Below, piece by piece: positions 1-32,000 of a DNA stretch of 32,000 bases. Both the position numbers and the translations under genes were made by a program. The stretch lies in contig JAIPHU010000001.1 in the NCBI GenBank assembly GCA_021735045.1, positions 60,001-92,000 of the forward strand. Reading direction: 5' to 3'. The first letter of the stretch is position 1. Each line of letters starts with the position of its first letter. The notes under the pieces were generated by a model, which worked only from the letters and a program-made list of their open reading frames with translations, was not told where the DNA came from and made no database searches. Source of the stretch: Candidatus Omnitrophota bacterium. Lineage in GTDB: Bacteria > Omnitrophota > Gorgyraeia > Duberdicusellales > 4484-171.

Positions 1-600
1 GCTAAAGATGGATTAATGCCTGTAGATAAAAAAGCTAAAAAATTTTTGGAAAAAATAGGAGTTAAAAACTATAAAAATATTTCAGCTGATAAAGACTGTA
101 ACTATGAAAAGGAGATTGAGTTTGATATTACAAAGATTTCTCCTTATGTAGCATCTCCTCATGAGGTAGATAATGGAGTGCCGATTGAAGAAATTAAAGG
201 AAAAAAAATCGATCAGGCTTTTTTGGGAACATGTACTAATGGGCGTCTGGAAGATTTAAAAATAGCTGCAGAGATTTTAGCAAAAAATAAAATTCATCCT
301 CAGGTTAAATTTTTAGTCGCACCGGCTTCCCGAGCCATATTCCAAAAAGCGCTGGATAAAGGATATATAAAGAAATTTGTTGAATCCGGCGGAATCATTC
401 TGCCTACCGGGTGTGGTCCTTGTGTGGGAACTCATCAAGGGGTTTTAGCAGATGGGGAAGTAGCAATCTCTACAGCAAATAGAAATTTTAAAGGAAGAAT
501 GGGTAATCCGAAAGCTTTCATTTATTTAGCTTCTCCGGCAACAGTAGCAGCATCTGCGATTAAAGGAGAGATCGCTGACCCGCGAGAAGTCCTAAAATAG
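1..600 (+). CDS. Aconitase-family dehydratase large subunit, C-terminal part (LeuC/HacA-like); 5' end lies outside the window
   Basis: Frame 1 is open from base 1. Translated motifs GTCTNGRLEDL, CGPCVG and NRNFKGRMG are typical of 3-isopropylmalate/homoaconitate dehydratase large subunits. The matching small subunit is at 1661. Confidence 0.85.
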   Translation, partial: AKDGLMPVDKKAKKFLEKIGVKNYKNISADKDCNYEKEIEFDITKISPYVASPHEVDNGVPIEEIKGKKIDQAFLGTCTNGRLEDLKIAAEILAKNKIHPQVKFLVAPASRAIFQKALDKGYIKKFVESGGIILPTGCGPCVGTHQGVLADGEVAISTANRNFKGRMGNPKAFIYLASPATVAASAIKGEIADPREVLK

Positions 601-611
601 GGAGGTTTTTT

Positions 612-1658
612 ATGCGAATAAATGATATTTTAGAATTAGCTGAAACAAAGGGTGCCAGTGATATTCATTTTACAGTAGGACTTCCTCCGATTTTGCGAAT
701 AGATGGAGAGTTGATTATCACCGATCTGGAAACTTTAACTAAAGAGAGTTCTAAGTCATTAGTCTATAGTATGATTAACGATGAAAGAAAGGCTGCTTTT
801 GAAAAAAATCGAGAATTAGATTTTTCATTTACTTTACCGGATATGGACCGTTATAGGATAAACGTTCATTACCAACGAGGTAATGTCGAGGCAGCCTTAA
901 GAAGGGTCCCTAAAAAAATTCCTTCAATTGAATCATTAGGGCTGCCGGATATTGTTTTTGATTTAATAAAAAAACCAAATGGGCTAATTCTGGTTACCGG
1001 GCCAACTGGAACGGGAAAAAGTACAAGTTTAGCTGCTATGGTTGATTTTATTAACAAAAACAGAAAGGAACTTATTATCTCTATCGAAGATCCTATAGAG
1101 TTTGTCTATAAAAATCAAAAAAGTATTATTAAGCAGAGGGAGGTTTTTGCTGATACACACTCTTTTCCTGAAGCTTTAAAAAGAGGTCTTAGGCAGGATC
1201 CAGACGTTATGGTTGTAGGAGAAATGCGAGATCTTGAAACAATTACAACTGCCTTGACTGCGGCTGAGACTGGCCACCTTGTACTTGCTACTTTGCATAC
1301 ACCAGATGCTCCCCAAACGATACAAAGAATTATAGATGTTTTTCCCCCTCACCAACAAAGGCAAATAACAGTTCAACTTGCTGAAAGCCTACAGGCGGTT
1401 ATTTCACAAGTTTTATTACACCGGGCTGAAAAAAAGGGAAGAATATTAGCTACAGAAGTAATGGTTTCAACTCCAGGAATAAGAAACCTAATCAGGGAAA
1501 ATGATATCGCCCAAATTCCTTCTCTGATTCAGATGGGTGGACAACACGGAATGTATACTATGGATAAGTGCCTAAAAACTTTTTATAAGAAAGGATTGAT
1601 TACAAAAAAGGCAGCTTTAAGAAAAGTAAAAAATATAGCGGAGTTTAATAGCTTATAA
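612..1658 (+). CDS. pilT: Type IV pilus retraction ATPase PilT
   Basis: 348 aa, colinear with PilT. Walker A GPTGTGKST, Asp box DPDVMVVGEMRDLET, His box AAETGHLVLATLHT, and GIRNLIRE near the C-terminus. SD GGAGG at 601-605. Confidence 0.9.
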   Translation: MRINDILELAETKGASDIHFTVGLPPILRIDGELIITDLETLTKESSKSLVYSMINDERKAAFEKNRELDFSFTLPDMDRYRINVHYQRGNVEAALRRVPKKIPSIESLGLPDIVFDLIKKPNGLILVTGPTGTGKSTSLAAMVDFINKNRKELIISIEDPIEFVYKNQKSIIKQREVFADTHSFPEALKRGLRQDPDVMVVGEMRDLETITTALTAAETGHLVLATLHTPDAPQTIQRIIDVFPPHQQRQITVQLAESLQAVISQVLLHRAEKKGRILATEVMVSTPGIRNLIRENDIAQIPSLIQMGGQHGMYTMDKCLKTFYKKGLITKKAALRKVKNIAEFNSL

Positions 1659-1660
1659 AA

Positions 1661-2158
1661 ATGATTTTAAAAGGTAAACTATTTAAATTTGGTGATAATA
1701 TCAATACCGATTGGATAATTTCTGGTCGGTATAAATTTTCTATTACTGATATGAAAGAACTTTCCCGTTATTTATTTGAAGATATACGCCCCAATTTTTA
1801 TCAAGAACTTGTTGCTAATAAATCTATAATTGCCGCCGGTAATAATTTTGGAATGGGATCTTCTCGTGAGCAAGCACCCTGGGTTATAAAAGAAGCCGGA
1901 GTATTAGTTGTAGTAGCTAAAAGTTTTGCTCGGATTTTTTATCGCAATGCATTTAATATTGGACTCGCCTTGATAGAAGCAGATACTGATTTACTAAAGG
2001 AATCTGATAGGATAAATATTGATTTAGATAAAGGAAAAATTAAAAAAGAAGATAAACTAGTGTCTAAGTTTAATCCTTGGAATAATTTTCAAAAAGAATT
2101 GATAAAATCTGACGGAATTTTTAATTATTTAGAAAAGCATAAAGGATTTTCAATTTAA
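1661..2158 (+). CDS. Aconitase-family dehydratase small subunit (LeuD/HacB-like, short type)
   Basis: 165 aa with GNNFGMGSSREQAP (compare the LeuD GxNFGCGSSREHA motif). Starts 2 nt after the pilT stop. Confidence 0.8.
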   Translation: MILKGKLFKFGDNINTDWIISGRYKFSITDMKELSRYLFEDIRPNFYQELVANKSIIAAGNNFGMGSSREQAPWVIKEAGVLVVVAKSFARIFYRNAFNIGLALIEADTDLLKESDRINIDLDKGKIKKEDKLVSKFNPWNNFQKELIKSDGIFNYLEKHKGFSI

Positions 2159-2160
2159 TT

Positions 2161-3249
2161 ATGAGTTATAAAGTTACACTTATACCTGGTGATGGTATTG
2201 GCCCAGAAGTTACTCAAGCTGCTTTAATCTGTGTAGATGCTCTTGGCCTAGATATTGAGTGGGAAACAAAGATTGCTGGTAAAAGTTCAATGGATCAAGG
2301 CGGAGAATTGCTTCCTAAAGATACTATTGATTCGATTAAAAAGAATAAGGTGGCTTTAAAAGGGCCAATTACAACTCCGGTAGGTAGCGGTTTTCGGTCG
2401 ATTAATGTTGCTATAAGACAGCTTTTTGATCTATATGTATGCCTTAGGCCGATTAAATCTTTTAATAGTCCAAAGGCTTTGTATCAAGATATAGATCTAA
2501 TAGTAATTCGTGAAAATACCGAAGATCTTTATGCAGGGGTAGAGTTTAAAGAGAAAGACTCAGATACAGATAAATTGATTGAGATTATAAATAAAACTGC
2601 GCAGAAAAAGGTTAGGCCGGGTAGTGCGATATCTATTAAGCCAATATCAAGAAGTGCTTCAGAAAGGATTACAAAATTTGCTTTTGAGTATGCACTTGCT
2701 AATAAGCGAAAGAAGATTAGTTGTGTTCATAAAGCAAATATTATGAAATATAGTGATGGACTTTTTCTAGATAGTTTTATCCAGATTGCCCAAAACTACA
2801 AAGATAAGATTGAATATAATGATGTAATAGTTGATAATTTATCCATGCAGCTTACTCAAAGACCAGAAAATTTTGATATGCTAGTACTACCTAACCTTTA
2901 CGGAGATATAATTTCTGATTTAGGAGCGGGGTTGGTTGGGGGCCTTGGCCTTGCACCAGGAGCAAATATCGGCCAAAATATAGCTGTATTTGAACCGACT
3001 CATGGAAGTGCTCCTAGGCATGCTGGGAAAAATAAAGTAAATCCTGCCGCTACAATTTTATCAGCAGCTTTAATGATCAAATATTTAGGAGAAACAGAGA
3101 AAGCAATAAAATTAGAAAAAGCTGTTGCTGCGGTAGTTAAAGAAGGTAAGTTTTTAACTTATGATTTAAAAGCTGACCGTAATGACCCTAGTGCAGCTAC
3201 TACCCAAGAGTTTGCTGAAGCTGTGGCTAAAAAAATAAAAAGTTTCTAA
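2161..3249 (+). CDS. Isocitrate/homoisocitrate/isopropylmalate dehydrogenase family protein (IDH3-like)
   Basis: 362 aa with LIPGDGIGPEV, LKGPITTP, IRENTEDLYAG and NLYGDIISDL, characteristic of beta-decarboxylating dehydrogenases. LKGPxxTP is closer to NAD-IDH/HICDH than to LeuB. Confidence 0.8.
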   Translation: MSYKVTLIPGDGIGPEVTQAALICVDALGLDIEWETKIAGKSSMDQGGELLPKDTIDSIKKNKVALKGPITTPVGSGFRSINVAIRQLFDLYVCLRPIKSFNSPKALYQDIDLIVIRENTEDLYAGVEFKEKDSDTDKLIEIINKTAQKKVRPGSAISIKPISRSASERITKFAFEYALANKRKKISCVHKANIMKYSDGLFLDSFIQIAQNYKDKIEYNDVIVDNLSMQLTQRPENFDMLVLPNLYGDIISDLGAGLVGGLGLAPGANIGQNIAVFEPTHGSAPRHAGKNKVNPAATILSAALMIKYLGETEKAIKLEKAVAAVVKEGKFLTYDLKADRNDPSAATTQEFAEAVAKKIKSF

Positions 3250-3250
3250 A

Positions 3251-4141
3251 ATGATTAAAAAAATATCAATTATTGGAGCTGGAGGAGTAGGTTCCAATCT
3301 TGCCTTTAACATTTTAAATAATTTAAGTATTGAACAGCTTGTTTTATTAGATATAAATCATGATCAAGCTAAGGCAGTTGCCTGTGATCTAGAAGATACT
3401 CGTGGTATCTTAGATTTTTCAACTCAGATTAAAGGAGTTAAAAATTACTCAAAGATTAAAGATTCTGATATTGTTGTTTTTTCAGCAGGAATTCCTCGCA
3501 AGGAAGGGATGAGCCGTCTTGATTTGTTAAGAATAAATGCAGATATTGCTAAGGGGGCAGCTGCACAAATTAAAAAATATAGCCCAAAAAGCATTGTTAT
3601 TGCAATAACTAACCCTTTAGATATTATCACTTATTTAATTTTAAAAGAAACTAAGTTTTCTCCGAAAAAAGTTTTTGGAATGGGCTCTTCCCTGGATACA
3701 AGCCGTCTTCTTAATATTTTATCAAAAGAAACAGGAAAATCTGCTAGTTCTTGCCAAGCTTTTGTTTTTGGACCTCATAGTAAAGATATGATTGTTAATT
3801 CTACTGCCAGAAAGCAGAAAATTAGAAAAGGAACAAGAGAAACTGTTAAATATAGAGGAGCTAAGATTGTTAAGCTATTTAAAAATAAAAGTGCTGTTTT
3901 TGGCCCTTCGGTGGCTTGTTGTAAGTTAATTGAGGCAATTAGCCATAATAAAAGTCAGATAATTCCAGTATCAGTATTGTTAAATGGTGAATATGGCATA
4001 AAAAATATTTGTTTAGGTGCTCGTTGTCTTATAGATAGATCAGGTATTGCCAAGGTAATCGAAGAAGATTTGACTGTGGCCCAAAAAAGAAAGTTAAAAA
4101 AAATTAGTTTTTCCCTCAAAGAAACCCTCAAAAAAATCTAA
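3251..4141 (+). CDS. mdh: Malate (lactate-family) dehydrogenase
   Basis: N-terminal Rossmann motif IIGAGGVGS. GIPRKEGMSRLDLL has Arg at the MDH/LDH specificity position. Catalytic His lies in FGPHSKDM. Confidence 0.75.
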   Translation: MIKKISIIGAGGVGSNLAFNILNNLSIEQLVLLDINHDQAKAVACDLEDTRGILDFSTQIKGVKNYSKIKDSDIVVFSAGIPRKEGMSRLDLLRINADIAKGAAAQIKKYSPKSIVIAITNPLDIITYLILKETKFSPKKVFGMGSSLDTSRLLNILSKETGKSASSCQAFVFGPHSKDMIVNSTARKQKIRKGTRETVKYRGAKIVKLFKNKSAVFGPSVACCKLIEAISHNKSQIIPVSVLLNGEYGIKNICLGARCLIDRSGIAKVIEEDLTVAQKRKLKKISFSLKETLKKI

Positions 4142-4181
4142 CAGGAGTGGTTTAGTATTTTTTCTGTGCCGGCAAAAGCAT

Positions 4182-4210
4182 TTGACAGCCTTTAGTTTTA
4201 TCGCTACAAT
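4182..4210 (+). promoter_or_regulatory. Sigma70-like promoter, TTGACA-17 nt-TACAAT
   Basis: TTGACA at 4182-4187 and TACAAT at 4205-4210, with an exact 17-nt spacer. It sits immediately upstream of SD AAGGAG (4222-4227). Confidence 0.5.
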
Positions 4211-4233
4211 TATTCTTAAAAAAGGAGATAAGC

Positions 4234-4794
4234 ATCGTCAAAAAGCTTGTTATTTTTTTCTTTGTTTTTATTTGTTTGTCTATTTTTGAAAGTTTTGCTT
4301 TAGATAGTGTTGATGTTTTGTCAGGGTATCTTGAGGCAAATTTAGAAGAAAAAGATGAATATCGGGCTATCCCTTTATTGGTAGGATTAAATTTTAACGG
4401 TAATTCTTTTTTTGAAAGGGTCGGTTTGGATTTACCGGGACGGGTTGATTTTATTCTAGAACCGTTTGTTAATACTGTAGTTAATCCAGATAAAAATATC
4501 GAAGTCGGGTCAAATTTTCTCATTAAATACACCTTAACTTTAACAAAAAAAGTTCAGCCGTTTGTAAAGGCAGGAGCAGGGGTAGTTTATATGAGTCAAC
4601 ACACAAAAGAGCAATCTACTCAATATAATTTTTTGCCTCAGGCTGGAGGGGGAATTCAGTATTTTTTCAGTGATAGAGTTGCCTTAAATCTTGAATATCG
4701 TTATCGGCATCTCTCAAATGCTGGAGCTAAACATCCCAATAGCGGGATAGATTCGGATTTAATTTTATGTGGGTTGTCGTTTTATTTTAAATGA
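4234..4794 (+). CDS. PagL-like lipid A deacylase / acyloxyacyl hydrolase, outer-membrane beta-barrel; probable non-canonical ATC start (ORF track gives TTG 4276)
   Basis: C-terminal YRYRHLSNAG...NSGID...GLSFYF fits the PagL H-x-S-N catalytic motif and ends in an aromatic beta-barrel residue pattern. The signal-peptide-like IVKKLVIFFFVFICLSIFESFA is only encoded if translation starts upstream of 4276. Confidence 0.55.
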   Translation: MVKKLVIFFFVFICLSIFESFALDSVDVLSGYLEANLEEKDEYRAIPLLVGLNFNGNSFFERVGLDLPGRVDFILEPFVNTVVNPDKNIEVGSNFLIKYTLTLTKKVQPFVKAGAGVVYMSQHTKEQSTQYNFLPQAGGGIQYFFSDRVALNLEYRYRHLSNAGAKHPNSGIDSDLILCGLSFYFK

Positions 4795-5243
4795 TAAAAA
4801 AAATAACAATCGATAAAGCTAAAGAAGTTCAGCGGTTGATAAACTCAGCAGCTCGAGAGGGACAAGTTTTGGAGAGGTCCTTAAACTATATCTATGAAAA
4901 TATCAGAGATTTTCGGGTTTATAAAGAGGGAGAAAAGATAGTTGCTTGTTGTAGCTTACACGTTGTAGGCTGGCAGTCTTTAGCCGAGATAAAATCGCTA
5001 GTTGTTGACAAAGGTTATCGAAAAAAGAATATTGGGAAAAAGTTAGTAGCGGATTCCCTTAAGGAGGCAAAAAGCCTAGGGGTATCTAAGGTATTTGCTT
5101 TGACTTTTTCTTCCCGGTTTTTTAAAAAACAGGGTTTTAGCTTGATTGATAAAAATGATCTACCTCATAAAATTTGGACAGAATGCCTTAACTGTAAATA
5201 TTTTCCGGATTGTAAAGAAGAAGCTGTAATTATTAAAATATAA
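4791..5243 (+). CDS. GNAT N-acetyltransferase (short N-acetylglutamate-synthase-like)
   Basis: 150 aa. Acetyl-CoA motif VVDKGYRKKNIGKKLV and a C-terminal C-x2-C...C tail (ECLNCKYFPDC), as in short ArgA-like GNATs. ATGA overlap with the upstream gene. Confidence 0.7.
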   Translation: MIKKITIDKAKEVQRLINSAAREGQVLERSLNYIYENIRDFRVYKEGEKIVACCSLHVVGWQSLAEIKSLVVDKGYRKKNIGKKLVADSLKEAKSLGVSKVFALTFSSRFFKKQGFSLIDKNDLPHKIWTECLNCKYFPDCKEEAVIIKI

Positions 5244-5260
5244 AAATTAAGGAGGAAGCT

Positions 5261-6424
5261 ATGTTTCTTGTGGACCATAATTTAACTGAAGAGCAAAAAA
5301 TGCTAAGAGATTTAGTTCGTCAAATAGCTGAAGAAAAAATTAAACCATTTTCAAGCCAGATGGATGAAAAAGAAGAATTTCCTACTGAAATCATGAAAGT
5401 TTTAGCCCAATCAGACTTATTTTCTTTATGTATTCCTACTGAATACGGAGGTATGGGAACTGGACTTATGGATTTATGTATAGCTACTGAAGAAATTTCC
5501 CGTGTTGATGGAGGAGTTGCTGCTTCTTATGCTGCATCTTTTTTAGGGATGTTTCCTATTCTTTTGTTCGGGACCCAAGAGCAAAAGAAAAAATATTTGC
5601 CGGCTATTGCATCAGGAGAAAAACTAGCTGCGTTTGCTTTAACTGAACCTGAGGCTGGTTCCGATGCTTCTGCGGTAAAAACTACAGCAAAGTTAGAAGG
5701 TGATTCTTATATTTTAAACGGAACAAAGCATTTTATTACCAATGGTGGAGATGCTGAAATTTATACAGTTATTGCAGCAACAAATAAAAAAAGAGGGGCA
5801 CGCGGAATGTCTGCTTTTATTGTAGAAAAAGGTACAGAAGGATTTAATTTTGGCAAAAAAGAAGAAAAATTAGGTATTCGTGCTTCTTCAACCGGTGAGT
5901 TAATTTTTGATGATGCTAAAGTCCCTGCGAGCAATCTTCTGGGCCAACGAGAAGGCACTGGTTTTATTGCTACGATGAAGACTTTTGATCAATCAAGGCC
6001 AGGGGTTGCGGCTCAGGCAGTAGGAATAGCTCAGGGAGCGTTAGAGTCAGCTACCAGATATGCCCATCAACGCGTACAATTTGGCCAACCAATAACCTCT
6101 TTCCAAGGTATTCAATGGATGCTTGCTGATATGGCAACAAAAGTTGAAGCTGCCAGAAGTCTTGTTTATTCTACTGCTTCTATGGTTGATAGAGGCCTGA
6201 AATCTGTAGGAGGTGCTTCTGCAGCTGCTAAGCTTTTTGCTTCAGATATTGCTATGGAAGTTACAACTGATGCCGTCCAGATCTATGGCGGATATGGATA
6301 TATGAAAGAATATCCTGTAGAAAAGTTTATGCGTGATGCTAAAATTACCCAGATTTATGAAGGAACGAATCAAATACAAAAAGATATTATAGCTTTAAAC
6401 TTAATTAAAAAATACGCCAAGTAA
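5261..6424 (+). CDS. Acyl-CoA dehydrogenase (short/butyryl-CoA type)
   Basis: 387 aa with ALTEPEAGSD, the catalytic-base region YEGTNQIQ near the C-terminus, and QIYGGYGY. SD AAGGAGG lies upstream. Confidence 0.9.
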   Translation: MFLVDHNLTEEQKMLRDLVRQIAEEKIKPFSSQMDEKEEFPTEIMKVLAQSDLFSLCIPTEYGGMGTGLMDLCIATEEISRVDGGVAASYAASFLGMFPILLFGTQEQKKKYLPAIASGEKLAAFALTEPEAGSDASAVKTTAKLEGDSYILNGTKHFITNGGDAEIYTVIAATNKKRGARGMSAFIVEKGTEGFNFGKKEEKLGIRASSTGELIFDDAKVPASNLLGQREGTGFIATMKTFDQSRPGVAAQAVGIAQGALESATRYAHQRVQFGQPITSFQGIQWMLADMATKVEAARSLVYSTASMVDRGLKSVGGASAAAKLFASDIAMEVTTDAVQIYGGYGYMKEYPVEKFMRDAKITQIYEGTNQIQKDIIALNLIKKYAK

Positions 6425-6431
6425 ATCATTA

Positions 6432-6509
6432 GCGAATGTACGAATCTTTTGCGAATATACGAATAAGTATTATACTATTCGTAAATTCGTACAGATTAGT
6501 AAATTCGTA
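6432..6509. promoter_or_regulatory. Array of seven CGAAT/ATTCG motifs forming a long imperfect palindrome over a putative aroK promoter (TTGCGA-16-TATACT)
   Basis: CGAAT at 6433, 6441, 6452 and 6460; ATTCG at 6477, 6485 and 6503. Palindrome centre at 6471. TTGCGA at 6449-6454 and TATACT at 6471-6476. Confidence 0.45.
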
Positions 6510-6525
6510 GATAAGGATATTTTTT

Positions 6526-7032
6526 ATGAGGAACATTTATTTAGTGGGCTTTATGGGTACAGGAAAAACTGCTGTAGGTAGAGTTTTAGCCGACAAGCTC
6601 TCAAGAAGATTTGTTGAGATGGATCAACTAATAGAAAAGCAAGAAAACAAAGAAATTAAGGATATTTTTGCAGAAAATGGCCAAGAGTATTTTCGTAAAT
6701 TAGAAAATCAATTATTAAAAAAATTGTCTTCTCAGTCAAATCTAGTTGTTAGTTGCGGCGGAGGGGTTGTTTGCAATCAAGATAATTTAGATATTTTACA
6801 AAATACAGGCTATGTGTTTTCACTTTCTGCTTCGCCAAATTCAATTTTTGAGAGGATTAAAGGATCTAACCATAGGCCTCTTTTAAATGGGGCAAATCCT
6901 TTAGAGAAAATAAAAGAGCTTTTAGAAATTAGAAAACTTTTTTATAAAAAAGCGGGTATAAAAATAGATACAGACAATCTTTCTGTTGAAGATGTTGCTG
7001 ATTATATTTTAAAATTGTTAGAAAATGGCTAA
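6526..7032 (+). CDS. aroK: Shikimate kinase
   Basis: 168 aa with P-loop GFMGTGKTAVGR and SCGGGVV. Confidence 0.9.
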   Translation: MRNIYLVGFMGTGKTAVGRVLADKLSRRFVEMDQLIEKQENKEIKDIFAENGQEYFRKLENQLLKKLSSQSNLVVSCGGGVVCNQDNLDILQNTGYVFSLSASPNSIFERIKGSNHRPLLNGANPLEKIKELLEIRKLFYKKAGIKIDTDNLSVEDVADYILKLLENG

Positions 7033-7930
7033 AAAAAGCTCTATATTATTGAATCTAGCCGGGATCGGGCCTACCAAAGTTAAAAAAATAGTTGAGTGTT
7101 TATCTGATTTAGATGATATTTTAAAGTTAAAAAATTCGGATTTTAGAAATTTTTCTTTTTTAAGAAAAAAAGATATTGATCGAATAATTTCCTTAAAAAA
7201 CTCAACTCTTCTAGAAGATGAATTAAAATTAATAGAAAAATATAAGTTAAAAGTTATAGATCTTTTTGATTCAAATTATCCTTATTATCTGAAAGAAATA
7301 AGTTCGCCACCTTTAGTTTTATATACAAAAGGAGATATTAACCTTTTAGGTAAAGAATCCGTTGCCATTGTGGGAACACGAACTCCCACTAGCTATGGGA
7401 AAGAAATTGCCTTTGATTTTTCTTATAAGCTTGGTTCATTGGGTGTAAATATAGTTTCTGGTTTAGCCTTAGGAATAGATAGTTCAGCGCATAAAGGTGT
7501 GCTGAAAGCCGGTGGATCTACGGTAGCAGTGTTGGGAAGCGGATTAAGCTATATTTATCCGCGTCAAAATAAAAGATTAGCGGAATCAATCGCAAAAGAA
7601 GGCTTATTAGTTTCTGAATATCCAGTAAAAACTGTGCCTTTAGCCTCTAATTTTCCTCGGCGAAATAGAATTATCAGTGGTTTGTCACAAGGTATAGTTG
7701 TGATAGAAGCAGCTCAGCGCAGTGGTGCTTTAATTACCGCTAATTTTGCCCTAGGGCAAAATCGAGAAGTGTTTGCAGTCCCCGGTAGAATAAGTGATTT
7801 TCAAAGCAAGGGTCCGAATTCTTTAATTAAGGAAGGAGCAAAATTAGTAGATTCGATTGAAGATATACTAGAGGAAATAAACCTGTCAATGGTAGAACCT
7901 AAAGGTTCAAGGTTAAAGGTTCAAGATTAA
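7025..7930 (+). CDS. dprA: DNA processing protein DprA (Smf)
   Basis: 301 aa with IVGTRTPTSYG, GLALGIDSSAHKG, FPRRNRIISGLS and RSGALITA. 8-nt overlap with aroK. Confidence 0.9.
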   Translation: MAKKSSILLNLAGIGPTKVKKIVECLSDLDDILKLKNSDFRNFSFLRKKDIDRIISLKNSTLLEDELKLIEKYKLKVIDLFDSNYPYYLKEISSPPLVLYTKGDINLLGKESVAIVGTRTPTSYGKEIAFDFSYKLGSLGVNIVSGLALGIDSSAHKGVLKAGGSTVAVLGSGLSYIYPRQNKRLAESIAKEGLLVSEYPVKTVPLASNFPRRNRIISGLSQGIVVIEAAQRSGALITANFALGQNREVFAVPGRISDFQSKGPNSLIKEGAKLVDSIEDILEEINLSMVEPKGSRLKVQD

Positions 7931-7950
7931 AACGCTAAAACGTGGTAAAC

Positions 7951-9975
7951 ATGAGTAAATATTTGATTATTGTAGAATCTCCAACAAAAGCAAGAACTCT
8001 CTCTTCTTTTTTAGGTAAAGACTACGAAGTGGTTTCTTCAAAAGGGCATCTGGTTGACTTGCCTTCAAGCAAATTAGCAGTAGACGTAGGTGAAACTTTT
8101 GAGCCAAACTATACAACCCTAAAGGGGAAGAAGAAAATAATTTCTGAATTAAAGAAAAAAGCTGCAAATAAAGAAGCTATCTATTTAGCTACTGATCCAG
8201 ACCGGGAAGGGGAAGCTATTGGTTGGCATATTAAAGATAAGTTAAATAAAAAAGGCAAACAATTCTATCGTATAATTTTTCATGAAATAACTAAAGATGC
8301 CATCGGAGAGGCTTTAGCTAATCCTGGTCAACTTGATTCTAAGAAAGTTAACGCTCAAATGGCAAGAAGGGTTTTAGATAGGGTGGTGGGTTATCGGCTT
8401 TCACCTCTTTTGTGGAAAAAAATCGTTCGCGGCCTTTCTGCCGGACGAGTTCAGTCGGTTGCTTTACGGTTTATTGTTGAAAGAGAAAGAGAAATTGAAA
8501 AGTTTATTCCAGAAATTACCTATAGTTTAGAAGCTAGTTTTTGCTATAAAGAAGCAGTATTTGATGCTAAATTAAAAAAATATCATCAAAAAAAAGGGAT
8601 ATTTAAAAATAAACAAGAAGCTGATAACTGTAACCAAGAGTTAAAAGATAATGATTTTTTTATTAGTAATATATTAAAGAAAAAGAGTAAGCGAAAACCC
8701 AACCCGCCTCATATAACTTCATCTTTGCAACGAGAAGCATTTAATAAATTACGTTTTTCTGCACAGAAGACAATGGTAGTTGCACAACAATTGTATGAAG
8801 GTATAACTTTAAATGGTAAGAATCTTGGCCTTATAACTTATATGCGTACAGATTCTTTTGCAGTTAGTCAAAAAGCTAAAGATTCAGCTGCTGGTTTTAT
8901 TGAGACTGAATTCGGTAAAGATTATTTATCAAAAAAAGTATACAGGCGCAAGAAAAAAAAGGGGGCACAATTAGCTCATGAAGCGATAAGGCCAACTGAT
9001 TTAAAAATAAAACCTAGTAAAATTTCAGAATACCTTACTAGAGATCAATTCAGGCTTTATCAGTTGATTTGGCGCAGATTTACGGCCTCATTTATGTCTG
9101 AAGCAGTTTTTGAAAATAGAAAAATAGAAATTAAAGCCAACCATGCTTTGTTTACTGCCGAGGATAGAAAATTAGTTTTTCCTGGTTTTTTAAAAGTTTA
9201 TCCCCAAAACCCAGAATCCCAGTTACCTGAGTTCAGCAAAGGTGATAAACTTAAACTAAAGAATTTAGAGGTGAAAAAACACTCTACGAAACCACCACCT
9301 CGTTATAATGATGCCTCTTTAATAAAAATATTAGAAGAAAAGGGTATTGGTAGGCCATCTACTTATGCTCCCACGATATTTACATTATTACGAAGAAATT
9401 ATGTAAGAAGAGAAAAAAGTTATCTTTGCCCTACTGATTTAGGAGTTAAAGTTAACGATTTTTTACTAGAGCATTTTAAAAAAATTATTGATGCTGATTT
9501 TACTGCAGATATGGAAAAAAAGTTGGATAAAGTAGAAGAGGGCCAGATAATTTGGAGTCAAATACTTAAAGACTTTTATCCTGATTTTCAAAAACAAGTA
9601 GAAAAGATATCAAAAAATATAATAAAAGAAGTTGTTTATTCAGATAAAAATTGTCCTCGTTGCGGAGGCAGGTTAGTTGTGAAGTGGTCAAGAAAAGGAA
9701 AATTTTTAAGCTGTGAAAATTTTCCTAGTTGTCGTTATGCAGAAAGTATAACCACCGGTATTAAATGTCCAGACTGTGGTAAGGGTGAGATTTTGCAGCG
9801 GAAGAATAGACGAGGACAAACCTTTTATGGGTGCACTAATTTTCCTGAGTGTCGGTATACGATTAGGAATCTCGACCAACTTAAAGAAAACTCTAAAGAA
9901 AGTAAAGAAGAAGATAAATCTAGTGATAAACAGAAAGCACCGAGGGACGAGGGACGAGGGACGAGGGATGTTTAA
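7951..9975 (+). CDS. topA: DNA topoisomerase I
   Basis: TOPRIM IIVESPTKA and DPDREGEAI, the active-site region, and two C-terminal C4 zinc ribbons (CPRCGG...CENFPSCRY; CPDCGKG...CTNFPECRY). ATG 7951 is preferred over GTG 7942. Confidence 0.9.
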   Translation: MSKYLIIVESPTKARTLSSFLGKDYEVVSSKGHLVDLPSSKLAVDVGETFEPNYTTLKGKKKIISELKKKAANKEAIYLATDPDREGEAIGWHIKDKLNKKGKQFYRIIFHEITKDAIGEALANPGQLDSKKVNAQMARRVLDRVVGYRLSPLLWKKIVRGLSAGRVQSVALRFIVEREREIEKFIPEITYSLEASFCYKEAVFDAKLKKYHQKKGIFKNKQEADNCNQELKDNDFFISNILKKKSKRKPNPPHITSSLQREAFNKLRFSAQKTMVVAQQLYEGITLNGKNLGLITYMRTDSFAVSQKAKDSAAGFIETEFGKDYLSKKVYRRKKKKGAQLAHEAIRPTDLKIKPSKISEYLTRDQFRLYQLIWRRFTASFMSEAVFENRKIEIKANHALFTAEDRKLVFPGFLKVYPQNPESQLPEFSKGDKLKLKNLEVKKHSTKPPPRYNDASLIKILEEKGIGRPSTYAPTIFTLLRRNYVRREKSYLCPTDLGVKVNDFLLEHFKKIIDADFTADMEKKLDKVEEGQIIWSQILKDFYPDFQKQVEKISKNIIKEVVYSDKNCPRCGGRLVVKWSRKGKFLSCENFPSCRYAESITTGIKCPDCGKGEILQRKNRRGQTFYGCTNFPECRYTIRNLDQLKENSKESKEEDKSSDKQKAPRDEGRGTRDV

Positions 9976-10011
9976 TATTTTCGTCTGTCGTCTGTCGTCT
10001 TTTGTTGTTTC
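9941..10011 (+). repeat. Tandem heptamers (4x CGAGGGA, then 3x TCGTCTG) forming an imperfect hairpin around the topA stop codon; candidate intrinsic terminator
   Basis: CGAGGGA at 9941, 9948, 9955 and 9962; TCGTCTG/T at 9981, 9988 and 9995. 9946-9964 pairs with 9981-9999 (15 WC pairs, 2 G:U, 2 G:G mismatches). Followed by TTTTGTTGTTT. Confidence 0.6.
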
Positions 10012-10031
10012 GGCACTTTGAGGCAACGATT

Positions 10032-10913
10032 ATGGTACCTTATTCTTATTATATTGATAAGTTTTTAAATTATATTGAAATGGAGAAAAACTATTCAATC
10101 CATACTTGTAAAAACTACAAACAGGACCTAAAAGAGTTTGAAAAGTTTTTAAAAAACAATGAAGAAGTTGATATAAAAGAGATTGATTATTTTATTTTAC
10201 GGAAATTCTTGAGTTTATTAAACAAAAAAAATCTAAATAAGCGTACGGTTTCTCGCAAGATATCAACTTTAAAGAGTTTTTTTAAGTTTTTATTAAGAGA
10301 AAGGATCCTAAAAAATAATCCTGCTGTATCATTAATTTATCCTCGGTTAGATAAACCGCTGCCGAAATTTCTTACTGAAGATCAAGTTAAAAAGATTTTA
10401 AAATTACCCGACACAAATAAATTATTAGGATTACGGGATAAAGCTATTTTGGAGTTTCTTTATTCTACCGGAGCTAGGGTCTCGGAGATGGTTTCACTAA
10501 AGAAAGACAATCTCGATTTAATTGGCGGGGTGGTTAAAGTTACTGGAAAAGGAAGAAAAGAGCGCTTACTACCTTTAGGTGAACCGGCAATTGAGAGTAT
10601 TAGAAATTATTTATCAAGCCGTCAAGACAATCAGCGGGCTCTTTTTTTAAATAAAAATAATAAGCAACTTGGTGACCGAGGGGTGAGGTTGATAATTTCA
10701 AAATATATTAAAAATGCCGCTCTTTCTTTAGATGTTTCTCCGCATGTATTTCGCCATTCTTTTGCAACACATCTTCTAAATCATGGTGCCGATCTGCGGA
10801 GTGTACAAGAACTGCTTGGTCATTCTAGTATTTCAACTACCCAAATTTATACCCATATCAGCCTAGATTCATTAAAAAAGATGTATCAAAAGACTCATCC
10901 CAGAGCTAGATAG
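10032..10913 (+). CDS. xerC: Tyrosine recombinase XerC/XerD family
   Basis: Catalytic R...HxxR...Y residues (GARVSE, HVFRHSFATHLL, LGHSSISTTQIYTH). ATG 10032 has GAGG 8 nt upstream. The track start at 10002 lies inside the topA terminator hairpin tail. Confidence 0.85.
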   Translation: MVPYSYYIDKFLNYIEMEKNYSIHTCKNYKQDLKEFEKFLKNNEEVDIKEIDYFILRKFLSLLNKKNLNKRTVSRKISTLKSFFKFLLRERILKNNPAVSLIYPRLDKPLPKFLTEDQVKKILKLPDTNKLLGLRDKAILEFLYSTGARVSEMVSLKKDNLDLIGGVVKVTGKGRKERLLPLGEPAIESIRNYLSSRQDNQRALFLNKNNKQLGDRGVRLIISKYIKNAALSLDVSPHVFRHSFATHLLNHGADLRSVQELLGHSSISTTQIYTHISLDSLKKMYQKTHPRAR

Positions 10914-10929
10914 TTAATAATATTTTAAT

Positions 10930-12216
10930 ATGAAAAAAGTAGTCCAAGAATTAGTTTTGTTTTTTTATGATCTTATTTTTAGCTTGGGGTTTATAGTCTA
11001 TTTACCTTTTTATTTTTTAAGGAAAAAAATTACAATCTTTTCTTTAATTAAAAGAATAGGGTGTTTTAAAGCGGTTTCTAAAAAATCTATATGGGTTCAT
11101 GCGGTAAGTGTAGGCGAAGTTAATTTAATTGAGCCAGTAGTAGATAAATTAGCCGAAAGTCTGGACTATTCGATTGTTATCTCTACAACAACTTTAACCG
11201 GTAATTATCTGGCTCGTAAGAAGTATCAAGGAGTTGCAAAAGTAATCTTTTTTCCTTTAGATATATCTTGTATTATCAAAATATTTTTAAAGAAGATCAA
11301 TCCAGAGATAGTTATTGCAGCTGAAACTGAACTGTGGCCCAATTTAATTTTACGTCTTAAGCAGAGAGGTATACCTTTTTTGATTATCAACGGAAGGGTT
11401 TCATATCAAGCTTTTAAGCGTTATCAGCGGATTAGGCCGATAATGAAGCATATTTTAGTTAATTGTAGCCATATTGGAGTTCAGAATAATCAATATCGAC
11501 AAAGATTTATTAATTTAGGTGCAAGGCCTGAGCAACTATCAATTACTGGTAATTTAAAGTTTAATAGTATTAAGCCAAATAAAGAAAAAATTGAAGAAGT
11601 TAAGAAAAAATATATCTCTATTTTAAAACCTAGTTCTAGAGAACTTTTTGTAGCAGCAAGTACTCATGATCCAGAAGAAAAAATAATTTTAAATATATAT
11701 CAAGAGTTGTGCCTAGAAAAGAGCCTGACTCTTTTGCTTGCTCCTCGTCATCCTGAAAGGATAGCCTCAATCGAGAAGGATATTTTAGCTAAAGGTTTTA
11801 GGCCAATACGGATCAGTAAAATCAGTCAATTAACTTATGGGAAGAAAGATGTATTTATTTTAGATACTGTAGGAGAACTTCTTTATTTTTATAGTATTTG
11901 TGATATTTGTTTTGTCGGTGGCACTCTTTCTGGTTCAGGGGGCCACAATATTCTTGAGCCGATATATTTTTTAAAGCCTGTACTTTTTGGCCCGAGCATG
12001 GAGAATTTTTCTGATATTGCCGGTAAAGTTCTTCAGGCTTCAGCTGGAATTTTAGTAAAATCTCCTCAGCAACTAAAAGAAAAACTAAAGATTTTATTGG
12101 AAGATAAAGGTAAACGCATAGATTATGCCGAGGCCGCTACTGATATTTTTAAAGAAGCTGATAGTTTGGGGAAAAATTTTAAAATGATATTAGAAGGAAT
12201 TAAAAGATGTCTGTAA
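10930..12216 (+). CDS. waaA: 3-deoxy-D-manno-octulosonic acid (Kdo) transferase
   Basis: 428 aa with an N-terminal membrane anchor, WVHAVSVGEV, ETELWPN and HNILEP, characteristic of WaaA/KdtA (GT30). Confidence 0.85.
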   Translation: MKKVVQELVLFFYDLIFSLGFIVYLPFYFLRKKITIFSLIKRIGCFKAVSKKSIWVHAVSVGEVNLIEPVVDKLAESLDYSIVISTTTLTGNYLARKKYQGVAKVIFFPLDISCIIKIFLKKINPEIVIAAETELWPNLILRLKQRGIPFLIINGRVSYQAFKRYQRIRPIMKHILVNCSHIGVQNNQYRQRFINLGARPEQLSITGNLKFNSIKPNKEKIEEVKKKYISILKPSSRELFVAASTHDPEEKIILNIYQELCLEKSLTLLLAPRHPERIASIEKDILAKGFRPIRISKISQLTYGKKDVFILDTVGELLYFYSICDICFVGGTLSGSGGHNILEPIYFLKPVLFGPSMENFSDIAGKVLQASAGILVKSPQQLKEKLKILLEDKGKRIDYAEAATDIFKEADSLGKNFKMILEGIKRCL

Positions 12217-13235
12217 AAACTAAAATAAAAATGAGCTATATTAAGTTTGCTGAAAAAAGGAACCATTCTTTTTTAGGGAAAATATTATATATTTTCTTTT
12301 ATTGTCTTTCTCTAATCTATGCTGCTTTAGTTAAAATCCGTAATTTTTTCTATAATCGAAATATTTTTAGCTCTTATAACTCCGATTTAGCTTTTTTGAT
12401 CGGCGTGGGCAATATATCTTGGGCAGGAACAGGAAAAACTCCACTTTGTTTATGGTTATATAAACAACTAAATTTAAAGTTTAAAACAGCTATTTTAAGA
12501 AGAGGGTATGGTCAAGATGAAGGGAAATTAATTAAAAAAGAGTGCAGCTCAGTTTTTTCTTCTTGTGATCGTGTTAATTTAGTTAAAAATCTAGAAAAAG
12601 ATTATAATTTATTTATAGTTGATGATAGTTTTCAATACAGAAAACTTAAAAAAGATCTCGAAATTGTTATAATGGGAGAAAGGGAGTTTAGCAGAAAGAT
12701 AGACCTGATACCGGCTTCTTTTTTCCGTGAGCCTTTAAAAAATATTAAACGAGCTGATATTTTAATTGTAAATTACCACAAAAAGATAAAAAAGGAAAAA
12801 ATTAAAAGTTTAGTTTATAAAATAGCGCCAAAGGTGAAAATTTATTTTGCTAATTATTTGGTTGATAGTTTAGAAGATTTAGAAGGAAAAGTTTATAATT
12901 TAAATATTTTAAAAAATAAAAAATTAGCTGCTTTTGCTGCAATTGGTTATCCTCAAGGTTTTTTTGACTTATTAAAAAAAGTAGGTTTTAACCCTGAGAA
13001 AAAAATTCGATACCCTGATCATTACAACTTATCTAAAAAAGAATACTCTATCTTAGAGCAAAATCTATTAAATTCTGAGATAAATAGTTTAGTTGTAACT
13101 AAAAAAGATAAGTATCATTTACCTGCAGGTAGAAAAAAAATAGATATTTTTGTTTTAGGTGTTAAGCTAGAGATAGAGGATAAAGAAAAACTAATAGAAG
13201 ATATAACCAAAAAAATTAATAATAAAATAAGTTAA
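12207..13235 (+). CDS. lpxK: Tetraacyldisaccharide 4'-kinase
   Basis: 342 aa with P-loop VGNISWAGTGKTP and RGYG. 10-nt overlap with waaA. Confidence 0.85.
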   Translation: MSVKTKIKMSYIKFAEKRNHSFLGKILYIFFYCLSLIYAALVKIRNFFYNRNIFSSYNSDLAFLIGVGNISWAGTGKTPLCLWLYKQLNLKFKTAILRRGYGQDEGKLIKKECSSVFSSCDRVNLVKNLEKDYNLFIVDDSFQYRKLKKDLEIVIMGEREFSRKIDLIPASFFREPLKNIKRADILIVNYHKKIKKEKIKSLVYKIAPKVKIYFANYLVDSLEDLEGKVYNLNILKNKKLAAFAAIGYPQGFFDLLKKVGFNPEKKIRYPDHYNLSKKEYSILEQNLLNSEINSLVVTKKDKYHLPAGRKKIDIFVLGVKLEIEDKEKLIEDITKKINNKIS

Positions 13236-13236
13236 T

Positions 13237-15042
13237 ATGTATTTTTTAGCTAAACTCATTCAAAAATTTTTTTATAAGTCTCCATTTTGTTTACTAAAAT
13301 TTTTTGCAAGAATTCTTAGTTTAATCTTTTTCATGAATATTAGAAAAAGGAGAACAGCTTTTCAAAATTTAAAGATAGCTTTCCCTAAAAAGTCTTATTC
13401 AGAGATTATCTCTATTTTAAAAAAAAGTTATTACAATTTCTCCTTGAGCCTCATAGAAACTTTAATTGCCCCAAGGATCTATCCTTATGCTCAGCTTAAG
13501 GGTCAGCATTATTTTAAGGGACCAGGTGTCTGCATTGGAATTCATGCTGGTAGTTGGGAGTTAACCAATTTTGTTTTTGCCCAAAAATATAAATTTGCTG
13601 TTTTGGCTAAGCACCAAAAAAATAAAAAATTAAATAAATTTCTAAACGAGATTAGAGAAGATGCAGGATTAAAAGTATCTTTTAACTTACGCTCATTAGT
13701 AAAATATATAAAACAAGATTATTATATTGGTTTGGTTGTTGACCATGGTGCAGAAGCGGGTGCTGAGATGACTAATTTTTTCGATCAAATCATACCTACC
13801 CCCAAGGGCGCAGTTTTTTTAGCAAAAAGATTCAAAAAATATATATATCCTTGTTTTAGCCGCAGAATAGGAGATTTTTGCCATCAGATTGAATTTTTGG
13901 GTGCCATAGATCCAGCTTCTAAAGATGAGGAAGAGCTTCTTTTACTTTTTAATCAGCTTTATCAGAAGCAATTAGAGAAATATCCTTGTGAGTATCTCTG
14001 GCAACATAAGCGTTTTAAATATAAGCAAAACAGAGATGTGGTTATTATCAGCGATGGTAAGTTAGGGCATTTGAAGCAATCCAGGGCTTTGCTTTCGGTT
14101 TTAGAAGAAAAGAGTAAATATAAGATAAGAAGTAAGATAATTGAAATAAAATATAGAAATCATTTTATGCGGATAGTTGCAAATTTTGTGGCTAATTTTT
14201 GTCCTAATTTTTCTCCTTTTTTAATTAGATTATTATACTTGATTCTCGATAAAGATAGTTATAGGAAGTTAGCTACTAATTTTTCCGACATTGTTATAAG
14301 TACAGGAAATTTTACTGCTCCGGTAGCAAAGATATTTTCTTCATCTTTGGGGACTAAAATTGCAGTAATTTTAAGAACTAATCTTGCACCTTCAAGATTT
14401 GATCTTGCGATTATTCCTGAACATGATCGAGTTTTTGCGGATAATCTCATAAAAATTAAAGGGGCTTTAACTTATCCAGTGGACTTGGATCAAAAGAAAG
14501 ATAAATGCAAAAAATTATTTTCGCTGACATCTAATAAAAAAGTTTCTGTTTTTATTGGCGGTCCGGTTTTTGATCAAAATGAATTTTTTAGAAATGTAAA
14601 ATATTTTATTAAGCAATTAAAAAATTTCTCTAAGAGAAAAAATTATAGAATTTTAATTAGTAGTTCGCGGCGTACACCAAAATCTGTTGAGGATTATATT
14701 AAAAGAGAGCTAGCAAATTTTGAAAATACTGATGTTTTAGTTATAGCCAGTGAAGATAATTATGATTTCGTTTTTGAAGGTTTTGTTTTAGAATCAGATA
14801 TTGTATTTAGTTCAAGTGAAAGTATTTCGATGATATCTGAGATAACTTCTTTAGGCAAACCGTGTGTTTGCACTTTTTTTGAAACTGAGGATGATAAGCG
14901 TAAAGTTTTCTTAAATTCTATAAGGAGCGAAATTAATTTTTTAAGGTATCCTTATAAGATTCGAGATAAAAATTTAAAAAGATCAAAAATGTTTTCTCAA
15001 AACCGCAAAATTTTAGAAAAGGCAATAGAAAGATTATTATAG
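13237..15042 (+). CDS. Fusion protein: LpxL/HtrB-family lipid A late acyltransferase (N-terminal ~265 aa) + ELM1/DUF1022-like domain (C-terminal ~335 aa)
   Basis: The N-terminal half has the H-x4-E acyltransferase motif (IHAGSWEL). The C-terminal half starts VVIISDGKLGHLKQSRALL and contains SSRRTP, both of which I recall as signatures of the bacterial ELM1-like family. Confidence 0.65.
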   Translation: MYFLAKLIQKFFYKSPFCLLKFFARILSLIFFMNIRKRRTAFQNLKIAFPKKSYSEIISILKKSYYNFSLSLIETLIAPRIYPYAQLKGQHYFKGPGVCIGIHAGSWELTNFVFAQKYKFAVLAKHQKNKKLNKFLNEIREDAGLKVSFNLRSLVKYIKQDYYIGLVVDHGAEAGAEMTNFFDQIIPTPKGAVFLAKRFKKYIYPCFSRRIGDFCHQIEFLGAIDPASKDEEELLLLFNQLYQKQLEKYPCEYLWQHKRFKYKQNRDVVIISDGKLGHLKQSRALLSVLEEKSKYKIRSKIIEIKYRNHFMRIVANFVANFCPNFSPFLIRLLYLILDKDSYRKLATNFSDIVISTGNFTAPVAKIFSSSLGTKIAVILRTNLAPSRFDLAIIPEHDRVFADNLIKIKGALTYPVDLDQKKDKCKKLFSLTSNKKVSVFIGGPVFDQNEFFRNVKYFIKQLKNFSKRKNYRILISSSRRTPKSVEDYIKRELANFENTDVLVIASEDNYDFVFEGFVLESDIVFSSSESISMISEITSLGKPCVCTFFETEDDKRKVFLNSIRSEINFLRYPYKIRDKNLKRSKMFSQNRKILEKAIERLL

Positions 15043-15094
15043 ATATCGACAAAAGTTCTATTGAAAAACGATAAAAGGATAAAATAGTTTCGTT

Positions 15095-15168
15095 ATTGCG
15101 AGGAGCCGAAGGCGACGAAGCAATCTTTAATAAAGACAATAGAGATTGCTTCGGCTTCGCCTCGCAAT
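15095..15168. repeat. GC-rich imperfect palindromic (REP-like) intergenic element
   Basis: ATTGCGAGG (15095-15103) pairs with CCTCGCAAT (15160-15168). GAAGCAATCT (15117-15126) pairs with AGATTGCTTC (15143-15152). The loop is AT-rich. The G+C content is far above the surrounding DNA. Confidence 0.7.
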
Positions 15169-15198
15169 GACATTAAAAAGGATGTAGGGACTAAAGAG

Positions 15199-17277
15199 AT
15201 GCGTGTTATTCAAATTTTACCAAAAATGAAAGCGGGGGGAGTTGAAAGGGGTGTTTTAGATTTGGTTAGATACTTTAAGGCCTCAGATAATTTTCCAAAT
15301 TTTGAAAGTATAGTTATAAGCGCCGGAGGTAATTTATCTTATTTATTAGAAAACTCTAAAGTAAAACATTATCAGTTTTCTGTAGACAAGAAATCTCCTT
15401 TTTCTCTGCTAACAGTGCCTAAAATTTCAAAACTTATTTTAAAAGAAAAGCCAAATATAATGCATGCGCGAAGTCGGGTTCCAGCCTGGATAAGTTTTTT
15501 TGCCACTCGAAACACAGAATGCCATTTTGTAACTACAGCTCATGGAATATATAAAAATAAAATATCTAGTGAAGTGATGGGATGGGGTAAATTTGTAATT
15601 TGTCCTTCAAAAACTGTTGCCCGACAGATGAAGGAAAAGTTTGGGGTTCCAGAGGAAAAGATTATAATTATCCCTCGCTGGGTAGATTTAGACAAGTTCA
15701 GGTTTTTTGATTATCAAAGCCGGATAGATGATAATTTTATAGTAAGTGTGGGAAGAATTTCTCCTACCAAAGGATACCAGTATTTAATTGATGCCTTTAG
15801 AAAAGTAGTAAGGTTTAATCCTTATCTTAAGTTAAAAATAGTTGGATCGGTAGATAAAAATAAATCAAGATATTTGGATTATCTCAAGACTTTAGTATCT
15901 AGATTTTCTTTAAATTATAATGTTGAATTTATTGGTTTTAATCAAGATATTGAAAATATTTTAGCTAAAGCAAAACTATTGGTTGCACCTTCTTTAATTG
16001 AAGAAGCTTTTGGACGAGTGGTTGTTGAAGCTGCTGCTTGCGGAACACCGGTTGTTGCAACTAAGGTAGGAGGGTTTCAGGAGATAATTAATGACAAAAA
16101 AGATGGGTTGTTGGTTCCTCCCGCGGATCCAGATTCATTGTCTGAGGCTATTTTAAGTTTAATTAATGATTCGGAGATGGCAGAAAAACTCGCAGTAAAC
16201 GCAAGAAATAAAGTGGAAACAAAATACACTATGGATAAAATTTTAGATTCTTTAGGAATGGTTTATAAAAAAATAGTAAAAGAAAAGAGGATACTAGTCA
16301 CAAAATTTTCTTCTTTGGGAGATATAATTTTAACCATACCATCTTTAGCTCGTTTACGCCAAGAGTTCCCAGATGCGAAAATATATTTACTTACTTTAAA
16401 AAAATATGCTAACTTTTTTTATGATTGCCCTTATATAGATAAGACTATGGCTTTATCTTCGGACTATAAAAAGATAAAAAGAATTTTTCAAATGAGTAAA
16501 AGGCTAAGAAGATTGTCTTTTGATTATATAATTGATCTTCAAAATAATCGGGTTAGTCAATGGATCAATTTTTTAAGTTTTGCCCGTAAAAGTTTTGGTT
16601 TTAGAAGAAAGTTCGGGTTTTTGCTAAATTATACAACTGACTACAAAAGTGGTGAAAAAATTGGCCCGCTTGAGTCACAAGAAAGGATACTAAAGCTTTT
16701 AGGGATAACTTTTAAGACTAGAAAGTTACTGTTTTGGCAAACCAAGCCGCTTGATCTATCGCATTTTAACCTGGGAGAAGATAAGTTAATTGGAATTAAT
16801 GTTTCTGCGTCAAAAAAATGGAAAACAAAAAACTGGCCCTTAGAAAATATTAATAGTTTTATTAAGTTGTTTGGTAAAAAATATCCAAACTATAAAATTG
16901 TGCTTTTAGGCGATAAGGCTAGTTTGTCCCAGGCTGATATAATAAAGAGTTTTGATAAGAATAAAAAGGTTATCAATCTTTGCGGTAAAACTAAAATCGT
17001 TGAACTCATTGAACTGCTAAAACGGCTAAAGCTTTTTATTACTCCCGATACTGCTACTTTGCATCTAGCTCAGTGCCTAGAGGTTGAAACTATCGGCCTT
17101 TTTGGCCCAACTAATCCTAAGCTGCACAGTGTAGAGTCTTCTACTCTTAAGATTATCGACAAAGGCCTACCTTGCCAATATTGTTATAAAGATAAATGCA
17201 AAACTAATCGATGTATGAAGGCTATCTCGGCAAAAGAAGTGACGCTATTGGTAGGTAGTATTTTAGAAAAAACTTAA
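15199..17277 (+). CDS. Fusion glycosyltransferase: GT4 (N-terminal ~360 aa) + GT9 heptosyltransferase-like (C-terminal ~330 aa)
   Basis: The N-terminal half reads MRVIQILPKMKAGGVERGV ... EEAFGRVVVEAAACGTPVVAT (the GT4 E-x7-E region). The C-terminal half reads RILVTKFSSLGDIILTIPS ... DTATLHLAQ ... GLFGPT (GT9). Confidence 0.8.
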   Translation: MRVIQILPKMKAGGVERGVLDLVRYFKASDNFPNFESIVISAGGNLSYLLENSKVKHYQFSVDKKSPFSLLTVPKISKLILKEKPNIMHARSRVPAWISFFATRNTECHFVTTAHGIYKNKISSEVMGWGKFVICPSKTVARQMKEKFGVPEEKIIIIPRWVDLDKFRFFDYQSRIDDNFIVSVGRISPTKGYQYLIDAFRKVVRFNPYLKLKIVGSVDKNKSRYLDYLKTLVSRFSLNYNVEFIGFNQDIENILAKAKLLVAPSLIEEAFGRVVVEAAACGTPVVATKVGGFQEIINDKKDGLLVPPADPDSLSEAILSLINDSEMAEKLAVNARNKVETKYTMDKILDSLGMVYKKIVKEKRILVTKFSSLGDIILTIPSLARLRQEFPDAKIYLLTLKKYANFFYDCPYIDKTMALSSDYKKIKRIFQMSKRLRRLSFDYIIDLQNNRVSQWINFLSFARKSFGFRRKFGFLLNYTTDYKSGEKIGPLESQERILKLLGITFKTRKLLFWQTKPLDLSHFNLGEDKLIGINVSASKKWKTKNWPLENINSFIKLFGKKYPNYKIVLLGDKASLSQADIIKSFDKNKKVINLCGKTKIVELIELLKRLKLFITPDTATLHLAQCLEVETIGLFGPTNPKLHSVESSTLKIIDKGLPCQYCYKDKCKTNRCMKAISAKEVTLLVGSILEKT

Positions 17278-17300
17278 CCCTTCTTCCCCTGCAGCTCTTT

Positions 17301-17448
17301 GGGGACGGTCCTTACCCTTATAACTCTTTTTAAATTAAGTACTTATGAATTAAAATATTTCAATTATGCTTTCTTTTTCAGTTGTTTAGAGATAATATTT
17401 ATATAAGTTTCTGGCAATCAACAACTTATAATTAGAAGGACCGTCCCC
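17301..17448. repeat. 148-bp MITE-like element bounded by perfect 13-bp inverted repeats GGGGACGGTCCTT / AAGGACCGTCCCC
   Basis: Left repeat at 17301-17313, right repeat at 17436-17448. Both are followed inward by a TTATAA-containing stretch. The interior is very AT-rich. It lies between convergent genes, and the right repeat encodes the last codons of the minus-strand GT9 gene. Confidence 0.4.
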
Positions 17449-18475
17449 GTTTAGTTAAGAGGGCTAGGGTGGTTTTTGCGACTGTTTGGGGGGTAATTTT
17501 AAGCATGCATTGGTGGTTTTTTGGACAGTTTTTTTGATAGCAGGGTACCGGACAAATATCATTTTCAAATAATAGATATCCTTTTGTACGGTTTATAGGT
17601 TTGGTGCAGCTAGGGCTAGTAGGCCCAAATATTGCGATAAATTTTGTACCGACTGCTCCAGCTAGATGGAGTGGGCCGGAGTCTCCGGATATAACTAGAT
17701 CTAGCTGACTGTATAAACAGGCTAGTTGGCGCAAATTAGTCTTTCCGCTTAAATCTATAACTTTTTTACCAAATTGAGTAAAAATAGCGGGAATATTTTT
17801 TTGTTTATTTTTTGAAGTTATAAAAAAAGTTGAATTGGGATATTTGTTTAAAATTTTTTTAATTAGTTTTTGGTAGTTGGATAAGGGCCAATCTTTAGGG
17901 GGCCAGTTACTATGTGGGTTTATGCCAATTAAATAGTTGCCATTTAAGTGATTAGCTTGGGGGAGGATTTTTTCTAAATTTTTTTCTTCTGCTTTTCCTA
18001 GATAAACCTGGCAGTTTTTATTATCGATATTTATTCCTGATATTTTTAAAATATTAAGATAGTAGTCTTGTTTGTGGACAGAATCTTTATTGATTACGGG
18101 TATTTTTTTACTGAGAAGTAGGGATCGTTTTTTATAGTTATAGCCGATTATCTCTTTTGTTTTTGCAAGAAAAACGAGTAAAGTTTTGGTAAAGGAACGA
18201 TGGAGGAGGAAAGCTTTATCAAATTGATAAGTTCTGATTTTTTTTATAAATTTAATTTTAGAAAATATTGTTCTTTCTTCTTTTTTTTCATCTAATTTAA
18301 ATATTTTATCAATATGAGGATTATTTTCTAAAATCGGTGCCGCTTTTCTTGCTACTACAACAGCTAAAAAACTTTTTGGATAAACCTCTTTGATCGCCTT
18401 AAAAGCAGGAGTAGTAAGAATTACATCTCCTAGCCAGTTAGGTTCAACTAGTAGTATTTTTAATTGCTTTTTCAT
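17432..18475 (-). CDS. GT9 family glycosyltransferase (LPS heptosyltransferase-like)
   Basis: MKKQLKILLVEPNWLGDV ... DSGPLHLAGAVG ... IFGPTSP. Start ATG 18475 is preferred over the track start 18523. It still overlaps the upstream GT4 gene by 32 nt. Confidence 0.8.
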   Translation of the reverse strand: MKKQLKILLVEPNWLGDVILTTPAFKAIKEVYPKSFLAVVVARKAAPILENNPHIDKIFKLDEKKEERTIFSKIKFIKKIRTYQFDKAFLLHRSFTKTLLVFLAKTKEIIGYNYKKRSLLLSKKIPVINKDSVHKQDYYLNILKISGINIDNKNCQVYLGKAEEKNLEKILPQANHLNGNYLIGINPHSNWPPKDWPLSNYQKLIKKILNKYPNSTFFITSKNKQKNIPAIFTQFGKKVIDLSGKTNLRQLACLYSQLDLVISGDSGPLHLAGAVGTKFIAIFGPTSPSCTKPINRTKGYLLFENDICPVPCYQKNCPKNHQCMLKITPQTVAKTTLALLTKRGRSF

Positions 18476-19532
18476 AAATTTTAATAAAACTATTAATTTT
18501 TTTGCTAATATCAAACTTATCAATTACTTGTTTGTGAGCATTTATAGATATTTGGCGATACAAAACTTTATCAGTTGTTAGTTTGATAATTGCTTGGCTG
18601 ATACTTTTTGGATTAACTGGTTTTGACTTTAAACCAGTTTTTTCATGATCCACTAATAAATTTAGGCCATCGACTCCAGATACCACAGGCGGTATGCCTA
18701 AGTATTGAGCTTCAACTACCGAAAGGCCCAAAGGTTCTTCTAGTGAAGGAAGGCAGAATATATCTAATGCGTTTAAAAAGGCAGCCAGTGATCTTTGTTT
18801 TAAGAAAATGAGGTGGTTGCTAATGTTTAATTTTTTTGAAATATTTAGTAAGGTTTTGTGATAGTTGCCTTCTCCTAAGATGTAAAATTTTGCTTGGGGG
18901 TATTTTTTTAAAACTTCAGGGATGCTTTTGATTAAATACTGAAAGCCTTTAACTGGTGATAGTCTTCCGGAGCTACCAATTATTGGGTTTCCGGTTAATT
19001 TTAGTGGGTGTGTGTTTCGATTTAAAGCTTTTAAGTCGATTCCAGAAAGAATTGTTTTTACTTTTTTTGGATTTGCTCCAAAGAATTTTATCAAGTCATC
19101 TTTTACAAGCGGGGTAATTGCGATTGAATATTTACCCTGGGCTTTTATTATTTTTCGTATTTTTCTGGCTTTATTTTTCTGATAAAAACCGTGGAAATTA
19201 GCTACATGCGGTATTTTTGTGAAAAAGCTATTTAATTGGCAAGCAACCTGGGTAACTCGAGTATGTGAATGGAGTAGATCATAGGGGAAATATTTATGTA
19301 TCTTCGATAGTTGAACTGCAGTAGCAACAATTTTTGGGGAGAGTTCGTTTTTAGTTTTAATCGGAATTTTATAAATTTCTAGGCCTAATTCTTTAAAGCG
19401 ATATTCTTGATTGCCACCGGAGGAACAAACTGCAACTTTAATGCCTTTTTCTAATAAGTATTTAGCTAAGGTATAGGTATAGGTGGTTATTCCACCGATA
19501 TTAAGATGAGGCAGTACTTGTAAAACTCGCAT
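18444..19532 (-). CDS. GT4 family glycosyltransferase
   Basis: 362 aa. MRVLQVLPHLNIGGITTY ... EEPLGLSVVEAQYLGIPPVVS (E-x7-E). Confidence 0.85.
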   Translation of the reverse strand: MRVLQVLPHLNIGGITTYTYTLAKYLLEKGIKVAVCSSGGNQEYRFKELGLEIYKIPIKTKNELSPKIVATAVQLSKIHKYFPYDLLHSHTRVTQVACQLNSFFTKIPHVANFHGFYQKNKARKIRKIIKAQGKYSIAITPLVKDDLIKFFGANPKKVKTILSGIDLKALNRNTHPLKLTGNPIIGSSGRLSPVKGFQYLIKSIPEVLKKYPQAKFYILGEGNYHKTLLNISKKLNISNHLIFLKQRSLAAFLNALDIFCLPSLEEPLGLSVVEAQYLGIPPVVSGVDGLNLLVDHEKTGLKSKPVNPKSISQAIIKLTTDKVLYRQISINAHKQVIDKFDISKKINSFIKIYEKAIKNTTS

Positions 19533-19629
19533 TTAATTAAGATATCATAGTAACAAGAAGATGAAAAGAAAAAAACTTGCCCTCAAGCCGGAGAGAAGTT
19601 ATATTATTAATCTAAGAAAAAACAAGTTT

Positions 19630-20562
19630 ATGAAAAAGATAAAAAAAATTATAGTAAATTTTCCCACTAATATTGGCGATACAATTTTAGCTTTACCGGC
19701 CTTAGACCGAATCAAAGCTAATTTCCCCCAAAGCAAGATTACAGCTATTGTTAGCCCGAAAACAAAAGATTTCCTTTTAAAAAATAATTTTATCGATATT
19801 GTAGTGTTATTTGATAAAAGATGGAAGGTCTTTAGGAAAATAAAATTTTGCTTGAATTTACGAAAAAAATTTGAGGTAATAGTTGATTTTAAAAATTCGA
19901 TGTTACCTGTTTTTTTAGGAATAAAGAGACACACCCCCTTCATACGCTTTTTTCCAAAAAATCTTCATATTAAAGATAAATATCTAAAAATTATAAAAAA
20001 GATTGCTCCGGAACCGGCTCAAGAAAAAAGCCAATTCATAATTTCAGAAGAAAAAAAGAAGAAATGGGATTTATCTAGCCAAAAAAAATATGTATTTTTT
20101 GGCTGTTTTTCTCGTTCTCATCGTAAGGATTACAATAAAAATAATTTAATTATTACGATTAATAAGTTACAAGTTGAATATAATTGTGTTTTGCTGGGTT
20201 TGCCGCAGGATAGACAAAAAATTAACCAGAATCAGTTAGGGGCAAGGGTAGTTAATTTGGTGGGTAAAACTGATATTGCTGATATTTATTTTCTTCTGGC
20301 TAGTTATGCGAAAGTTGTAGTTGCAGTCGATTCTAGCATTATGCATCTATCAAGTTACTTAAATGTACCGGTTGTTAGTTTATTTGGGCCAACTTTGCCA
20401 GAATGTTCGGGCCCTTGGTCAAAAAATTCAGTAATTTTACAAAATACAGATTTAAATTGTGTTCCTTGTGAAGGCCAAAAAGAATGTAAGGATATAAAAT
20501 GCATGGATATTGAACCAAAAAGAATAATCAGCGAAGTTAAGAAGATATTAAACAATGGATAA
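19630..20562 (+). CDS. GT9 family glycosyltransferase (LPS heptosyltransferase-like)
   Basis: MKKIKKIIVNFPTNIGDT ... DSSIMHLSS ... LFGPT. ATG 19630 is preferred because it gives the usual GT9 N-terminus and a possible TTGCCC-17-TATATT promoter lies upstream. The track start is 19561. Confidence 0.75.
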   Translation: MKKIKKIIVNFPTNIGDTILALPALDRIKANFPQSKITAIVSPKTKDFLLKNNFIDIVVLFDKRWKVFRKIKFCLNLRKKFEVIVDFKNSMLPVFLGIKRHTPFIRFFPKNLHIKDKYLKIIKKIAPEPAQEKSQFIISEEKKKKWDLSSQKKYVFFGCFSRSHRKDYNKNNLIITINKLQVEYNCVLLGLPQDRQKINQNQLGARVVNLVGKTDIADIYFLLASYAKVVVAVDSSIMHLSSYLNVPVVSLFGPTLPECSGPWSKNSVILQNTDLNCVPCEGQKECKDIKCMDIEPKRIISEVKKILNNG

Positions 20563-21577
20563 GCCAAAAAAAATTTTAGTTATCAGGACTGACCGGCTCG
20601 GGGATGTGATCCTTTCGACCCCGGTAATAAAAAATTTGCGTAAAAATTATCCTGACAGTTATATTGCTTTTACTTGCCGTCCTTATACAAAAGATATTCT
20701 TGAAGGTAATCCTTACTTAGATGAACTATTGATCTATGATAAATATGGCTATCATAAGAATTTCTTAGCGACTTTAAAGTTTGCTCTTTATTTAAGAAAG
20801 AAAAAGTTTGATTTGGCTTTAGTTCTGCATCCTACCAACAGGGCTCATATCTTGGCTTTTTTTGCCGGAATTGCGAAAAGAGTTGGTTGGAATAAGAAGC
20901 TAAGTTTTCTGTTAACAGATAAGTTGGCTCACACCAAAGACCAAGGGAAAAAACATGAACGGGAATACAATCTAGATCTTTTGCGTTATTTAGATATCTC
21001 CGCTGAAGATAAGGAAATTTATATTCCGGTACAAGAAAATGTTCAACAAAAAGTGGATCAGATTTTAGCCAAAGAAGGCATAGAGAGTAAAGACAAATTG
21101 ATAGTTATTCATCCTTGCGCAAGCTGTCCTTCGAAGCGATGGCCGCAAAGTAAGTTTATCGAATTAGTTAAGATGCTCAAAGCCGAAGAAGATATAAAAA
21201 TTGCAGTTATAAGTTCAGCTGATCAAAAAGAATTTGGTAAGGGGATATCGAAAATAGAAGGGGTAATTGATCTATGTGGGGCTTTGTCAATCTCAGAAAC
21301 TATTGCCTTAATTAATCGCGTGCGATTATTTATTTCTTGTGATTCCGGGCCAGTCCATATTGCCGCGGGTTTGAATAAACCAGTTATCTCAATCTTTGGT
21401 AGGTCTCAAGCCGGCCTTTCTCCAAAACGATGGGCACCAACTGGTAAAAACTCTTATTTTTTTCATAAAGATGTTGGTTGCAAAATTTGTCTTGCTCATA
21501 ATTGCCAGAAGGGGTTTAAGTGCCTTCAGGCAATCAAACCAGCAGAGGTGTACACTCTCGCCAAAAAACTCATCTAA
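20555..21577 (+). CDS. GT9 family glycosyltransferase (WaaF/WaaC-like heptosyltransferase)
   Basis: 340 aa. KKILVIRTDRLGDV ... DSGPVHIAAGL ... IFGRS. 8-nt overlap with the upstream gene. Confidence 0.8.
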   Translation: MDKPKKILVIRTDRLGDVILSTPVIKNLRKNYPDSYIAFTCRPYTKDILEGNPYLDELLIYDKYGYHKNFLATLKFALYLRKKKFDLALVLHPTNRAHILAFFAGIAKRVGWNKKLSFLLTDKLAHTKDQGKKHEREYNLDLLRYLDISAEDKEIYIPVQENVQQKVDQILAKEGIESKDKLIVIHPCASCPSKRWPQSKFIELVKMLKAEEDIKIAVISSADQKEFGKGISKIEGVIDLCGALSISETIALINRVRLFISCDSGPVHIAAGLNKPVISIFGRSQAGLSPKRWAPTGKNSYFFHKDVGCKICLAHNCQKGFKCLQAIKPAEVYTLAKKLI

Positions 21578-21580
21578 CTA

Positions 21581-21603
21581 AGGGGACGTTTCCCTGCTTT
21601 GTA
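21581..21603 (+). terminator. Short GC hairpin (AGGGGA-CGT-TTCCCT) + GCTTTGT; possible terminator of the LPS operon
   Basis: Begins 4 nt after the stop codon at 21575-21577. 6-bp stem including one G:U pair, 3-nt loop, weak T-tract. Confidence 0.35.
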
Positions 21604-21682
21604 ACTTATTGACCGGTAAGATGTTATAGAACCTTGTTTTCTAACCAGTTCTAAAGACGGAAAATGCTTGTTTGTAACTTAT

Positions 21683-21772
21683 TTATAACCAAAAGGTTAT
21701 AAACGAGGGGAACGTCCCCTTTTGTAAGCTGTTACGCCCAGCGGCGTCTTTCATAGTTAAATGATAGTTCAT
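21683..21772 (-). CDS. Hypothetical 29-aa small ORF (MNYHLTMKDAAGRNSLQKGTFPSFITFWL)
   Basis: ATG at 21772-21770 is preceded by the strongest SD in the window, AAGGAGGTG (21787-21779), with 6 nt between the end of that 9-mer and the ATG. Stop TAA at 21685-21683. No similarity recognised. Confidence 0.3.
   Translation of the reverse strand: MNYHLTMKDAAGRNSLQKGTFPSFITFWL
21706..21724 (+). terminator. Short GC hairpin (GGGGA-ACG-TCCCC) + TTTTG; terminator-like
   Basis: 5-6 bp G/C stem, 3-nt loop, T4 run. It is a near copy of the 21581 hairpin and lies inside the minus-strand small ORF. Confidence 0.3.
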
Positions 21773-21774
21773 AG

Positions 21775-21815
21775 GCGCCACCTCCTTTATAATAACTTAA
21801 AACAAAAGGTGACGC
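21775..21815 (-). promoter_or_regulatory. SD-sequestering hairpin on the minus-strand RNA
   Basis: On the minus strand, GCGUCACCUUUU (21815-21804) pairs with AGGAGGUGGCGC (21786-21775): 12 bp, of which 3 are G:U. The same three positions are C:A mismatches on the plus strand, so the structure is strand-specific. Confidence 0.45.
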
Positions 21816-21895
21816 TTGAAAATAGAAAATTAACATTTCTATTTAGTAATAAGTATTAACATTTCTATATTGTAATAACAGATCTAAATATGGGG

Positions 21896-21923
21896 TTGAC
21901 ATCGTTTGTCTGTATAGTATAAT
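21896..21923 (+). promoter_or_regulatory. Consensus sigma70 promoter TTGACA-16 nt-TATAAT upstream of rex
   Basis: TTGACA at 21896-21901 and TATAAT at 21918-21923, 30 nt upstream of the rex ATG. Confidence 0.6.
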
Positions 21924-21953
21924 TATTAATCGTTACTAATTTCACGATTTGCT

Positions 21954-22577
21954 ATGAAATCAATTTCACGTAAAACTATTGACAGAGCTCTTTTGTATAT
22001 CAGAGCTTTAGAAAATTTGCTTAAAGAAAAGAGAGATAAAATTTCTTCTTTGGAATTAGCCGATATTACCGGCAGCTCTGACGTCCAAATCCGAAAAGAT
22101 ATATCTTTTTTTGGTAAAGTAGGAACACCTCGAATAGGTTATGAAACAAAAAAATTAAAAGATATTCTAGAAAATTTTATTCTCCAAAACAATGTTGTTC
22201 ATATCGCCTTATTTGGTGTAGGTAATTTAGGAAAAGCAATATTAAAATATCCGGGCTTTCAAACTGATAAAATTAAATTAGTTGCTGCTTTTGATAAAGC
22301 AAAAAGCAAGTTATTAAAAGAAATTAATGGAATTAAAATTTATCCGGTTGAGAGGTCTGTTGAATTAATTAAAAAAGTTCATGCTGAAATTGGAATCATT
22401 GCAGTTCCTCCCAGAAGCAGCCAAGAGGTTGCGGATATTATGGTTAAAGCGGGTTTAAAAGGGATAATAAATTTTGCACCAAGTTGCATCTCTGTTCCTA
22501 AAAACACATTTGTTAAGAATATAGATTTTTCAATAGAAATATTATCGATTTTTTCTCATACTCAATTTCAGAAATAA
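21954..22577 (+). CDS. rex: Redox-sensing transcriptional repressor Rex
   Basis: 207 aa. Winged-helix region SSLELADITGSSDVQIRKDISFFG, Rossmann LFGVGNLGKA, and C-terminal INFAP. Confidence 0.9.
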   Translation: MKSISRKTIDRALLYIRALENLLKEKRDKISSLELADITGSSDVQIRKDISFFGKVGTPRIGYETKKLKDILENFILQNNVVHIALFGVGNLGKAILKYPGFQTDKIKLVAAFDKAKSKLLKEINGIKIYPVERSVELIKKVHAEIGIIAVPPRSSQEVADIMVKAGLKGIINFAPSCISVPKNTFVKNIDFSIEILSIFSHTQFQK

Positions 22578-22597
22578 ATAATTTTTAGGAGGTAGGT

Positions 22598-22969
22598 ATG
22601 GCAAAAATTTTAATGGTAGATGATGACAGAGAATTTTTAGAAGCATCTAAGGCAGTGCTTTCGGCTGAAGGTTATCAAGTTATATTGACTAAAAATGTTT
22701 CGCAAGCTGAAAAAAAGATCAAAGAAGAGAAGCCGGATATGATTTTTCTTGATGTGATGATGGAAGCACCTGATGATGGTATTGTTTTTGCCCATAAATT
22801 AAAAAAAGAAAATGTTGGTATTCCAATTGTTATGTTAAGTGCTATAGGTAAAGTTACCGGATATAGCCATAACCGTTGTGATGAGGTTATGCCTTGTGAT
22901 GGGTTTTTAGAAAAACCGGTTAATCCAAAAAGCTTATTAAATAAGGTTAAAAAGATCGTAGGTAAATAA
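22598..22969 (+). CDS. Stand-alone response-regulator receiver (CheY-like) protein
   Basis: 123 aa. Acidic pocket DDD (8-10), phospho-acceptor D52 (IFLDVMM), S81 (VMLSA), K106 (LEKP). No output domain. Confidence 0.9.
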   Translation: MAKILMVDDDREFLEASKAVLSAEGYQVILTKNVSQAEKKIKEEKPDMIFLDVMMEAPDDGIVFAHKLKKENVGIPIVMLSAIGKVTGYSHNRCDEVMPCDGFLEKPVNPKSLLNKVKKIVGK

Positions 22970-22986
22970 TAGAGGAGAGTGTAGTC

Positions 22987-23466
22987 ATGGATAAAATGTG
23001 TTCAGTATCAAAAACCATAACTCAGGGAAAAAAGAAAATCCAGGTTTGTGATGCAACTCGTAGCCAACTTATTCCGATATTACGGCAAATTCAGGAAAAA
23101 AAAGGTTATATATCTGATAAGAACATGCAAGAAGTTGCGTCTTCTTTGGGGATACATCCAGTTGAAGTTTATTCTGTTGTTACCTTTTATTCTTTTTTAA
23201 CTACTGAAAAAAAAGGAAAACATATTATCAGAATAAGTAATTGTATATCCTCGGTTATGGCAGGCAGTAAAAGAATTATTAAAATTTTTGAAAAAGAGTT
23301 AGGAATAAAGGTGGGAGAAACTACTAAAGATAAAAAGCTTAGCTTAGAAGAGACTAGTTGCATTGGGATGTGTGATCAAGCCCCAGCTGCTTTAATTGAC
23401 GGAAATTTAATCGGCAAGCTAACGGCAAAAAAAGTAAAAAATATAGTTAAAGAATTAAAAAAGTAA
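22987..23466 (+). CDS. NuoE/HydC-like thioredoxin-fold [2Fe-2S] subunit, divergent (module 1)
   Basis: 159 aa, colinear with NuoE/HydC (EVYSVVTFYSFL, SCIGMCDQAPA). The first cluster motif reads C-ISSV-M instead of C-x4-C. Confidence 0.8.
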   Translation: MDKMCSVSKTITQGKKKIQVCDATRSQLIPILRQIQEKKGYISDKNMQEVASSLGIHPVEVYSVVTFYSFLTTEKKGKHIIRISNCISSVMAGSKRIIKIFEKELGIKVGETTKDKKLSLEETSCIGMCDQAPAALIDGNLIGKLTAKKVKNIVKELKK

Positions 23467-23481
23467 AATAGGGGAGAAAAT

Positions 23482-24663
23482 ATGACAAAAACGCGTAAAG
23501 GACCAATTATATTTAGTAAAAGCAAGCCTTTTTCTGGATTAAAGAATGCGATAGATATAGGCAGAAGTGAAGTTTTAGATTATGTACGTAAATCTAATAT
23601 TAAAGGTAGGGGCGGAGCAGGTTTTCCCACTGGTGTTAAATGGAATCTTACCGCTACTGCTTCTGATAAGAAAAAATATGTTATTTGTAATGCCGATGAG
23701 GGTGAACCAGGAACTTTTAAAGATAGAGTCCTTTTAGATGAATATGCAAAACTTGTTTTTGAGGGAATGGTTATTTGTGCGTTTGCTGTAGGTGCTGATG
23801 AAGGCATCTTGTATCTACGCGGTGAATATATATCATTTCTTCCTGAGCTGGAAAAAACCTTAAATCAGATGAGAAAGAATAATTTATTAGGTAAAAATAT
23901 TTTAGGCAAAAAAGGCTTTAATTTCGATATAAAGATAAGATTAGGTGTCGGGGCCTATGTTTGCGGTGAAGAAACTTCTCTTATTGAATCATTAGAAGGA
24001 TATAGAGGTGAACCCCGCAACAAACCTCCTTTCCCTACCAATACTGGATTTGCAGGTCATCCTACAGTTATAAATAATGTTGAAACTTTTGCAGCAATAG
24101 CTCATATAATTTTAAAAGGGCCAGATTGGTTTAGATCTATTGGAACTGAAAAATCTTCTGGGTCTAAACTAATAAGTGTATCTGGTGATTGTAAAAAACC
24201 AGGTGTTTATGAAATTCCTTTTGGAACCACTATTAAAAAAATTTTAAAACTAACAGAAGCTAAAGACACTAAAGCTGTTGAAGTAGGGGGTGCATCAGGA
24301 GTTTGTGTGGCTAAATCAGAATTTGGCAGAAAGATTGCTTACGAAGATTTATCTACTGGTGGTTCTATTATAATTTTTAGCAAAAAAAGGGATTTATTGG
24401 AGGTAGCTAAAAATTTTCTTGATTTTTTTGCTGAAGAATCTTGCGGCCAATGCACACCTTGCCGAGAAGGTATTCCGGTGTTACAAGAAAAATTAGATAA
24501 ATTACAACAAAAAAAAGCAACAAAGGGTGACCTTGAAGATATTTTTTCTTTAGCTGAGACTATGTACTTAGCTTCAAAGTGTGGCTTAGGCCAAACTGCT
24601 GCTTCAGCTTTTGTTTCGATATTAAGTAATTTTAAAAAAGATTATGTTTTGGTTAAATCATAA
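23482..24663 (+). CDS. NuoF-like NAD(P)H/FMN-binding subunit, minimal form (module 1)
   Basis: 393 aa. GRGGAGFPTGVKW, ICNADEGEPGTFKDR, GAYVCGEETSLIESLEG, ESCGQCTPCREG...KCGLGQTA. It lacks the N-terminal 2Fe-2S and C-terminal 2x[4Fe-4S] domains seen in the paralog at 28243. Confidence 0.85.
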   Translation: MTKTRKGPIIFSKSKPFSGLKNAIDIGRSEVLDYVRKSNIKGRGGAGFPTGVKWNLTATASDKKKYVICNADEGEPGTFKDRVLLDEYAKLVFEGMVICAFAVGADEGILYLRGEYISFLPELEKTLNQMRKNNLLGKNILGKKGFNFDIKIRLGVGAYVCGEETSLIESLEGYRGEPRNKPPFPTNTGFAGHPTVINNVETFAAIAHIILKGPDWFRSIGTEKSSGSKLISVSGDCKKPGVYEIPFGTTIKKILKLTEAKDTKAVEVGGASGVCVAKSEFGRKIAYEDLSTGGSIIIFSKKRDLLEVAKNFLDFFAEESCGQCTPCREGIPVLQEKLDKLQQKKATKGDLEDIFSLAETMYLASKCGLGQTAASAFVSILSNFKKDYVLVKS

Positions 24664-24678
24664 GGAGGAATCTTATTT

Positions 24679-26595
24679 ATGGCTAAAGAACCTTTTACAA
24701 AACCTACTTCGCGTGCTCCGGTAAGTCAAAGGTCGCAAACTGTAGGTAAAATTAACAAAAAAGCTTTAGGGGGAAAAGTAACTGCAGTAATTGATGGTAT
24801 TGAAATTAAAGTTCCTATGGGAACAACTATTTTAGAAGCAGCTAAAAAAATAGGTATAAAAATACCGACTCTTTGCCATCATGAGGATTTATGTTTAGCT
24901 GGGGTATGCCGTGTTTGCTTGGTTGAAGTGGAGGGGCAAAAAACCTTACAGGCATCTTGTTCTTATCCGATTATTCATAATGTAGTAGTTAAAACTTATT
25001 CATCACGGGTAAGGCGAGCTAGAAAAAATATTATTCATCTTCTTTTACGCAATCATTATGGTGAATGTTATTCTTGTGAAAAAAATAATAATTGTGAACT
25101 GCAAGATTTAGCAGAAGAATATGGTGTTACCGAATATAAGTTTGGCCATATTCAGGAGAGGCGTTTTCAGCCTGATCTTTCGAGTTCTGCTATAACTAAA
25201 GATAATGATAAATGTATAAATTGTAAAAGATGTATCAGGACTTGCATTGATTTGCAAGAAGTTGGAGTTTATGAATCAGTTAATCGCGGGCCAGAAACAA
25301 AAGTTTCGACTTATTTAAATAAGCCTTATTCAGATGTAATTTGTATAAATTGCGGACAATGCGTAAATAGATGCCCTACAGGAGCCCTAAAGGAGAAAAA
25401 TGATGTTGCAGGTGTATGGAAAGCTATAGATAATCCTAATAAGCATGTTGTGATTCAAACTGCACCAGCACCACGGGCAGCAATTGGAGAAGAGTTTGGT
25501 CTGGCTCCAGGCACCTCAGTTACCAAACAGTTAAATACAGCTATAAAAAGAGTTGGGTTCGATAAGGTTTTTGATACTAACTCGTCAGCAGATTTAACTA
25601 TTATGGAAGAAGGTACAGAACTATTGCTTAGGCTTAAGAAATATTTAAAAGAGCAGGATAAAAGCGTTAAATTACCTCAGTTTACTTCTTGTTCGCCGGG
25701 TTGGATCAAATATTTAGAAGATTTTTATCCGGATAAAGTAGATTATTTATCAACTTGTAAAAGCCCCCAACAGATGTTTGGGGCATTAATCAAGACATAT
25801 TATGCAAAAAAAGCAAAAATTGATCCTAAAAACATTGTTAGTGTATCATTGATGCCGTGTGTTGCTAAAAAATATGAAGCTAAAAGACCAGAGATGAATG
25901 ATTCAGGTTATCAGGATGTTGATTATGTTTTAACCACCAGAGAACTTGCGAGCATGGTCAAGGAATGCGGATTAGATTTACCTCGGTTACCGGAATCTGA
26001 CTTTGATAAGCCTCTAGCTATAGGAAGCGGTGCAGGATTAATTTTTGGTGCAACCGGTGGTGTTATGGAAGCAGCTTTACGAACTGCTTATGAATTAGTT
26101 ACCGGTGATGAAGCTCCTTTTAAAAAATTAAGAGTTACTCCAGTAAGAGGTATGGAAGGTATCCGTGATGCTCAAATTCCGATAAAAAAAGCTAAAAAAG
26201 AGTGGAAATTTCTTGAGGGTGCCAGCTTAAAGGTTATGGTTGCTCATGGTACAGCTAATGCTAAAAAAGTAATGGAGATGCTTGAGTTGGGTAAGTTAGA
26301 TGATTATCATTTTGTTGAAATTATGGCTTGCCCGGGTGGCTGTTTAGGTGGAGGGGGTCAACCTATCCCTACTACCGACGCAATAAGGAAACAACGGGCA
26401 AAAGCAATATATGCTGAGGACGAACAACTCACTATTAGAAAATCTCATCAGAATCCTGTAGTGGAGACTCTTTATAAAGAGTTTTTAACTGATGGGCCAT
26501 GTGGGCACAAGAGCCACAAATTTTTACATACTCATTATTCTCCGGGTAGTAGTTGGATAGGTAAAAAACCGAGAGTAAAAGTTAGGAAAAAATAA
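24679..26595 (+). CDS. [FeFe]-hydrogenase catalytic-subunit paralog (M3-type domain order) with TSCSP variant of H-cluster motif L1 (module 1)
   Basis: 638 aa. N-terminal 2Fe-2S domain, H-x3-C-x2-C-x5-C cluster, and 2x C-x2-C-x2-C-x3-CP. H-domain motifs are FTSCSPGW, MPCVAKKYE and EIMACPGGCLGGGGQP. Confidence 0.9.
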   Translation: MAKEPFTKPTSRAPVSQRSQTVGKINKKALGGKVTAVIDGIEIKVPMGTTILEAAKKIGIKIPTLCHHEDLCLAGVCRVCLVEVEGQKTLQASCSYPIIHNVVVKTYSSRVRRARKNIIHLLLRNHYGECYSCEKNNNCELQDLAEEYGVTEYKFGHIQERRFQPDLSSSAITKDNDKCINCKRCIRTCIDLQEVGVYESVNRGPETKVSTYLNKPYSDVICINCGQCVNRCPTGALKEKNDVAGVWKAIDNPNKHVVIQTAPAPRAAIGEEFGLAPGTSVTKQLNTAIKRVGFDKVFDTNSSADLTIMEEGTELLLRLKKYLKEQDKSVKLPQFTSCSPGWIKYLEDFYPDKVDYLSTCKSPQQMFGALIKTYYAKKAKIDPKNIVSVSLMPCVAKKYEAKRPEMNDSGYQDVDYVLTTRELASMVKECGLDLPRLPESDFDKPLAIGSGAGLIFGATGGVMEAALRTAYELVTGDEAPFKKLRVTPVRGMEGIRDAQIPIKKAKKEWKFLEGASLKVMVAHGTANAKKVMEMLELGKLDDYHFVEIMACPGGCLGGGGQPIPTTDAIRKQRAKAIYAEDEQLTIRKSHQNPVVETLYKEFLTDGPCGHKSHKFLHTHYSPGSSWIGKKPRVKVRKK

Positions 26596-26596
26596 C

Positions 26597-27346
26597 GTGA
26601 ATAGTAAAAAATATAAGAAAAAAGATAAGTTAGATATTTCTAATCAAGAACTTGAGTCTTCTGATAAACAGTATCTTGATTTAGTTGGTTTTGTCTCGCA
26701 TGAGCTAAAAGGAATTCTTTCTTCGGTTGTTTTAAATACCTATAATTTGCAAAATGGCCTATTGGGAGATCTAAATCCAGCTCAGAAAAAAACATTAAAA
26801 TCTATAAGTAGAAATTTAGATTATTTAACTACAACTGTTCGTAATTTTTTGAATTTTAGCCGGATTGAAAAACAAGAGTTATCTTTGAATAAATTTCGTT
26901 GTCTATTCAAAGAAGATATAGTTGATGTTTCCATTGATTCATATTCACAAGCAGCTGCAGATAAAGATATAAAAATTATAAATAAAGCAATCTCTTCGCT
27001 AGAGGTAGAAGTAGATTCAGGATTGTTACAGATAGCATTAAATAATCTTTTATCTAATGCGATAAAATATGGCAAAGAAGGCCGGGAGGTTGTAATTTCA
27101 ACTGAATTAGATAACAATAAAGTTATAGTTGAAATATATAATCAGGGTGAATCTATAGATAAGACTGATATTGATAAGTTATTTAAAAAGTTTAGCCGTC
27201 TGCATTATCGCGGTACCGAAAAGATAAAAGGAACCGGAATTGGCCTTTATATTACCAAAGAGATTATCAACCAGCATCATGGAAATATCTGGGTTGAACC
27301 AAAGCCAGAAGGAAATAGTTTTAAGTTCAGTTTAGAGGTGGTATAA
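26597..27346 (+). CDS. Histidine kinase consisting only of DHp + HATPase domains (no sensor or TM domain)
   Basis: 249 aa. H-box FVSHELKG at about residue 36, N-box LLSNAIKYG, G2 GTGIGLYITKEI. GTG start lies 1 nt after the upstream stop codon. Confidence 0.85.
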   Translation: MNSKKYKKKDKLDISNQELESSDKQYLDLVGFVSHELKGILSSVVLNTYNLQNGLLGDLNPAQKKTLKSISRNLDYLTTTVRNFLNFSRIEKQELSLNKFRCLFKEDIVDVSIDSYSQAAADKDIKIINKAISSLEVEVDSGLLQIALNNLLSNAIKYGKEGREVVISTELDNNKVIVEIYNQGESIDKTDIDKLFKKFSRLHYRGTEKIKGTGIGLYITKEIINQHHGNIWVEPKPEGNSFKFSLEVV

Positions 27347-27371
27347 TAACGGCTCGAAAATTTTAAAAAAA

Positions 27372-28241
27372 ATGAAAAATAAAATCTTAATTATTGATGA
27401 TGATGCTGATTTTGTAGAAGCAATCTCTTTACTATTGGAAGCAAACGGTTATAAAACATTGCAAGCTTATAATGGTAAAGAAGGTTTTGCTCAAGCAAAA
27501 GAGCAGGTGCCTGATTTGATAATGTTGGATATGAAGATGGCATATCAAACTGAAGGTGCTGAAACTGCTAAAGCAATGTCAAAAGATGCAGAAATAAAGG
27601 ATATCCCAGTCATTTTAGCAACTGGAATCGGTAAAGAGTTGACTAAAAAGTTAAAAGAGATCCTTAGGAATGAAGCAATGTCAGTTAAAACTGTTATTGA
27701 AAAGCCAATAGAAGCAAAAGAGCTTCTTAAAATAATAAAGAATTATATAGGTGAAAGTGGCGGCAAAGAACATAGAGAATTAATCAAACAAATTACCAGT
27801 TTTGCTAATAAATGGAAAGGCAAGAAAGGTAATTTAGTTATGATTCTTCATGAAATACAAAATTATTATGGTTATGTACCCAGGGGTATTTCGTTTCAAT
27901 TATCTCGGTTATTAGGTATTCCTTTAGCAAGAATTTATGAAGTTATAACCTTTTATAATTTTTTCAAGCTTTCGCCTCCTGGCAAACATGTGATTTCGGT
28001 TTGTATGGGGACAGCTTGTTATCTAAAGGGTGCTGCGGAGTTAGTTGATAAGATTAAAAGTCTTCTTAAAATAGAAGAAGGCCAAACTACAGAAGACGGT
28101 TTGTTTCATCTTCAAGTTGTTAGATGCCTAGGTTGTTGTGGTCTTGCTCCTGTAGTTATGGTTGATCAAAAAATATATTCAAAAGTTGTGCCAGATAGCA
28201 TCGAAGGTATTGTTTCTAGATACAGGCAGGATAAAAGTTAA
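27372..28241 (+). CDS. hydC: Fusion: response-regulator receiver domain + NuoE/HydC-like [2Fe-2S] subunit (module 2)
   Basis: 289 aa. Residues 1-~120 form a REC domain (DDD 9-11, D53 in IMLDMKM, T84, K111). Residues ~130-289 are NuoE-like with an intact C-x4-C (VCMGTAC) and CLGCCGLAP. Confidence 0.85.
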   Translation: MKNKILIIDDDADFVEAISLLLEANGYKTLQAYNGKEGFAQAKEQVPDLIMLDMKMAYQTEGAETAKAMSKDAEIKDIPVILATGIGKELTKKLKEILRNEAMSVKTVIEKPIEAKELLKIIKNYIGESGGKEHRELIKQITSFANKWKGKKGNLVMILHEIQNYYGYVPRGISFQLSRLLGIPLARIYEVITFYNFFKLSPPGKHVISVCMGTACYLKGAAELVDKIKSLLKIEEGQTTEDGLFHLQVVRCLGCCGLAPVVMVDQKIYSKVVPDSIEGIVSRYRQDKS

Positions 28242-28242
28242 T

Positions 28243-30045
28243 ATGGATAAATTAAATCAAAAAAAAATAGAAGAACTTAGAGAAAAACTTCAAAAGCAAA
28301 GACCGGGTTTTGTTAAGGTTGGAGTAAGTTCTTGTGGAATAGCAGCTGGAGCAAATGATGTATTAGATCGTTTTATAGCTTTAAAAAAGAAAAATAATTT
28401 AGATATTGAAATTAGAAAGTGTGGTTGTGCTGGTATGTGTTATGCAGAGCCATTGGTGGAAGTTTCTTTAGACGGTAGAGATTCTGTAACTTATAAAGAA
28501 GTTACACCTGAACTAGTAGAAAAAATAGTAAAAAATCATATTATCTCCGGAAAAATCCAAGAGGATTATGTTTATAAAACCGATACTGAAAAAAAACAGT
28601 TTAAGTTAATTCTTTCCAATTGTGGAAAAGTTAACCCAGAAAGTATCAATGATTATATTTCTTTGGGTGGTTACCGAGCTGTAGAAAAAGTTCTTATTAA
28701 AGAAAATAGGCAAGAGGTAATTGATCAGTTGAAAATAAGTGGTTTGAGAGGAAGAGGCGGGGGAGGTTTTCCCACCTGGTTAAAATGGAATTTTGCTAAA
28801 GGAGTTAACGCAGATAAAAAGTATATAATCTGTAATGGCGACGAGGGTGATCCCGGGGCTTATATGGATAGGAGCCTTCTAGAGGGTAATCCTCATGCAA
28901 TTATTGAGGGGATGATTATTGCTGGTTTTGCTGTAGGGGCAGATGAAGGGTTTTTTTATATTCGAGCCGAATATCCTCTTGCAATTTCTCGAGTTCAAAA
29001 AGCAATTGATGCTGCTATTGATTATGGATTATTGGGAGAAAATATTTTAGATACTGGGTTTAACTTTAATTTACAAATTCGTCTTGGTGCCGGTGCGTTT
29101 GTTTGTGGAGAAGAAACTGCTTTAATTGCATCTATTGAAGGTAAGCGTGGCTATCCTTCTCCGCGTCCTCCCTATCCTTCTGTAAAAGGCCTTTGGTCGA
29201 AACCAACGGTGATCAACAACGTTGAAACTTTAGCTAATATTCCAATTATATTTGATAAAGGAGGAGATTGGTTTTCAAAAATTGGAAGTCAAAACTCTAA
29301 AGGTACCAAGGTATTTGCTCTCACCGGGAAAGTTAAAAATTCTGGTTTAGTTGAAGTTCCGATGGGCACGACTTTAGGTGAAATTGTTTATGGTATTGGT
29401 GGCGGTGTATCTGGCGGCAAAGTGAAGGCGATTCAGACTGGTGGGCCTTCCGGAGGAGTTATTCCTAAAGAATACTTTGATACTCCTGTAAATTATGAAA
29501 GTTTGCAAAAATTAGGTTCCATAATGGGTTCCGGCGGAATGATTGTTATGGATGAAAAGGATTGTATGGTTGATATCGCTAAATTTTATATGAAATTTTG
29601 TGTAGAAGAGGCTTGTGGTAAATGTTCTCCTGGCCGCATTGGAACTTATCAGATGTTACAATATCTTAAAAAGATATCCAAGGGTAAAGCAAACATGAAT
29701 GATTTACAGTTATTAGAGGATATTGCTTATGCGGTTCAAAGGACCGCTTTGTGTGGGTTAGGCCAAACTGCACCTAATCCCGTAGTATCAACTTTAAAGT
29801 ATTTTCGCGATGAATATATTGCGCATATTAAAGAACAAAGATGTCCAGCGGGAAAATGTAAAGATTTAGCAAAATATAAGATAGTTGAAGACAAGTGTAA
29901 AAAATGTGGTGCTTGTATTAAAGTTTGTCCAGTAGAGGCGATTTCAGGAGATAAAGATAAGGGCTACAAGATAGATCAAAAAAAGTGTATCCAGTGTGGT
30001 AAATGTTTCCAAGTTTGTAGTTTTGATGCAATAAAAAAAGGTTAA
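28243..30045 (+). CDS. hydB: HydB/NuoF-like subunit, full-length bifurcating-type architecture (module 2)
   Basis: 600 aa from ATG 28243. N-terminal thioredoxin-like 2Fe-2S (SSCGIAAG...CGCAGMC), GRGGGGFPTWLKW, ICNGDEGDPGAYMDR, GAFVCGEETALIASIEG, and C-terminal 2x[4Fe-4S] (CKKCGACIKVCP, CIQCGKCFQVC). Confidence 0.9.
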   Translation: MDKLNQKKIEELREKLQKQRPGFVKVGVSSCGIAAGANDVLDRFIALKKKNNLDIEIRKCGCAGMCYAEPLVEVSLDGRDSVTYKEVTPELVEKIVKNHIISGKIQEDYVYKTDTEKKQFKLILSNCGKVNPESINDYISLGGYRAVEKVLIKENRQEVIDQLKISGLRGRGGGGFPTWLKWNFAKGVNADKKYIICNGDEGDPGAYMDRSLLEGNPHAIIEGMIIAGFAVGADEGFFYIRAEYPLAISRVQKAIDAAIDYGLLGENILDTGFNFNLQIRLGAGAFVCGEETALIASIEGKRGYPSPRPPYPSVKGLWSKPTVINNVETLANIPIIFDKGGDWFSKIGSQNSKGTKVFALTGKVKNSGLVEVPMGTTLGEIVYGIGGGVSGGKVKAIQTGGPSGGVIPKEYFDTPVNYESLQKLGSIMGSGGMIVMDEKDCMVDIAKFYMKFCVEEACGKCSPGRIGTYQMLQYLKKISKGKANMNDLQLLEDIAYAVQRTALCGLGQTAPNPVVSTLKYFRDEYIAHIKEQRCPAGKCKDLAKYKIVEDKCKKCGACIKVCPVEAISGDKDKGYKIDQKKCIQCGKCFQVCSFDAIKKG

Positions 30046-30047
30046 TT

Positions 30048-31793
30048 ATGCCCAAAGCAATAATAAATAACAAAGAAGTCATAGTTGAGGAAGGTACAAC
30101 AATTCTTGATGCTGCCAAAAAGATAAATATAGATATTCCTACTTTGTGTAAGCATCCTGACTTAGATGCCAGTGCTGCTTGCGGTATTTGCGTAGTTAAG
30201 GTCAAAGGGTCAAAAAAGATGCTTCGGGCTTGCTGTACTGCGTTAGAAGAAGGTATGAATATAATCACTCATGACAATGAACTTCAGAAGATAAGAAGGA
30301 CGGTTATCGAATTAATTTTATCAAATCATCCTAATGATTGCCTTCAATGTGCGCGCAACAATAACTGTGAGCTACAAAAACTAGCTGCTGATTTTGGAAT
30401 AAGGGAATTTCCTTTTCCTCAATTTTTAAGAGATGTCCCTGAAGATGAATCTACTAAAACCATTGATCTTGTTCCTTCAAAGTGTATTCTTTGTGGCAGG
30501 TGTGTACAGGTGTGCCAGGATTTACAAGATGTTTGGGCACTTTCTTTTATTGAAAGAGGACACAAAACTAGGATTTCTGCTGCCGGAGATATTAATTTGT
30601 CAGAAAGTCCTTGTATTCGTTGTGGGCAGTGTTCGGCCCATTGTCCTACCGGTGCTATTGCCGAGCATGATCAAACCGAAGATGTTTGGAGGGCTTTATA
30701 TAACGAGAAAAAATATTGTATGGTTCAAATTGCTCCTGCTGTAAGAGTTGCGATCGGAGAAGCATTTAATCTTCCTATTGGCGCGAATTTAACTGGGAAA
30801 ATTTATTCGGCTCTCCGGCGTCTAGGTTTTAATGCAGTATTTGATACTTCTTTTGGCGCAGATGTTACTGTTATGGAGGAAGCTACTGAGTTTGTGGAAC
30901 GTTTTGTTCATAAAAAGGGTAAATTACCTTTGATAACTACTTGCTGCCCCTCTTGGGTTGATTTTATGGAAAAATTTTATCCGGATATGATTGATAATTT
31001 TTCTTCCTCAAAATCTCCTCATGAGATGTTAGGGGTATTAGCAAAAACTTATTTTGCCCAAAAAAATAAAATAGATCCAAAAGATATGTATATGGTATCA
31101 ATCATGCCTTGTACATCCAAAAAATATGAAATAAGCCGCAGCAATCAAATGTATGCCTCAGGATATCAAGATGTTGATACATCATTAACTACTCGTGAAT
31201 TAGCAAGAATGATAAAACAGGCCGGAATTGATTTTGCTAATTTAGAAGAAGAGAAGGCTGATAATATTTTAGGTGATTATACCGGGGCGGGAGTAATTTT
31301 TGGCGCAACCGGTGGGGTTATGGAAGCAGCTTTACGAACTGCTTATTTTTTAATTACTGGTAAAAACTTTAAAGAGGTAAAATATAATGATGTGCGTGGC
31401 CTTGAGGGTGTAAAAGAAACAGTTGTAAATATTGCGGGAGAAAAAGTGAGGATAGCTATAGCTCATGGTATGGGAAATGTTGAAGCTGTTTTAAATAAAA
31501 TCCGTCAAGCTTTGGCTGAAGGCAAAAAGCCTCCTTATGATTTTATTGAAGTTATGGCTTGTCCGGGTGGCTGTATCGGTGGGGGCGGCCAACCTTATGG
31601 AGTTACGGATCAGCTTCGTATTGCCAGGGCATCTGGCCTGTATAGTGATGATGATAAAAAAGAGATTCATTTTTCTCATGATAATCCATACATAAAACAA
31701 TTATATGATAGCTTTTTAGGTAAACCGTCAGGAGAAAAAGCTAAAAAATTATTGCATACGCGCTATGTGCCGCGTCCGCTTTACAAAAAATAG
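30048..31793 (+). CDS. hydA: [FeFe]-hydrogenase catalytic subunit HydA, canonical H-cluster motifs (module 2)
   Basis: 581 aa in M3 domain order. TTCCPSW, MPCTSKKYE, EVMACPGGCIGGGGQP. Confidence 0.9.
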   Translation: MPKAIINNKEVIVEEGTTILDAAKKINIDIPTLCKHPDLDASAACGICVVKVKGSKKMLRACCTALEEGMNIITHDNELQKIRRTVIELILSNHPNDCLQCARNNNCELQKLAADFGIREFPFPQFLRDVPEDESTKTIDLVPSKCILCGRCVQVCQDLQDVWALSFIERGHKTRISAAGDINLSESPCIRCGQCSAHCPTGAIAEHDQTEDVWRALYNEKKYCMVQIAPAVRVAIGEAFNLPIGANLTGKIYSALRRLGFNAVFDTSFGADVTVMEEATEFVERFVHKKGKLPLITTCCPSWVDFMEKFYPDMIDNFSSSKSPHEMLGVLAKTYFAQKNKIDPKDMYMVSIMPCTSKKYEISRSNQMYASGYQDVDTSLTTRELARMIKQAGIDFANLEEEKADNILGDYTGAGVIFGATGGVMEAALRTAYFLITGKNFKEVKYNDVRGLEGVKETVVNIAGEKVRIAIAHGMGNVEAVLNKIRQALAEGKKPPYDFIEVMACPGGCIGGGGQPYGVTDQLRIARASGLYSDDDKKEIHFSHDNPYIKQLYDSFLGKPSGEKAKKLLHTRYVPRPLYKK

Positions 31794-31848
31794 TTATTTG
31801 CCCTAAAGCAAGGATTTTTCTAAAACTAAGGGGTATTGGTGTTAATTT

Positions 31849-31873
31849 CCAACCTTCTTAGGTTGGTTTTTTT
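31849..31873 (+). terminator. Rho-independent terminator
   Basis: CCAACC (31849-31854), loop TTCTTA, GGTTGG (31861-31866), followed by T7. Confidence 0.7.
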
Positions 31874-31889
31874 ATTTTTAGGAGGTTTT

Positions 31890-32000
31890 ATGGAACAAAG
31901 GCTGGGTTTTGTGGGAATTATTATTGAAGAGCGTTTAAAAGTGGCAAAAAAGGTTAATTCTGTTCTTTTTGATTTCGGTGAAATTATCATTGGGAGGATA
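31890..32000 (+). CDS. N-terminal part of a small TM1266-like (ACT/NikR-C-like) putative iron-only hydrogenase system regulator; 3' end lies outside the window
   Basis: SD AGGAGG at 31880-31885 and ATG at 31890. MEQRLGFVGIIIEERLKVAKKVNSVLFDFGEIIIGRI matches my recollection of the TM1266 family pattern (I.I.VE.R....VN..L..F...I.GR.G). Only 37 codons are visible. Confidence 0.5.
   Translation, partial: MEQRLGFVGIIIEERLKVAKKVNSVLFDFGEIIIGRI

What the first reader, a model, noticed from the sequence alone, without database searches (positions are those of the whole stretch)
21954..31793. Candidate novel system: Rex plus two tandem REC/HydC/HydB/HydA modules linked by a sensor-less histidine kinase, with no DNA-binding output
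The gene order is rex, REC, hydC', hydB', hydA', HK, REC::hydC, hydB, hydA. Intergenic gaps range from 1 to 25 nt, and a terminator appears only after 31793. The two modules are paralogous: module 1 spans 22598-26595 and module 2 spans 27372-31793. Module 2 has the full architecture of NADH/ferredoxin-dependent electron-bifurcating HydABC enzymes. Module 1 is altered in every redox subunit: HydC' has lost one [2Fe-2S] cysteine, HydB' lacks the accessory FeS domains, and HydA' has Ser at the proton-relay Cys position. The only kinase has no input domain. Neither receiver protein has a DNA-binding or enzymatic output other than the hydrogenase subunit it is fused to (module 2) or encoded next to (module 1). 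The simplest reading is that the module 1 complex acts as an H2 or redox-poise sensor feeding the kinase, and that phosphorylation of the receiver domains modulates the hydrogenase post-translationally. Rex would add NADH-dependent transcriptional control. The sensory [FeFe]-hydrogenases I know of (HydS type) use a PAS domain and Ser/Thr kinase/phosphatase partners, so this design would be distinct.
Basis: partly seen in the sequence, partly recalled or inferred. Interest (0 to 1): 0.85.

Follow-up and report, generated by a model that had tools for sequence, protein, structure and literature searches.

The report
Kinase-linked twin [FeFe]-hydrogenase operon, Omnitrophota

Summary
The gene order, gaps and domain content are confirmed. 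The window is from a public Candidatus Omnitrophota MAG (one protein 100% identical).

Module 2 is a canonical bifurcating-type HydABC. Module 1 is not a degraded sensor. HydB' carries every signature of non-bifurcating NADH-dependent hydrogenases. HydA' keeps the proton-relay Cys and the full proton pathway. Its Ser replaces a [4Fe-4S]H ligand, exactly as in the active A. woodii enzyme. Module 1 also occurs as a stand-alone operon beside hydEFG.

The REC::HydC fusion is a conserved family with intact phospho-acceptor residues. A kinase gene lies immediately upstream in 20 of 21 assessable loci. In most genomes that kinase is about 610 aa with a periplasmic Cache sensor and HAMP, and it occurs without module 1. 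The sensor-less kinase here is a clade-specific truncation, starting at the DHp helix and still under strong purifying selection (dN/dS 0.05-0.08).

Best reading: two catalytic hydrogenases under Rex control, plus a dedicated two-component system whose output is the HydC subunit itself. I found no description of REC–HydC coupling in the literature searched. The "module 1 senses H2 for the kinase" idea is not supported. Direct phospho-control of the enzyme is plausible but untested.

The parts
21829..21878 (+). 24-nt direct repeat x2 (ATTAACATTTCTATWTWGTAATAA, spacing 26) just upstream of the -35 box; candidate regulator site, function unknown
21896..21923 (+). sigma-70-type promoter, TTGACA-16 nt-TATAAT (12/12)
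   Evidence: sequence
21930..21947 (+). Rex-box-like imperfect palindrome TCGTTACTAATTTCACGA between the -10 box and the rex ATG (10/14 to TTGTGAA-N4-TTCACAA)
   Evidence: same position in L006 (identical), L008 and L015; relatives have 12-14/14 boxes upstream of rex. Weak on its own (about 4% of random 58-nt segments).
21954..22577 (+). rex, redox-sensing repressor (207 aa)
   Evidence: NF003995, 197.5 bits vs cut-off 126
22598..22969 (+). stand-alone receiver (REC1, 123 aa); D8-D10, D52, S81 and K106 present; Cys94/Cys100 pair
22987..23466 (+). hydC' (159 aa), NuoE-like, with rearranged first Cys pair (S-x-C-x2-S) and intact CxxxC
23482..24663 (+). hydB' (393 aa), NuoF core only; non-bifurcating signature PGTFK and GVGAYVCGE
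   Evidence: criteria from PMC7311640
24679..26595 (+). hydA' (638 aa), group-A [FeFe]-hydrogenase; L1 TSCSPGW (C338 relay kept, S339 at the cluster-ligand position), L2 MPCVAK, L3 EIMACPGGCLGG
   Evidence: PMC10021017
26597..27346 (+). soluble histidine-kinase core (249 aa from GTG): DHp (H35) + CA only. The first ~20 codons derive from a deleted CMD gene.
27372..28241 (+). REC::hydC fusion (289 aa): receiver 1-127 (D9-D11, D53, T84, K111), helix 131-147, NuoE domain with all four Cys
28243..30045 (+). hydB (600 aa): N-terminal 2Fe-2S domain + NuoF core + C-terminal 2x[4Fe-4S]; bifurcating signature PGAYM and GAGAFVCGE
30048..31793 (+). hydA (581 aa), group-A [FeFe]-hydrogenase with canonical TTCCPSW / MPCTSK / EVMACPGGCIGG
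31849..31866 (+). intrinsic-terminator-like hairpin followed by TTTTTTTATT
31890..32000 (+). start of a TM1266-family [FeFe]-hydrogenase-system gene (runs off the window); hydF/G/E follow it in relatives
   Evidence: synteny

Best explanation
**What it is.** The locus is an Omnitrophota hydrogen-metabolism operon transcribed from one strong promoter and probably repressed by its first gene product, Rex, when NADH/NAD+ is low. It encodes two catalytic [FeFe]-hydrogenases with different thermodynamics.
- Module 1 (HydA'B'C') is a non-bifurcating, NADH-dependent, ferredoxin-independent enzyme of the S. wolfei Hyd1ABC / S. aciditrophicus HydAB kind. It is workable only at low H2.
- Module 2 (HydABC) is an NADH+ferredoxin electron-bifurcating/confurcating enzyme.

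**The signalling layer.** A dedicated two-component system is superimposed. The histidine kinase autophosphorylates on H35 and transfers phosphate to receiver domains that belong to the NuoE-like HydC subunit. The receiver is fused to HydC in module 2 (D53) and encoded immediately upstream of hydC' in module 1 (D52).

**Proposed output (inferred).** The output is the enzyme itself. Phosphorylation changes receiver conformation or dimerisation at the HydB/HydC NADH-FMN lobe, next to the mobile ferredoxin 'bridge'. That would switch activity, ferredoxin coupling or oligomeric state, and so partition flux between the two hydrogenases.

**The kinase.** In most genomes it is a membrane protein with a periplasmic Cache sensor. 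In this clade it has been cut back to its soluble catalytic core and is still maintained. Its input here is therefore either absent (constitutive kinase/phosphatase balance) or supplied by a protein partner.

**Shown:** anatomy, family membership signatures, synteny, conservation and selection.
**Inferred:** phosphotransfer, its effect on the enzymes, and Rex binding.
For: **Anatomy and operon:**

**Module 2 is bifurcating-type**
- HydB aligns over its full length (600-750 bits) to the beta subunits of bifurcating enzymes, against about 360-385 bits to NuoF.
- It has PGAYM and GAGAF plus both accessory FeS domains.
- HydA is closest to T. kivui and A. woodii HydA1.

**Module 1 is non-bifurcating-type**
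- HydB' has T/K at Tm HydB positions 232/234, Tyr in GxGAYVCGE, and no accessory FeS domains (criteria).
- Of about 100 HydB sampled, only module-1 orthologues have this signature.
- Some relatives fuse HydC'::HydB', as S. aciditrophicus does.
- Sub-type II enzymes lacking B3/B4/B5 are regarded as non-bifurcating.

**HydA' is competent**
- The relay Cys, E279/E282/R286/S319 equivalents and the L2/L3 motifs are conserved.
- The Ser ligand is as in active A. woodii HydA1.
- It exceeds the NCBIfam 'NADH-dependent [FeFe] hydrogenase A6' cut-off (820.9 vs 765).
- dN/dS is about 0.04.
- Stand-alone module-1 operons sit next to hydF/G/E.

**Two-component system**
- The top 120 hits to REC::HydC all carry REC+NuoE.
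- Acceptor residues are invariant or nearly so, and the AF2 model shows a full (βα)5 fold.
- A kinase lies immediately upstream in 20 of 21 assessable fused loci, against 8 of 68 plain loci with any kinase within 10 kb.
- A lineage at about 34% identity repeats the Cache-kinase + REC::HydC design.
- REC-NuoE-REC-NuoE occurs in a formate-dehydrogenase-type locus.
- The truncated kinase keeps its H, N, F and G2 boxes and has dN/dS 0.045-0.079. It survived an in-frame deletion that removed the neighbouring CMD gene.

**HydC position:** it lies next to the mobile bridge and the FMN site.

**Rex boxes:**
Against: - No biochemical data exist for any member. Phosphotransfer and any effect on activity are untested.
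- The AF2 inter-domain orientation is not confident (pTM 0.51), so nothing shows how REC could act on HydB/HydC.
- HydC' in this clade has only three Cys in the canonical site. If its cluster were essential, module 1 could be impaired.
- I could not place HydA'/HydB' in a tree with the S. wolfei or S. aciditrophicus sequences themselves. Assignment rests on published signature positions, and I mapped the 'Tyr vs Phe' position by inference, because the paper's number 367 does not match my count on 7P5H_B.
- The Rex-like site in this clade is weak on its own.
- One fused locus (L019) has no adjacent kinase, and one module-1 operon (L094) has no REC, so the coupling is not obligatory.
- A transcriptional output through an unlinked regulator cannot be excluded. 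L090 has a sigma54-type response regulator in the same cluster.
Confidence: 0.6

Rival explanations
1. Module 1 is a catalytically crippled H2/redox sensor that physically feeds the input-less kinase, which then phosphorylates the receivers to tune module 2. This would be an [FeFe] analogue of the [NiFe] regulatory hydrogenase-HoxJ system.
For: - In the only clade where the kinase has lost its own sensor, module 1 is always present in the same operon.
- The kinase core is still under selection, so it must receive or need no signal.
- HydC' has an altered cluster site.
- The module-1 REC carries a partly conserved Cys pair.
Against: - The relay Cys and proton pathway are intact, and the Ser is at the ligand position, as in active A. 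woodii HydA1.
- HydB' traits are those of active non-bifurcating enzymes.
- There is no PAS or other signalling domain.
- Module 1 exists as an independent operon with the maturases and without a kinase.
- The kinase + REC::HydC pair exists without module 1 and with its own Cache sensor.
- The short kinase looks like a single evolutionary event, so co-occurrence has no statistical weight.
Confidence: 0.08
2. The receivers are not outputs but phosphate sinks or connectors. The real output of the kinase is transcriptional, through a DNA-binding response regulator encoded elsewhere. REC::HydC merely buffers or reports phosphorylation.
For: - The divergent locus L090 has a sigma54-type response regulator and a REC-REC protein between the Cache kinase and REC::HydC.
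- Type-I loci carry a second, stand-alone REC after hydA.
- Branched pathways with single-domain receivers as sinks are well known (own knowledge).
Against: - No DNA-binding response regulator is present in the window or in any of the ~17 Omnitrophota loci examined.
- A sink has no need to be covalently fused to an enzyme subunit. Yet the fusion (or REC-hydC adjacency) is maintained in several formats and lineages, including an FDH-type NuoEF enzyme.
Confidence: 0.15
3. The signalling layer is vestigial in this clade. After losing its sensor the kinase is functionless or only a phosphatase, and the receivers act, if at all, as phosphorylation-independent structural appendages of HydC.
For: - Loss of TM, Cache, HAMP and signalling helix.
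- Further deletion of the neighbouring CMD gene.
- L019 and L094 show that the kinase or REC can be dispensed with.
Against: - dN/dS of the kinase is 0.045-0.079 at dS of about 0.9-1.8, the same as the enzyme genes.
- All catalytic boxes and all receiver acceptor residues are retained.
- The CMD deletion was in-frame and preserved the kinase ORF.
Confidence: 0.07

Closest known systems
Electron-bifurcating [FeFe]-hydrogenase HydABC (T. maritima 7P5H; T. kivui 8A6T; A. woodii 7Q4V)
   Same: Module 2 has the same three subunits and cofactor-binding domains, the same HydB accessory FeS domains and the same bifurcation-type residue signature. HydA is 560 bits to HydA1 of T. kivui and A. woodii.
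   Different: HydC carries an N-terminal phospho-receiver domain, and the operon includes a cognate histidine kinase. Neither is mentioned in the structural papers or the review of these enzymes that I read.
[quoted passage not shown] 2024)
   Same: Module 1 has HydB' without the N- and C-terminal FeS domains, T/K at Tm positions 232/234 and Tyr at the FMN-site motif. Relatives have HydC'::HydB' fusions like S. aciditrophicus.
   Different: - A stand-alone receiver gene precedes hydC'.
- The first Cys pair of HydC' is rearranged.
- HydA' has a Ser ligand on [4Fe-4S]H (as in A. woodii), a 33-aa N-terminal extension and a Lys-rich tail.
- Direct phylogenetic placement with the characterised enzymes was not done.
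Putative sensory [FeFe]-hydrogenases (HydS/HfsB, HydDB groups C1-C3)
   Same: A hydrogenase paralogue is encoded next to signalling proteins. HydDB already lists a putative 'histidine kinase-linked' group C1.
   Different: HydA' is group A, has no PAS domain and keeps the Cys near the H-cluster whose absence characterises HydS. Here the signalling domain sits on the diaphorase-side subunit HydC, not on the hydrogenase subunit.
[NiFe] regulatory hydrogenase HoxBC-HoxJ-HoxA (HydDB group 2b)
   Different: That system ends in a DNA-binding regulator and its sensor is a dedicated low-activity hydrogenase. Here there is no DNA-binding output in the locus, and module 1 looks catalytic.
Response regulators with enzymatic outputs (CheB, PleD, RpfG and similar; own knowledge)
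   Same: A receiver domain is covalently attached to the protein whose activity it controls, with a cognate kinase encoded alongside.
   Different: The 'output' here is a [2Fe-2S] subunit of a multi-subunit redox enzyme. I found no description of a REC-NuoE/HydC architecture in the searchable literature.

Membership tests
Electron-bifurcating HydABC (group A3) - module 2 | HydA with complete H-cluster motifs L1/L2/L3 | tested here: met
   TTCCPSW / MPCTSK / EVMACPGGCIGG; NCBIfam A6 801.7 bits vs cut-off 765
Electron-bifurcating HydABC (group A3) - module 2 | HydB with N-terminal [2Fe-2S] and C-terminal 2x[4Fe-4S] domains in addition to the NuoF core | tested here: met
   Pfam Fer4 x2 at the C-terminus; full-length alignment (residues 25-600) to the beta subunits of bifurcating enzymes
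Electron-bifurcating HydABC (group A3) - module 2 | Losey 2020 residue signature: Ala/Glu at Tm232, Met at Tm234, Phe near FMN | tested here: met
   DEGDPGAYMDR and GAGAFVCGE. The mapping of the Phe/Tyr position is my inference.
Electron-bifurcating HydABC (group A3) - module 2 | Ferredoxin- and NAD(H)-coupled H2 turnover | not testable with these tools
   Needs enzyme assays
Non-bifurcating NADH-dependent [FeFe]-hydrogenase - module 1 | Beta subunit lacks the additional FeS-cluster domains | tested here: met
   393 aa; only Complex1_51K + NADH_4Fe-4S
Non-bifurcating NADH-dependent [FeFe]-hydrogenase - module 1 | Thr/Ser at Tm232, Lys/Ser/Ala at Tm234, Tyr near FMN | tested here: met
   DEGEPGTFKDR and GVGAYVCGE; numbering counted on 7P5H_B; conserved in all module-1 orthologues
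Non-bifurcating NADH-dependent [FeFe]-hydrogenase - module 1 | Catalytically competent H-domain | tested here: met
   C299, E279, E282, R286, S319, M353, C355, K358, M497, C499 and C503 equivalents are present. C300 is Ser, as in active A. woodii HydA1.
Non-bifurcating NADH-dependent [FeFe]-hydrogenase - module 1 | Clusters phylogenetically with S. wolfei / S. aciditrophicus beta subunits; ferredoxin-independent activity | not tested
Sensory [FeFe]-hydrogenase (HydS, group C) | PAS (or other signalling) domain on the hydrogenase polypeptide | tested here: not met
   No such Pfam hit on HydA'; definition from PMC8924675
Sensory [FeFe]-hydrogenase (HydS, group C) | Lack of the conserved Cys near the H-cluster | tested here: not met
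   C338 aligns with CpI C299
Two-component system | Kinase with HisKA H-box and HATPase_c N/F/G2 boxes | tested here: met
Two-component system | Receivers with acidic pocket, acceptor Asp, Thr/Ser and Lys | tested here: met
   REC::HydC D9-11/D53/T84/K111; REC1 D8-10/D52/S81/K106; (βα)5 fold
Two-component system | Sensor (input) domain on the kinase | tested here: not met
   Absent in the window and three sister species; present (TM-Cache-TM-HAMP) in 13 other loci
Two-component system | Kinase-to-receiver phosphotransfer | not testable with these tools
   Only synteny supports pairing
Rex regulon | Rex protein with winged-helix N-terminus and Rossmann domain | tested here: met
Rex regulon | Rex operator (TTGTGAA-N4-TTCACAA) at the promoter | tested here: inconclusive
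   10/14 match at 21930-21947, positionally conserved in the clade. Scores are 12-14/14 in relatives, but chance level is about 4% for this site alone.

The most novel reading that the evidence does not exclude
In the clade that lost the kinase's Cache sensor, the soluble kinase core has been rewired to take its input from a hydrogenase complex. The input would come from module 1, through REC1/HydC' or a redox-active Cys pair, or from module 2. Intracellular H2 or NADH poise would then be converted directly into receiver phosphorylation, toggling flux between the non-bifurcating and the bifurcating enzyme. That would be a self-sensing, purely post-translational hydrogenase switch.
Probability: 0.1. 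Interest if true: 0.85.

Novelty: new variant of a known kind. Interest (0 to 1): 0.6.

Why it matters
**What would be new.** The regulation of multimeric [FeFe]-hydrogenases discussed in the papers I read is transcriptional or involves putative sensory paralogues. None mentions direct post-translational control of a bifurcating HydABC. A receiver domain covalently attached to HydC sits at the NADH/FMN lobe, beside the mobile ferredoxin bridge. With a cognate kinase conserved across many Omnitrophota genomes, and repeated in a distant lineage and in a formate-dehydrogenase-type NuoEF enzyme, it would be a new class of response-regulator output.

**What it makes testable.**
- It offers a natural handle on how the bifurcation branch is gated: phosphomimetic versus non-phosphorylatable variants, and cryo-EM with and without BeF3-.
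- A non-bifurcating and a bifurcating hydrogenase sharing one operon and one kinase suggests that these uncultured, often syntrophic or host-dependent bacteria choose between a 'low-H2' and a 'high-H2' route for NADH re-oxidation.

**Annotation.** It corrects public annotations, which label these proteins 'dehydrogenase', 'NAD(P)H-dependent oxidoreductase subunit E' or '[NiFe] hydrogenase diaphorase'.

Tried and rejected
- **Rfam scan of the whole window:** no hits.
- **Rex consensus search in the window with up to 3 mismatches:** no more hits than shuffles give, and none at the promoter. The promoter site appears only at 4 mismatches and needs the comparative evidence.
- **Literature searches for the TSCSP motif, REC-HydC/NuoE fusions and Omnitrophota hydrogenase regulation.** These found the Melainabacteria note on TSCSPGW and the A. 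woodii Ser-ligand statement, but nothing on REC-HydC.
- **Losey's 'position 367' Phe/Tyr criterion.** It could not be matched by number on 7P5H_B, where residue 367 is Val by my count. I used the only Phe/Tyr difference that separates the two classes in about 100 sequences, GxGA[F/Y]VCGE.
- **AF2 of REC::HydC.** It gave a sound receiver fold but no confident inter-domain geometry (pTM 0.51), so I drew no mechanistic inference from it and ran no fold search.
- **Rejected: the kinase as a pseudogene** (dN/dS, intact boxes).
- **Rejected: TSCSPGW as a sensor signature.** It is also present in HydA partnered with ~1050-aa HydB in other loci, and in A. woodii.
- **Rejected: REC and NuoE in L045/L052/L055 being split by frameshift.** Three independent contigs have separate ORFs.
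- **Not attempted:** complex prediction (kinase with receivers or with HydA'B'C'), because the tool folds single chains only.


Full report
**1. Observation**

Pfam and NCBIfam assign them as follows.

| Gene | Coordinates | Assignment |
|---|---|---|
| rex | 21954-22577 | Rex, 197.5 bits vs cut-off 126 |
| REC1 | 22598-22969 | stand-alone receiver |
| hydC' | 22987-23466 | NuoE-like HydC' |
| hydB' | 23482-24663 | 393 aa, only the NuoF FMN and 4Fe-4S regions |
| hydA' | 24679-26595 | 638-aa [FeFe]-hydrogenase |
| kinase | 26597-27346 | 249 aa, HisKA + HATPase_c only |
| REC::hydC | 27372-28241 | REC::NuoE fusion |
| hydB | 28243-30045 | full-length HydB, 600 aa, as in relatives |
| hydA | 30048-31793 | 581-aa hydrogenase |

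- Both HydA paralogues exceed the NCBIfam cut-off for 'NADH-dependent [FeFe] hydrogenase, group A6' (820.9 and 801.7 vs 765).
- Intergenic gaps are 1-25 nt.
- A perfect sigma-70 promoter precedes rex, and a hairpin with a T-run follows hydA.
- The next ORF (31890 onward) is a TM1266-family gene, which in relatives leads hydF/G/E.
- The rest of the window is housekeeping and LPS-core biosynthesis, with no other two-component genes.
- The source is a Candidatus Omnitrophota MAG. HydB' has a 100% identical NCBI entry, and REC::HydC is 91% identical to a second MAG.

**2. Residue-level claims**

*HydA'.*
- The L1 motif is TSC338-S339-PGW. In the phmmer alignment to CpI, C338 pairs with C299 (the proton relay) and S339 with C300, a [4Fe-4S]H ligand.
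- The equivalents of E279, E282, R286, S319, M353, C355, K358, M497, C499 and C503 are all present.
- The best solved relative, A. woodii HydA1 (600 bits), has the same TSCSPGW.
- Katsyv et al. state that in that enzyme one Cys ligand of the A1 cluster is replaced by Ser301. [quoted passage not shown]
- TSCSPGW is also found in every HydA' orthologue, and in a third HydA type partnered with a ~1050-aa HydB.
- So the Ser is neither at the relay position nor a mark of a sensor.

*HydB'.*
- Losey et al. (PMC7311640) distinguish non-bifurcating from bifurcating beta subunits in three ways. Non-bifurcating subunits have fewer FeS domains, Thr/Ser rather than Ala/Glu at Tm HydB 232, and Lys/Ser/Ala rather than Met at 234. 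They also have Tyr rather than Phe near the FMN.
- Counting on 7P5H_B, HydB' reads PG-T-F-K and GVGA-Y-VCGE. Module-2 HydB reads PG-A-Y-M and GAGA-F-VCGE.
- Among about 100 HydB from 94 loci, only module-1 orthologues carry the non-bifurcating pattern.
- The mapping of the Phe/Tyr site is my inference, because the paper's residue number does not match my count.

*HydC'.*
- The canonical C-x4-C is S-x-C-x2-S in the window.
- Across the HydC' family the first Cys is shifted by two residues. The second is Cys in some members (L015, L092, L093) and Ser, Ala or Asn in others. The CxxxC pair and two N-terminal Cys are conserved.
- This is a clade trait under selection (dN/dS 0.08-0.11), not decay.
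[quoted passage not shown] They argue that the HydC cluster is likely to matter for bifurcation (PMC9499530). A relaxed site in a non-bifurcating enzyme is therefore unsurprising.

**3. Comparative genomics**

I annotated 94 related loci with probes taken from the window.

| Layout | Gene order | Loci |
|---|---|---|
| Type I | rex - kinase (~610 aa: TM-Cache_3/Cache_2-TM-HAMP-DHp-CA) - REC::hydC - hydB - hydA - REC - TM1266 - hydF/G/E; no module 1 | L001, L002, L013, L014, L016-L018, L020, L021 |
| Type II | REC - hydC' - hydB' - hydA' - CMD inserted between rex and the long kinase | L004, L012, L015 |
| Type III | as type II, with a 229-230-aa kinase | L006, L008, L011 and duplicates |
| Window | type III minus the CMD gene | window |

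*Kinase association.* Of 21 fused REC::HydC loci with usable upstream sequence, 20 have a kinase gene immediately upstream. Of 68 plain-HydC loci, 8 have any kinase within 10 kb, and 4 of these are split or variant forms of the same system.

*Module 1 elsewhere.*
- It occurs on its own, 730 kb from the kinase locus in the same 3.36-Mb genome, beside TM1266-hydF-hydG and with its REC but no kinase (L092).
- It occurs with a fused HydC'::HydB', as in S. aciditrophicus (L093).
- It occurs without any REC (L094).
- The HydB' family has more than 120 clusters at 62% identity or above, almost all from Omnitrophota.

*Breadth of the fusion.* An exhaustive search of 1.84 billion representatives shows the Omnitrophota REC::HydC family as one 50% cluster. 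There are four divergent full-length REC::NuoE clusters and a REC-NuoE-REC-NuoE protein.
- One divergent case again has a Cache-HAMP kinase next to REC::HydC-HydB-HydA, together with a sigma54-type regulator (L090).
- The tandem protein belongs to a NuoF + molybdopterin (formate-dehydrogenase-type) locus (L091).

**4. The kinase and the receivers**
- The short kinases begin exactly at the DHp helix. Everything upstream (TM1, Cache, TM2, HAMP, signalling helix) is gone, while the H, N, F and G2 boxes are kept.
- In the window a ~270-nt in-frame deletion removed the CMD gene and left about 20 of its codons as the kinase N-terminus, starting at GTG 26597.
- Pairwise dN/dS among the window, L006 and L008 is 0.045-0.079 for the kinase, within the range of the other eight genes (0.036-0.11). 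hydA' is the most constrained, at about 0.04.
- All receivers in these loci form one distinctive subfamily with intact acidic pocket, acceptor Asp, Thr/Ser and Lys. These are the fused receiver, the module-1 receiver, the trailing one and the split one.
- AF2 gives a complete (βα)5 fold joined by a helix to the NuoE domain, but no confident inter-domain geometry (pLDDT 78, pTM 0.51).

**5. Rex**
- Relatives carry near-perfect Rex boxes upstream of rex: 14/14 in L019, 13/14 in L017 and L018.
- The window's clade has TCGTTACTAATTTCACGA at the same place, between the -10 box and the ATG.
- Alone it is weak, at a chance level of about 4%. With positional conservation it makes autoregulated, NADH-responsive transcription plausible.

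**6. Interpretation**

The evidence fits two catalytic hydrogenases of different thermodynamic reach under one promoter. A two-component system is attached whose receivers belong to HydC.

- Module 1 has the sequence hallmarks of a known catalytic class.
- It lacks both defining features of sensory HydS enzymes: the PAS domain and the loss of the Cys near the H-cluster (PMC8924675).
- The sensor-less kinase is a late truncation of a Cache kinase that elsewhere works without module 1.

It remains an inference.

What drives the truncated kinase in this clade is unexplained. A constitutive kinase/phosphatase balance or a protein-borne input are both open.

**7. Novelty**
- The enzymes are members of known kinds.
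- The REC-HydC coupling with a cognate Cache kinase is, as far as the searchable literature shows, undescribed.
- HydDB lists only putative kinase-linked sensory group C1 hydrogenases, a different architecture.
- I therefore rate it a new variant of a known kind. Interest is moderate to high because it makes direct phospho-regulation of an electron-bifurcating enzyme testable.

Noticed in passing
window 21580-21721: 32-nt inverted-repeat arms (81% complementary, 78 nt apart) fold into a ~145-nt hairpin (z = -4.8). It lies in an unusually long 376-nt intergenic region before rex. The closest relative, L006, has only 82 nt there, so it may be a MITE-like insertion or the terminator of the upstream glycosyltransferase gene. 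No Rfam match.
   Followed up: partly
window 21829-21878: Two copies of a 24-nt direct repeat (ATTAACATTTCTATWTWGTAATAA), 26 nt apart, abut the -35 box of the operon promoter. This is a candidate binding site for an unidentified regulator.
   Followed up: no
window 26597-26656 vs L006 8949-9290: The window lacks the CMD/AhpD-like gene (CxxC motif KCPVC) that lies between hydA' and the kinase in all relatives. An in-frame ~270-nt deletion left its first codons fused to the kinase. CMD also precedes hydC in many plain Omnitrophota hyd operons (L044, L047, L050, L057, L059, L061, L075), so it appears to be a recurrent hydrogenase accessory of unknown role.
   Followed up: partly
window 22874-22897 (REC1 residues 93-100): The module-1 receiver has a Cys-x5-Cys pair (RCDEVMPC) in the beta4-alpha4 region. 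It is conserved in five linked orthologues and in L093, but only the second Cys is present in L092. It could be a redox-sensitive element.
   Followed up: partly
L023, L025, L029, L030, L040, L043, L045, L047, L050, L052, L055: A third hydrogenase module occurs in many Omnitrophota and related genomes: NuoE (~180 aa), a ~1050-aa HydB (NuoF fused to a large extra region) and a ~590-610-aa HydA with TSCSPGW. In L045/L052/L055 it lies behind a Cache-HAMP kinase and is followed by its own receiver gene.
   Followed up: no
L091 9001-10737: A 578-aa REC-NuoE-REC-NuoE tandem protein sits in a locus with NuoF-type and molybdopterin (formate-dehydrogenase-type) subunits and an NfnAB-like pair. Receiver tagging of NuoE-like subunits is therefore not limited to hydrogenases.
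   Followed up: partly
L090 3983-13713: In a divergent lineage (~34% identity) the order is Cache-HAMP kinase, sigma54-type response regulator, REC-REC protein, REC::HydC, HydB, HydA. This is the same design plus a transcriptional arm. A DRTGG/HATPase_c_2/Fe-hydrogenase (HydS-like) cluster lies further downstream.
   Followed up: partly
L008 14790-16187; L092 10568-11962: A Lyase_1 (aspartase/fumarase-family) gene sits between TM1266 and hydF in several maturation clusters.
   Followed up: no
window 612-1658: A T2SSE (PilT/type II-IV secretion ATPase-like) gene is inserted between the large-subunit (16-600) and small-subunit (1661-2158) genes of an aconitase-family dehydratase.
   Followed up: no
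L002, L016-L018, L020-L022 and many plain loci: The N-terminal [2Fe-2S] domain of HydB is often a separate ~115-aa gene (HydD-like) between hydC and hydB. In the window it is fused to HydB.
   Followed up: no

Follow-up and report, generated by a model that had tools for sequence, protein, structure and literature searches.

Background

In the concept established for HoxBC/HupUV, a two-component system receives its input from a hydrogenase. The kinase HoxJ docks on its sensor hydrogenase via an N-terminal PAS domain and controls a DNA-binding regulator of the NtrC type. These regulatory enzymes belong to group 2b [NiFe] hydrogenases, which are designated "histidine kinase-linked" (PMC5037454). 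Kinase genes next to [FeFe]-hydrogenase genes have been annotated as well: group C1 of the HydDB classification is termed "histidine kinase-linked (putative)", and hyd operons of Firmicutes (Cthe_0339; Thermoanaerobacter) carry an annotated "histidine kinase" gene beside those of [FeFe]-hydrogenase and HydB/HydC (PMC5037454, PMC8542988, PMC3608648, PMC3990059). As to catalysis, Willett & Kirby 2012 (PMC3510030) state that kinase activity of HisKA proteins depends on an acidic residue directly after the phospho-acceptor histidine (His+1), and phosphatase activity on Thr or Asn at position His+4.

Here we analyse a histidine kinase gene of a Candidatus Omnitrophota bacterium. The window, i.e. 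the whole stretch of DNA under analysis, comprises 32,000 nucleotides (assembly GCA_021735045.1, contig JAIPHU010000001.1, positions 60,001 to 92,000). According to the original prediction, the gene codes for a complete kinase without input domain, is translationally coupled to the gene of a variant hydrogenase (hydA') and must receive its signal from a partner protein, for which the adjacent hydrogenase-like complex is the first choice.

Results

Operon organization

Nine tightly packed genes, in the order rex, REC1, hydC', hydB', hydA', kinase, REC-hydC, hydB and hydA, are located between one promoter and one terminator-like hairpin (Table 1). The kinase is thus embedded in a hydrogenase operon with two receiver domains, as had been predicted. 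Neither a DNA-binding response regulator nor a second kinase was found among the scanned open reading frames of the remaining window.

Table 1. Features of the rex-hydA operon and their positions in the window
Feature	Position	Strand	Remarks
Sigma-70-type promoter, TTGACA-16-TATAAT	21896..21923	+	12/12 consensus match
Rex-box-like imperfect palindrome AATCGTTACTAATTTCACGATT, candidate Rex operator	21928..21949	+	between -10 element and rex ATG
Rex, NADH/NAD+-sensing repressor	21954..22577	+	NCBIfam NF003995, E 1.9e-58, above cut-off; Pfam domains
REC1, stand-alone receiver, 123 aa, no output domain	22598..22969	+	Response_reg E 4.2e-19
HydC', NuoE-like [2Fe-2S] subunit, module 1	22987..23466	+	2Fe-2S_thioredx E 7e-46
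HydB', short NuoF-like subunit, 393 aa, module 1	23482..24663	+	Pfam: Complex1_51K and NADH_4Fe-4S only
HydA', [FeFe]-hydrogenase catalytic paralogue, L1 motif TSCSP	24679..26595	+	NCBIfam group A6
Histidine kinase core, 249 aa, His35	26597..27346	+	GTG start; HisKA and HATPase_c
REC-HydC fusion	27372..28241	+	receiver 1-125, Response_reg E 2.3e-16; NuoE-like [2Fe-2S] 144-284, 2Fe-2S_thioredx E 5e-47
HydB, full-length NuoF-like subunit, C-terminal 2x[4Fe-4S]	28243..30045	+	ATG 1 nt past REC-hydC stop
HydA, catalytic [FeFe]-hydrogenase subunit, L1 motif TTCCP, module 2	30048..31793	+	
Terminator-like hairpin and T-run	31849..31876	+	after hydA

The -35 and -10 elements upstream of rex are kept in relatives. 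The same concerns the candidate Rex operator. Palindrome AATCGTTACTAATTTCACGATT differs from TTGTKAANNNNTTMACAA by three mismatches and is non-significant when taken alone; a Rex-box-like motif is, however, present at the equivalent position in six related loci (L002, L014, L015, L025, L026 and L029), and it is only due to this conservation that the match, which has the correct 4-nt spacer, appears credible. A search for Rex operators with a 6-nt spacer yielded nothing useful.

The two hydrogenase modules

HydA' and HydA share 44% identity and both score above the cut-off of NCBIfam model NF040763 ("NADH-dependent [FeFe] hydrogenase, group A6"), which is an NCBIfam assignment rather than a HydDB classification; the score of HydA' is 820.9 bits versus a cut-off of 765. 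Motifs L2 and L3 of HydA' are intact, and its set of H-cluster motifs is complete. Its best match in PDB is HydA1 of Acetobacterium woodii (7q4v, E 4.5e-179), and TSCSP is common to both proteins. We had considered TSCSP as a mark of sensory hydrogenases and rejected it, since the A. woodii enzyme is catalytic. The only relevant paper retrieved by a text search for this motif notes it in hydrogenases of Melainabacteria.

Compared with HydB, HydB' is missing an N-terminal extension as well as the 2x[4Fe-4S] domain at the C-terminus. As stated in a passage of PMC13556243 that cites Losey 2020, NADH-dependent hydrogenases of the non-bifurcating type have beta subunits that are shorter and contain fewer Fe-S clusters than those of bifurcating ones, and HydB' resembles the subunits of these non-bifurcating, catalytic enzymes. 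In the simplest reading, the two modules would represent two catalytic enzymes, an NADH-only one (module 1) and a bifurcating one (module 2). The view of the neighbouring paralogue as a sensor is not borne out: to judge by its motifs and family score, HydA' has the appearance of a group A enzyme with catalytic function.

Domains and catalytic residues of the kinase

A Pfam scan of the kinase detected HisKA (residues 28-92, E 2.3e-8) and HATPase_c (residues 140-247, E 5.3e-22) and no further domain at E<=0.01, PAS, GAF and HAMP included; no transmembrane segment was detected by a hydropathy scan. The predicted lack of an input domain is hereby confirmed. In agreement with this, the AlphaFold2 model (pLDDT 83.8) contains only a helical hairpin (residues 16-52 and 61-91) and an alpha/beta ATP-binding (CA) domain, with a Lys-rich tail (residues 1-13) that is disordered in the model. 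In a Foldseek search, the model matched best to kinase cores of known crystal structure, among them that of Thermotoga HK853 (cytoplasmic part; E 1e-18, TM about 0.7).

The phospho-acceptor is His35, situated within the sequence FVSHELKG. The H-box had thus been recognized correctly, while its histidine, originally placed at about residue 36, is shifted by one position. In an alignment of 86 family sequences, H35, E36, N150, N154, F196, F199, G212, G214 and G216 are invariant. These include the His35-Glu36 pair, i.e. the phospho-acceptor with its acidic His+1 residue (86/86), and the constituents of the N box (N150/N154), F box (F196/F199) and G2 box (G212-x-G214-x-G216), all intact in the window kinase. 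As far as motifs can tell, the claim of a complete phosphotransfer core holds.

The G1 box reads N182-Q-G-E-S (NQGES) instead of canonical DxGxG. Family consensus of this box is N-D-G-x-P, and the canonical Asp is replaced by Asn in 85 of the 86 members, long forms (see below) included. By analogy with other GHKL ATPases, such a replacement might render the ATP site defective. We consider a defect unlikely, because the change is family-wide and the active E. coli kinase CusS likewise possesses a G1 box of the N-x-G-x-P type; the deviating box is nonetheless a point against the mechanism proposed below. Position His+4 is occupied by glycine, both in the window kinase (Gly39) and in 85/86 family members; Thr and Asn are absent from it. 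Together with the acidic His+1 residue, this glycine predicts a kinase-competent and phosphatase-poor family. The window protein is accordingly predicted to be a functional class-I kinase core (HisKA type, PF00512 and PF02518).

The truncation is genuine

The GTG codon of the kinase is found where originally reported, one base (C) past the hydA' stop codon TAA (26593-26595), and is preceded by AGGA 9 nt upstream. No other start codon occurs between this GTG and the H-box in the window sequence. The kinase of Ca. Oleincola secundus (L013), 89% identical, is encoded behind the same type of junction (stop-C-ATG), and its ATG at the equivalent site supports the GTG as the start. A mis-called start or an upstream extension can be thus ruled out. 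We also searched for traces of a sensor region by tblastn, using that of the long kinase L025 (see below) as query against the window and the loci with truncated kinases. No remnant was found (best E 2.8), nor did a separate sensor gene turn up in these sequences. We conclude that the kinase in the window is truly truncated and that its short frame does not stem from faulty assembly.

Strong purifying selection acts on this gene: among truncated kinase genes of several lineages, dN/dS ranges from 0.03 to 0.09, as compared to 0.105 for one pair of long genes. Low dN/dS and intact motifs led us to reject a pseudogene.

Long relatives and origin of the truncated form

Relatives of the kinase were retrieved by a family-alignment scan with one genome per GTDB species. 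The resulting 80 species-level loci come from Omnitrophota, Planctomycetota, Auribacterota, Spirochaetota, Fibrobacterota and others. Directly downstream of the kinase, hydB/hydA are found in 72 of the 80 loci; rex is located upstream of it in 53/80, and a REC-hydC fusion adjoins it in 33/80. After extension of open reading frames, the kinase is at least 540 aa long in 70 of the 80 loci, being of a type of about 610 aa with TM-sCache-TM-HAMP organization. Pfam scan of ten representative kinases, eight of them long forms, revealed in the latter an sCache_3_3/Cache_3-Cache_2 domain (E 1e-31 to 1e-35) between two transmembrane helices, followed by HAMP, HisKA and HATPase_c. In seven loci (L021, L025, L026, L027, L029, L030 and L031) the long kinase occurs in the same two-module operon as in the window. 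A sister clade of kinases with dCache domains (L008, L061 and others) displays no link to hydrogenases.

The ~610-aa kinases, e.g. those of L025, Ca. Gygaella obscura (L026) and Ca. Velamenicoccus archaeovorus (L040), are 45-59% identical in their core to the window kinase and share with it the position upstream of REC-hydC or hydB as well as sequences of the H-box and the specificity region. On its other side, the conserved place of the family in the operon is downstream of rex or CMD (see below). His35 of the window kinase corresponds to His397 of L025, and the window frame opens approximately at the HAMP/DHp junction of long forms. What it lacks are residues equivalent to about 1-362, that is, both transmembrane helices, the periplasmic Cache domain and HAMP. 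On the basis of sequence and operon position, the window kinase is orthologous to the ~610-aa kinase. Since the long form predominates among loci of the same family and also occurs in two-hydrogenase operons, the window kinase represents a derived, N-terminally truncated form. A longer, sensor-bearing frame in relatives, which the original prediction had named as a possible objection, does therefore exist in orthologues, while the truncation in the window itself is real. The demand that the signal come from the hydrogenase-like complex is not supported, because orthologues in the same position bear sCache, two transmembrane helices and HAMP, seven of them in the presence of module 1.

An intermediate form is encoded in L007; this kinase (361 aa) possesses two transmembrane helices together with a linker, whereas a Cache domain is absent. 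In a neighbour-joining tree constructed from kinase cores, truncated forms are placed among long forms linked to module 1. The clade of the window kinase has bootstrap support of 100%, whereas all truncated forms of Omnitrophota group together with 55% only, which leaves one or two loss events to be assumed. Short kinases adjoining hydABC clusters without any paralogous module have arisen independently in L009 and L093. No publication on the ~610-aa kinase family of Rex-hyd operons was found in limited literature searches. The long kinase is a constant companion of hydABC genes in operons linked to Rex, with representatives in Omnitrophota, Planctomycetota and Auribacterota as well as in neighbouring phyla.

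The hydA'/kinase junction in sister genomes

The closest kinases come from L002 and L014-L016 (78-93% identical to the window kinase), followed by L006 and L011 (55-58%); synteny is the same in all of them. In each of these six genomes, a CMD/AhpD-like gene (113-115 aa) is inserted between hydA' and the kinase gene, whose start overlaps the CMD stop. CMD carries a CPVC motif and also accompanies long kinases. It is missing only from the window and L013, both of which have the stop-C-start junction. Adjacency of hydA' and kinase is thus secondary, resulting from CMD loss and restricted to the lineage of these two genomes. Moreover, spacings of 1-2 nt also separate REC-hydC from hydB and hydB from hydA, so that a tight junction is a general trait of this compact operon. 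The proposed coupling of the kinase specifically to hydA' is therefore not supported.

Receivers

REC1 is 33% identical to the receiver of REC-HydC, and its Asp8-10, Asp52 and Lys106 can be read from the sequence. Since it is encoded directly upstream of hydC', REC1 represents a split counterpart of the REC-HydC fusion. The fusion is widespread: among its homologues, both domains are present in all of the best-scoring 120 clusters. Conservation amounts to at least 90% for D9, D11 and D53, and K111 does not vary. Pfam detected no DNA-binding domain on either REC1 or REC-HydC, HydC being the sole attached domain. Judged by its conserved residues, REC-HydC is the likely phospho-acceptor of the kinase. 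The split arrangement of REC1 and hydC' suggests complexes with HydC as the target of the receivers. In limited text searches, we found no description of a receiver fused to HydC/NuoE or of a kinase acting on HydABC.

Discussion

Proposed mechanism

We favour, with moderate confidence, the following interpretation: the window protein, a naturally truncated orthologue of the ~610-aa kinase, would phosphorylate the receivers of its operon, act post-translationally, and be either input-less or set by the cytoplasm. The kinase would dimerise via its DHp hairpin and autophosphorylate His35. Adjacency of the genes and conserved residues suggest that the phosphoryl group would then pass from His35 to REC1 and to the receiver of REC-HydC. 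Because the receivers have no DNA-binding output and transcription is apparently controlled by Rex, the output of this phosphorelay would be exerted post-translationally, on the hydrogenase complexes. Assuming that it behaves as truncated kinase cores commonly do in vitro, the kinase, devoid of periplasmic sensor and HAMP, would probably be constitutively active or else depend on the state of the cytoplasm, e.g. the ATP/ADP ratio. As the family probably lacks phosphatase activity, phosphorylation of receivers would be balanced by their autodephosphorylation, and the stand-alone receiver may possibly function as a phosphate sink.

Taken further, kinase and two output-less receivers might constitute a phosphorelay that switches or balances electron flow between bifurcating HydABC and NADH-only HydA'B'C', with the kinase of the truncated lineage reading the cytoplasmic state, possibly while docked on a hydrogenase. 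We offer this extension tentatively and rate it below the interpretation given above.

Possible sources of input

Strong purifying selection on a kinase devoid of input is slightly odd, and an unseen input could exist. One conceivable route is cytoplasmic, either through the CxxC protein encoded by CMD or through gating on the receiver side by the redox or NADH state of HydC/HydB. Receiver-side gating would mean that the state of HydC/HydB sets accessibility of the fused receiver to an otherwise unregulated kinase. Covalent fusion of the receiver to a redox subunit is consistent with the second variant, and the overlap of CMD and kinase genes in the six sister genomes, along with the presence of CMD beside long kinases, with the first; CMD is nonetheless absent from the window and L013 and hence cannot be the input here. 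We regard this route as having a small but real chance.

Somewhat less probable, and in our opinion unlikely, is control of the kinase by contact with HydA'B'C' acting as a sensor of H2 or redox state, in a manner of HoxBC-HoxJ. It gains some plausibility from the distribution of soluble truncated forms: those of the Omnitrophota clade all reside in loci with module 1, and short kinases recur beside hydABC clusters. The kinase start abuts hydA' in the window and L013, and the low dN/dS suggests that the truncated gene is still in use. On the other hand, the seven relatives that combine module 1 with a full Cache-HAMP kinase indicate that module 1 is no substitute for the sensor, and the short kinases of L009 and L093 manage without a paralogous module at all. 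In sister genomes the kinase is preceded by CMD rather than hydA'. The proteins themselves do not speak for contact either: the kinase is devoid of PAS or any other domain for docking, HydA' combines a full set of H-cluster motifs with a group A6 score above cut-off and the TSCSP motif of catalytic A. woodii HydA1, and HydB' resembles its counterparts in non-bifurcating catalytic enzymes.

Finally, loss of the whole input region, and of CMD too in the window lineage, could be taken to mean that the gene is a decaying remnant without signalling function and that the hydrogenases are regulated by Rex alone, which is very improbable given the dN/dS of 0.03-0.09 across several truncated lineages, the intact reading frames and the conservation both of every catalytic motif and of the acceptor residues in the receivers.

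Significance

Returning to the interpretation of a truncated kinase that phosphorylates its operon receivers, we note that the sensor-less kinase alone is an ordinary evolutionary truncation. Adjacency of kinase and hydrogenase genes is already known as well. What appears undescribed, as far as limited literature searches go, is the combination of a Cache-HAMP kinase with REC-HydC and a stand-alone receiver, a conserved two-component system integrated into the hydABC operons of several anaerobic phyla that have received little study. The receiver-HydC link is a more novel lead than the truncated kinase. If receivers modulate the enzyme directly, both the production and consumption of H2 and flavin-based electron bifurcation would be subject to a further, new level of control. 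Two-component phosphorylation would then control an electron-bifurcating [FeFe]-hydrogenase post-translationally, a case of which we found no example in limited literature searches. Naturally soluble truncated kinases would be convenient in vitro reagents for addressing this idea.

Comparison with known systems

In its architecture of DHp hairpin and CA domain, the window kinase corresponds to HK853cp of Thermotoga maritima, WalK/VicK and CusS. HK853cp is of the same length and ranks among the best matches in both sequence and structure. HK853 and similar cores are, however, laboratory truncations of sensor kinases, whereas the window core is a natural gene product. The two also differ at His+4, where HK853 has Thr264, required for phosphatase activity (PMC3510030), and the window kinase Gly39.

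With regard to genomic context, group C1 systems resemble the window in that a kinase adjoins an [FeFe]-hydrogenase; the window hydrogenases belong to group A according to NCBIfam. A conceptual parallel is provided by HoxJ/HupT and the group 2b [NiFe] enzymes HoxBC/HupUV, where a soluble kinase is encoded together with a hydrogenase, as here. In contrast to HoxJ/HupT, the window kinase has no PAS domain and is accompanied by no NtrC-type regulator among the scanned reading frames of the window, and its hydrogenases are of the [FeFe] HydABC type, with a paralogue that looks catalytic.

Conserved residues of the kinase and its gene neighbourhood

The H-box of the sensor-less kinase reads HELKG, with glycine at residue 39 (His+4). 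The same residue occupies this position in 85 of the 86 aligned family members. In HisKA kinases, phosphatase activity requires Thr or Asn at His+4, so the glycine suggests that the members of this family are monofunctional kinases. Coordinates of the features described here are collected in the table.

Features of the window and of loci of relatives (L-numbers) with a kinase of the same family
Feature	Locus	Coordinates	Position or context
Kinase	window	26597-27346	
Rex-box-like imperfect palindrome AATCGTTACTAATTTCACGATT	window	21928-21949	between perfect -10 element and rex start
Two direct repeats, 23 bp each	window	21830-21852, 21856-21878	directly 5' of -35 element
HydA' L1 H-cluster motif TSCSP, not TSCCP	window	24679-26595	near residue 337
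Receiver domain and NuoE-like HydC subunit in one protein	window	27372-28241	
CMD/AhpD-like protein, 113-115 aa, CPVC motif	L002	9661-10008	gene between hydA' and kinase
Short kinase, 270 aa, one TM helix	L009	9143-15043 (cluster)	directly 5' of hydB
Short kinase, 278 aa, soluble	L093	5792-12735 (cluster)	directly 5' of hydB
T2SSE/PilT-like secretion ATPase gene	window	612-1658	flanked by aconitase-family (leuC-like) and leuD-like/leuB-like genes
Large lipid A/LPS-core cluster	window	10930-21577	directly 5' of hydrogenase operon

In nearly all loci with the paralogous hydrogenase set (module 1), genes are arranged in the order hydA'-CMD-kinase. Besides L002, the CMD/AhpD-like gene is present in L006, L007, L011, L014-L016 and L025-L031; it has been lost from the window and L013. 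The two short kinases of L009 and L093 accompany hyd clusters without a paralogous module, and HydB of L093 is fused with a GltD-like pyridine-nucleotide oxidoreductase (1061 aa).

The receiver-HydC architecture is common to all of the 120 best-scoring database clusters, which are publicly annotated just as "NAD(P)H-dependent oxidoreductase subunit E". In the source genome, the existing gene call for REC-HydC comprises 187 aa and omits the receiver.

Promoter region and flanking clusters

Six relatives (kinase identity 53-93%) retain the AATCGTTACTAATTTCACGATT palindrome at the corresponding position. This putative site probably marks autoregulation of the entire nine-gene operon by Rex. Both copies of the direct repeat read TTAACATTTCTAT(T/A)T(A/T)GTAATAA, and such repeats were not found 5' of the -35 element in relatives examined.

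The lipid A/LPS-core cluster encodes Kdo transferase, LpxK, several GT9 heptosyltransferases and GT4 enzymes, as well as a fusion protein of a lipid A acyltransferase and an ELM1-like domain; this neighbourhood of the operon is kept in relatives (L002, L006). Elsewhere in the window, the secretion ATPase gene represents an unusual interruption of the leuC-/leuD-/leuB-like cluster.

H-cluster motif of HydA'

In the L1 motif of HydA', serine replaces the second cysteine, by CpI numbering presumably the one usually given as [4Fe-4S]H ligand. The catalytically active HydA1 of A. woodii (7q4v) likewise carries TSCSP.

What the first reader, a model, noticed from the sequence alone, without database searches (positions are those of the whole stretch)
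27372..28241. Receiver domain fused in-frame to the NuoE-like (HydC) subunit of a bifurcating-type hydrogenase
Residues 1-~120 have every receiver-domain hallmark: DDD 9-11, phospho-acceptor D53, T84 and K111. After a short linker (GESGGKEH), an intact NuoE/HydC domain follows with all four cluster cysteines (C-x4-C and C-x3-C). In module 1 the equivalent REC (22598) and HydC' (22987) are separate adjacent genes, a classic Rosetta-stone pair supporting a physical REC-HydC interaction. I do not know of a described example of a phospho-receiver wired directly to an electron-transfer subunit of the NADH-binding module.
Basis: partly seen in the sequence, partly recalled or inferred. Interest (0 to 1): 0.8.

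Follow-up and report, generated by a model that had tools for sequence, protein, structure and literature searches.

The report
Phospho-receiver fused to hydrogenase HydC subunit

Summary
ORF 27372-28241 (+) is one uninterrupted 289-aa protein with a REC domain, a short linker and a complete NuoE/HydC [2Fe-2S] domain.

- **Not an artefact.** More than 120 protein clusters (51-91% identity, mostly Omnitrophota MAGs) share the architecture. D9, D10, D53, T84 and K111 are 90-100% conserved and all four cluster cysteines are invariant. The REC half is under purifying selection as strong as the NuoE half.
- **Context.** The conserved locus is Rex, histidine kinase, REC-HydC, HydB, HydA. A kinase lies directly upstream in 20 of 21 fused loci. 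In most relatives it is a ~610-aa Cache-HAMP membrane sensor; in this window's subclade only the soluble catalytic core remains.
- **Split and independent forms.** Five related genomes have separate adjacent REC and HydC genes. Independent REC-NuoE fusions occur in Nitrospirota and Desulfobacterota-type MAGs beside formate dehydrogenase or Hdr-type partners.
- **Best reading.** This is a two-component system whose output is the gating subunit of a bifurcating enzyme, giving post-translational control.
- **Literature.** Ten full-text searches and eleven papers gave no description, but automated annotation already labels some homologs "NuoE/CheY-like".

Verdict: a new variant of a known kind; interest 0.64.

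The parts
27372..28241 (+). REC-HydC fusion gene (289 aa), the subject of the finding
   Evidence: Uninterrupted ORF. Pfam Response_reg plus 2Fe-2S_thioredx. More than 120 homologous clusters share the architecture.
27381..27749 (+). Receiver (REC) domain, residues 4-126. Acidic pair D9/D10, phospho-acceptor D53 (codon 27528-27530), T84, K111-P112.
   Evidence: Pfam 5-123. AF2 (beta-alpha)5 fold. Family conservation: D9 118/121, D10 109/121, D53 112/121, T84 112/121, K111 121/121. dN/dS 0.04-0.07.
27750..27776 (+). Linker, residues 127-135 (GESGGKEHR). The E-H-R motif matches the N-terminus of an unfused HydC (L023).
27765..28226 (+). NuoE/HydC (BfuC) module: helical N-terminal domain (residues 132-192) and thioredoxin-like C-terminal domain (206-285), with [2Fe-2S] ligands C211, C216, C252 and C256.
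   Evidence: Pfam 144-284. All four Cys invariant in 121/121. Best PDB sequence and fold matches are BfuC/HydC chains 7t2r_C, 9n5u_C, 8a6t_C, 7q4v_C, 7p5h_C.
26597..27346 (+). Presumed cognate histidine kinase. It is a soluble DHp plus catalytic core only (249 aa, GTG start, H-box His35 at 26699-26701), with no sensor, transmembrane or HAMP domain.
   Evidence: Pfam HisKA plus HATPase_c. Orthologous to the C-terminal ~240 aa of the ~610-aa Cache-HAMP kinases upstream of REC-HydC in relatives. Aligns to HK853. A kinase lies directly upstream in 20 of 21 fused loci.
28243..30045 (+). HydB (BfuB) of module 2, 600 aa: N-terminal thioredoxin-like 4-Cys domain, FMN/NADH domain, SLBB, NADH_4Fe-4S, and two C-terminal [4Fe-4S] domains. 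The start is 1 nt after the REC-HydC stop.
   Evidence: The N-terminal ~115 aa is a separate gene in many relatives.
30048..31793 (+). HydA (BfuA) of module 2, 581 aa, an [FeFe]-hydrogenase catalytic subunit with canonical motifs TTCCPSW, MPCTSKKYE and EVMACPGGCIGGG.
22598..22969 (+). Stand-alone REC of module 1 (123 aa), a paralog of the fused REC (33% identity).
   Evidence: Conserved next to HydC' in L004, L006, L008 and L015. Same REC superclade.
22987..23466 (+). HydC' of module 1 (159 aa), a NuoE-like paralog (27% identity) with non-canonical cluster ligands.
23482..26595 (+). HydB' (393 aa, lacks the N-terminal thioredoxin-like and C-terminal ferredoxin domains) and HydA' (638 aa, L1 motif TSCSPGW): a non-bifurcating-type module 1.
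   Evidence: Type described in PMC7311640 and PMC11406978.
21954..22577 (+). Rex-type redox-sensing repressor at the head of the cluster.
   Evidence: Pfam Put_DNA-bind_N plus CoA_binding. Rex is found upstream of the kinase/REC-HydC unit in most relatives.

Best explanation

Proposed mechanism:
1. The histidine kinase encoded directly upstream phosphorylates, and probably also dephosphorylates, Asp53.
2. Helix alpha5 of REC joins the first helix of HydC's N-terminal domain through a linker of only 5-9 residues. In solved Bfu enzymes that N-terminal domain anchors the subunit between HydA and HydB. The C-terminal domain, carrying [2Fe-2S] cluster C1, swings between the FMN and the ferredoxin-side clusters.
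3. The phosphorylation-induced change in REC is therefore proposed to alter either the docking of HydC or the swing of its cluster domain.
4. The result is that hydrogenase turnover is switched up or down after translation.

Rex supplies the transcriptional (NADH/NAD+) layer. In most relatives the signal comes from a periplasmic Cache sensor on the kinase. In this window's lineage the kinase is reduced to its soluble catalytic core, so the input must differ: a partner protein, another kinase, or acetyl phosphate.

Shown here: the fusion, its conservation, the intact phospho-acceptor residues, the kinase linkage, and the bifurcating-type partners. Inferred: phosphotransfer, that it changes enzyme activity, and the gating mechanism.
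For: - **Real and selected.** Intact ORF and both domains. More than 120 homologous clusters share the architecture. Catalytic REC residues are 90-100% conserved and the four Cys are invariant. REC dN/dS is 0.04-0.07, against 0.06-0.15 for NuoE.
- **Must serve as the enzyme's HydC.** It is the only NuoE-type gene of module 2 and is coupled to HydB by a 1-nt gap. Its closest solved relatives by sequence and fold are BfuC/HydC chains of bifurcating enzymes. HydB has the N-terminal thioredoxin-like and C-terminal 2x[4Fe-4S] domains, and HydA has canonical H-cluster motifs.
- **Kinase linkage.** A HisKA+HATPase_c kinase lies immediately upstream in 20 of 21 fused loci. Among about 60 loci with a plain HydC, only three (L028, L047, L074) show a kinase-like ORF on the upstream side. 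The locus encodes no DNA-binding response regulator, only REC-HydC and, in many relatives, one small REC.
- **Recurrent association.** Split REC|HydC pairs occur in five genomes. The Omnitrophota fusion forms a single clade, while fusions in Nitrospirota and Desulfobacterota-type MAGs are polyphyletic and sit beside formate dehydrogenase or HdrA/MvhD partners.
- **Mechanistic frame from the literature.** The BfuC N-terminal domain is anchored between BfuA and BfuB, and its cluster-bearing C-terminal domain moves as the gate of bifurcation (PMC11829005; PMC9304861). HydB/HydC form outward lobes in T. maritima HydABC, leaving room for an extra N-terminal domain (PMC9499530).
Against: - There are no experimental data of any kind; all carriers are uncultivated MAGs.
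- The AF2 inter-domain geometry is uncertain (pTM 0.60), and I could not model the complex, so where REC sits relative to HydB/HydA is unknown.
- The REC lacks the aromatic switch residue common on beta5 (V108; I or V across the family). Its alpha4 region differs between this subclade and the rest of the family.
- 7 of 121 homologs have His or Asn at the D53 position, so phosphorylation is not universally required.
- The kinase family has a non-canonical G1 box (N-x-G-x-[P/S] instead of D-x-G-x-G), and the window's kinase has no sensor domain. Kinase activity and input are therefore uncertain in this genome.
- L019 has the fusion without an adjacent kinase.
Confidence: 0.55

Rival explanations
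1. Phosphorylation-controlled assembly. REC acts mainly as a phospho-dependent dimerisation module through its alpha4-beta5-alpha5 face. It would tie HydBC lobes of neighbouring protomers together, or recruit HydC to HydAB, so that the oligomeric state or assembly of HydABC is what is regulated, not the swing of the cluster domain.
For: Solved HydABC and Nfn enzymes are dimers or tetramers of ABC trimers with HydB/HydC lobes on the outside (PMC9499530; PMC11829005). Many receivers dimerise on phosphorylation (established knowledge). The family has a distinctive, conserved alpha4 region.
Against: In T. maritima, oligomerisation runs through the HydA core and not through HydC. The alpha4 region is not conserved between this subclade and the rest of the family. 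I could not make a multimer model.
Confidence: 0.15
2. Reverse signalling or phosphate sink. The redox state of the HydC cluster or of the enzyme controls how readily the fused REC accepts or loses phosphate. REC-HydC would then report hydrogenase/NADH status to the kinase and compete with the small stand-alone REC, whose unknown target is the true output.
For: Many relatives encode a second, closely related single-domain REC just after HydA, an arrangement like that of phosphate-sink systems (established knowledge). The window's kinase has no sensor domain of its own.
Against: The window's subclade and several other loci lack the downstream REC (L006, L008, L012, L014, L015). Most kinases in the family have their own periplasmic Cache sensor, which implies signal flow from kinase to REC. 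No target for the small REC is evident.
Confidence: 0.12
3. Pseudo-receiver. The REC domain is a phosphorylation-independent structural or docking domain of HydC, and the nearby kinase serves another regulator.
For: 7 of 121 homologs lack Asp at position 53. The aromatic switch residue is absent. The kinase G1 box is atypical. L019 has no adjacent kinase.
Against: D9, D10, D53, T84 and K111-P112 are kept in 90-100% of homologs under strong purifying selection. A kinase lies directly upstream in 20 of 21 fused loci and is rare at plain-HydC loci. No other partner regulator is encoded in the locus.
Confidence: 0.1
4. Assembly or sequencing artefact that joined two adjacent genes (REC and HydC).
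For: Split REC|HydC gene pairs do exist in some genomes (L036, L039, L045, L052, L055).
Against: More than 120 independent clusters from NCBI, JGI, ENA and Logan assemblies have the same uninterrupted fusion at 274-317 aa (most 280-298). The linker is conserved. The closest relatives, at about 84% nucleotide identity, have the same gene with no indel.
Confidence: 0.01

Closest known systems
HydC/BfuC subunits of structurally solved electron-bifurcating enzymes: T. kivui and A. woodii HydABC (8a6t_C, 7q4v_C), T. maritima HydABC (7p5h_C), A. mobile NiFe-HydABCSL (7t2r_C), NfnABC (9n5u_C, 9bp5_C)
   Same: The C-terminal 150 residues have the same fold and all four [2Fe-2S] ligands, with phmmer E-values of 1e-32 to 1e-43 and 37-44% identity. 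The operon partners are the same: HydB with N-terminal thioredoxin-like and C-terminal 2x[4Fe-4S] domains, and an H-cluster HydA.
   Different: None of the solved chains (150-189 aa) has an N-terminal receiver, and no PDB chain spans both halves. The Bfu family survey and the structure papers do not mention one.
Response regulators with enzymatic outputs, such as CheB (REC-methylesterase) and PleD/WspR (REC-GGDEF). Own knowledge, not tested here.
   Same: An N-terminal REC is joined by a short linker to a non-DNA-binding effector. A cognate kinase is encoded next door. Control of activity is post-translational.
   Different: Here the output is not a self-contained enzyme. It is an iron-sulfur electron-transfer subunit that must assemble into a multi-subunit redox complex. 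I found no such output in any paper I could search.
Two-component control of [NiFe]-hydrogenase genes by H2-sensing regulatory hydrogenases: HoxBC-HoxJ-HoxA and HupUV-HupT-HupR. Own knowledge.
   Same: A histidine kinase and a receiver protein are dedicated to hydrogenase regulation.
   Different: Those systems act on transcription through a DNA-binding (NtrC-type) regulator and take H2 as input through a sensor hydrogenase. Here the receiver is part of the enzyme, and the usual input domain is a periplasmic Cache sensor.
Group C putative sensory [FeFe]-hydrogenases with PAS or histidine-kinase domains, encoded next to group A3 HydABC clusters (PMC11406978, PMC8542988, PMC9324843)
   Same: Signalling domains are embedded in or adjacent to bifurcating hydrogenase operons.
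   Different: There the signalling domain is fused to a HydA-like sensor protein (an input). Here a receiver (an output-side domain) is fused to HydC of the catalytic enzyme.
Module 1 of this same window, and non-bifurcating NADH-dependent HydABC of the S. wolfei type (PMC7311640)
   Same: REC and a NuoE-like gene sit side by side, which is the split counterpart of the fusion. This REC belongs to the same clade of hydrogenase-linked RECs.
   Different: The genes are separate. HydB' lacks the ferredoxin-side domains, HydC' lacks the canonical C-x4-C pair, and HydA' has a Cys-to-Ser change in motif L1.

Membership tests
Response-regulator receiver domain (REC / CheY-like, PF00072) | Profile match above the curated threshold | tested here: met
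   60.4 bits against a cutoff of 30.2, covering 1-111 of the 111-position model.
Response-regulator receiver domain (REC / CheY-like, PF00072) | (beta-alpha)5 fold | tested here: met
   The AF2 model has beta1-alpha5 in canonical order over residues 4-126. Block-mean pLDDT is 84-91 over residues 1-50 and 65-84 over residues 51-130. This is a prediction only. Sequence matches in the PDB include RR468, DivK and CheY at E of about 1e-11.
Response-regulator receiver domain (REC / CheY-like, PF00072) | Active-site quintet: acidic pair after beta1, phospho-acceptor Asp at the end of beta3, Thr/Ser at the end of beta4, Lys at the end of beta5 | tested here: met
   D9/D10, D53, T84 and K111(-P112) are present in the window. 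Across 121 homologs they occur in 118, 109, 112, 112 and 121 sequences respectively.
Response-regulator receiver domain (REC / CheY-like, PF00072) | Cognate histidine kinase and actual phosphotransfer to the Asp | not testable with these tools
   A HisKA+HATPase_c kinase lies directly upstream here and in 20 of 21 fused loci. Phosphotransfer itself needs biochemistry.
HydC/BfuC (NuoE-type, PF01257) subunit of a Bfu-family electron-bifurcating enzyme | Full-length NuoE-type domain with four Cys ligands for the [2Fe-2S] cluster C1 | tested here: met
   PF01257 covers 4-144 of 145 positions at E 5e-47. C211, C216, C252 and C256 are invariant in 121/121.
HydC/BfuC (NuoE-type, PF01257) subunit of a Bfu-family electron-bifurcating enzyme | Closest relatives are BfuC subunits of proven bifurcating enzymes | tested here: met
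   The top PDB hits by sequence and by fold are 7t2r_C, 9n5u_C, 8a6t_C, 7q4v_C, 9bp5_C and 7p5h_C. They rank ahead of complex I NuoE.
HydC/BfuC (NuoE-type, PF01257) subunit of a Bfu-family electron-bifurcating enzyme | Encoded with a BfuB that has the extra N-terminal thioredoxin-like and C-terminal 2x[4Fe-4S] domains, and with a BfuA catalytic subunit | tested here: met
   HydB 28243-30045 has Complex1_51K, SLBB, NADH_4Fe-4S and two Fer4 domains at residues 546-599, plus a 4-Cys N-terminal domain homologous to the split 116-aa proteins of relatives. HydA has all three H-cluster motifs.
HydC/BfuC (NuoE-type, PF01257) subunit of a Bfu-family electron-bifurcating enzyme | Assembly into the complex and NADH+ferredoxin-coupled (bifurcating) H2 turnover | not testable with these tools
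   Only inference is available: it is the sole NuoE-type gene of module 2, and its stop codon is 1 nt from the HydB start.
Classical transcription-factor response regulators (OmpR, NarL, NtrC types) | DNA-binding or sigma54-activating output domain after REC | tested here: not met
   Pfam finds only Response_reg and 2Fe-2S_thioredx, apart from one sub-threshold FAM186A-B_N match (15.9 bits against a cutoff of 27). There is no HTH, wHTH or AAA+ domain.
H2-sensing regulatory hydrogenase systems (group C HydS; HoxBC/HupUV type) | Signalling domain fused to, or partnered with, a sensory hydrogenase large subunit | tested here: not met
   The receiver is on HydC, not on a HydA-like protein. Neither HydA nor HydA' carries a PAS or kinase domain.

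The most novel reading that the evidence does not exclude
A two-component phosphorelay acts directly on the bifurcation gate. Phosphorylation of a receiver built into BfuC/HydC would switch a flavin-based electron-bifurcating enzyme on or off, or between bifurcating and non-bifurcating behaviour, within seconds. In most carriers the trigger would be an extracellular ligand sensed by a Cache kinase. The same solution would have evolved independently for hydrogenases, formate dehydrogenases and Hdr-linked Bfu enzymes in at least three phyla, making it a general, unrecognised layer of post-translational control of anaerobic redox metabolism.
Probability: 0.4. Interest if true: 0.8.

Novelty: new variant of a known kind. 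Interest (0 to 1): 0.64.

Why it matters
- **Gap in current knowledge.** Electron-bifurcating HydABC-type enzymes set the H2, NADH and ferredoxin balance of fermenters and syntrophs. As far as I know, their regulation is known at the transcriptional level (Rex, sensory hydrogenases).
- **What this would add.** A receiver domain on the subunit that carries the proposed gating cluster would be the first indication that these enzymes are throttled directly by a kinase. In most carriers the kinase has a periplasmic Cache sensor.
- **Experimental value.** Phosphomimetic or BeF3-activated receiver variants could trap conformational states of BfuC that are hard to capture, giving a natural handle for probing the debated bifurcation mechanism.
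- **Ecological relevance.** It bears on Omnitrophota, whose lifestyle (free-living, syntrophic or host-dependent) is unresolved. An external cue coupled to H2 metabolism would be informative there.
- **Breadth.** Independent fusions next to formate dehydrogenase and Hdr-type modules suggest the principle is general for the Bfu family.

Tried and rejected
- **Assembly artefact.** Rejected. The same fusion appears in more than 120 clusters from independent sources, and there is no indel against relatives at about 84% nucleotide identity.
- **Kinase G1-box reading.** I first read the short kinase as having a G1-box Asp-to-Gln change specific to this subclade. Alignment to HK853 showed that the G1 Asp position is Asn in the whole kinase family, long Cache forms included, so I withdrew the subclade-specific claim.
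- **Literature.** Ten full-text searches used various combinations of response regulator / receiver / CheY-like with NuoE / HydC / hydrogenase / Bfu / Omnitrophota. I read eleven papers. None describes the fusion. Two search calls failed on term syntax. Galperin's response-regulator censuses were not held in the library, so prior mention in subscription literature or in InterPro architecture tables cannot be excluded.
- **Complex modelling.** No inter-domain or inter-subunit contact analysis was possible.
- **Counting the family.** The exhaustive search at 50% identity collapses the core family to one representative. It shows breadth (at least 11 further REC+NuoE clusters) but not absolute numbers.
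- **Module 1 as an H2/NADH-sensing complex feeding the kinase.** I considered this because HydA' has a Ser in the proton relay, HydC' has altered ligands, and the kinase abuts HydA'. I did not adopt it. In relatives a CMD-like gene, or Rex plus a full Cache kinase, separates the two modules, and many fused loci have no module 1.
Full report
**1. Observation**

The ORF at 27372-28241 (+) is intact and encodes 289 aa.
- Pfam calls a receiver domain at residues 5-123 (60.4 bits against a cutoff of 30.2) and a full-length NuoE-type thioredoxin-like [2Fe-2S] domain at residues 144-284 (E 5e-47).
- An AlphaFold2 model built on a 50-sequence family alignment (pLDDT 80, pTM 0.60) gives a canonical (beta-alpha)5 fold for residues 4-126. 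A five-residue linker follows, then the helical N-terminal domain (132-192) and the thioredoxin-like C-terminal domain (206-285) of NuoE.
- A Foldseek search of the PDB matches only the C-terminal ~150 residues, to BfuC/HydC chains. No solved chain spans both halves.

**2. The fusion is genuine and selected**

- A search of 5.8 billion proteins returned 120 listed clusters at 51-91% identity. All are 274-317 aa (most 280-298) and all carry PF00072 plus PF01257. Most come from Candidatus Omnitrophota MAGs, with some from Aureabacteria/Auribacterota and Gygaella.
- Across 121 sequences, D9 is kept in 118, D10 in 109, D53 in 112 (His or Asn in 7), T84 in 112, K111 in 121 and P112 in 119. The four cluster cysteines are invariant.
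- The linker motif E-H-R (H134 in 97 of 121) matches the N-terminus of an unfused HydC, L023 (M-E-H-K). This is what loss of a stop codon and a short spacer would produce.
- Against the three closest relatives, the REC half has dN/dS of 0.04-0.07 and the NuoE half 0.06-0.15. Synonymous sites are near saturation, so these are rough values, but REC is if anything the better conserved half.
- The window is collinear with an Omnitrophota MAG (GCA_046484225.1) at about 84% nucleotide identity, with no indel in this gene.

**3. Context in the window**

| Gene | Coordinates | Notes |
|---|---|---|
| Rex | 21954-22577 | |
| REC | 22598-22969 | module 1, stand-alone |
| HydC' | 22987-23466 | module 1 |
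| HydB' | 23482-24663 | module 1, short form |
| HydA' | 24679-26595 | module 1 |
| Histidine kinase | 26597-27346 | GTG start, 1 nt after the HydA' stop |
| REC-HydC | 27372-28241 | |
| HydB | 28243-30045 | 1 nt after the REC-HydC stop |
| HydA | 30048-31793 | |

Sources.
- Module 2 is a bifurcating-type (group A3 / Bfu) enzyme. HydB has the N-terminal thioredoxin-like 4-Cys domain and two C-terminal [4Fe-4S] domains, and HydA has canonical H-cluster motifs.
- REC-HydC is the only NuoE-type gene of module 2, so it must supply the C1 cluster.
- Module 1 is the non-bifurcating type described by Losey et al. and by the Hydrogenedentota study.

**4. Context elsewhere**

I fetched 92 loci in all; the counts in this section cover the 89 Omnitrophota-type loci L001-L089.
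- The conserved unit is Rex, histidine kinase, REC-HydC, (a 116-aa split N-terminal domain of HydB), HydB, HydA, (a 127-aa REC), then HydF/G/E.
- A kinase is directly upstream in 20 of 21 fused loci; L019 is the exception.
- Most of these kinases are ~610-aa proteins with two transmembrane segments, a periplasmic Cache_3-Cache_2 domain, HAMP, HisKA and HATPase_c.
- The window and its closest relatives (L006-L011) instead have a 229-249-aa kinase that starts at the DHp helix. It is clearly orthologous to the catalytic core of the long kinases and keeps the H-box GFVSHELKG.
- Those relatives have a small CMD/AhpD-like CxxC gene before the kinase. In the window that gene is replaced by about 66 nt.
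- Five loci (L036, L039, L045, L052, L055) have a separate REC gene immediately upstream of an unfused HydC.
- About 60 loci from Omnitrophota, Planctomycetota, Fibrobacterota, Elusimicrobiota, Sumerlaeota, Verrucomicrobiota and others have a plain HydC. Only three of them (L028, L047, L074) show a kinase-like ORF on the upstream side, and none has an adjacent REC.

**5. Evolution**

- In a neighbour-joining tree of REC domains, the fused RECs of Omnitrophota form one clade. The split upstream RECs and the small RECs downstream of HydA are its sister group, and the module-1 RECs come next.
- In the NuoE tree, the Omnitrophota fused HydCs form one clade nested among plain HydCs. The three "plain" members inside it (L022, L051, L028) are cut by contig ends.
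- An exhaustive profile search of 1.84 billion representatives found at least 11 further clusters at 50% identity or less with REC plus NuoE, confirmed by Pfam.
- The source names of these clusters are Thermodesulfovibrionales, Dissulfurispiraceae, and Deltaproteobacteria/Pseudomonadota MAGs. Some carry the automatic name [quoted passage not shown].
- Three of their loci have different partners:
  - a NuoF-like subunit, a molybdopterin formate dehydrogenase and FdhD (L090);
  - a Cache kinase, an NtrC-type regulator, REC-REC, REC-NuoE, a NuoF-like subunit and a 588-aa ferredoxin-domain (BfuA-like) protein whose catalytic domain I did not identify (L091);
  - a NuoF-like subunit, HdrA, MvhD/FlpD and HdrBC-like genes (L092).
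- These distant fusions are scattered in both trees, which suggests several independent fusion events. My trees are distance-based and only indicative.

**6. Mechanism**

From the literature:
- In Bfu enzymes the BfuC N-terminal domain is wedged between BfuA and BfuB.
- The C-terminal domain, with cluster C1, moves between the FMN and the B3/B4 clusters and is proposed to be the gate of bifurcation (PMC11829005; PMC9304861).
- In T. maritima HydABC the oligomer core is HydA, and HydB/HydC form outward lobes (PMC9499530). An N-terminal extension on HydC is therefore sterically plausible.

My best explanation is that the adjacent kinase phosphorylates D53, and that the resulting change in REC, passed through a very short linker into the HydC N-terminal domain, alters HydC docking or the C1-domain swing and so throttles the enzyme. 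Rex adds transcriptional control.

Approximate confidences for each step:
- genuine fused gene: 0.97
- serves as HydC of module 2: 0.85
- phosphorylated by the adjacent kinase: 0.7 in the family, lower in this genome
- phosphorylation changes enzyme activity or assembly: 0.5-0.55
- the specific gating mechanism: 0.25

Points against:
- There are no experiments.
- The inter-domain geometry is uncertain.
- The aromatic switch residue on beta5 is absent (V108).
- The alpha4 region differs between this subclade and the rest of the family.
- The kinase family has an atypical G1 box.
- The window's kinase has no sensor domain.

Rivals are phospho-dependent oligomerisation, reverse signalling or a phosphate sink, a pseudo-receiver, and an artefact. 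They are scored separately in the report.

**7. Comparison with what is known**

- The protein meets the tested criteria for a REC domain and for a BfuC/HydC subunit.
- It is not a DNA-binding response regulator and not a sensory hydrogenase.
- The nearest analogies are REC-enzyme regulators such as CheB, and the HoxJ/HoxA-type control of hydrogenase genes (own knowledge). In the first the output is a stand-alone enzyme; in the second it is transcription.
- Ten full-text searches and eleven papers gave no description of a receiver on HydC/BfuC.
- The response-regulator censuses were not available. The architecture is visible in automated annotations, so "undescribed" means undescribed in the literature I could search.

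**8. Verdict**

- It is a new variant of a known kind: a response regulator whose output is an iron-sulfur subunit of a bifurcating enzyme.
- It is widespread in one candidate phylum, recurrent elsewhere, and experimentally untouched.
- Interest is 0.64. It still merits attention because it offers a testable route to post-translational control, and to mechanistic dissection, of electron bifurcation.

Noticed in passing
window 24679-26595 (HydA'); also L004, L006, L008, L012, L015, L023, L047: Module 1's [FeFe]-hydrogenase catalytic subunit has L1 motif TSCSPGW, so the proton-relay Cys of the canonical TSCCPxW is Ser. This holds in the window and in every relative examined. Motifs L2 and L3 are canonical in the five module-1 HydA' sequences. 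The same Ser variant occurs in HydA partners of the ~1048-aa HydB proteins, where my L3 pattern found no match. It suggests an altered or slow catalyst, or a sensor.
   Followed up: partly
window 22987-23466 (HydC'): Module 1's NuoE-like protein has Ser at both positions of the canonical C-x4-C pair. It keeps C-x3-C, has one Cys offset by two residues, and has two conserved N-terminal Cys (C5, C21). The pattern is conserved in L004, L008 and L015. The [2Fe-2S] site is either lost or ligated differently.
   Followed up: partly
window 26595-26661, compared with L006 8949-9290: The closest relatives (L006, L008) have a 113-115-aa CMD/AhpD-like gene with a CPVC motif between HydA' and the short kinase. 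In the window it is absent (no tblastn hit) and is replaced by about 66 nt. The kinase therefore gains a 19-aa N-terminal extension and a GTG start 1 nt after the HydA' stop.
   Followed up: yes
window 26597-27346, and the kinases of L001, L004, L015: Aligned to HK853, the kinase family next to REC-HydC has a non-canonical G1 box: N-[D/Q]-G-x-[P/S]-I instead of D-x-G-x-G-I. The H-box, N-box and G2 box are intact. ATP binding or the kinase/phosphatase balance may be unusual.
   Followed up: partly
L001 14482-14865, L002 14804-15187, L013, L016, L017, L020, L021, L052: Many relatives encode a 127-aa single-domain REC directly after HydA. It is more closely related to the fused REC than to the module-1 REC. 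The window ends about 200 nt after HydA, so its presence here cannot be judged. The closest relative, L006, lacks it.
   Followed up: partly
L090, L091, L092; proteins P0127-P0263: Independent REC-NuoE fusions in Nitrospirota and Desulfobacterota-type MAGs sit beside formate dehydrogenase or HdrA/MvhD/HdrBC-like genes. NuoE is also found fused to Fer4, FAD-binding and molybdopterin domains (P0178, P0200, P0209, P0238). One 578-aa protein (P0134) appears to hold a tandem REC-NuoE-REC-NuoE.
   Followed up: partly
window 23482-24663 (HydB'): This 393-aa NuoF-like subunit lacks both the N-terminal thioredoxin-like domain and the C-terminal ferredoxin domains. It matches the non-bifurcating HydB type (PMC7311640; sub-type II in PMC11406978). 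The genome thus pairs a non-bifurcating-type and a bifurcating-type hydrogenase module in one cluster, each with its own REC.
   Followed up: partly
window 17432-21577: A cluster of glycosyltransferase family 9 (heptosyltransferase-like) and GT4 genes lies just upstream of Rex. It is syntenic with L006 and L008. The window is collinear with Omnitrophota MAG GCA_046484225.1 at 76-85% nucleotide identity.
   Followed up: no
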